Shown here piece after piece: positions 1 to 64,000 of a stretch of 64,000 nt of DNA. Made by a program: the position numbers and the translations under genes. Source of the DNA: Macrostomum lignano (taxonomy: Eukaryota); contig NIVC01002806.1 of NCBI GenBank assembly GCA_002269645.1, positions 42,501-106,500 on the forward strand. Direction: 5' to 3'. Position 1 is the stretch's first letter. The number at the start of each line of letters is the position of its first letter. The notes under the pieces are model-generated. The model made no database searches and was not told the origin of the DNA. It was given only the letters and a program-made list of their open reading frames with translations.

Positions 1-499
1 ATATAAAAAATCCCACAGTGCCTACGCATACTAAGGATTAGGGGTGGAGAGTTAGGGCATGTACATACAGCGCTTAAAACACAAATAGGTTGGAACAATA
101 GAAAGGAACAGTGAGGCAGATCGCTCAGACATTAAAAATGGCTAAAGCCACTTGCTTTACCCACCCACAAAATTTTAAATTGGTAAAGTCTATTCTAATA
201 TAAAATATAAGTTATATTAAATTAAAATAAATATTAATAAATAAAAGCTTTATCTAAAAGTAATAGAAATAAAAGGAATATTTTCAATCGTTTGTTTTTT
301 ATCTCTCCTTTTTTAACATATAAAAGCAAAACAACATTTATAAAGCAATTATATGTTTTGATTATAAAGCAAAACATTTTGCTTAAAGGTTAAACATTTT
401 ATATTTGAACAATTTTAAATAACTTATAGAATAATATTCTAGATAAATAGATTGCCCTAACAATAACTAATATAGTTAAACACTGGAAATACTAGCAAT

Positions 500-1460
500 A
501 AATGTTACAACTAAGTTACAATTACTTATAATATTCATATTCTTAGAATAAACATTGTTTTGATCTTTTTGTATCAAATATAAGATTATATTATTAGTAA
601 AAATAGAAATTAACCTATGTATATAATGCCAAGGTAGTAATTGAACTTTTATTTTAAGGGCTTTTTATTCATATTTCCCAAAGACTCAAAACTTCTTAAA
701 ATGAAAAGTTGTTATATATAAACTTTTTTTAATTGGTTTATTAGTTTAATACAATTAGTAACTATTATAAAATCACAATATCAAATTTTAGTTAAGTGTA
801 AGCTTATAGCAAAAGCTTGAACTATAGCATTTTTGAGTATCTAGCATAATGTAGCCATAGTATTGTAATAGGCTTCATTTTTAGCAGACTAAATTTCTTA
901 GAAATGTATAATTTCAAAACTCTATTATTTTTTTATACTCTACAAATTTGAAATATTAGAAATATTTCGTTTTGTTTAAAATAGTAAAGAGAAATTTTAC
1001 CATAAATAGGGGCCAAGTCAAATAAATCCTCTTTGTCTCTGATTGAACAATAACTGATCTTATAATCATAGCTTGCTTAGCGTCTCTTCAGTTATTCTAT
1101 TTGGAGAAGAAATCCAATTAGCCTCAGGCTAGTATTCACTTTTGTGTTACTTATTTCAAGTAGTAGATAGCAACTTAGAAGTAGCCCTAAGGTTTGGAAA
1201 ATTTAATTCATTCTGAAAGAACAAGATATCAGATTTAGAATCTGAGAAATTGCCTTAGAAAATAGAAATCCTACCAAAGGGTAGATAATCCAGACTCTGA
1301 GTCTGAGAAACCCGCCTCAGGGCAGAATACCCAGCAAGTGAGCTGTGACCCTTTGATCCTAGTAACATCCAGGACTGAGACAATAAAACCTTTAGAGAGT
1401 AGCATAGAGTATAGGATAGACAGTGCCATTAGATCGCTCAGGCTAGAAGTACAGTACATG
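500..1460 (-). mobile_element. Degenerate non-LTR (L1/Tx1/R2-like) retrotransposon reverse-transcriptase relic with many stops
   Basis: Minus-strand translation gives EY*P followed 30 residues later by QRGFI (1050-1021), matching the LINE spacing YRPI..x30..QxGF. About 145 codons further is ISIFTNNIILY (610-578), which aligns with L1 LSLFADDMIVY if G>A changes are reversed. Not continuous in frame. Confidence 0.55.
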
Positions 1461-2240
1461 TATAAATGCTACCAGTAGATAAATACATACACTATCAGTA
1501 TAAAAGTAAAAGCGCTACTAACAGATATATAAGTACTGGCTATAAGTATATTCATGTGCTACCAATAAAAGTACGTAGATAATAGCAGTAAGATCATTGC
1601 AGAAGATAGAACTTAGCCCTGTTACAACTTTGATGACAGCCGTGAATTTATTCTAGAAGACAGAAGTTATCATAGAAGCCCACCTGTCAATATATGCTAA
1701 TTCATTTGCTTAATTATTAAAACCTATTTTCAGGTAACCTTCATCAAACAATTTGCAATTCAAACAAATATTTTACAATGCTTTCATTTCTGTACTCAAA
1801 GTGCAGGCATTCAAAATTGCAAACTAAACTGTATGTTGGACTTTTTGTAATAACAAGTTTCTGGGCAATTTTAGGTAAGTTTTGATTGATTTATCTAGTT
1901 AATGATATAAATTATTTTTCATGTAAAATTAAACACACTGTTTTGCCTCTTTTTGAATATGAGCAGTGAGAAACTTTGCATTTTTTGAATGCAGCCATTT
2001 TATTTTGACAAAAAGGCAACCATGCCTGATAGACTAAGCAGTGATGGATTGATAGATTGGTGTAGGGGGTCGATCCTGGGGCTGAAGACTCGTGGGATAG
2101 GCCTGCACTTTGGTAAAATTCACTTAGGCCACCTTTCTATTTTTCTAGGCCTCCACCGAAGTTACACTAAGTTTTACACAAATGTGACAGTCGTGGACAG
2201 TAATTAATGACACTGTCTGACAGTTCAAGTGACACTGCCA

Positions 2241-3210
2241 CCTGACACTCATCTGACACTCACCTGACACTCTGACACTCCTCATTTGACACTCATCTGA
2301 CACTCATCTGACACTCATCTGACACTCGTCTGACACTCATCTGACACTCGTCTGACACTCATCTGACACTCATCTGACACTCATCTGACACTCATCTGAC
2401 ACTCTGACACTCCTCATCTGACACTCGTCTGACACTCATCTGACACTCATCTGACACTCGTCTGACACTCATCTGACACTCATCTGACACTCATCTGACA
2501 CTCATCTGACACTCGTCTGACACTCGTCTGACACTCATCTGACACTCATCTGACACTCATCTGACACTCTGACACTCCTCATCTGACACTCATCTGACAC
2601 TCATCTGACACTCGTCTGACACTCATCTGACACTCATCTGACACTCATCTGACACTCTGACACTTCTCATCTGACACTCGTCTGACACTCATCTGACACT
2701 CATCTGACACTCGTCTGACACTCATCTGACACTCATCTGACACTCATCTGACACTCATCTGACACTCGTCTGACACTCGTCTGACACTCATCTGACACTC
2801 ATCTGACACTCATCTGACACTCATCTGACACTCTGACACTCCTCATCTGACACTCATCTGACACTCATCTGACACTCGTCTGACACTCATCTGACACTCA
2901 TCTGACACTCATCTGACACTCTGACACTTCTCATCTGACACTCGTCTGACACTCATCTGACACTCATCTGACACTCGTCTGACACTCATCTGACACTCAT
3001 CTGACACTCATCTGACACTCATCTGACACTCATCTGACACTCATCTGACACTCATCTGACACTCATCTGACACTCGTCTGACACTCATCTGACACTCCTC
3101 ATCTAACACTTCTCACCTTACACTCATCTGACACTGACACTCGTCTGACACTCATCTGACACTCCTCATCTAACACTCCTCACCTGACACTCATCTAACT
3201 CGTCTGACAC
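2241..3210 (+). repeat. Minisatellite, 11-bp unit CTCATCTGACA (variant CTCGTCTGACA)
   Basis: Directly visible tandem array of about 1 kb with interspersed CTCTGACA/CTC variants. Confidence 0.97.
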
Positions 3211-3378
3211 TTGGAATCAAAAGTGAATATTCGTACTGCTGGAATTGAAGCAAATGAAATTGAAGCGACCTGATTGGTATTGCGTGATTGACTGCATTTG
3301 CTCTCAATCCATCTGCTTGAGCTCCAGCATCGCACTAAGACCCCCAAAAACCCAAACCAATCTGCACCACCCACGCAG

Positions 3379-6300
3379 TGCTCGCAAATGCCTTTAACGC
3401 AAAGCCATCGACCAGCGATTTGGAGTCCAGACAGGCGCTTCGCCAGCTTGCAGCCCAGCTGAATTTAACCTTCAGCGTCATTAGCAACACAAAGCGCAAT
3501 CACACGGCTCGCATTACGCTGAGGAATCCACTTAGCGGCGTCTGGCTTGGCGCTGGTATCCGCTGGCGCCTGTACTTCTCCTTGATGCGCCCGGTGCATC
3601 AGGTCATCGACGGGCCATTCCGCCTGACCCACCAGAACGGCTATCTCCACCAGCTGGAGCCCGTGGGCGACCTGGCCACAGGCGGGCTGGCGCCAGGCGG
3701 CGAGTACAGCATCCGGTATGTCGGCAAGGCCAACATGCTGGGCCGGTTCGATGCCTTCCCCAACTGGTACGCAGTGCTGGTTAACAAATCCGGCTTGGAG
3801 GTGGCCGCCGAAGTCCTGGCCGTGACAGCCAGCGAAGCGTTGGACTTTGTGAACCCGCTGACCAGGCCTGAGCAGTACAAGACTGGTCCGGATGATGTCA
3901 ATGAGCCGTGGACTCCGTTCAAGAGGTTTGCGCCTGTAGCTGACTTATAGCACCAGCTGGCCAGCAGCCTGTGGTGTTTAATTGAGCCGCTAATCATCAC
4001 AACAGGGGGGGGGGGGGTTGTAGCCTAGTGGTTAGAGCGTCGGACTCTTGACTGGAAGGTCGGGGGTTCGATTCTCGATCTACTCGAAACAATTTGTGTC
4101 GAGCAAGATACTCAACTTTGCATTGCAGTTGGTGGTGCGGCTAGTTAGTAGATTTGGTAGTGTAGCTGGTGGTGTAGAGTTGGCAGTGCAGCTGGTAGTG
4201 TAGAGTTGGCAGTGCAGCTGGTAGTTTAGAGTTGGCGGTGCAGCTGGTAGTGTAGAGTTGGCGGTGCAGCTGGTAGTGTAGAGTTTGCAGTACAGCTGGT
4301 AGTGTAGAGTTGGCAGTGCAGCTGTTACTGATAGTGGATTTGGCAGTGCGCCAATAGCACTAAAAATTTCCCGCTGTCCTCACCGCAGAGCGGAGATCCA
4401 AGCCGGCTACCTGGGTGGTGAGCGGCCCGGGCCCCAGCTGGTCCGCCTGGTGCCGAAGCCTGCGCTGGCCGAGCCGCTGGGCGGTGAGCAGCGGCCGCCG
4501 AGCACCGACTGTCTCCTGGCCGGCCTCAACGTAGCTTCTTCATCGTCTGGTGGGGACAGCAGCGGCTGCAAACCTGCCGGTTCCTCCGAGGCAGCCGGGC
4601 TGCTGCGAGAAGCAGCCGCAGAGGCCGCGGCTGCAGCTGCTGGTGGGCCCTGCACAGCCGGCGAGATGAACCTCCCCCGCTGGACGGCCAGCCTGCAGCT
4701 CTGCGATAACAGCAGCAGCAAGTTCGGCAAGCTGCTGACCAACCTGACACCGGGCCAGGCTTCTGAGGCCTACGAGCTGCTGCTTGATCCGAAGGTGGGC
4801 AATTGGAAGAATTTCACCTCACAAACAGGCCTCATTAAGTCCTAACAAGCCTCACAGCACAGGCCTCATTAAGTCCCAACAAACCTCACAAACAGGCCTC
4901 ATTAAGTCCCAACAAACCTCACAAACAGGCCTCATTAAGTCCTAACAAGCCTCACAGCACAGGCCTCATTAAGTCCCAACAAACCTCACAAACAGGCCTC
5001 ATTAAGTCCCAACAAACCTCACAAACAGGCCTCATTAAGTCCCAACAAACCTCACAAACAGGCCTCATTAAGTCCCATCTTCCAAAAACCGACCTCTTCC
5101 CCATCCACCCAGTCGGGCCAGGCCGTCCTGTCCGCAGCCACCCCTGTCGGCCTGTTCTGGGCCGCCCAGTCGCTGGTGTCGCTGCTGCAGCCCGGAGGTC
5201 GTCTGGCCGTCCGCCGCCTGTTCGACTATCCCCGCTCGCAATACCGCGGCCTCATGCTGGACGTGGCCCGCAACTTCCTGTCAGTCGAGGAAGTCGTTCG
5301 CCTTATCGACGCCATGTCGGCCTGGAAGCTCAACCGTCTCCATCTTCACTTGTCCGACGACGAGGGCCTCCGACTGCCGCTGACCGCCGCGTTCCCGGCC
5401 GCCAGCCGGCGGTGCCACCCGCTGAGCGGCGAGGCCTCCGACCAGCCGGTCTGCGCGCAGCCGCCCCAGCTGGGCTCTCACCCGACTCAGTGGGGCGCCC
5501 CGCCAGGCTGCGGCAGCTACAGCGCCCAAGACTACGCAGCCATCCTGCGCCATTCTGCCAGCCGCTTTGTCCGGGTGGTGCCAGAGCTGGACACACCGGC
5601 TCATTCTCTGGCTGCTATACTGGCTATGAAGGTTTCACCGCTGTCCTTGATATTGTGGGGGATGGGGTTTTGTGAGGTATGGGATTTGGTCGGGGTGGTA
5701 TTTCGTGAGGTATGGGATTTCATGAGTTATGGGAATTCTTGGGGTATGGGATTTCATTAGGTATGTGATTTGTGAAGTATGGGATTTCGTAAGTTATGGG
5801 AATCGGATTCCGTGAGGTATGGCATTCCGTGAGGTATGGCATTCCGTGAGGTATGGCATTCCGTGAGGTATGGGATTTCATTAGGTATGTGATTTGTGAG
5901 GTATGGGATTTCGGGAGGTGTGGGATTGGGTCAGGTATGGTATTTCGTGAGGTATGAGCTTCACAAGACGTGGGATTTTGTAGTATTGGGTTTGTTTGGT
6001 GTGGGATTTTGCGAAAATATGATACACGAGATTCTGTTTCTGATGGGATTTTCTTCCAGTGATTTGTAATCTATCTACTAGAAGTAGCCAGAAAGCGAAT
6101 GACTAAAATTTCTACGCCAATTCGCACCGCAAGGCGCAGGGCGTGGACCTGACAGACCCGGAGGATCCAGGCGGCCAGCCGAGCCCGCAGGCCTTCACCA
6201 ACAACAGCGTGAATCCGTGCCTTCCAGCTGGCGCCCAGTACATTCTGGACCTGATGCGGGGCGTCAGCAAGCTGCACGCAGCCGCCGGCCTGCCGATGCT

Positions 6301-9300
6301 GGAGTACCACTTTGGCGGAGATGAGGCGCCCAATGGCACCTGGACTAACTCGCCTGCGTGTCGCCGCATGCTGAGCATTCCGTGAGTCTGTTCACATGTT
6401 GAGGATTACAAATTAAATTTTTGAATCGGCCTTTCGATACACTAGCAGTCGCCATACAGACACACTGAGGATCGCCCTATAGACACACTCAAAACGCCCT
6501 ATAGACACACTGAGAATCGCCCTATAGACACACTCAGAATCGCCCTATAGACACACGGAGAATCGCCCTATAGACACACGGAGAATCGCCCTATAGACAC
6601 ACTCAGAATTGCCCTATGGACACACGGAGAATCGCCCTATAGACACACTGAGAATCGCCCTATAGACACACTCAGAATCGCCCTATAGACACACTCAGAA
6701 TCGCCCTATAGACACACAGAGAATCGCCCTATAGACACACTCTGTATCGCCCTATAGACACTGAGAATCGCCCTATAGACACACTCAGAATCGCCCTATA
6801 GACACACTCAGAATCGCCCTATAAACACTGAGAATCGCCCTATAGACACTGAAAATCGCCCTATAGACACACTGAGAATTGCCCTATAGACACACTCAGA
6901 ACGCCCTATAGACACACTGAGAATCGCCCTATAGACACACTGAGAATCGCCCTATAGACACACTCAGATTCGCCCTATAGACACACTGAGAATTGCCCTA
7001 TAGACACACTCAGAACGCCCTATAGACACACTGAGAATCGCCCTATAGACACACTCAGATTCGCCCTATACACAGACTGAGAATCGCCCTATAGACACAC
7101 TCAGATTCGCCCTATAGACACACTGAGAATCGCCTATAGACACACTGAGAATCGCCCTATAGACAGACTGAGAATTGCCCTATAGACACTGAGAATCGCC
7201 CTATAGACACACTCAGATTCGCCCTATAGACACACTCAGAATCGCCCTATAGACACACTCAGATTCGCCCTATAGACACACTGAGAATCGCCCTATAAAC
7301 AGACTGAGAATTGCCCTATAGACACACTGAGAATCACCCTATAGACACACTCAGAATCGCCTGTCGCCATACATGTATTTAGCAGCAGTGCTCAAATTTC
7401 CATACGAACCAGACTATCACAGCTGGTGATTCCCCACCTTCCAGGCCGGACCAGCCGGTGGACGCGGACGCGGTCAGTCGCGTCAATCTGCGCCGCCTGC
7501 TTGCCGAGGCCGCGGACGCCGGTGTTGACGCTCTACTGGGCTGGTCTGATGGCTTTGCTGGCGCGGATTTGCGACCGTTTAATCTGAGCAGCCTTGTAAG
7601 AGGATAGCTAGCCCACGAAATCGGTACCCAGGCCAAGAAGAATAATTTTGAAGCGTTTAACTAGCCTACTGAGTTAGTAGAAAGTTAAGCGCCAGCATAA
7701 CGATTCTTGGACGACACTTAGGCGACTCTTACTTATTTCTCTGTGTACTCGTAGCTCTTCTTCGTCGCACTAGACGCGCTTGAGTCGTTAAGAAGTCACA
7801 GAAATCGCCATGTAACAAAACAAAATTTTTGTCTTCTGCAGAGGTCGGCAAACATGCGGCCCCCGAAGCCTCTCTATCCGGCCCTCGGGTTCTTTGAAAC
7901 TTCACAATAGCAATCCCGCCTTCTCACGGTCTGTCTCTTCCGCGGTCTCTTCGTTTTGCGCGGCGCTCTTTATGTGCCAGCGGCCCAGGCTCGATTCCAA
8001 GTGCAGTCAAATTAATTCGTGGCTAAATTGAAATTTCAGCTTGGCTCTGCTCGTGCAGTTGACGCCCCTGAGGGCTAACCCCAAAGGCACAGTGAAGTGT
8101 ACATGCCTAACGATAAAATAAAGTTAGGGCCGCTGTACACTCCAGTGTAAGTGTGTGTGCCTGCTCAGGGGAGTCAGCGGAATGGACAGTAATGCCTCAC
8201 CCGGCTGTGTGACAATGTCGCTTAAAGTGCGCCAGGGTGCAGACCCTTTTTACTACTTTTAGTAGTAGTGCTGCGCAAATTTCGCCCGCTATTCCAACCG
8301 ACCAACCAAACAAACTCACAGACCGCCGGTATTCGCCGGCCGCGTAAAGTGGTGGCCGTGCCGTGGCACCTCAAGCCGTCGCCGCGCGACCTTGCCGTTG
8401 CCGGCTACAGTCTGGTGATGGCGCCGGCCACGCGGCTGTACCTGGACCACCGGCAGGAGCCCGACCCCGAGGAGCGCGGTCTCTACTGGGCCGCCAATTT
8501 CACCGACTTGTACACCGTTTTCTCTTACGACGCCAAAACCGACGCCGCCGCGGCTGGTCCCGACGCTGACATTCTCGGCATCTCCGGCGCGCTCTGGACA
8601 GAGACGGCGCGCCAGCCGGTGCAGGCTTTTAGTCTGCTGGCGCCGCGCGTTCTGGCGCTATCCGAGCGCGCCTGGCACCACGCCGACTGGGAGGGCGCGG
8701 CGTAAGTAGGGAAATAAGACGCTGGCCTCTGGACTCAAATAGAAGTGACTTCAAAACAGCTCCATAAGATTTCCTTCTGCAATAGTATCCCGTGAGGTCC
8801 GTAGGATCAACTTTGGTTAACTTATTACCTCTGGGGGGCAATATTATCAGAGTTTTAATGTGTGTCAGCTGCCCGTGACTTGGGAGAGCTAAAAAATACG
8901 TATTTTATAGCAATGGATAAAATGAATAAAGACAGGTATTTGCCATAGACAGTAGATGTCGATTTTTGTCCCCTACCATATACGAGAGTGGGGACCACTC
9001 TCGACAGTCGATACTACAATCAGCTTACTTGGCTAACGTTTTGGCTGCATAATTCGTACTTTATTATTCATTTTCAGTCCTACAGACGGCGGCCAGGCTG
9101 CCAAGGCGCGGAGCCGCGACTACGCCGAATTCGTCAGCAGCGTCGGCCACCGGGAGCTCGGCCGGCTGGCCAGCTTCGGAATTAAGTTCCGTCTGGCGCC
9201 GCCCGGTGCCCGCCGGCTCGGCGGAGACAGCGGCGGCTTCCTGCTGACGCACGAGCTGCCCGGCGTGCGGCTGTTCTATTCGCTGGAGAGCGGCGCCACG

Positions 9301-9517
9301 CGCCGATGGGTCGAATCGGACAGACTGGTCGAGTGGCCGTCCGGTGTCCGACGAGTCCACCTCATGGCGGCGTGAGTTGCTAAGCTGTTTGTTGAATTTT
9401 AATTTTGCATTGCATTTTGATGCCAGCTTGTTGAACCCGGAATATTTCAGCTTCTCTCTGCCCGGCCACAAAGCTGGTTACTATGCTCAAAGTCGAATTG
9501 TTCACATCGATCGCTGA
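3379..9517 (+). CDS. Chitobiase-type beta-N-acetylhexosaminidase (GH20 with N-terminal CHB_HEX, GH20b, catalytic and C-terminal domains); 5' signal-peptide exon not located
   Basis: Exons about 3379-3925, 4389-4794, 5113-5631, ~6134/6140-6381, 7445-7595, 8322-8701, 9078-9371, 9451-9517(TGA); GT-AG ends and phases are consistent. Motifs: WRLYFS..FRLTHQNGYLHQLEP, EAYELLL, YRGLMLDVARNF, HLHLSDDEG, ELDTPAH, catalytic HFGGDE, GWSDG, EERGLYWA, GALWTE, PRVLALSERAWH, GHRELGRL..FRLAPPGAR. Confidence 0.9.
4014..4125 (+). mobile_element. tRNA-derived SINE head (Lys-CTT-like) followed by a CORE/V-like central segment
   Basis: A-box TAGCCTAGTGG (4021), anticodon-like loop CT-CTT-GA, B-box GGTTCGATTC (4065); no acceptor-stem pairing; then TTGTGTCGAGCAAGATACTCAAC, resembling the GTGTCCTTGAGCAAGxCACTTAAC SINE core. 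Lies in GH20 intron 1. Confidence 0.6.
4160..4350 (+). repeat. Intronic minisatellite, 26-bp unit GTGCAGCTGGTAGTGTAGAGTTGGCA
   Basis: About 7 imperfect tandem copies visible. Confidence 0.9.
4816..5077 (+). repeat. Intronic minisatellite, 33-bp unit CTCACAAACAGGCCTCATTAAGTCCCAACAAAC
   Basis: About 8 tandem copies filling most of the 4795-5112 intron. Confidence 0.95.
5660..6010 (+). repeat. Degenerate intronic repeat (GTGAGGTATGGGATTTC-like)
   Basis: Recurrent GAGGTATGG(G/C)ATT motif through the 5632-6130 intron. Confidence 0.8.
6455..7362 (+). repeat. Intronic minisatellite, 23-bp unit GAGAATCGCCCTATAGACACACT
   Basis: About 40 tandem copies visible. Confidence 0.97.
7839..7905 (+). mobile_element. 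Truncated hAT-type MITE end, related to the element at 33576-34294
   Basis: CAGAGGTCGGCAAAC terminus plus ACATGCGG.CC.CGAAGCCTCT.TATCCGGC shared with the left end of the 33576 element; no right end found. Confidence 0.55.
8154..8241 (+). repeat. Dispersed ~90-bp repeat; second copy inverted at 16399-16487
   Basis: GCCTGCTCAGGGGAGTC.GCGGAATGG.CAGTAATGCCTC...ATGTCGCTTAAAGTGCGCCAGGGTGCA occurs here and as the reverse complement at 16399-16487. Confidence 0.85.
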
Positions 9518-9941
9518 GAGCTCCCGAGTGCATCTCGCAATTGCAAGACTTTTTGTCTGGAACTTTTCTATTCTAAATACTCGTAGGCTGCTGCGGTTTT
9601 TTGCATTGCGTGATTTGGTGTTCTACGAGCGTATTGTGGATTTTCCGACTGTAAAAATCGAATTAGTAGTCAATGAAGCTTTTTATTGTCTGGTGTATCT
9701 TAGGTATTTTGTCCGCAATGCTGCTTCCAATGGGTGATTGGTGCAATAACTTGCATATAACTATCTTTTATTAAGCGATTGCATGTTTATATGCATGTAC
9801 AGTATTATTTTGAACTTAATGTTTTATATATTCTTGATTAATAAAACCTGATTCATATTGCTTTACAACAGAGCTGTCTTTTGCGCTGACTTGGCGTGTT
9901 ATTTATTTTGCTCTCTATTATTCTCAACTGTTTGCTGTGTT

Positions 9942-11668
9942 TCATTCCATCAGCTCGTCTTCGTCATGCACTGATGAATAAGATCCTTCCAGGCACTGGC
10001 TCCGAAATCGAGTCACCACAACAGCGCCGATGAGGCCCATTGTTAGCGCAGTTATCAGGGCGTACGCGCAGAAGAACAGCTTGTCAGCTGATGCCGCGAC
10101 GGTGGCCCATTCGCTGCTAACAGGATTTTCTCCATTATTGTCTAAATCATTCTGCTGCTGATCTGCTGGATTAAGCTTTGTGGCCGTTTGCGATCCTTTT
10201 CTACTAATGAGCCGGTTGAGGAAGAGCGCGCGGATCAGCCGGCTGCTGACGCGAGCGCTGCTATGCTGCTTGGAGTGGCAGTCGAGCACGAACGCGTTGC
10301 AGAGCACGTTCAGCATTGACATTATCACTGCGATGCCGAAGTACCAGGCTGCAGCGGAGAGTAGGTCATGTGTTGAGGTATCTTATAGTATACTGTGCTA
10401 ACTTAATCACGTGACTCACTGATGAGCGGCACGGACTCGCTCTGCGTAGGCGTGTAGTTGCCAGCCAGCTGCAGGAACACGCACATGGACAGCACGATGG
10501 TGATGCTGAAGGAGACTCGCTCGCCGCACTCGGCCGGCAGGCGGAAGGCGACGGCTGAGATAGCAAAGAGGAGGACGCTAGGAAAGAGCAAGTTTGTCAC
10601 GTAAAACGCCGGCCGTCTCTGTAACGAAGTACTTTGCGCCTTGAAGTTCATAGAAATATGTTAAAGAAATGGATGTTTCTTACTTGAAACTTGATGAGGA
10701 ACCGAATCTGATCTTGTCCAGCAATCACTTTTTGCTTTAGTTGAAGTTTTTGAACGCAGAATTCGTTGTTGGTCATCAGATAAGCCTCAATTGGAACTAC
10801 GCCGGAAATTGGTTTAACATTTAGCATTATGGTGGTCCTAGACTGCATTTGGGAATTCAACCACAGGCTGCATGTCTGACTGTCAAACGGAAACCAGAAC
10901 ATCTTCATACGGCATTTTAGGGTAACGACCAGCACAATTCCTTGATGAACTTCTCCGGTGCTTGTAATCAATACAGGCGACTTGTCCAAGTTGACATCTA
11001 TGATTTCAAGCCTGTGTTTAAATAGCACAATATTTACTGTCGCACGAGATTCGATTGCAAAATAGTGAAAATCCTTACACATTATTTGCTGTCGTGTCGG
11101 GCCGCCAAACCTGACTGGGAGTCAGAAAGATTCCGGCAATGTGGTCAAGTGAAGAGTTGAATCTTCCACGCCAGGAGAGCCTCGAGTCGAACCATTGCTG
11201 CAATTTTTATGTACCATACCTTGTACCAGCTATTTTTCAAACTGAACTTAATGTAAAAAATATATAAAATATATAGCCTGGCGTGTAACGATCTATTTGT
11301 CCCGAGACAAAGAAGAATACCTTTGCAAGCCAGATCTGCAACGTTACTTCCTGCGACGCCGAGTTCTAAAAAAATATTTTTCAGTCATTGCTGAAGTCAC
11401 TGCTTTGATCAGTGCGCTACAATTTCGAAATCCATCCAAATACTCGTAGTTACTGTATATAAGGCTTTACCACGTTGGCTAGGCTGAATAAGTAGATGTA
11501 CAAGTTGAGAGTGTTGGCAGATCCATTGTCAGGCGGTGGCCGAACCGCGCTGTTATACTCTACATCGAGGTTCAGTGCCGCAACAACAGCAGCGTCAGGT
11601 GAACCGATGTCACTGGTTCTTGCGGCTGGAGCAGCGAACAGCAGAGCGCAAGCGATGATGAAGCACAT
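9942..11668 (-). CDS. Cys-loop ligand-gated ion channel subunit A (divergent nAChR/5-HT3-like, predicted cation-selective)
   Basis: Six exons 11668-11471, 11365-11321 (the 45-nt exon typical of the family), 11197-11079, 11011-10684, 10618-10420, 10348-9942; phases consistent. Signal peptide, YNSAVRP, WFDSRLSW, WRPD, Cys-loop CRMKMFWFPFDSQTC, RRPAFY, M2 GERVSFSITIVLS, M3, short loop, M4. Confidence 0.92.
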
Positions 11669-13881
11669 GTGTATACGATAGTCTGTTTCGCTTGAAAACC
11701 GTAAAATATCTAAAACAGGATCAGCCAGTGTGTTGTGGCTGAAGTATGCTACTGGTGCAGGGACGGTGCATGTGCCCAGATTAGCCGGCAGATTCTATTT
11801 ATTCTCTGCTTACTTCCCACATTGTTTGCCAACCCAAACTTCATTGACGCTTATTGTTTGCCCGATCCCTAGACTCTTCCGCAGTCACATGCAGCCATGA
11901 TCCTCAAACAAAGCTTGTTAAGTCAATCAATCCAGTCTACCACGGAAAATGAATATGATAGATTTGGTCGCTCATTCAGTCAATACGCTTGCAAAGGCAA
12001 TAATTATCGTCATTCGTCCCTACGGATCAGGATACGGTTTTTTGTTATTCGGAGGTAACTATATTTTTTCCGTCTTTTAGAAGCCTGATTGGTGGTAAGC
12101 CCTGCTTGCCATGCCTCAACCTCAATTTCTGCCGGCTTAAGTCACTACCCTATCTCTAGCAACTACGCCAGCTACCGAATTTTTAATATTGACTGTGCCA
12201 CATATACAGCTTAAAATTTCTGTAAAGCGACCTTAGTTAAGCGTGTGCCATTGCTTTTCGGTGACCTTGTCGTGACCTTGTAGACGTGGCATAGTCAATA
12301 TAGTAGAAATTCGGTAGCTGGCGCGGTTGCCAGGGCCCTGTCGGCTTGTCGATGTTCAAATCTACGGCCACATCTATGCTTTACCCGAAAGAGACTGGGT
12401 GACCGCACAGATCCAAACACTAGATGTGTCAAATCAATATAAAAATGGTAACTTTTTTCGCTCAATTTCACACATAGAATGTCAGTTTTGCCTTACACTA
12501 TTCAAGACTAAAAATATAAATGAACGCAATATGCGTAAAAAAACAGGTTCCAGTGTTCCAAAAAGACAATTGGTATGAACAAAAACATGTTGAACACCGG
12601 AGCAGGATAACACCTCGTACTGTTACAGAATTACAAATATTGGAAAAACTAATTAGGGAGAAGTTATTGAAACCACTTCAAAGAAGTATCGAGGAATCAG
12701 CCAGGAGATCTGGTTTCAGTGTGCGCTTAGTGAAACTCTTTCTAGCTTTTTTTCGATCCACTGCGATTGCAGGGCTGTGCATGCTCCGCGTCTTAAGTCT
12801 GCACCGTACCAGTGTCGAGTCATGAATTCCAAGATGTGCTTGCATATTCAGCAAAGGGATTCAAGCTCGCAACAAACTGCATGGCAGCATAGTCTGGGGC
12901 TGGGGGTGAAACAGTTCCCTGAAATAGACGTGCCGGCGTGGATGTTGGATTTCTGGGGCTGCAGATGAAGGCGAGTCGGCTGTTGTGACGGAAATGACCC
13001 GGCCGGCTCGTAAATGCACCTCATACATGTATCTGAAATATTTATGGCTGCTGCAGTTTTCCAGTAATTTCTGTTATCGACCCATATTCTGCGTTGATCA
13101 GTGACAGACAAAATTTTATTAGCCTAGCGGACACAGTCTTGAGGCGAAACCGACATTCTGAGTGGAATCGAGCGAAAAAAGTGACCAACTTTTTATACTG
13201 AGATGACATCTGGTAGTACTTTTTGGATAGGCAGCGAGTGATACGCTCTGCTAAAATAAACGAGTTATCTATACGTCTGGAACGGACAAACCAGCAAGAG
13301 GTAGGAAGTGAGCCAGGCCAACGATTTCCTATTTAGTAGTTTCAGCTACTAAAATTTATTAAACTCTGCTTGTGAGTTTAGAGCTCAATGATTGAGTTTA
13401 GAGCTCAATGATAAAGATAGATTGAAATCATAATTTTATTACTTCAAAATTAAAGCTCATAAAGATAAAGCAGAAAAGCAAAAGGAACGAACTCTCGTTT
13501 AAAGACTTCGACAAGACAAGACGATCTCTTTTTCGGGCAGCGGTTGCGCCGCTATCGAGTTTTCGGATCACAGCAGTAATGCACAATGCACGCATCCACC
13601 TATTCGTTGGCTTGACAATTACGTCTTGCTCAAGTAAAACAAATGTTATGGATTGCTGTGCTAAATATAGTGGTGTTAATATTAAAAAAAATGATAAGAA
13701 ATGGATTCAGACTTGATGAAATAAGTATCTGCAGTAGCACATACCATGCCAGTACATGTCCCACCGTTACAACCAACAGCCTTAGTCAGACAAAAAATAT
13801 ATTGCTCTTTAAGTGTAAGTGAAAATGATGAATATCACGGCGATCCAGTCTCACAGATCCATACACTCGTCGCTCGTGGGC

Positions 13882-15737
13882 TTAGGGCTTTGTCTTATTG
13901 CCTGGTCGGTCCAGAGTCTTCGCTGAAAAATCGCCTTCCAAGCATTCTGCACCAGATAAAGTGGCTACGGCGAAGAAGCAGATTAGAAAAATGGTTAAAA
14001 TTGTAACCACAATGTATGTGGCGAAGAACATTTTATCGGCCGATGACACAACAGTGGCCCATTCGTTGCCATGGGGACTAGCCGGGTTTTCCGGCTCGTG
14101 GACATTGGACTGCTGATCTGTTTCATTTGTTGGTGCCACCTTCATTGGTCTCCTAGCGACAAGCCGGTTGAGGAAAAGAACGCGGATTAGCCGGCTGCTG
14201 ACGCGAGCGCTGCTGTGCTGCTTGGAGTGGCAGTCGAGCACGAATGCGTTGCAGAGAACGTTCAGCATGGTCGTCATCACTGCGATGCTAAAGTACCAGG
14301 CTGCAACGAAGTTATTACATTTGTATAGGCCATTTTTTGTTGAATTGATATAACTTATTTATCCAAAGAGACTCACAGATGAGCGGCATGGACTCGCTCT
14401 GCGTAGGCGTGTATACGTGTAGTTTCCAGCCAGCTGCAGGAACACGCACATGGACAGCACGATGGTGATGCTGAAGGAGACTCGCTCGCCGCACTCGGGT
14501 GGCAGGCGGAAGGCGAACACAGAGATGGAGAGGAGGAGGATGCTGGGGAAGAACAGGTTCGTCACGTAGAACGCGGGCTTTCTCTGAAAAGATTTATAGA
14601 AGTTATGCTTTTCCGTGGAAAGTACGGGTTTATGCAAGTCGTGCGTACTTGACCGAGATTCTTCAGTGGGATTGACCAAGTCGTATGGCACGACATTGAC
14701 TTTGTTACCGGATGAGTGTTATAAATTTGCCATTTTAAAGTGCTTTTTAATTACCGAAATTTACTTACTTGAAACTTTACAACAAACCGAGCCACGTCCT
14801 GCGTAAGCACCTCTTCTTTCTCCATAAGCAATTCCTGAATGCAGAACTCATTATTCTGCATCAAATAGTCTTTCCTTGAGATGTCTTTGAAAATCGGAGT
14901 TACGTTAAGCATCAGCGTTCGCCTTTCTTGAATTTGTGATTTGAACTGCACTTCGCAACTCTGGCTGTCGAATGGGAACAGGAACATCTCCATCTGGCAC
15001 TTGAAGGTGACGAGCTGCGCAATTCCTTGAGTAACGTCTCCTCTTTCCATAATCATGACAGGTGACTTTTCCAAATTGGCATCCTTGATATCAACTCTGT
15101 TGCGAAATGGTCAGATTTTACTATTTACTGTCCATCTGGATTTTGCGAAATTCCATTGAAACTTACGCGTTACTGACTGAAACGTCCGGCTTCCGACTTT
15201 GGTCCGCTAAGATTGTCGGAATGTCGCGAAATGTCGAGTTAAACTTTCCTTTCCATAAGAGCCGTGAGTCTAACCATCTCTGAGATTTGGAATGCAAGTC
15301 AGCATTGAATTTTATATCAAAGCGAAAGGTACTTTAATACGAAAAGAACACGCGAGCCCGGCTTTGAACCAACCTTTGCTAGGTAGAAATGCAGAGTCAC
15401 CTCCTGAGAAGCCGAGTTCTGAAATCGATTGAATTAAGCAATTTTTCCTTTGCATACACATGTAATTGAAAACAGAAATATAAGAATACCTATTCGGCAA
15501 GCACAATCAGCTTACAACTTTCACAAGGTTGTACAAATAGACATATATGCTGACTGTGTTGGCAATATCATTGTCCGGCGGCGGTCGGACCCGGCTGTTG
15601 TACTCGGTGTCGATCTTCAACGCTGACTGCACCAGGGCGTCCGGTGAGGGAGCAGCATCTTTTCTGGCTTCAATGAAGGATGCAGTTGCGATGAGGAGAG
15701 CGCAGACAATAAAGCCGCGGATTCCGGGAGAGTCCAT
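13882..15737 (-). pseudogene. Cys-loop channel subunit B, frameshifted by an 8-bp insertion in exon 5
   Basis: Exons 15737-15516, 15418-15374, 15279-15167, 15096-14769, 14583-14377, 14300-13882. Exon 5 is 207 nt versus 199 nt in A and C; insertion TATACACG at ~14408-14420 shifts the frame after M2 (GNYT-YTRLRR). Loop A also lacks the Trp of WxPD (QSRKPD). Confidence 0.8.
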
Positions 15738-16794
15738 CTCAGTAGTTAGCTTCTGAGAGTGAGTGACGAGTCTTCCTTTCCATCATCAAATGCATTTTTA
15801 TCGTTTAATCGGTTGACTAATAGCTTCATGGGAAATGGACCCATTTGTTTGCACTGTCATTGCCATATTTACTAATTTACCTAAGCTTTTTGATGGGTTT
15901 CAGGCTCCTGTTAGCCCCACTGCAGAAGCTACTGGTTATCTGAGGCAAACTTTTATTGTTTGAATGCCAGTGAATATCGTTTTTGGCGAATCGGTTACTC
16001 AAATAAATGCATCGCTGAATTTCAGTAATTCAGCCACATGGTGTTGAAGAAGTTTCTACAAGCCGGTATAGAATACTCATTTAATTTGCTCGTGAGCTGT
16101 CCAAACACTTGTCGTTCGTGAAATGTAGTTATAGCCAAAACATAAATTCGTAGAATCGATCCATCAATCGTTTGACGGAGCCGCTTAGTAAATAAAGTCT
16201 ATAAGTCTACGAGAAGCAAACATTTACTTGCAAAGTCGCAAATTGCTATGGCGCCTAAGGGTCTATGAGTCTGGACTCTGGTGAGTCTGCCTAACTAGTT
16301 AACCACTACTTCGCTCGTATTTACCTAGACTGTAGCAGACTTCCTTAAATTTTGGCTTATTTGATTCAATTTTTTTTATTAGAGGCAGGGGGGTTGTGTG
16401 CACCCTGGCGCACTTTAAGCGACATAGGCACACAACCGGCGAGAGGCATTACTGCCCATTCCGCCGACTCCCCTGAGCAGGCATACAAGCGCGCGGATGC
16501 GTTGATTGTAAAAATGGGATTTTAACCCCAATTTAGGGCTCTAGAAAAAACTTCAGATTTTCTTCTTTCTTAACTCTTCTCTCATCTCTTTCCTTTTCGG
16601 TCTCTTCTCTCGCCTATCTTTTCTCTCTCATATCTTCATTCTTCTCTCTACCCCATTCCCTCTTACATTTGTATTTTCTAAAATGGGAGTATCTCGGCGT
16701 TGCTTGTTTGGCAAGCTTTCGAATATTAGATTCAAATGTTTGCTTTCGGCTCAAAACCCGTGATTTGTAGAATTGCTATTGTACAATAGGATTC

Positions 16795-17680
16795 TCGGGT
16801 GTCAGTTTGGCAGAATCATTTTGCCATTCTTACATTTACGAGTGAACCAAGACATTTATTGACGGTGAGCATGCGCCGTAACTATCTGTCCAATAAAATC
16901 TAATAAATAAACATTCGAAATGTTGCTCTTAAATATCAATTTTATCCAAAAGAACAGTTTAACGCTGCGGTCAATCAAAGCAAACCCTCCTCAGTTCCCT
17001 CTTTGTAACTGTCCTGCACAGCATGTCAGTTAAAGCTCAGTTCCTTCCAGGCATTTAACGTTGGACACGCTGATCGCCAAGACGCAAATGCCAACAGTTG
17101 CAAGCACCGGCACCAGTGAGAATGCGATGAAGAACACTTTGTCGGCCGATGTCACGACAGTGATCCACTCGTTTCCATGGCGACTAGCTGTGCCGTCTGT
17201 TTGACAGGCATCCGATTTTTGATCAGCCGCATCGGTTTCCGTAGCATCGTTTGGCCTGCTCTTCCCAGCGACAAGCCGGTTGAGGAAGAGAGCGCGGATC
17301 AGCCGGTTGCTGACACGAGCGCTGCATTGCTGCTTGGAGTGGCAGTCGAGCACGAACGCATTGCAGAGCACGTTCAGCATGGTCGTCATCACTGCGATGC
17401 TGAAGTACCAGGCTGCAAGGCAAACTGGTGCATATTAGTAAGCAAGCAAATGAGTTGAAGTTGACACAGCGTCGCGTCCATCTCGTGACTCACTGATCAG
17501 TGGCACGGACTCGCTCTGTGCGGGGGTGTGGCTTCCGGCCAGCTGCAGGAACACGCACATGGACAGCACGATGGTGATGCTGAAGGAGACTCGCTCGCCG
17601 CACTCGGGCGGCAGGCGGAAGGCGAACACAGAGATGGAGAGAAGGAGGATGCTGGGGAAGAACAGGTTCGTCACGTAGAA
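16795..17680. repeat. Near-identical ~885-bp block shared with 20341-21223 (3' halves of channels C and D)
   Basis: Exons 5-6, the intervening intron and the 3' flank are almost letter-for-letter identical at an offset of about 3546 bp, with only scattered substitutions and one 3-nt indel. Confidence 0.97.
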
Positions 17681-18780
17681 GCTATACTTTCTCTGAAATC
17701 AGCGTTTTTTTCTTCTGCGTTAATGGATTAATGCCTTTGCACCCAATGAAAATAAAACTTCATCCTACCTGAAACTTTATTTGATAGCGCAGTGCATGCT
17801 GCAATTTTACAATGACCTCCCGTTTGATTTTTAACTCCTGAACGCAGAACTCGCTGTTTTTGGTTAAGAAATCTTCAGCCGATGCGTTTTCAAGTTCTGT
17901 TTTTATATCCAGTGTCATGGATGCCATAGTCTGCATTCGAGGATTGATTGAAAAACTGCAGCTCTGACTGTCGAATGGAAAAGATAGCATCTCCATTCGG
18001 CACTTGAAAGTGATGACCAGCTCCTTTCCGTGATACACTAAGCCGGTGTTTATGATCGATGCGGGTGAGTCGTCAGAGATTTCTTTTGATTCCAACCTGT
18101 TTTTATCATGGAAAACCGATTCAAAGCTTTTACTAAGCAAGTAGGTGAAGAATTCCACCCTAGCATATAAATTCGAAAGTCACTCACACTTTGGTCACTG
18201 TTATAGCCGGTTTCCAAATCAGATTGGAATCAATTAAAATGCTATGAATTTGGTCGAACGTTGAATTGAATTTTCCAAGCCAAGACAGACGCGTATCAGT
18301 CCAAACCTGGAATATAGAACCGGAGGTAAACTATGATTTTTGACCTCGTAAGCAACCTTATTGTGATCGAGTTTAATGAAAAACTGTCTTTGGTACTCTT
18401 TCCAGCCAGAACTGAAGCGTCACTTCCTGAGACGCCGAATTCTGAAACAATAAATATTATTAAGATTGATATGGACTGCAAGTCGAATATTGAAGAACTG
18501 CACGAGGTGCTTGTAGCTCAGAGAGTTTACAATTTGGAAGTGGGGCACTCACCACGCTGGCGAGGCTGAACAAGTGGACATACAAGTTGATGAGGTTGGC
18601 GGTTCCGTTGTCGGGCGGCGGGCGGACGGCTCTGTTGTACTCGGTGTCGAGTTTCAGCGCTGCCACCACGGCAGCGTCGGGGGAGGCAACGTCCACGGCT
18701 TCTACAACAGCGAGTAGGACCGCTCCGGTTGTGATGAGGCACCAGAGAGAGGGCATGATGGAGACTGGCCTCTGTGACAT
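17030..18780 (-). CDS. Cys-loop ligand-gated ion channel subunit C (divergent)
   Basis: Exons 18780-18553, 18441-18397, 18306-18188, 18096-17769, 17692-17494, 17412-17030; intact frame; Cys-loop CRMEMLSFPFDSQSC; M2 GERVSFSITIVLS. The ORF-track start at 18786 is GTG; first in-frame ATG is 18780. Confidence 0.92.
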
Positions 18781-19298
18781 CTTCACATTGTACGTGGCAA
18801 CTATTCCACTTTTTTGCTATTTTCTCCCCTACTGCGCTTGCAAAAATAGTCTCGCTCGACTCTATCGCATGTTGTTTGCCAAGGCAAACTGGCGAATGAT
18901 AAGAGAGTCTTGCCTTTCTGCCTGCCTCAAAAATCAGACACGAGCTAATATTACATGTATTGGGCTTTCTGGCAGTCAACCGGGAAGCCGTGTTGGTCAA
19001 CAGAATTCACCCTGTTCGCCACTAATTAATGTTTAAACTGCAAATCATCTGACCCAGGATATACCAGACTGATGGATTGGCTGTTTGCTGATCATTTTTG
19101 CTATCTGCTGGACAGTCAACACTTTTTATTTGGTGAAGCAAGTCAAATTTTTGGGGCAATTGCAACTGCAGCGAAAAACTAGCTTATGTCGACTGAGAGC
19201 AGGAAATGAAAAATATAATATCCCGAAGCAGACTGTTGTCTAGCTGGGAGTCTCTCGCAGGCTTGGGGTTGTCTACAGATGGGTCAGTCAGACCAATA

Positions 19299-19711
19299 TC
19301 AATGAGTTAAACGTACGCAGACACAAAGCACTTAGAGAACACTGCAATCAAAAATTAGAAGCCTCGGAAACCTAGGACTCCTCCTTGACGGAAATAAGGG
19401 TGAGAGGTTCCATATTTATAGCGCGGGATTCACCACTGCTCCATGCGCACAAAACCTCGTGACTTTGTTCTATTTTTAGAACTGACGTCACTTGGGGTCT
19501 CCGGGCAGAGTGCACTAGGCTGTGACTCAGTGTCTATTTTTAGAAACATGAACACTGCATGTGTTTAGAGAAGGGAAGGACCTTAGGCACGTGATTCTCC
19601 CGTAAACACAGACCAGCGAGTGCAGTAAACATTTTTACTGCACTTTAGGAAACAAGTGCTGATTGCAGTGTTCTCTAAGTGCTTTGTGTCTGCGTACGTT
19701 TAACTCATTGA
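19299..19711. repeat. 52-bp perfect inverted repeat pair (19299-19350 / 19660-19711) enclosing ~310 bp
   Basis: TCAATGAGTTAAACGTACGCAGACACAAAGCACTTAGAGAACACTGCAATCA and its exact reverse complement; no target-site duplication seen. Confidence 0.95.
19391..19545 (-). promoter_or_regulatory. Compact promoter-like cassette: Inr, TATA, MEF2 x2, CRE, AP-1
   Basis: TATAAAT on - strand at 19420-19414 with Inr-like TTATTTC about 25 nt downstream; CTATTTTTAG (MEF2 consensus) at 19470-19479 and 19534-19543; TGACGTCA at 19483-19490; TGACTCA at 19523-19529. Motif matches only. Confidence 0.5.
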
Positions 19712-20575
19712 CTTGGAAACAGACTCCGAGAAAACAAGATCTGTCATGTGACTTGCTCACAGGACAGGGAAAACAGGCCAATAGCGTGACTTCAAGACTG
19801 GAACAAAACAAGAGCAGACCACAGCAGAGAAGCTTGTGGCTGCAAACAGGAGCGCAGAAAACGGGCAGATAACGGGCAGAAAGCGGGAATGGGGCAGCAA
19901 ACAGGCAGACAAAAGGGAAGACGGGAAGCTGACCAGCGGCAGACAGCGACCCAGGGCGAGGGCGAGGGTGAGGGAAACTGCTGACCAAGGGCGACGCTTA
20001 ACACCAAACTTGCGGATCACTACACTAGATTAGCTCGTATAGCATTTGCAACTGCCTGAGGCTCGAGTAGGAAGGGTCTCCAACTGCGAGCTCGTACAAC
20101 TGTAAATCGCGTTGAAAATAAAGTAAAAAACAACGGTCAGCTGATTTTAGAGATCAGGGTTACAAGAGTTTTTATTGCGAGACAGCGCGTCAACAAGGTA
20201 AACATAGTTTTTGGATTCACTATTCAATCATCGGATTTGCTTAGTTTTTATTCAATATTCCATTTAGCTTAACATCCCGGTTCCATTCGAAGAAAATGTT
20301 TGGTTTGCGCGATTTTACGAGTCCTGAGTCAGCTCAGTCGTCGGGTGTCAGTTTGGCAGAATCATTTTGCCATTCATACATTTACGAGTGAACCAAGACA
20401 TTTATTGACAGTGAGCATGCGCTGTAACTATCTGTCCAATAAAATCTTATAAATAAACATTTGAAATGTTGCTCTTAAATATCAATTTTATCCAAAAGAA
20501 CAGTTTAACGCTGCGGTCAATCAAAGCAAACCCTCCTCAGTTCCCTCTTTGTAACTGTCCTGCACAGCATGTCAG

Positions 20576-22710
20576 TTAAAGCTCAGTTCCTTCCAGGCAT
20601 TTAACGTTGGACACGCTGATCGCCAAGACGCAAATGCCAACAGTTGCAAGCACCGGCACCAGTGAGAATGCGATGAAGAACACTTTGTCGGCCGATGTCA
20701 CGACAGTGATCCACTCGTTTCCATGGCGACTGGCTGCGCTGTCCGTTTGACAGGCATCCGATTTTTGATCAGCCGCATCGGTTTCCGTAGCATCGTTTGG
20801 CCTGCTCTTCCCAGCGACAAGCCGGTTGAGGAAGAGAGCGCGGATCAGCCGGTTGCTGACACGAGCGCTGCATTGCTGCTTGGAGTGGCAGTCGAGCACG
20901 AACGCATTGCAGAGCACGTTCAGCATGGTCGTCATCACTGCGATGCTGAAGTACCAGGCTGCAAGGCAAACTGGTGCATATTAGTAAGCAAGCAAATGAG
21001 TTGAAGTTGACACAGCGTCGCGTCCATCTCGTGACTCACTGATCAGTGGCACGGACTCGCTCTGTGCGGGGGTGTGGCTTCCGGCCAGCTGCAGGAACAC
21101 GCACATGGACAGCACGATGGTGATGCTGAAGGAGACTCGCTCGCCGCACTCGGGCGGCAGGCGGAAGGCGAACACAGAGATGGAGAGGAGGATGCTGGGG
21201 AAGAACAGATTCGTCACGTAGAAGCCCGGCTTTCTCTGAAATGGGTGTTTTAATCTGGTGGGTTGATCCAAATTAGATATTTTTTATGATTTGACCAAGA
21301 TTTCACCGCTTGGATTTCACAATCATTGGAAAGAGCGTTTTGCAATTTGTGAAGAAACCAAGGCTTTAAATGTACTGAAATGATCTTGTTTTACCTAAAT
21401 ATTAGATTAGATTAGATTAATTAATTTAATTAGATTTCGACATTTTAGAAATAAATAATTATTCGCAGGATTGTGGACATCCTGGCACAGCGCCATCGGC
21501 GACCGTCCCGCAACCAGAGCTGAGGCGATTCTGCTCATCTCGCTGACTCAGCTGAGCACATGCCAGCGTGCGCATACTGTACGCAGGCGCGCACTCAAAC
21601 TCGCACAGGGTCTCGAAAAACCCAGTTTTCAGCAGGTTTTCTTTGTCTCAAAACCCACAAACAGAAATTCTAAAATTTAGCAGAAGCAAAGAAACAAATA
21701 CCTGAAAAGTCAGGCGGTAGCGCACCAAATGCTGACCGGAAACCGTCTTTCTTTTCATTGACAACTTCTGAATGCAGAACTCGCTGTTCTCTACTAAAAA
21801 CATGTGTCGCGTAGAATTGACAATCTCCGTATCAACATTCAGTACCATCGAGTCCGTCTGCTGCATTCGAGTACTGATCCAGAAGCCGCATTTCTGCCTG
21901 TCGAACGGGAAGAAGAACATCGCCATCTGGCACTTGAATTTGACGATCATCTCCATCCCGTGATAGACCGAGCCGGTGCTCATGATCGAAGCTGGAGCAT
22001 CACGTGCGATTTCCCTTGACGCCAGACTGTTTTGAGTGCACATAATGGATTCATTAAATGGTTTGCATTGATTGACGCAAGAGTTGGGTCATCATGAGCC
22101 TATTTGAACTAGATGATGTCAATCTTATTACCGAAAAATCTCACCTCCTTACTACTGCCGTTTCCGGTCGCCAAATTCGGTTGCCAGCAATGTAAATTCT
22201 TTTAATATTGCCGAACGATGAGTTGAACTTTCCTAACCAAGACAGTCGCGAGTCAGTCCAAATCTGGAAAATTAAAAAAATTGTCCTAAAAATTCTTTAT
22301 GAGCAGATTTTCTCGTTTTATTACCCTTTCAAGCCAAAACTGCAGCGTCACTTCCTGAGAGGCCGAGTTCTGAAATATTATGATATTGTCCGCTTTTGTC
22401 AATGACGGATCGAAAACATCGCAGATCGGGTCGAAAGACAAAAATTGCACTACAGGGACAAAAGAAACAACCTTACCACGCTGACGAGGCTGAACAGATA
22501 GATGTACAAGTTGATGACATTGGCGGTTCCGTTGTCGGGCGGCGGTCGGATCGCACTGTTGTACTCGGTGTCAAGTTTCAGCGCTGCCACCACGGCAGCA
22601 TCGGGCGAGGCAACATTCGCGGCTTCGGCAACAGCGAGCAGGACGCAACAAGCGGTGATGAAGCGTCCATAATAGGAAATAATCGGATGACGCGTCCGTG
22701 CGATTAACAT
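20576..22710 (-). CDS. Cys-loop ligand-gated ion channel subunit D (divergent)
   Basis: Exons 22710-22477, 22369-22325, 22263-22145, 22026-21702, 21235-21040 (196 nt, one Leu shorter in M1), 20958-20576; intact frame; Cys-loop CQMAMFFFPFDRQKC. Confidence 0.92.
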
Positions 22711-23747
22711 TGTCGATTGGATTTGGTTTTAGACGTAAAGCTTTTGTTTTCCTCCGCTATCTCTCTTGTCGCTCCATATAATTTGATTGCAGCTCATATC
22801 CTGCTGGGCGTCCCCAGCAAAATGTATTGATTAAATGTTTGCAATCAGGGTGACTATTGGGCCTGAGGAAGAGTTTATTGACTTAACGTGCGCGAAAGTC
22901 AAACAGTAGCATCGGGTAAAGGCCCCACGGGACTTTGTAGCAGGGGACTAATGCGAGAGATCGCAGATCTGGGCAAAAAATTCTGTTGACTTTACATGCA
23001 GTTCTTCGATTAGCAAGCATCAGATCAGTACCTTAGATTCGCCTCTCAATCCGGAAATATTTGACAATTTCCTGTTCACATAATGCAGCTGACGCAATAA
23101 GCTGGAAATGCATTCGCATTAATGGAAATGAAAGACACACACATTGTTGGCAAACATTGCCTGGTCCAGAAGCATCATGCAATAACGTGTGGAAACACCT
23201 TAGCTCCAGATAATATGGCTCCTGGACTGGCGCGATTTTACGGTTGTGAAGTTGAAAAATAAAAGGCGCTATACGAACTTACTTTTAGTTTTTTCAATGG
23301 GTTTTCACTTCGGCAAGCTAATTAGTTAGTTGCGAGAGTGCAATAAAATGGCACTTTTATTTGCGTAGATATGAAAAATATTGAATTCAAAGCTCGGATT
23401 TTGGAGCAAAACTGCGACACCGAGATAAAAACGTATGAAGTAAATGGCTTTTAGATTGAAGACGTCTACGTAACCGAATTCATGGATACATCTAAGTGGG
23501 TCAGTTGAAAAGTGATGAAATTATGGAATTTATTGGATGGATGGTAGGTGATTGAGTTAGTTAGGAAGACATCTGATTAGGAATGGAGTTAACTCAACAA
23601 AAATCTGCCTCTAAAAATCAATTCAGGCTTGTGCATATCAGCATAATGAGTTTTTCTAGTGTCAAGGGTTGAATATCGATAGTGCTCAACGAGTTTAAAA
23701 GTTCATCTCGCACTTCAGTTATTGTTCAAATTCGATCAATGAGTAGT

Positions 23748-26185
23748 TTAGTTGGCCAGCCAAATGTCGCTGGTGCAGTCTCCGCCTGGGTAGCGCATCT
23801 CGTGCGCCAGGACCGGACCTTCGGGCTCGGCTCCGTAGTCCACCAAGAAGTTCTCGTCAATGGTCAGGCCGCCTTTCTCCGTGTCCACATTGATGCGGAC
23901 CATCATGGTGCCGGACCTATGGATTTCAATGCATCAATGGGTTATCGACTCGGCTGAACAGATCTGAACCGAAGTGGCCTTGACCTGATCTCAGCTGGAC
24001 TGAGCTGGTCTGAACTGATCTGAACTGGTCTGAACTGGTCTGAACTGGTCTGAACTGGACTGAGCTGGTCTGAACTGGACTGAGCTGGTCTGAACTGGTC
24101 TGAACTGGTCTGAACTGGTCTGAACTGATCTGAACTGGACTGAGCTGGTCTGAACTGGTCTGAACTGGTCTGAACTGATCTGAACTGGACTGAGCTGGTC
24201 TGAACTGGTCTGAACTGGTCTGAACTGGTCTGAACTGATCTGAACTGATATGAACTGGCCTTGAACTGATCTCAGCTGTTCTGAGCTGGTTTAAAATCTA
24301 AATCGGTCAGTCAGGATGAGTCTGACCTTGCACAGACCTGGTCTTTGGTCCCTCGGTCTAAAGTGGAGCAGGGCGGCCAGGCTTATCTAGCCTTATCTTA
24401 TCAGTTTATTATTCAAACCGAACCAAGGTGGTCTTCAGCGATTTTGCCTGACCTATTTTACTGCGCCTACCCTGGACCCGCTCTACAAATTAATCTACGT
24501 CACACGAGCTATGTACGCACGAGTGACGTTTTCAAATGGAAATCTTCCGTTTGAGAGATAAGCTTGCTTCATACAGCTCAGTTTCGGGAAGTCGGGAACA
24601 TTATTGTATGAGCTCATCAATAAGTATCCACAAGCTTCTATTCGCTTTATTCTACGACTAAGAGACGACTAAAAGATGTTGCGAGACTGCTTTTCACTCA
24701 CTTCATCAGTTCCGGGTAGAACTGCTTGTCCCAAGCGGAAAACAGAGACGTGGTCACGTACAGTCGTCGACCGTCCAGGCTTAGCTGCAGCATCTGCGGC
24801 CCGCCAGCCACGCGGCGGCCTTTCACAAACAGCCTCTTTGGCTGCTCGGTCAGCTCCGGATCCTCGGTAACGCGTACGCCCTCGCCAGCCGCGATGCTAC
24901 CGCCGAACCAGCACTGGCCAACCAGGCGGGGCTTGTGCGGATCGGTGATGTCGTACTGGCGCAAGTCTCCGTGAATCCAGTTGCTGATGTACAGGTAGCG
25001 GTCGTCAAGGGAGATAAGGATGTCGGTGATCAGAGAAGGCATGTTAGGGAGAGCCCAGCCCTCAACTTTCTTGGGTGGCACGCTGATGACTCGCTCGGCC
25101 ACCCACTTGTCGGAGCCCTCCGGCCGGTAGAAGTGGTGCACGGTGCCGCTCAGGGCACAGCCCACGAAGCCGTGGACGCTGGTCGGGTCGTGCAGGAAGC
25201 GAACTTCCAGCGGAATTTGGCCACCCTGGTCCGCCAGGTTGATCGTCTGCAGCCGCTTCCGGTTGCGCCAGTCCCAGAAGTGCAGGGAGCTGCCGTAGCC
25301 CCCGGCGTTGAGGTCATCCAGACTGAAGCCGCGCTTGAAGCAGCGCGGAGCGCCCCACTCGCTGCTCACCATGATGTTGTGCAGCGGCTGGTACCAGTAG
25401 TCGTAGCCAAACGGAGTCACATCCGACTCTGCCTGCCACGTTCCTTTTGTTTTGAAAGTCTTACCATCCAGCAGAACGAAGGCGCCCTTGCCTTCGCCCT
25501 TCGGATCGCCCATAGTACTGATCATGATTTCCCCACTGGCCAGGCAGTGAGTCGTGTGAGGAGTCGCCAAGCCCAGCTTGTGCAATTCGGTCGGCTCAAC
25601 CGCGCAGTGGACTTTCGGTGCTCTCTCGCAATCGCCGCCGACGTTCACAACGTAGATGCGGTCGCTTTTCAGGCAGGGCAAGATCATCTTGTCGCGCACG
25701 ACACTGCAGTCGCCGTGGCAGCTGGAGCAGACGTTCCAGCCGGAATGGTGCAGCTCGTCGCCGTTGTGCGGCATGTAGCATCGGCCGATCACCGACGAAA
25801 AGGTCGGCGAGGCGTCGTCAACGTCAACCACGCTGAGGTAGTCGGGCCGGTTGCCGTCGGGCACAATGCAGGTCACGTAGAGGAGCTTCTCGCGCGGTCC
25901 GGAGCGCATGGCCTCCAGAGGGCTGCTGTAGCCGGGACCCGAGCCGCCGCAGGCTGGCGAATGGGATTAGAAATTAAATTATTTTTGGCAAGGTAATTTT
26001 GTGCCGACTAAGCGAACTTTGTCTAGGTTTGATATTCCTAGGTTTGTGATAAATCGCATTTTCACCGTCTTTGTACGTACAGAACCGTAACGATTGAATT
26101 GAGGACAGATTGAGGACAGATTCTGCATACAAAGTTACGTATTTAAATGAAAACCAAACAAGAATGAAAGGTATTACTCACACAT
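23748..26185 (-). CDS. SELENBP1: Selenium-binding protein 1 / methanethiol oxidase (SBP56 family)
   Basis: Exons 26185-26182 (ATGT|GTGAGT), 25953-24702, 23916-23748(TAA). [103 protein letters not shown]-terminus [17 protein letters not shown]. Confidence 0.96.
23990..24290 (+). repeat. Intronic 10-bp repeat TCTGAACTGG
   Basis: About 30 tandem copies with GACTGAGC variants. Confidence 0.95.
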
Positions 26186-26740
26186 GCTTTTGCAGTCTAG
26201 TCAAAATAATAACACAAAATTAGAGAAATACAGGGCAGAAGAGTTTTCTTCGTTTCTTTTCTTGGGTCGTTGCAGTCAAAGTAACCCTTGCGAGGCTCAG
26301 AACCAGCTTTATTTATATCCAACCACTGAGACTCTTGACGCCCTGGGTGGCGTGGTTGAACAGCTTTACAATGACAGTCTTTATCTGTCAAATAATATGC
26401 AGCCCTGGGAATTCTGACCGCCACCTCAGCTCTCACCACCCTGGCAGTGCAATGCAGTGTACATTTATTGTACTTTGACCCAGAAGATATCAAAACAAGT
26501 CTGTTAACAAACAACTTCGCTTGCAACTGCCCCGGCTTGCCACTCTTTTCACTGTGCGCCTCGCTTAGCAGGCTGGCACCCGTCTAAACAGTGAATGGAG
26601 GGTGCGAGGATAGAGGCTCTGGTTCCAAGACTTCCGGCTCATTTCTCTTTGCAGACCAGCCTGAGCACTCAACCAACCCTGTACAGTCGGACTAGATCGC
26701 GTTGCCTGGTTTAAACTACTTTCTAGATAGTAGTCTCAAA

Positions 26741-29700
26741 AGAATTTATTGAATTTAGTCCACTTCTCTAAATAAAGAATGATACAAGTTAAAAATGTGA
26801 GTTATTGTCGGGTAATCTACGTCGATCAAAAATCAAAAATGAAACTATTTACATATAGGACTTCATCTTAAACTGAAATACACCTTTGAATCCACTTCTT
26901 GCCTGGCGAATATAAAATATTTACAGATTCTTCGCAAACAAAAATCCACTTTGATTTTACTATAGAATTGCTAAAAAATGCTATGGCTCATAGGGGAATT
27001 GCTGAGATGTCAAGGCTCATGGGGGGAATTGTTGAGATGTTAAGGCTTATGAGGGAATTGTTGAGATGTCAAGGCTCATGGGGGGAATCGTTGAGATGTC
27101 AAGGCTCATGGGGGAATTGCTGAGATGTCAAGGCTCATGGGGGAATTGCTGAGATGTCAAGGCTCATGGGGGGATTGCTGAGATGTCAAGGCTCATGGGG
27201 GAATAGCTGAGATGTTAAGGCTCATGGGGGTTACTGAGATGCCAAGGCCCATGGGGAGAATTGTTGAGATGTTAAGGCTCATGGGGGGAATTGCTGAGAT
27301 GTCAAGGCTCATGGGGGAATTGCTGAGATGTCAAGGCTTATGGGGGGATTGCTGAGATGTTAAGGCTTATGGGGGGATTGCTGAGATGTTAAGGCTTATG
27401 GGGGGATTGCTGAGATGTTAAGGCTTATGGGGGGATTGCTGAGATGTTAAGGCTTATGGGGAATTTTTGAGATGTTAAGGCTCATGGGGGTTACTGAGAT
27501 GCCAAGGCTCATGGGGGGAATTTTTGAGATGTTAAGGCTCATGGGGGTTACTGAGATGCCAAGGCTCATGGGGGCAATTTTTGAGATGTTAAGGCTCATG
27601 GGGGGATTGCTGAGATGTTAAGGCTTCTGGGGGAATTTTTGAGATGTTAAGGCTCATGGGGAGAATTGTTGAGATGTTAAGGCTCATGGGGGAATCGTTG
27701 AGATGTTAAGGCTCATGGGGGTTACTGAGATGCCAAGGGTCACTTAGAAGTTGTTGGTAGGCCAAGCATCAAAGAGAGAGTTAGGGTTTAGCCATGGCTT
27801 AAAGGAAGGCTTTGGTGCCAAAGTTCACAGGGGATGCTGGTATCTTAGGCTAGATATATATAGCTGGCTTTCAGGCCTGATGCTTTTTGGCTCTAACGAC
27901 ATTTTCCTTTAGGATACTAACAATAGCGATTGTGCAAGTTCAAAACCTACATGCAGTTTTTTTACAAGAATTTTACAAGAATTTATTGAATTTAGTCCAC
28001 TTCTCTAAATAAAGAATGATACAAGTTAAAAATGTGAGTTATTGTCGGGTAATCTACGTCGATCAAAAATCAAAAATGAAACTATTTACATATAGGACTT
28101 CATCTTAAACTGAAATACACCTTTGAATCCACTTCTTGCCTGGCGAATATAAAATATTTACAGATTCTTCGCAAACAAAAATCCACTTTGATTTTACTAT
28201 AGAATTGCTAAAAAATGCTATGGCTCATAGGGGAATTGCTGAGATGTCAAGGCTCATGGGGGGAATTGTTGAGATGTTAAGGCTTATGAGGGAATTGTTG
28301 AGATGTCAAGGCTCATGGGGGGAATTGCTGAGATGTCAAGGCTCATGGGGGAATTGCTGAGATGTCAAGGCTCATGGGGGAATTGCTGAGATGTCAAGGC
28401 TCATGGGGGATTGCTGAGATGTCAAGGCTCATGGGGGAATAGCTGAGATGTTAAGGCTCATGGGGGTTACTGAGATGCCAAGGCCCATGGGGAGAATTGT
28501 TGAGATGTTAAGGCTCATGGGGGAATTGCTGAGATGTCAAGGCTCATGGGGGAATTGCTGAGATGTCAAGGCTTATGGGGGGATTGCTGAGATGTTAAGG
28601 CTTATGGGGGGATTGCTGAGATGTTAAGGCTCATGGGGGAATTGCTGAGATGTTAAGGCTTATGGGGGAATTGCTGAGATGTTAAGGCTTATGGGGGGAT
28701 TGCTGAGATGTTAAGGCTTATGGGGGGATTGCTGAGATGTCAAGGCCCATGGGGAGAATTGTTGAGATGTTAAGGCTCATGGGGGAATTGCTGAGATGTC
28801 AAGGCTCATGGGGGAATTGCTGAGATGTCAAGGCTCATGGGGGAATTGCTGAGATGTCAAGGCTCATGGGGGAATTGCTGAGATGTCAAGGCTTATGGGG
28901 GGATTGCTGAGATGTTAAGGCTTATGGGGGATTGCTGAGATGTTAAGGCTTATGGGGGATTGCTGAGATGTTAAGGCTTATGGGGAATTTTTGAGATGTT
29001 AAGGCTCATGGGGGTTACTGAGATGCCAAGGCTCATGGGGGGAATTTTTGAGATGTTAAGGCTCATGGGGGTTACTGAGATGCCAAGGCTCATGGGGGCA
29101 ATTTTTGAGATGTTAAGGCTCATGGGGGATTGCTGAGATGTTAAGGCTTCTGGGGAATTTTTGAGATGTTAAGGCTCATGGGGAGAATTGTTGAGATGTT
29201 AAGGCTCATGGGGGAATCGTTGAGATGTTAAGGCTCATGGGGGTTACTGAGATGCCAAGGGTCACTTAGAAGTTGTTGGTAGGCCAAGCATCAAAGAGAG
29301 AGTTAGGGTTTAGCCATGGCTTAAAGGAAGGCTTTGGTGCCAAAGTTCACAGGGGATGCTGGTATCTTAGGCTAGATATATATAGCTGGCTTTCAGGCCT
29401 GATGCTTTTTGGCTCTAACGACATTTTCCTTTAGGATACTAACAATAGCGATTGTGCAAGTTCAAAACCTACATGCAGTTTTTTACAAGAATTTTACAAG
29501 AATTTATTGAATTTAGTCCACTTCTCTAAATAAAGAATGATACAAGTTAAAAATGTGAGTTATTGTCGGGTAATCTACGTCGATCAAAAATCAAAAATGA
29601 AACTATTTACATATAGGACTTCATCTTAAACTGAAATACACCTTTGAATCCACTTCTTGCCTGGCGAATATAAAATATTTACAGATTCTTCGCAAACAAA

Positions 29701-30117
29701 AATCCACTTTGATTTTACTATAGAATTGCTAAAAAATGCTATGGCTCATAGGGGAATTGCTGAGATGTCAAGGCTCATGGGGGGAATTGTTGAGATGTTA
29801 AGGCTTATGAGGGAATTGTTGAGATGTCAAGGCTCATGGGGGGAATCGTTGAGATGTTAAGGCTCATGGGGGTTACTGAGATGCCAAGGGTCACTTAGAA
29901 GTTGTTGGTAGGCCAAGCATCAAAGAGAGAGTTAGGGTTTAGCCATGGCTTAAAGGAAGGCTTTGGTGCCAAAGTTCACAGGGGATGCTGGTATCTTAGG
30001 CTAGATATATATAGCTGGCTTTCAGGCCTGATGCTTTTTGGCTCTAACGACATTTTCCTTTAGGATACTAACAATAGCGATTGTGCAAGTTCAAAACCTA
30101 CATGCAGTTTTTTACAA
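26741..30117 (+). repeat. Three-copy tandem macro-repeat, each copy containing a variable 21-22-bp minisatellite
   Basis: Units start at 26741, 27978 and 29499 (about 1237, 1521 and 618 bp). Each has ~250 bp unique head, a (GGGGGAATTGCTGAGATGTCAAGGCTCAT-like) array, and ~240 bp unique tail; heads and tails are near-identical. Confidence 0.96.
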
Positions 30118-31391
30118 AAAATAGCTAGCCAAATGCTATGAATCAACATTTCTCCCTTAGAAAAAATAACGCATAGCTCTTGATGCGCAGAGTTTTGCTT
30201 CCCTTGGTTGGCTTGCTACAGAATTCCGCAATTTCGCAGCAGCAAATCAGCTGAAGAAAAAGCAGGAGCAGCTGCCGTGCTTGCATGTTTGGTGAAGTTG
30301 CGCAGTTTCCCATTTTGCTGTTGCGTCATCGCGCTTGCATGACCTGAAGAATTCCGCGTACAGAAAGTCTTGGGAAGGTCTTCCTACCGCACGATGCCTT
30401 TGCCAATGCTTTTGGCACGGACCCAACATGGTTTCCGCTTTCAAAGCAATGCAGCTATCATTTTCCCGACTGTCCCCCTTGACCCCGGCCTCTGTCACTC
30501 TACTGGTCCAAGGAAAGCCATATCTGGTAGCTAGTTGAGGCTCTAGATCTCTATGACTGGTCTAACGAACTGTTCAAACGAGAAAATCTTCAGATGCATG
30601 CACAGATTCCGGGACTTCTATAGGGGGGGGGGGAATAAATGCCATATGCAGACGCATCAACAGTCTACGCATTACTAGCTGTGTTTTCTCAGCGCATTAC
30701 CCTCCTGCAAAGCGGTGCCAATCGGTACAGCCATCCATTCCCCATACCTGTAGCAGAGGAAACTGCCCCTCAGCTACAGGCCTCCATCCTCTCTCCCAGC
30801 TAACCCCCTCCTGCCTGCAGCGTACACAGATTGCTGCGTTAAGGCCTCTCCCAGCCCCTTCGGCCTGGCTACGCAACTGGGAGTCTCTCAATCGTCATTG
30901 GTGGCGCGTGGCTCTGGTGAGGCTGGCAATCGCTGCATCACTTGATTCCCCCTGCACAAATCTCCCCAACTGTCTCCCCTCTCTCCGTCTCGCCGAACCC
31001 AATGAAGTTTTCGGTGTCGCCAAAGCTCCAACACGCGCAGACAGCCTGGCGGGCAGGCAGACACACAGGAGGCCCACCGGCAGCGAGGCGCAGGCCGATT
31101 CCAAGGGCGAACCAGGGGGGAGCTGGCCTGACAACTAAGAGAAAAAACTGAAGTAGGGGTGGCTCAGCCATGCCTGTGAGGCGCAGTCGCCCCCCTCTTC
31201 TACCCTGGTCCCTTCCTCTCCTGTGACATCTGCCTCCGACCCCCCACTCTGTTGGAGGACAGTCCTCATGAACAAACTGTCGTCACCAACGAAGACTCCG
31301 TCCTTTGCCCGGAGACAAGCGTCAGTGACAGCCAGTAAGTTTGATATCTTTGATGCTGCAATAGCTTCTGGTTGATTCGGAACTGAATTTG

Positions 31392-31652
31392 AGACATTTG
31401 CTCTAAGACATTTGCTCTAAGACATTTGCTCTAAGACATTTGCTCTAAGACATTTGCTCTAAGACATTTGCTCTAAGACATTTGCTCTAAGACATTTGCT
31501 CTAAGACATTTGCTCTAAGACATTTGCTCTAAGACATTTGCTCTAAGACATTTGCTCTAAGACATTTGCTCTAAGACATTTGCTCTAAGACATTTGCTCT
31601 AAGACATTTGCTCTAAGACATTTGCTCTAAGACATTTGCTCTAAGACATTTG
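31392..31652 (+). repeat. 14-bp minisatellite AGACATTTGCTCTA
   Basis: About 18 perfect tandem copies. Confidence 0.97.
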
Positions 31653-32443
31653 GTCCAGCGTCAAGTGAAAGCTAGAATAAATCTGGCGCCAGCTTCGGTG
31701 TACAGTTCAGAAACTGAAAAGCATTCGAAGCGAAAATCAACAGACTTCAACAAGTCTGCCTCAGTGAGCCGAGCTGTCAATTCCGATCATTGACTTGCAG
31801 CAGTTATTGGTAGGACTTAAAAGATCGAGATAAGCCCCATCCTGCCTGCTAAGTGGTGTCAGTTCTCTACTGCCGGATCTTCTGGAACGAGTTGCACCTA
31901 TCCCGCGGCTTGTCGAGAGAAAAATGGTCTTGTCTCTTCTGCAGGCAGTTACAGGAAGTTCGCACCGAGTGCAAGCCAGTTCCCCTTATTTCAAACCTGG
32001 CCGGCCTAAAACACTTTCCAGCTTCCCTCTCTTCTGCGGTCGTTAAAACCTGTAAGACTGCGCCAGCATCCGCATCACCTGCGCGCATCACTTGCGTTAT
32101 TGCCGTTTAGTCTGCGAACTGCAGGTGGGGTCAACTGTTTCCTTGCTTGCACCGCAGTTTCAGTGCAGCTTAGAAGGTGAGACTCGCATAGCAGCAGCCA
32201 CTGCTGCGCCCTCCCGGCCATTCACCCACTGCACCGTCGGCGACAGGTGAGGACAGGCGCGCATTCAGCGTTTGGTTGGCAGTCTGACTGTTCCGCTGCG
32301 TTGTGACACTCAGCTTGAGTTTTTGTTTTGCCATTACTTGCTAACAGTAGTGCCGTCATCTCATCTCTATCATCTCTATCTTCATTTATGCCATTGCAGA
32401 TCAAGAAATTCTGCGTCTGCTGCTGACCAAGATTTACTGTGAG

Positions 32444-32740
32444 ATCCCAGCTGATCCACACCGAGATCCCAGCTGATCCACACCGAGATCCCAGCTGATC
32501 CACACCGAGATCCCAGCTGATCCACACCGAGATCCCAGCTGATCCACACCGAGATCCCAGCTGATTCACACCGAGATCCCAGCTGATCCACACCGAGATC
32601 CCAGCTGATTCACACCGCGAGATCCCGGCTGATCCACACCGAGATCCCGGCTGATCCACACCGAGATCCCGGCTGATCCACACCGAGATCCCAACTGATC
32701 CACACCGAGATCCCAGCTGATCCACACTGAGATCCCCGCT
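32444..32740 (+). repeat. 22-bp minisatellite GAGATCCCAGCTGATCCACACC just upstream of the innexin ATG
   Basis: About 13-14 tandem copies ending ~75 bp before ATG 32816. Confidence 0.96.
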
Positions 32741-32815
32741 GAATCGCACGACAGGATCTGCTTCATACAGAGACAATATCCGACCCAAAACTGATTGAAT
32801 CTTCCAACTTAAACG

Positions 32816-36395
<3,580 letters not shown>

Positions 36396-37227
36396 CCCGG
36401 CGCCAAGGAGTCGGGTTCGCTTGCGGCGACATTCCGTCCAATCTATGGCATCTGCGCTTACCCTCACGTGATGCTTAGTTCAATGAATATCTCTGATTTA
36501 TGCCTTAAAGTCTTGCAATTACTCGTATATTAAAAGCCTTCCCTATGCGAACACCTTTTACACAACACAGCGACTTGTTCAGCAGTAAATTTAGCCATAA
36601 TGCAGTCCTGCTCGGTGCAATCCTGTCGCCCATATTCTACCCTCCGAATTGGTATGAAACAAACTTGCTACCAAATTGATAAATAAATAGATTTATTGCT
36701 ATATATCCTCGTTCGAGGGGCTCAGCTGATTCTTCGTTTACGTAGTATCAGCATGCACGTGGATAAAAGTTGATGGAGAAGTCTCTCAGCAACGCTCTCA
36801 GTTTCAGTATACACATTTGAATTGGGCTGAACCAACCAAATGAATAAATCGAAAGTCTGAATGTTTAACATTTTCATAGTTTTCATGCGCACTTGAGTTT
36901 TGGCCATCTAACTCTGGGCCAGTGAGTATACTTGAAAAGCCACAAGCGAAGTAAATAGAGGCTTGAACCTTTATTAATAAATAGACCAATAAGATGAGCA
37001 TAGATCTATTGTTATAATGAAAGCATGCGACATTGTTGTGCATTGACGTGTCCGGGCATTGTGCTTGTATTTTATAGTCTGTAGCATTAAAGTTGAGTCT
37101 TTACATTTAATTATTTTAGTGCATAAAGCTTCATGCCAAACCATCTTCTTTGGTCGAAGACTTCTGCTATTTTGATGCTTGAAGTTCACTGTAGTTAGCG
37201 TTAAATAATGCAGAATTATGATAAGCG

Positions 37228-38970
37228 TTACGCTCGATACATCATGGATGTTCGGTTGGCCTGCCTCATCCAGCCCTGCGAGACGCTGGCCATCATGGCT
37301 TTCTGCAGGTAGTTGGACAGTCCGCTGGGCTTTGTGTCCACTCCGATGTGGTTCCAGCACCAGGAGCTCAAGTCCCAGGCCATGCGCCGATCAGTTGAGT
37401 CGTGCATGTGCAGCATACCGATTTTGGCCTCTGTCGCTGGATCCTTCATAAAGGCGTTCAACGTCTCGAAGCGGAAATACGACGCGAGGCACTTGCGCAG
37501 GCCCATGTAGGCGTTGTAGGGCACGCTGCCTGTGGTGTTGATGTCGCGCATGAATGCGTCTTGACCTATCTGACTGCAATTGGTCATCAAGTCCTTCATC
37601 TTTGAGTGCAGCGTCATCAGTAGGTCTTCCGTGAAGTTGTGGTACAAGTCGCCTTCCAGCTCAAACTCTTTCGACCTGATCAACCGCAAGATGATGCTGG
37701 GCACTTCCCAGAAATTGTCCTTCTCCTTGATTACCGACGAGGAATACACGACGGGATTGGCGGTGCCGGCTTGCTCGGATAGCATCGGCAAGGAGCTGCT
37801 AGCGTCCACTTTGATCCTTCCGTCCCAGGGCAAGCAGCCAAAGGCGAGCAGCAGGAAGATGTAGTAGGCAGACTCCAGGTCCTGCATGAAATGGAATATC
37901 TTGTTCTTCACCCGCAAGGTTGAGACAAATCGCTCGTGGTAGCCAAACGACGGCTTAGCGCTGCTGGGCATCTGGACGCTCGTTGAGAAGTCGCTGATGT
38001 ACAACACGTTGCAGGCGTTGCCGGAGCCGAAGCGCAGGCAGTCGGTATTGAGGTCGCCGTGCACAACGCCGTACTTGTGCATGACGATGAGGCGGCAGAT
38101 CAACTGATCAAACAGCATCATCGCTGAGGACAGGTTGAAATATTTTGACTGCGAACGCAAAATTTCTATGAGGTAAGACACGCACGGGCCCAGTTTCTCC
38201 GTGGTCATGTAGCTCAGAGTCGAGCTCACGCACGAGCTGGTTGACAGTGGCAGCTTCAGTGTTATTGTCGAGATATCCATCATGTTGCCGTGTGTATCGT
38301 AATAGTTGTAAGCCTCGAAGCCGCGCGCGGGATAGTCAAAATCGGTGCCAGATACCGAGCAGTACTCGAACGGCATGGGAATGCCGACCATGTGGTCAAA
38401 GTTGCACTGCTTGCTCCGCATTTCGTGCCGGTACTGCTCCCACAGCCAGGTCAGAATCTGGAACTCGCGCAGTAGTAGCAGATTGGACGGCTTCTTGGCC
38501 TTTCCCAGTGGCACGGCCTCGACGGTCATTGTCACCGGGTAGCAGAAGTCGGTGGCGCGAGTCTCTCGCAGCACCGAGTTTTGCTTGGCGCTGGATTCTG
38601 TATATCGCTGAATGGCGGTTTCAAATGCCTCGTGGAAGGTGAACTGCTCGGGGTCCTTGGCCTTGCACATGGTCTCTCTGCTCGTTTTGGACACGTTCGG
38701 AAACAGTTCGGCCTGGAACTTGTAGGGCGCATTGAAAGTGGTCAGCACGTAGATGTACGGCTCGCCCGGCTTAGGCGATGAAAGATCGTACTTCTTGCTG
38801 AATTCTTTGCTTCCACAGATGCTCTGCAGCAGGCGCTTGACGTACCTTTCCACTTCGTTTAAGGCGGACTGGACCAGTTCCTTCGTCGCCGGGTCCTCAC
38901 TGGTCATACCGGAGCGGCCGAGATTCACTGACAGTTTTGGTGGCAGAATTCCGCTATCGGAGGACGTCAT
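37228..38970 (-). CDS. Intronless casein kinase 1 (CK1/TTBK/VRK)-like protein, probable pseudokinase, 580 aa
   Basis: Uninterrupted ORF. YMTTEKLGPCVSYL ~ CK1 VMELLGPSLEDL; HKYGVVHGDLNTDCLRFG ~ HRDIKPDNFL; LYISDFS ~ VYIIDFG; DLESAYYIFLLLAFGCLPWDG ~ DDLESLGY..GSLPWQG. Confidence 0.85.
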   Translation of the reverse strand: MTSSDSGILPPKLSVNLGRSGMTSEDPATKELVQSALNEVERYVKRLLQSICGSKEFSKKYDLSSPKPGEPYIYVLTTFNAPYKFQAELFPNVSKTSRETMCKAKDPEQFTFHEAFETAIQRYTESSAKQNSVLRETRATDFCYPVTMTVEAVPLGKAKKPSNLLLLREFQILTWLWEQYRHEMRSKQCNFDHMVGIPMPFEYCSVSGTDFDYPARGFEAYNYYDTHGNMMDISTITLKLPLSTSSCVSSTLSYMTTEKLGPCVSYLIEILRSQSKYFNLSSAMMLFDQLICRLIVMHKYGVVHGDLNTDCLRFGSGNACNVLYISDFSTSVQMPSSAKPSFGYHERFVSTLRVKNKIFHFMQDLESAYYIFLLLAFGCLPWDGRIKVDASSSLPMLSEQAGTANPVVYSSSVIKEKDNFWEVPSIILRLIRSKEFELEGDLYHNFTEDLLMTLHSKMKDLMTNCSQIGQDAFMRDINTTGSVPYNAYMGLRKCLASYFRFETLNAFMKDPATEAKIGMLHMHDSTDRRMAWDLSSWCWNHIGVDTKPSGLSNYLQKAMMASVSQGWMRQANRTSMMYRA

Positions 38971-39924
38971 TTCCAGTGCTTAGCAGGCCGTCGAAGGGAG
39001 TTGCTTTGCTAAGCAAATCGGTATGCCGCTTGCCGCTGAAAGTTGCCTTGAGTGTCGCTCAGAAGCAGCCCCGTCCCTTCCCGCGTCTGAGTCTGCCTCT
39101 GCCTTTTGTCTATGGGCCAGAGCACTTTTAAAGCCTCCCTCTTCCTAGCAAACATTCCACTGAAAATTAAAGTGCACTAAAAAATTGTTTTTTAAACGCC
39201 TAAAAAGCGCATAACTATTTAAACTACTAACAGTAGATTGAAATTTTTAAATATAGTTTATTGTTTTCTAACTTGCTTTATCCCCAAAATAGCAGGCTTA
39301 AGTTAGTGATGCAGTAAGCCGAGTCGGCATCAGCTTTGCACATTTCAGATAAGCCAACACATTGCGCACAAGTACATGTACTTGATGGCTATGTATTTAA
39401 GATTTTTGCTAATAGTCGCAGGCAAGTGGGTGAATTCAGTTTGATCTTGTACTCGAATATAGGCAAGTGCATTTTTAAACTATAATTTGTACTGCTTGAG
39501 GTGTGCAGCAATTGGGATAGGGGGGGGGGGTCACGAGTAGATTATATATCTTGTGAGGAGATTAGCAAAATTTCAAAATTCGCATTCGCCGCAACACAGA
39601 AAGCCGAACCGCAAGCCGTTTGGGGTCGAAAAGAAATCGCAAAGCAAACGGAGCAACAGAAGAAGCGACAGAATGCGGGACTGTTGTGCTTCTGCGGAAA
39701 CAGAGAAAGAGCTCTGGCTTGCGCTGAGCTTCCCGCTGCTGTCACAGTCCCTGCCTTTGACGGCTGCTAATTTTACCTGGTGTGTTGCAGATTAAGCATT
39801 GCATGAGGCCAAGGACATGTTGACGTTACTTTGTAAAATGAATGAGTTTTGGAGTTCGCGTTATTTACTTTTATAACTTTGTAACAGTACTATAATATAA
39901 TAGATTGACCATATAATTGTCAGC

Positions 39925-40262
39925 GTCACGTGATACCGAGAGTGACGTGATATTGAGAGTGACGTGATATTGAGAGTGACGTGATATTGAGAGTGACGTG
40001 ATATTGAGAGTGACGTGATATTGAGAGTGACGTGATATTGAGAGTGACGTGATATTGAAAGTCACGTGATATTGAGATTCACGTGATATTGAGATTCACG
40101 TGATACCGAGAGTGACGTGATATTGATAGTCACGTGATATTGAGAGTCACATGATATTGAGAGTCACATCATATTGAGAGTGACGTGATATTGAGATTCA
40201 CGTGATACCGAGAGTGACGTGATATTGATAGTCACGTGATATTGAGAGTCACGTGATACTGA
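39925..40262 (+). repeat. 17-bp minisatellite GTGACGTGATATTGAGA (variants TCACGTGA)
   Basis: About 20 tandem copies between the junctophilin stop and the kinase start. Confidence 0.95.
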
Positions 40263-40548
40263 AAGCCAGGCGACTCTAAGATCCTCTCTGTAAGTCTCGA
40301 AAATGTAGACTGCGAACGTCACCTTTTAGTTAATTATTTAAGGCATCGCCAATTTTGTTTAGACGGAAAAACTCGCTAAAAGTTCAACCTTCAGTGACAA
40401 AAAGTACATTGCAAAGAAAACGCATAGGAAAAAAGGGCAGACAGACTGACGCAAAATAGTCAGGGAGAGAGCAAATGTTGCTAAAATCGGAGGGCGGGGG
40501 GAGGGTGCAGGAGGGGCGGCGAAAGTTCGCGAATTGGCGGCCGGCCGG

Positions 40549-49143
<8,595 letters not shown>

Positions 49144-50696
49144 TTACAAACCGGTGAGACGGCTAAAGATCTCAGGTGTTAATTGCGTCGCCGCTCCACT
49201 GGTGGAGCGGAATCCAACGCAACTCTTGCGGCCTCGGGTTGTCAGTTTAACGCGACTGATGGCCGCCTGTTTGCCTCTTGCTTCTGCTTGCTCAACAGGC
49301 GGGCGGCCGAAAACAAGGCGGAGAAGACGGGGAGAAAGAGAAGCTTTCAGATGAACAGGAGAGACTCCCGGGTCGCCGGCCGGGTCGAAACTGAGGATCG
49401 CCAACAGAAGCCGCAGTGCTACATCTGCAGGGGGTGGCTCGCGCGTCGAAAGACCCAGGCGAGAGAGTTGGAGAGCGGGCGGGCTCTGTCTCTCGCCGCC
49501 TCTCAGCTGAGAAAAGCGGCGTGCAGGTAGACAAGGGAAAACCAAGTGGTGAAAGGTGGAGCAGAAAGGGCAGCCGATGCAAAGGGCGGAAGCGGAGGAA
49601 GAGAAGCGGTTGTCCTCCTTTTGTCGCCCTTTTAAAAGCGACCGAAACGACAAGCAGGCAGGCAGGCAGGCAAAACGAGAGGCGGAGGGAGAGCGCCGTG
49701 GGCCAGTCGCCAAGGAGAGGCGAAATGCGAAGCGCGCAGAAGCTGGGAGGCCGAGTTGCGCCGGAGAGGTTGGCTTTGACGGATCCAGAGGGGCGGGGGG
49801 CGCTGGCCGGGCTCTTCCCAACCACTTACGACCGTCGGGGAAACGAAAGAAACGGGAGAGGGAGAAGCGGGTCGGGGCCGAGGGGGTCAGGGCGCTATCG
49901 ACCGATTCAATCGGGTGCGCGTGCAGCGCAGAGAGATGGGGCGTCGCGGAGGCTGGCAGGGTGGGCATTGGTAGGCTGCGGACGCTGCGAATTGGCGCGC
50001 TGGGAATCGCAGGGTTCAGGCGAGGCGGGGGGGGAGGGGTGGGGAGCAGGACGCGAAATTGAAGGCCATGCAGCACCGCGGTTGGTGGTTTTCTAATAAC
50101 CCCGCCTGCTACCCAAGCACTTCGGGTCCCTGGGGAAAGCTAATCCCTTAATCCACCAGGTTCGGATTTCAGGCCAAATCCCCTGCCCAGACTATCGGCT
50201 TCACTTCACTGCTGCCCCCCCCCCGCGAGCCGTCATCAATCTCCGAGAGGGTCACCGACTTTTCCCGCGTCGCCGTCCCCGCCAGCAGCTAAGAGTGAAA
50301 TTCGAGCCTGAGGTTTCGCCTCAACAGGAGGTTCCGCAACCGTTTGCTGCAGTTCGCAAAGACTAGCAAGTCGCCTATGATTCCATTTTCTCTTTCGCGA
50401 CTGCACTGCTCAGTGAAAGATTCGCACTTTGCAGCAAGTGATGATTTTGAGAAAACATAATGTTCAGTTATTAGCTAAAATATTAGCTATTTATTTAATG
50501 GACACTGACTTCATGCCTCTCTGTGCAGGTGTGCGCGTCTTGAATGCTAAACTGTGAGGCGGTAATTTCTTAGGGTGCAGATCTATCAGTTGGGCATAGC
50601 GACTACTAAGAACGAGCGTAGACAAAACATGTTTGAAAGAATTCAATGACAGCTCGATATCATTGTTATGGTTCAATAAATTGATTGCTTCAAACT

Positions 50697-53600
50697 CTAA
50701 GACTGGCTAACGGCGGCCGCAGCTCCGGGTGTCTCGCGGCCCTCCAGCCCGCTGGGCGGCCGCATCGCTTCAATCCGAGCGCTTGCCTCGCTGATGTGAC
50801 TCGCCTTGGAGGCGTTTCGCGACTCCGCCGTCTCGCCCCACTCTTGGGCCGTGGCGGAGGAGCTCACATTGCCCGACAGCTTGTTGCGCTCGCGGTCCAG
50901 CGAGGACAGCAGCTTGGAGACTGCCGTGTCCGTCTTTGGCGACGGTCGGCCCTCAAGCCAGTAGGTGACCATCTTGCCTTTGCCCTGCGCGTGGGATTTG
51001 GGATTGAGAGGAGTGGCTGACGACGAATAGACTTAGGTGGCTGGTGCAGTGAGGTGGCTGGTGCAGTGAGGTGGCTGTCCCAGTGAAGTAGCATTTTGGG
51101 TCAGGTGCGTGGCAAAGAGAGGTGGCTGCCGGATTGAGACAATCAGTGGATTTGGGTTGGGGAGGCTGACTGACTTTTTCGCTTTATTTGAAGTTCCCAG
51201 CCCAGTTCAACGACAGCCAGAGTTCGCTGCCTCACTGTATGACGCGCACCTTAATGTCCACCTCGCCGCGCAGCACCGTCTGGTACACCTTGTAGGCGTC
51301 CAGACGGGCCTTGGTGGCCTCGCTGATGTGAATCTTCTGAGCCAGACCGTTGGACTCCATACGGGAGGCCGTGTTCACCACGTCGCCGAACAGGCAGTAG
51401 CGCGGCAGCTTCAGGCCCACGACGCCGGCAATCACCGTGCCGCTGTGGATGCCTTCGTTGGCGTTGGATTGGGGATTAAACTGATACGCATTCCATACTA
51501 CTGATTAATCAGCAATGAGTAGGTAAGTGGAGAGTGACTCACCAACTCGAATCTTGATGTGGGTGCTTGCATCCGAGGGGTCGACAATGGAAGTGACGGC
51601 CGTCACCATCTCCAGAGCCATCTCGGCCATGATGGCGGCGTGGAACTTGGTGACCGTCGGGATGCCCGAGGCGATCATGTACACATCGTTCACTGTCTCC
51701 ACCTTGTAGACTCGGTGCTTTTCAGTTAATTCGTCGAAACAGGCATAGATTGTGTTAAGCAGCATCACTACCTGCTGCGGCGTGATGGAATTGGCGATGT
51801 TCTTAAAACCGCAGACGTCGCTAAACTGCACCGTGGCGTCGTCGAAGGTCGAGCAGATTCTTGTTGAGGTGCCCTCGACGCGGATTTTATCTGCCACCTT
51901 CATGGCGGGAGTGTTATAGCCGTTATTTTCTGCGTTTTAACAGCTTGTTTCCCTGTTGGGTTTCCCTGTTGGGTTTCCCTGTTGGGTTTCCCTGTTGGGT
52001 TTCCCTGTTGGGTTTCCCTGTTGGGTTTCCCTGTTGGGTTTCCCTGCTGGGTTTCCCTGTTGGGTTTCCCTGTTGGGTTTCCCTGCTGGGTTTCCCTGTT
52101 GGGTTTCCCTGTTGGGTTTCCCTGTTGGGTTTCCCTGTTGGATTTCCCTGTTGGGTTTCTCTGTTGGATTTCCCTGTTGGATTTCCTTGTTGGATTTCCC
52201 TGTTGGATTTCCCTGTTGGATTTCCCTGTTGGATTTCCCTGTTGGGTTTCTCTGTTGGATTTCCCTGTTGGATTTCCTTGTTGGATTTCCCTGTTGGATT
52301 TCCCTGTTGGATTTCCCTGTTGGGTTTCCCTGTTGGGTTTCCCTGTTGGGTTTCCCTGTTGGGTTTCCCTGTTGGGTTTCCCTGTTGGGTTTCCCTGTTG
52401 GGTTTCCCTGTTGGGTTTCCCTGTTGGGGTTCCCTGTTGGATTTCCCTGTTGGGTTTCCCTGTTGGGTTTCCCTGTTGGAAACTAGCGCTTACCTGCTTA
52501 GGGATCATCTGGTACAGCAGCTCGTCCGACCGCTTCCGCTCCTCGTCCAACTTGATGAGAGCCTCCTGGAAGTGTTTGCTCTTCTCCTCCTGCTGCTGCA
52601 GTGCCAGCTTGAGCTCCGCCTGCTGCTGCTCGCCGGCCAGCACCATGTCACGCGACGAGTCGTGCATGCTGAGATCGTTGACGTACAGGCCGGCCCTCTG
52701 CATCGTGTCCACGTCCTGCAGCTGAGGGGTGCCCAAAAACACGATTGCGTCCCAGCCGTCCATGTACTTCATCTGGCCGCGCAGCCGCAGGGATGTGTTC
52801 AGCGAGCTCAGGCTCTTCTTGTACTTTTCGTGGCCGTCTGTTTTCGAAAAGTTGAGGTTCTTTGGGATCAGAGTCTTGAATCTGGGATCACAGGTTGCGA
52901 TCAACTTCCTATATCTTGATACTGGGGCATGGGATCTGGGGGTTGGGATCTCTTGTCTGAGATTTGTTGACTGGAATCTGTTGTCTAGTATCTGTGGCCT
53001 TGGATGTGGGATCTCGGATGTGCGATCTTAGCTCGTAGTTCTGAAATATCGGAGCAGTAATAGGGATCTGGGTATGCGATATTGGGTATTGAGGACAATC
53101 GCTGCTATAGGATCTAGCATTGGGGATCTGAGGCATGGGATCTAGCATTGGGGATCTGAGGCATGGGATCTAGCATTGGGGATCTGAGGCATGGGATCTA
53201 GCATTGGGGATCTGAAGCGTGGGATCTAGCATTGGGGATCTGAGGCATGGGATCTAGCATTGGGGATCTGAAGCATGGGATCAAGCATTGGGGATCTGAG
53301 GCATGGGATCTAGCATTGGGGATCTGAGGCATGGGATCTAGCATTGGGGATCTGAGGCATGGGATCAAGCATTGGGGATCTGAAGCATGGGATCTAGCAT
53401 TGGGGATCTGAGGCATGGGATCTAGCATTGGGGATCTGAGGCATGGGATCTAGCATTGGGGATCTGAGGCATGGGATCTAGCATTGGGGATCTGAAGCGT
53501 GGGATCTAGCATTGGGGATCTGAGGCATGGGATCTAGCATTGGGGATCTGAAGCATGGGATCAAGCATTGGGGATCTGAGGCATGGGATCTAGCATTGGG

Positions 53601-55916
53601 GATCTGAGGCATGGGATCTAGCATTGGGGATCTGAGGCATGGGATCAAGCATTGGGGATCTGAGGCATGGAATCTAGCATTGAGGATCTGAGGCATGGAA
53701 TCTAGCATTGGGGATCTGAGGCATGGGATCAAGCATTGGGGATATGAGGCATGGGATCAAGCATTGGGGATCTGAGGCATGGGATCAAGCATTGGGGATC
53801 TGAGGCATGGGATCTAGCATTGGGGATCTGAGGCATGGGATCTAGCATTGGGGATCTGAGGCATGGGATCAAGCATTGGGGATCTGAGGCATGGAATCTA
53901 GCATTGAGGATCTGAGGCATGGAATCTAGCATTGGGGATCTGAGGCATGGGATCAAGCATTGGGGATCTGAGGCATGGGATCAAGCATTGGGGATCTGAG
54001 GCATGGGATCTAGCATTGGGGATCTGAGGCATGGGATCTAGCATTGGGGATCTGAAGCATGGGATCTAGCATTGGGGATCTGAGGCATGGGATCTAGCAT
54101 TGGGGATCTGAGGCATGGGATCAAGCATTGGGGATCTGAGGCATGGGATCTAGCATTGGGGATCTGAGGCATGGGATCTAGCATTGGGGATCTGAGGCAT
54201 GGGATCTAGCATTGGGGATCTGAGGCATGGGATCTAGCATTGGGGATCTGAGGCATGGGATCTAGCATTGGGAATCTGAGGCATGATGAGATCTAAGGAT
54301 TGGGATACTGAGGCATGAGATCTAGCATAGGGAATCTGAGGCATGGGATCTAGAATTGGGGATCTGAGGCAAGAGATCTAGGATCGGGGATCTGAGGCAT
54401 GGGATCAAGCATTGGGGATCTGAGGCATGGGATCTAGCATAGGGAATCTGAGGCATGGGATCTAGAATTGGGGATCTGAGGCATGAGATCTAGGATCGGG
54501 GATCTGAGGCATGGGATCAAGCATTGGGGATCTGAGGCATGGGATCTAGCATAGGGAATCTGAGGCATGGGATCTAGAATTGGGGATCTGAGGCATGAGA
54601 TCTAGGATCGGGGATCTGAGGCATGAGATCTAGAATTGGGGTTCTGAGGCAAAAAAGTGTGTTCTGTTCAGCAAGACCAACCACTCGTCTTTCGGTTCTT
54701 CTCATCGGTTAGAGTGCGCAAAACTTGCAGATCCTTTTCGTCCATCTTCTGCAACGACATGAACTCGAACACGTTGTTGGTATGCATGATCACCTGTGCG
54801 GAAGGAGGCGATTCAATTTTTGCAGATGAATTTTTTCTGTCAGCTCATTTCCCGAGGCTCTGTAGAAAAAGCAGTCACCTTATCCCAGGTGAAAGGGATC
54901 ATGGGCCGGGTGAGTAGGAATGCCTCGTTCACCAGCGTGCCCTCCAGGTCGGGCAGGGCGTTGAGGATGCCGTCTCCGGCGTGGATTATCTCCAGGCCGC
55001 GGTTGAACACGATGTTGAACGGGAACACCTCGAAGAAGACCTCCGAGGGCACCGGGAAATCGTCGACGACTGCCTGTGGATTTATCGGCGGGTCCTCGTG
55101 GGTGCTTGTCGGCTGATAATCTTACAAATGGCCTGCGCCTAAACACATATAAACACAATTCTAAACACATGATTGCAGCCATGGCCAGGTTTTCTTGTAC
55201 TATTGGGACCTCCTATTCATGGCGTCAATCTGCCTCCCTTTTTAAGCGTTCTTCAAAACGTCTTCCAGCAGATTACTGTGTGGGGCGTTTTAACGCGTAC
55301 TGGTACGGTACCTCTCCCGACGCGCATCAGCATTAACAACGTTCTCACTTACTTTATAGCCGGTGTTGTGAAAGTGCAGCCTCATAATGCAGTTTGTCAT
55401 CTCACTGGTCTCCTCCAGGTTGATGATTGTGATGGTGATGCGGCTCTGGTAGAACGTCTTGCCGATCGTGGTGATCATGCCCTGCACGTAGTGCGTGTAG
55501 CCCTGCCGCCTAGTCCGGTACTGCAGGGTGATGCCAGTGGAACTCTCGTTCATGCAGAAGAACGACGGTGGCCGAAGCTTCTTGTAGCTCATCCGAAGGT
55601 ACTCGTGCAGGTTGTCCAGCCCATTGAGGAAGTCGCGCAGGTTGCGGCCGAGAACGCGGAGGACACCATCGTAGCCAAAGTTGGACAGGTAGGAGACAAA
55701 GTAGGCGCCATTCGCGTAGGCCAGGGTGGACGCCTCCACGTTGAGGTTGGCGGACGCAGTGGCCAGAATCTTGGGAATGATGGTCTCGCTGTACACCTCG
55801 TGAATGGAGAAGCTTTTAACCTCTGTGTCGGACTTGTGAATAAGGAAGTACCACATGTCGTCACCGTAGTGCTCCATGATGAAGCTGCGGAGACCTTCTA
55901 GAAGTAGGCCGTACAT
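50697..55916 (-). CDS. Atypical soluble guanylyl cyclase (Gyc-88E / GCY-31-like; H-NOX, PAS, coiled coil, cyclase)
   Basis: Seven exons 55916-55353, 55112-54879, 54793-54685, 52837-52494, 51897-51543, 51452-51250, 50984-50697. [19 protein letters not shown] (proximal His), YRTRR heme motif, [73 protein letters not shown]. Confidence 0.94.
51945..52480 (+). repeat. Intronic 13-bp minisatellite GGGTTTCCCTGTT
   Basis: About 41 copies starting next to the exon-4 donor. Confidence 0.97.
53110..54650 (+). repeat. Intronic 28-bp minisatellite GGGATCTGAGGCATGGGATCTAGCATTG
   Basis: About 55 head-to-tail copies. Confidence 0.97.
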
Positions 55917-56956
55917 GCTTAGTGCTGAATGAGGTAAGACAACTTGATGTCGGCTTTTGCCAGTGGCACTCCCTGCCCCCTTATATCCTGAAGAGCTGGC
56001 CGCTCATTAGTATCGAGTCAGCCAATTTGGAGCTCTTCGGTTCCGTCTGCGGCTCAGCGCAGAGTTCGGCTGCTCGGCTTTTGTTTTATTTTTGTACCAG
56101 TCTGGAGGCTGTCTAGACTCAATAGTAGTGCTCAGAACAATGAGCTGCTCATTAGCTAACCATTTAGACCAGAGCAGTCCACCAGTTGCCGTTGGTGGCG
56201 TCAGTGTGGAAGCAACTGACACCTGCACTTGTGACGCCTGTTTTGCCCGGTTTAATGAAGGCGACACTCTCTGTTCCCGGGTCGCGGGGTTTCTAGGAAG
56301 TTCTCATTATGAGAAGGGAAATTCACAATTTTTCGTCTCCCAACGACCTTCCCGTGCCACGCATGGGGCGCCTAAGGTGCTTAAGGCTTTCATTCACTCC
56401 AAATTGCGAGTCTGAGCTAATAGATAAACATGTAAAAGAGAACATGTAAAGAACATCTGACTCACTGATGCAGCTCAGCTGACTTGATTTAGTTAGCTCA
56501 AATAAAAAAACACCACCAGCGTAGGCGAGACATTTTTGACATGATCGGGAAAAAGGCATTTCCAAATATTTTTCCAAGTGTCTTTGTGTCAGGTCCAAGC
56601 AAAAGAATATATATTTGGTCCAACAAGCTTCTGTTTATTGCTAGCGATTAGGTCAAAACTAAATATAAACTTTTGTTGCAGAGTCAAGCTCTAAAAGAAA
56701 TTATATCCAACCAGAGGAATTCGTTTAAAACCAGAGGCAAATGATCAGAGAGGCAGCCTTTTACAAACTTTGATGTGCTGCTAAAAACAGAAATTTTTCT
56801 GTAAATTAAAAGCTAATTTTGCGTAGGTTGACAGATTAGTATAAGGACCGAATTTTCTTAAACTATAAAGGCAGCTCTAATAGGATATTGAATATGAAAC
56901 AAAGCTGTTTTTTTAGGCAGTTGCCGGGAGTTTTCGAGTAAGACCTCACGCTGGCC

Positions 56957-59900
56957 TCAAATCCAGCCGTGCTGCGACCAGTAGGTGATGAGAGTCCATG
57001 TCCGGTTGAGCCCGTCGGTGCTCGGGTGGAGGCCCTGCATGTCAACACTGAAGGCGTGGCTGGAGTTGAACGCCAACCCGTAGGTGCCGAACAGCGCGCT
57101 GGCGTTGCTGCTGCCGAAGTCCGACCACGGCACTTCCACGGCACGTAGGCCGGCGGCCAGGTAGGCGGTGTACTCATCCTCCGACACGGTGCTCCACGTC
57201 CAGCCGCCGTCGTCCGAGCGGACCCGGCTGGCCTGGTCGAAAGAAGTGCCGTACAGCCGCGACGCGCCCGGCTCCACAAATCAAATCTGGCTAACCAGGT
57301 CGTCCAGCCTCTCCCAGGTGATGCCGAAGTCGGCGGTGCGCGAGCACCTGCTCTGCCCTCCTGGCCGGTTCAGCATACACACATAAAGGACACCGTCGGC
57401 CGGGTTCACCACGTAGCCGCGGCCCTGTGACGAGCCAGATGCGGTTGGCACAGGCTCATAGCAGGCCTCGGCCGCTGCCGTGTCCGCCATCAGGACGCAG
57501 CCGTAGAACTCGACGCGCAGCGACCGGCTGAAACTGCTCGGTCCGCCGGTCAGCGGCAGCAGGCGGATGAAGCGGCAGGCTACCGGTCGGCTAAGCAGAA
57601 CGTAGGCCGAACCGGCAGTGTAGCTGGCGTTAAACACCTACAAGGGCAAAACACAGGTGTTCAGATCCGGTTTGATAGAATCAATTAGCTGTAAGAGGAT
57701 CTTGAGAGGTAATTTTGCCTTTTCCAAACTGAATAATGAAAATCCATTTATTGAGAACCTTTCCTCAATAAATTCAAGGATATTTAAGCAAACATGATGA
57801 ATATCCGATTACTGTTCGTATTCGGAGCAGTATTTTTATAAATCCAACTAAGTTTATTCTCTCAGTACGAGCTATTCAGCGTTGCACAAGGCAACGATAA
57901 ATTCTCGACCAGTAAACTCATTCGAGATCAACATAAATTTTTGGACTCTGGATTTAAATACACATAAAATTATGACCTCCGATTCATCTACATCTGCAAA
58001 GCCTCGAGGCTCAGCCCTCACCTCCTTTGTACCGGAAACGCTCGAGGTGACTTCGAACCACAGGAGCCCCTCCTCACTGTGCTGCAGCCAGAAAGTGTCA
58101 ACCCGATTGGACGAATCGCTGCTGTGACTTTGCAGGCGAACAGCGGTGACTTGAGTCCGGTTGCCGAGGCTAATATCCAGGTATTCGCTGCCGTAGAATG
58201 GGGGCACCGGTGTAGACTGGACCAGGCCCGGTCCGAGTTGTACCGGCCTTTTGTTGCCACGTCGCTTCCTAATTGTCCGCTGGCCGTGATCTGACAGTCG
58301 CAGATACTGCCAGACTCCATGCCGAGTGCCCTGAAGCACTCGAATGTAGATTTCTATGTTTTTGCGATATGTCGGCGTGTAGGTGGACAGGTCAGCAATG
58401 GATGTGAGGCCGGCTGACTTGTTTCGAAAGGTGAAGAAGGCGTCGGCAAGAATGGTGACTGTGGTGACGCCTCTCCCGGGCCTTAGCGCACCCTGAGGAT
58501 CCACTGTGACGTTGATTGTCACTTGAAACTTCTGTGTGTACAAAATCGATGGGATGGAGATTACGAGACCCTCGTTGATGTCCGTCTTGTTTATCAAGGT
58601 GACGGAGCCGGGGTTCGACTCAGCCAAAGCCGTGTAACCAAGGATGTGCGGCAGGTACCAACACAGCTTTACATTGTAGGCGTTGCCGTGAGAGTTCTCG
58701 GTGTGGTTGAGGCGGATGGACAGCTGAAGCTGCGTTCCAGGCGTTTTGTTGGCCACCGGGATAGCAAGAGCTTCGTCCTGGAAAAGTTGCAGTCACGGCT
58801 TGTCCTTTGGATTAGCGATCACCTGAACGGTAGCCATGGAAACTTTGCTTAGGCAACTGTAAGTCAGCTCACAGTAAAGATTCTGCACGCTTCCATGAAT
58901 GTTCACGATGTGGTCCGTTAGTTGAGCCTTCACTTGTATCTGAATCACATCCTGATCTTTGTGGTACTCGGCGTATTGGTAACGACGCCAGACGCCTGAA
59001 TTAGCGATCATGCCGGACACTGTCATCCTGTCAATCTGAAAGTTGCCTAGGTTTGACTCGTTGCCATAGACAAGCCTTATACGATCTTGGCAGCAATAAT
59101 TTGGCCCGATGAAGGACACATTTAAGTCTCAGAGCAAGAATATCGCTTCGCCCGAGATTGTGTTTGAAAAGATGCTAATTGCCATGCTGGTGAGGGCTTC
59201 TCCAATTGATACGTTAAACGTAAAACTTTTTTCCTCGAAAATTCTCATGCCGACAGGCTGCAGATCGGCCGCAGTCACGGTCGGGTTGAGATCCTGCACA
59301 GACGGCAGACTGCTAACAACTGTGAGGGATTTAGATCCCACGAAAAAGACAGCATTGCTTAGGTTGACAATCGCACCAATCCACAGGCTCTCACCAGGGT
59401 TCGTTAGGGAGCCATTGATAAAGATGTCTGCCTCAATTCGAATCTTATTGTCTACTTGCTCTATCGGACCTGAGACAGCGATATTCTGCCCACACGCAGT
59501 GAGCAGATGTGCATCTTGCCGCGATCGGATGAGTTGAACGGCACCAGTAGTTCAACCGAGTAGTTGGCGATGGTGTCGACTGGCAGAAAGCCCTCCAGGA
59601 CAAACGTATGGAATCCATCGGCAACAATCTGCTCCGAATCGTTTCTCAGACGAATACTGAATCTCGGACTAAAGTTCAGTTCTGGCAGAGTAGCGTCGAC
59701 TGTCAAGTTGGCCGCATCTGTCCACAATACACTTGAACCCAGGGACGATGAGGTCGAGCCATAGACATTTGATCCCGTATCGCCGGACTTCAGTTGAAGA
59801 ACAATGTCAAACAGTCCAGAGTTGTCGCTACCAGTGTATGGCTGATTAAGTTGACCAAAGTTAGCAAAGTTTAGCAAATCAGGGTGTAGTTACCAACAGA

Positions 59901-60996
59901 TTGCGAGTTGGCGAAGGTAGTTGTGCTAGGACTTATCATGGAGCCTAGGCAAGGAATGTTCCGGCCCCTTTTAGCGAGTCCGATGCGGCAAATGCTAAGA
60001 TTCTCACTTAGGGAAACTGCGTTTATGCTGTAGTGTCCGTAGGCCTGCGGCACGCTAGTCATGTTGACAAGCATTGTGTAGGATCCTCCAACCCAGACAG
60101 TGGTGTTTGGCGTCTTCCTCACGGTAGCAAGAGTTGACTGATTTGACACTGCGACACTATTAAAAATTGTGACGGGATTATAGCTGAGGTCGACTCGATT
60201 AGAAAATGCAACTACCAGATTGTTCAAGACTTTGCAGGAAATCCAATAGAGCGTGTTGTTGATCAAATTCGACGCATTCACTATATAATGCGCCGTAATG
60301 AATGCGAACACGTGAAATCGTATGGTATTCTTCTCTGAGAGCCACGGATAGTCTATGCTACCAACGTTCGAAATAAATCCTCCAGGGAACTTGATAACTA
60401 CCTTGTTGACCCGGCCATCGTCAGGTCATCAAGAGTCAGTTGTCGTGGTAGTATTTCCAGTAATATTCGACCAAGCGTAAGCGGCCTGGCCAACCCAAAT
60501 CTTTGTGCTGTTGGCGAAGCGGGCTCTAAAGCTGACACGATAGGTCATGTTGCTCAACATTCTGGGAGAGTTAAGTACCTTCGTTGTGAATTCGCATGCA
60601 ATCTGGTTGTCGGACAAAACTGCACTGGGCCCACTGCTGGTAAGGTTGACTATTGTGAGCGAGGCCCTATCGTTTCGATAGTCGTTACCTTTGGCTTCCA
60701 GGACCCATTGGTTGTTTAATTCCGTAGTATTGGATCCCTGTAGGTAGGGGTCAATCCAGGTTACCTGCGGGGAGCAGAGAGAGAACAGAGCCGACGTGTT
60801 GCTCGGGTGTAGATCTCAGCTCGCAGTTCAGTCGCCATGCTGCCTGGCAGGGTGCCGGTAACGCGGAATTGTAGGTAACATAAGCCGGGTGGAAGCCGAT
60901 CTTCTCCATTATCCAGGTGATGTTCTGGTCGCTTTGGCTCTGCCCCAGCTCTGGGAGAAAGACCAAGACGGAAAGCAATGTTATCAGCGATAGCAT
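56957..60996 (-). pseudogene. Disrupted gene for a large secreted protein: repeated beta-rich modules, F5/8 type C (discoidin) domain and Asp-box (SxDxGxTW) motifs
   Basis: Signal peptide MLSLITLLSVLVFLPELGQS; modules with C-x7-G-x-N-x-x-C; discoidin LGMESGSI.D.QITAS...AW...EYLDISLG..VTAVRLQ...RFIRLLP..SLRVEFYGC; TADFGITW and SDDGGWTW. One clear intron 58021-57638. In-frame TGA at 60431, 60428, 59131, 58795, 57283; frame changes near 60780, 59880, 59480, 58353, 58217. Confidence 0.8.
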
Positions 60997-61739
60997 TGAG
61001 CCTTGAGGTTGTCAGCTGGATTCTTTGGTTGGATATTGCGAATGACTATCCAAGCTGTTGCTTATTGTCTATGCCTGTCTTGTAATGAATCCTGATTTAG
61101 GGGGTTTTATATAACACCGTATGAGCCGCGCTCCACAGTTTATTATTGTGGGTGCCTTGGCAACCGAGCTCCGAAAGCAATTCCGAGAAAAATAAGAAAA
61201 AAATTCGTTGCTATTGCCGATTGAGAGCCAGCTCCCTCCCAACTGGTTTATCAATGATTTGCAAGGATTCTCCCTACAGACCTGCTCTGCCCGCATGTTT
61301 TATCACTTGTGTCAAAGCATCTAAATTTTTCAAGCCTTGCATTCAGCTGAAATAAAACAGAATTTTTTTTAATCAGATTAAATTCCCAATCTGAATAATA
61401 AAGAATTGTAGAAGATTCGTTGCGTTGAAAAAATCTCTGCTGCAGTTGTTTGTGGGATTGCGACAACATTGATGTCATGGAATCAATGCGATGCCTACCT
61501 CGCCTTGCTTGCCTTTTAAGCCCTCGTTCCGACTACGAATTAGCATAATAAAGGGATACAGAACAAAATACATGCACATGTTGATTCGCATGCAGTGTTG
61601 AATTCACGTAAATCTAACAGTTGCGATGATTGCTAGTGAACAAAAACTTTTAGCTGCATTTTCACTGGATGAAATACATGTAAATTTTCATACATAGCTG
61701 ACACAATAACTATATATGCGGTATACATAGGCTTGATTT

Positions 61740-64000
61740 ACTTAGACTTAGCTGCAGGGGGCATCCGGCGGATGCAGCGAGGAGGCGGAGGAGACCGCCC
61801 ATTCCGCTAGCCCCTGGCGACCAATGGCTTCCAGTGGTGTCGCTCAGGGGGACCCGTCGGTCTCGCTGCCGCAGCGCGGTCCTCCTCACCGACGGTGGGG
61901 AAGAACTCAGCTCGTCCCGTGTCCCTCATGTACCGGCGAGCAGCGGGATGCTCTCGGGCCTGCAAACGTCGGAGAGATCCGGGTTTGGCCCGAGGTGAGT
62001 GAGCCTGGCCCTGGTGAAAACCGGGCAGTGGCAGATAAAATGCTCGGCGTTTTCACTGCCTGAGCGGCAGAAGGGGCACCGCTCCTCGGAACTTGGCCCT
62101 AAAGGAAACAGTGGCGAGAGAAGCAGCCATGCCCGGAGAGGCCATGCTGACTGCTCTGGGGTCTCTGCGGTTGAGCCTGAAGAGGGCTCTACGCAGGAGA
62201 GGAGAGGGGCAGAGGACGGCAGCACGGGATTGCCTACAATTCCCGGTGTCGTGCCACCTGCGGAGATGCTCGGATTAAGTCCAGCGCTAACGCGGGAGTT
62301 GATCACCGAGGCGGGGATGGGGGCTCCCGGCTCGGCCCCAGCAGCACGCCGGCGGAGCCAGCCTTAGCCAGCATGTCGGCGCGCTCGTTGCCGAGGAAAC
62401 CAGTGTGGCCGCGGATCCATCTGAGTTCAACATGGTTGCCTAGCGCAAGCCCGTTGAGCTGGGTGTTGCAGTCCAGGACGGACCTGGAGCTGGTGGTGCT
62501 GCGGCGGAGGGCCCGAAGGGCTGCTTGGCTGTCAGAGTGAAAAATAAATTTCCGACCGCTAAGCTGCCTTCGGCGCAGCTCTGCCGCGCAGAAGCTGATG
62601 GCAAGCACCTCGCTCTGAAAAACACTGGAGTTGAGCCCAGTGTGCTGGGAGTAGCTCCAAACCACTTCTCCCTTGAAGAAGACGCAAGCTCCGAAGCCTG
62701 AAAGACCATGCCTCATAGAGCCGTCAGTGTAACAGTGGACTTCAGAATCGCTCCAGCTGTCACTCGCCTCGTGTCGAGGCTGAATAATCACCTTATACCT
62801 TTGGCTCAGAAGAAGGGTGGCTAGGATCGAGTCCGTGAGTATGTTGAGCCCGCCACACTCCTCGAGAGCCTTGATAAGCGACCGCTTCTTAAAGGCCCGC
62901 ACTTTCTTGAAGGCCACCCCAGCATCCAGAAGACGCCGGGTGCTCTTCGCCGCCTCTCCTTTGATGTAAATATCCAGAGGAGGGGCACGGAGGAAGGCAT
63001 TTATGCCTTCAAAAGGAGTAGAGGGTGGAGCGCCCATAGTCATGCGGCAGGCTCTGCCCTGGATTTTGTAGGCTCAAGGTTGCTCTTGACGCTCAGGCCG
63101 CTGGCCCACACGAGGTTGGCGTAACTGATCGAGGGGCGGATGATGGCAGTGTAAATCCACACACAGCTTCCTGTAGGGTGAGCCCCCAGGTGGTGCCCAC
63201 GGCGCGTCTGATCTGAGCCAGGACAGCCAGGGCTTTTTTGGCTTTAGTTTGAATGTGCGGAGTCCAGTTAAGCCTGTGGTCCAGAGTGAGGCCCAGGCAG
63301 CGGACCTGCTTCTCCATGGAAATATTCTTTCCATAGAGGGTGAGGGGCTGGATGGTCCAGAGCAGTTTGTTGGTAAACATGACCGCTGTGGTTTTCGACT
63401 CTGAGAGTCTAAGGCCACATAGGTTTGCCCAACGCTCCGCTCGTCCCAGAAAGCTCTGCAGAAGGTCTCTGATGGTATCAACCGAGGGGCCCGCGCATAT
63501 CGCGGTCACATCATCGCATAGCCCACCTTGAGAATGGGGTCGTGGAGATCACTGCAAAGCAACTCATCCATGACCATGTTCCAGAGAACGGGCGTGAGAA
63601 CTCCGCCCTGGGGGCCCCCTTTCTGGACAGGCACCGAAAGAGAGCTGCCGTTCAGGTGGGCCACAACAGTGCGGTTTCGGATCATGAACATGATCCACCA
63701 GACAAGGTGAGGGTGCGTGGCCCTGGATTCCAGTGCTCTGCAAAAGGCCTCAAAGATGACGTTGTCGAAGGCCCCCTCAATGTCCAGGAAAAGCGAGAGG
63801 GCAAAGCCGCTGCCAAGAACGGCCCTCTCCAGGAAGTCAACAATGATATGGAGGGCACTCTCGGTAGACCTGCCCGCGCGGAAGGCGTGCTGGTTATGCG
63901 AGAGTGGGAAGCGCTTCAGCTCGACCGAAAGTAGGCGCCAAAGCACCAGTCTCTCGAGGAGCTTGAGGCAGAAAGAGGTGAGGCTGATAGGCCTGAAGGC
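61740..64000 (-). mobile_element. Non-LTR retrotransposon (R1/LOA/I-group, RT + RNase H + CCHC), 3' portion, frameshifted; continues beyond the window
   Basis: RT: QHAFRAGRST, FLDIEGAFD, GGPQGGVLTPVLW, YA(D)D broken by a 1-nt deletion near 63510, CLGLTLD. RNase H: YTDGS, VFQSEVLAI, HSDSQAAL, WIRGHTGFLGNERAD. C-terminal LSGHGCF..CPFC..EHFICHCP. 3' tail (CTAAGT)2 at 61751-61740. Confidence 0.93.

Follow-up and report, generated by a model that had tools for sequence, protein, structure and literature searches.

A tandem array of four putative non-alpha-like Cys-loop receptor subunits in Macrostomum lignano, with divergent ligand pockets and a near-constant pore module

The window, a stretch of 64,000 nucleotides of Macrostomum lignano DNA from contig NIVC01002806.1, contains four Cys-loop receptor genes arranged head-to-tail on the minus strand, from 9942 (stop codon of copy A) to 22710 (ATG of copy D). 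The initial annotation described four tandem genes with a common six-exon plan and viewed them as orphan channels for a novel ligand, possibly chemosensory. The locus and the plan are borne out: all copies comprise six exons separated by GT-AG introns at shared positions, with an exon 2 of 45 nt, and the retention of this structure, including the 45-nt exon, indicates that copies A-D arose by tandem duplication at the DNA level. Copies B, C, and D are absent from the gene calls of GCA_002269645.1.

9942..11668, minus strand: copy A, intact 431-aa Cys-loop subunit, uninterrupted ORF, all introns GT-AG; exons 11668-11471, 11365-11321, 11197-11079, 11011-10684, 10618-10420, 10348-9942 (stop included); M2 at 10525-10466
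13882..15737, minus strand: copy B, six-exon plan, disabled in the window; exons 15737-15516, 15418-15374, 15279-15167, 15096-14769, 14583-14377, 14300-13882; M2 at 14490-14431
17030..18780, minus strand: copy C, intact 433-aa subunit, intact in both copies of the locus; exons 18780-18553, 18441-18397, 18306-18188, 18096-17769, 17692-17494, 17412-17030; M2 at 17599-17540
20576..22710, minus strand: copy D, open 433-aa reading frame with one M1 codon missing (near 21187); exons 22710-22477, 22369-22325, 22263-22145, 22026-21702, 21235-21040, 20958-20576; M2 at 21145-21086

The architecture of the four copies comprises a signal peptide, an extracellular domain (ECD), the Cys-loop, the M1-M4 segments, and a short intracellular loop. 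Both Pfam domains are recognized (Neur_chan_LBD, E 1e-29 to 1e-31; Neur_chan_memb, E 1e-20 to 1e-23), with the gathering cut-offs exceeded by A, C, and D, and together with the 13-residue FPFD Cys-loop (CxxxxxxFPFDxxxC in all four) and the four transmembrane helices they place A-D in the Cys-loop superfamily of ligand-gated pentameric ion channels (pLGICs). The window genes match 291 PDB pLGIC chains; copy A (Pfam LBD 1.8e-31, TM 5e-23) finds its best solved-structure match in the nAChR beta2 subunit (2.8e-37).

The M2 segment GERVSFSITIVLSMCVFLQL occurs four times, once per copy, and this identical M2 and the other motifs quoted in the initial annotation (WRPDTTANN, RKPDVSVSN, WKPAITVTK, and WRPETAVVR) were all located exactly. 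The segment beginning ECGERVSFSITIVLSM displays Gly at -2', Glu at -1', Arg at 0', and Leu at 9' in every copy, without a Pro insertion at -2', and the 20' ring residue is Asn or Ser, not acidic. Alignment to alpha7, beta2, and 5-HT3A confirms the position of the -1' Glu, from which a cation-selective pore is predicted; by M2 criteria, A-D would fall in the cation-selective branch (nAChR / 5-HT3 / ZAC type).

In the same alignment, the loop A Tyr position is occupied by N/S/T/V and the loop B Trp position by Q/Q/R/R (Gln in A and B), whereas loop C, shorter than that of beta2, contains no Cys-Cys, no cysteine, and no Tyr, with gaps or Gln at the Tyr positions. The alignment thus supports the reported loss of the loop A Tyr, the loop B Trp, and the loop C Tyr and vicinal cysteines, as well as the short loop C. 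The absence of the vicinal Cys-Cys and of the principal-face aromatic box, with Tyr93, Trp149, Tyr188, and Tyr195 (alpha7 numbering) all missing, excludes A-D as alpha-type (agonist-binding) nAChR subunits, and their own principal faces would be unable to bind acetylcholine via cation-pi contacts. On the complementary face, A, C, and D retain the loop D Trp, and B has a Tyr there. The pocket is polar and charged: the loop B position holds Gln or Arg, and Lys, Glu, and Arg abound in loop C, features that speak against a ligand of hydrophobic or quaternary-amine type. The step from these losses to a novel ligand is nevertheless insufficient by itself: the gamma subunit of the Torpedo nAChR, a true acetylcholine-receptor subunit, has the sequence CSLVFRSQTYN, where Gln occupies the loop B Trp position in register with CSLWLNSQMQ of copy A, so that loss of the principal face is no proof of a new ligand.

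The orphan status of the genes holds, since the sole relatives above ca. 32% identity are uncharacterised M. lignano proteins, and in an exhaustive profile search only M. lignano proteins rise above the general nAChR/5-HT3 background. In a neighbour-joining tree, the bootstrap values are 96% for the core family, 86% for A-D with A0A1I8H7M4, and 100% for C with D; the clade restricted to M. lignano reaches 96-99%, and its placement relative to the nAChR and 5-HT3 references 27%. Orthology to a known non-alpha subunit, an outcome that the initial annotation had considered, is not found in this tree, the clade consisting of M. lignano sequences only. At least 17 distinct M1-M3 contexts belong to it, 13 in database proteins plus the four window genes, and both groups hold a family signature comprising (i) the M2 pattern GER[VMIL]S[FL]x[IVF]TIVLSMCVFLQ, (ii) no loop B Trp, (iii) a short loop C, and (iv) the EFC and C-terminal C[LI]xG cysteines. 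The loop B Trp is present in none of the 10 core members, versus 120 of 159 relatives, and it is likewise missing from about a quarter of the nearest relatives, invertebrate and vertebrate; the core members retain the -1' Glu and the 9' Leu. The database relatives, so-called Neur_chan_LBD domain-containing proteins (UniProt A0A1I8H7M4, A0A1I8JJA8, A0A1I8GYC2, A0A1I8HXL4, A0A1I8JJA1, and A0A1I8GX25; NCBI PAA53260.1), none characterised so far, show 39-53% identity to A-D, none being the same gene (best 53%). They share with A-D the identical or near-identical M2 and M2-M3 linker, the loss of the loop B Trp, the short loop C, and the conserved extra cysteines, and also occur in tandem, several database models fusing two or three copies; in contrast to A-D, A0A1I8GYC2 and A0A1I8HXL4 keep the loop A Tyr. 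PAA53260.1 is probably transcribed, given that it originates from the NCBI annotation of the assembly, which we take to be transcript-based. On these sequence comparisons, A-D are members of an uncharacterised flatworm-only family, Macrostomum-specific and tandemly amplified.

Comparison of family pairs highlights a pronounced asymmetry between the two domains, with 26-52% identity in exons 3-4 and 66-98% in M1-M3. For comparison, 6757 other pLGIC pairs with ECD identity in this range average 39% in M1-M3 (95th percentile 54%), and the transmembrane versus ECD asymmetry exceeds the background 95th percentile in 36 of 36 family pairs. Variability peaks in loops B, C, F, E, and A of the pocket, which supports a reading of the pocket loops as the fastest-evolving part; the complementary loops E and F vary as much as the principal ones, and at least 17 copies preserve the coupling elements of the Cys-loop, pre-M1, and M2-M3. 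Purifying selection across the ECD had been named in the initial annotation as adverse to its reading, and omega in the ECD is indeed below 1 in every measurable partition, between paralogues (0.23-0.57, values that are unreliable because dS is saturated there) and between the two locus copies (0.17-0.21, for C and B), which gives no positive sign of diversifying selection. Over short times, B and C at least are under purifying selection.

The constancy of the pore extends to the DNA level: a 70-nt M2 run is identical among all four genes, third codon positions are 72% identical in M1-M3 versus 17% in exons 3-4, and the GC3 of exon 5 is 0.83-0.89. Copies C and D further share a long tract.

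16795..17708, minus strand: copy C conversion or recent-duplication tract, 97.8% identical over 914 bp to 20341-21251
20341..21251, minus strand: matching tract of copy D, paired with 16795..17708

The copy C tract spans exon 5 with the 16 nt upstream of it, intron 5, exon 6, and ca. 235 bp of 3' flank; exon 4 of C and D is only 76.6% identical, against 97.8% in the tract, and the C/D dS is 0-0.05 inside it versus 0.65-1.37 in exons 3-4. The gating/pore module, comprising pre-M1 and M1-M3, is near-constant, at least for C and D by gene conversion, and the 914-bp tract and the identical 70-nt M2 indicate that the constant pore is in part a product of that process. The combination of variable sensor and constant pore put forward in the initial annotation is therefore a real and unusual pattern, but the selective invariance of the pore is confounded by gene conversion.

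The best explanation, to which as a whole we assign a probability of roughly 0.5, is that A-D represent a Macrostomum-specific, tandemly amplified family of pLGIC subunits derived from nicotinic receptors, a non-cholinergic cue being favoured. The best reading portrays A-D as functional, cation-selective, non-alpha-like orphan subunits, which would assemble, mutually or with other subunits, into cation channels. Such channels would pair the near-constant gating/pore module with a variable pocket, its canonical agonist site stripped of every principal-face aromatic and its loops varying most, and would most likely answer some extracellular cue other than acetylcholine.

A possible, if rather doubtful, alternative is that A-D are non-alpha subunits of ordinary acetylcholine-gated heteromers, occupying the (-) face or a non-binding position, with alpha partners elsewhere binding acetylcholine. 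Vertebrate muscle beta1, gamma, delta, and epsilon are complementary or structural subunits, and non-alpha nAChR subunits typically have a short loop C without Cys-Cys. A-D fit this class, their missing Cys-Cys and retained loop D Trp (A, C, and D) not being specific to it, and since genuine non-alpha subunits show the same losses, exemplified by the Gln of Torpedo gamma, such a heteromer is conceivable. The best solved-structure sequence match is beta2, a non-alpha subunit, and a Foldseek search with a family model points the same way, its top matches being B-labelled chains of muscle nAChR entries (9gu0_B is a beta subunit), although 5-HT3A and alpha7 score almost equally. The muscle gamma, delta, epsilon, and beta1 subunits resemble A-D in the cation-type M2, the lack of Cys-Cys, and the loop D Trp; nevertheless, identity is ca. 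20-30% without orthology, and each is a conserved single gene whose alpha partner is defined, whereas A-D come from a large tandem family that evolves fast and is confined to Macrostomum. At least 17 fast-diverging copies is a high number for accessory subunits, and loops E and F as variable as the principal loops are unexpected if every member presents an acetylcholine-competent (-) face.

The preferred reading, non-alpha-like orphan subunits answering a non-cholinergic cue, finds partial parallels in other animals. Alpo4 from the annelid Alvinella pompejana is a lophotrochozoan nAChR-like orphan with a cation-type pore and no loop C Cys-Cys, which gives no response to acetylcholine and 5-HT despite wide screening (PMC10338036); it keeps an aromatic cage (F103, W159, Y199, Y205, and W65), whereas A-D are devoid of all principal-face aromatics. 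The Cys-loop receptor ZAC is cationic, its loop C is very short and poorly conserved, and it is activated by ions and by no classical transmitter (PMC11536092); it resembles A-D in its short loop C and in the cationic type predicted for them, but it is a single-copy gene of vertebrates, and no specific sequence relationship between it and A-D was detected. Molluscs and other lophotrochozoans display lineage-specific tandem expansions of divergent nAChR-like genes (Jiao et al. 2019, PMC6896357), the molluscan ones being mostly intronless retrocopies, in contrast to the six-exon A-D; a term search of that study returned no mention of flatworms, Platyhelminthes, Schmidtea, or Macrostomum.

Nested in the preferred reading is the unlikely proposal that A-D are peripheral chemosensory receptors derived from nAChR-type channels, convergent with the cephalopod chemotactile receptors (CRs) and tuned to one cue per paralogue. 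Sensory expression is established for the cephalopod CRs. These non-selective cation channels are nAChR-derived and do not use the acetylcholine aromatic box, as would hold for A-D, and they form tandem clusters with a diversifying binding pocket for hydrophobic ligands (PMC11526382); the lineage-specific cluster of A-D, its most variable pocket loops, its constant cation pore, and its birth-and-death turnover of copies agree with such a role. On the other hand, (i) omega is below 1 in all ECD partitions measured, (ii) the pocket of A-D is polar and charged, while CR pockets are described as hydrophobic (PMC11526382), and (iii) expanded lophotrochozoan nAChR-like genes mostly lack a demonstrated sensory role (PMC6896357). 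Octopus CRT1 (PDB 8EIS) is missing from the 60 best sequence and 50 best structural matches, and placement of A-D within the CR clade is not supported, the family being monophyletic and Macrostomum-only in a tree that contained no CR sequence; a Macrostomum-only clade argues for an origin independent of the cephalopod CRs. The broader version, a flatworm family of at least 17 chemoreceptors for environmental or conspecific non-cholinergic cues, combining a pore frozen by selection and gene conversion with hyper-variable polar pockets, is similarly improbable; if true, the innovation of the cephalopod chemotactile receptors would have a second case, reached by convergence, in an animal amenable to RNAi and transgenesis.

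Lesions occur in two of the four copies, in one or the other M. lignano assembly. Exon 5 of copy B measures 207 nt versus 199, and its CDS length is no multiple of 3, owing to the following insertion.

14408..14415, minus strand: 8-nt insertion TATACACG/TACACGTA just past M2 in copy B, within the M2-M3 linker (exon 5)

The insertion shifts the frame and produces stops early in exon 6, and exon 3 has lost 6 nt and with them the family-invariant Trp of WxPD; the counterpart of copy B in the second M. lignano copy of the locus (NIVC01000301.1) is intact, and in L001 the insertion is absent. Copy D is broken in the other assembly (L001), where the exon 4 acceptor, 56 nt of exon 4, and 18 nt of M4 are gone. 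The frameshift and Trp loss of copy B and the missing M1 codon of copy D had escaped the first reading, as had the DNA-level constancy of the pore and the retained loop D Trp. Copies of this birth-and-death family are lost individually, B in the window and D in the other assembly. When the two versions of the locus are compared, copy C differs at 9 synonymous and 5 non-synonymous sites, and pN/pS is 0.17 for C, 0.21 for B, and 0.36 for D. That A-D are mostly redundant or decaying duplicates, the ECD relaxed in a duplicated, polyploid-like genome and the pore a gene-conversion footprint from functional relatives, is consistent with these lesions, the pN/pS of D, the three missing gene calls, and the identity tracts and high GC3 of the pore exons, but is very unlikely given the fully intact A and C with every splice site present, the intact copy B in the second assembly, the coupling elements maintained over at least 17 copies, the pN/pS of ca. 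0.2 in B and C, and the M1-M4 segments of C, which accumulated zero non-synonymous changes.

The four Cys-loop (nicotinic-like) subunit genes, copies A-D, lie head-to-tail on the minus strand, each spanning ~1.7-2.1 kb with ~3.5-4 kb spacing, and the limits of the array proposed by the initial annotation, 9942-22710, coincide exactly with the stop of copy A (9942) and the ATG of copy D (22710). Gene models were hand-built from open frames and splice sites, giving:

11668-9942, minus strand: copy A, unbroken ORF of 431 aa
15737-13882, minus strand: copy B, frame broken after the pore helix M2
18780-17030, minus strand: copy C, unbroken ORF of 433 aa
22710-20576, minus strand: copy D, unbroken ORF of 433 aa, without one M1 codon

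The six-exon plan claimed for all four genes is found in each, with GT-AG introns at identical positions and an exon 2 of 45 nt. A six-frame motif search of the window recovers the M2 peptide GERVSFSITIVLSMCVFLQL four times, always on the minus strand, and each of the previously quoted loop A peptides once, and tblastn across the whole window disclosed no extra family copies or fragments. The M2 peptide had no match in a phage tblastn, a result without relevance here. Exon 5 of copy B measures 207 nt vs 199 and carries an 8-nt insertion at 14408-14415, just after M2; the resulting frame shift makes copy B stop early in exon 6. A different splice donor in the inserted stretch would not rescue copy B, the phases being incompatible. 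The motif-level reading of the initial annotation is therefore borne out, but it overlooked one disabled copy and the homogenisation of the pore at the DNA level.

Pfam assigns Neur_chan_LBD (E 1e-29 to 1e-31) and Neur_chan_memb (E 1e-20 to 1e-23) to each of copies A, C and D. The best sequence matches among solved structures, nAChR beta2 (2.8e-37), 5-HT3A (3.4e-35) and alpha7 (about 1e-34), put A-D within the cationic branch, but no one subtype stands out as nearest. Residue positions, read from pairwise alignments with the structure set and from a 175-sequence alignment, agree with the reported loss of the ACh box, the aromatic residues of loops A, B and C on the principal face: the loop A Tyr position is occupied by N/S/T/V in A/B/C/D, respectively, the loop B Trp position by Q/Q/R/R, and loop C is shorter than in beta2 and devoid of Cys and Tyr. 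On the complementary face, the loop D Trp position reads W/Y/W/W. M2 displays the expected Glu at -1' and a Leu at 9' in all four copies, with Asn or Ser, not an acidic residue, at 20' (N/N/S/S). Two extra cysteines are also present, including (i) that of (N/S)xEFC just before loop C (NNEFC in exon 4 of copy A), invariant across the family, and (ii) that of C[LI]xG after M4 (CLEG in exon 6 of copy A), found in A-D and in most relatives of full length; the C-terminal tail may form a disulfide with the extracellular domain (ECD).

Every relative of A-D above ~32% identity is an uncharacterised protein of M. lignano (39-53%). When 1.84 billion cluster representatives were searched exhaustively with a HMMER profile, and names looked up afterwards, M. 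lignano proteins were again the top-scoring matches; the profile, as well as the structure model described below, was built on M. lignano database relatives, not on A-D themselves. Some fused two-copy models from molluscs and one annelid rank among these matches, the presence of two copies inflating their scores; further down comes a broad nAChR-like and 5-HT3-like background from many phyla. A word-indexed profile search recovered only the same four relatives, missing ones seen by the exhaustive search. Distinct M1-M2-M3 contexts number 13 in M. lignano database proteins and four in the window. Several of the database models merge neighbouring family copies, two or three at a time, indicating that the family is tandem elsewhere in the genome too, that its size is under-counted and that its architectures are misreported in databases; among the UniProt proteins, the nearest homologue P0001 together with P0121, P0122, P0123, P0397 and P0400 comprise two to three fused copies, or a copy joined to a C-type lectin/fibrinogen-domain neighbour. 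The family member PAA53260.1 derives from the NCBI annotation of the assembly, which we take to be transcript-based. The phylogeny proposed as a check, computed by neighbour-joining with 100 bootstraps, groups the core family at 96%, A-D with A0A1I8H7M4 at 86% and C with D at 100%, but the placement of the family relative to nAChR and 5-HT3 references receives only 27%. In the 175-sequence alignment, the loop B Trp occurs in 0 of 10 core members vs 120 of 159 other subunits. Literature searches found no papers on this Macrostomum family.

The claim of a variable sensor combined with a constant pore holds quantitatively, family pairs sharing 26-52% identity in the extracellular exons 3-4 vs 66-98% in M1-M3; in 6757 non-family pLGIC pairs of equal ECD identity, M1-M3 identity averages 39% (sd 9%, 95th percentile 54%). 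The contrast is genuine and pronounced. Column entropy is highest in loops B, C, F, E and A, and lowest in M2, M1, M2-M3/M3, loop D/beta2, the N-terminal helix with beta1, and the Cys-loop. Furthermore, the constancy of the pore goes beyond protein-level selection: the four genes carry the same 70 nt across M2, third codon positions agree in all four at 66/92 in M1-M3 vs 25/146 in exons 3-4, and GC3 reaches 0.83-0.89 in exon 5 vs 0.38-0.68 in exons 3-4. Pairwise dS in M1-M3 is 0.24-0.40, falling to 0.04 for C/D. Exons 3-4 give about 0.65-2.3 where saturation still allows an estimate, the lowest value being that of C/D exon 3 (0.65). Copies C and D share a tract of 914 bp at 97.8% identity, vs 76.6% in their exon 4, extending from 16 nt before exon 5, via intron 5 and exon 6, to ~235 bp of 3' flank, a clear case of conversion or partial re-duplication. 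Intron 5 shows no similarity among A, B and C, so that exon-limited conversion or synonymous-site constraint is needed for those pairs. Diversifying selection on the ECD is not supported by dN/dS, paralogue omega of 0.23-0.57, with dS saturated, indicating only weaker constraint; because of this saturation (pS 0.55-0.87), dN/dS between paralogues is incapable of testing positive selection.

The interpretation offered by the initial annotation is supported in part: a new ligand is plausible, but the lost ACh box does not imply it. The Torpedo gamma subunit, a genuine ACh-receptor subunit, also lacks the loop B Trp, a PDB peptide search revealing a Gln at that position (CSLVFRSQTYN) in the same register as copy A (CSLWLNSQMQ). 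Non-alpha subunits generally lack the loop C Cys-Cys, and about one-quarter of the nearest relatives in the alignment are also without the loop B Trp. The pattern thus fits either a non-alpha partner or a receptor for another ligand. We consider A-D to be candidate non-cholinergic orphan channels, with a probability of about 0.5, a figure that includes a small share for a chemosensory role. This reading is favoured by the size, lineage specificity and turnover of the family, by complementary loops E and F that are as variable as the principal loops, and by a polar and charged pocket. That A-D act as non-alpha partner subunits in an ACh-gated heteromer is a tentative alternative, consistent with the retained loop D Trp and with top sequence and structure matches that include the non-alpha beta2 and a muscle beta subunit, by negligible margins. 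An AlphaFold2 monomer of the database relative P0003 reached a mediocre mean pLDDT of 62, and Foldseek with this model retrieved muscle nAChR chains (9gu0_B, the beta subunit; delta), 5-HT3A and alpha7 at near-equal scores, which do not discriminate between receptor types.

Lineage-specific expansions of non-cholinergic-looking nAChR-like genes are common in lophotrochozoans; to our knowledge, the ligands of almost none are known, cephalopod chemotactile receptors being the sole worked-out case. Like A-D, the latter are nAChR-derived cation channels without the ACh box, arranged in tandem clusters with pocket diversification, but they form a separate clade, their pockets are hydrophobic and their expression in sensory cells has been demonstrated (PMC11526382). 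Within the non-cholinergic reading, a chemosensory role for A-D, argued by analogy, would be rather unlikely. Alpo4 is likewise an orphan but preserves the aromatic cage (PMC10338036), and in ZAC a very short loop C accompanies non-transmitter activation (PMC11536092). Molluscan nAChR expansions are for the most part intronless retrocopies (PMC6896357), whereas A-D keep their introns and so stem from tandem duplication at the DNA level. The family sorts with lineage-specific divergent nAChR-like orphans, a kind already known. It is compact and intron-containing, an extreme case of a pocket that varies freely beside a frozen pore, with ongoing copy gain and loss, in a laboratory flatworm amenable to RNAi and transgenesis. 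Provided that A or C proves expressible, it would offer a tractable system for what such orphans detect and for how gene conversion and selection set the constant modules of a channel apart from the variable ones.

A 422-aa single frame at 24701-25966 (minus strand), 2 kb from copy D and separated from it by a 10-bp repeat array, encodes a selenium-binding protein/methanethiol oxidase (Pfam SBP56) and is 100% identical to M. lignano BOX15_Mlig014905g2. That gene lies on contig NIVC01000301.1 (GCA_002269645.1), which thereby proved to contain the locus a second time, colinear with window 38903-13721 at ~97-98% identity; positions 377455-399822 differ from 13721-38903 by ~2-3% and several indels. 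The two locus copies could be two haplotypes or two homeologous regions, the M. lignano genome being partly duplicated, or could come from different strains or assemblies. The window exons were mapped onto this second locus, giving, relative to the window:

copy B: intact, without the 8-nt insertion; 7 synonymous and 5 non-synonymous differences; pN/pS 0.21
copy C: intact in both; 9 synonymous and 5 non-synonymous differences, none of the latter in M1-M4; pN/pS 0.17
copy D: exon 4 acceptor with 56 nt of exon 4, and 18 nt of M4, missing; 11 synonymous and 13 non-synonymous differences, the window copy being the one without an M1 codon; pN/pS 0.36

Exon 3 of copy B in the second locus (119 nt) has the family-invariant Trp of WxPD, which window copy B lacks. 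B and C, at least, are real genes and evolve under purifying selection, and single copies decay in one or other haplotype, a birth-and-death pattern. That A-D are largely decaying copies is unlikely. The NIVC01000301.1 record calls no gene across the stretch homologous to B, C and D; since one public M. lignano annotation lacks genes of this family and another fuses them wrongly, channel inventories for the species undercount them.

The remaining features of the window comprise:

3339-3947 and 8226-8702, plus strand: GH20 beta-hexosaminidase exons (Pfam CHB_HEX, Glyco_hydro_20), upstream of copy A on the opposite strand, with satellite arrays in the introns (2242-3211, 4816-5077, 6423-7361)
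32813-36392, plus strand: innexin gene (Pfam Innexin, 2.2e-63), with two repeat arrays beside or inside it, a (GACA)n microsatellite at 34944-35316 and one of 7-bp units at 33653-34110
47446-49143, minus strand: MORN-repeat protein exons (junctophilin-like) in a GC-rich region
51508-56003, minus strand: soluble guanylate cyclase-like gene (HNOB 55293-56003, cyclase catalytic domain 51508-51936), with 13-bp (51947-52479) and 28-bp (53110-54651) satellites between exons
62306-64000, minus strand: retrotransposon remnant, an RNase H domain following reverse-transcriptase-like open frames that extend to the window end

Long open frames at 37231-38979 (minus strand, 583 aa) and 57875-60815 (minus strand, a series of 110-306 aa) may represent lineage-specific genes; the two frames scanned, that of 583 aa and that of 306 aa (57875-58792), gave no Pfam match. 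The window is very satellite-rich, with arrays at 23995-24290, 26985-29264, 40854-41730 and 45163-45991, e.g., 29 bp x 79, 40 bp x 22 and 23 bp x 36.
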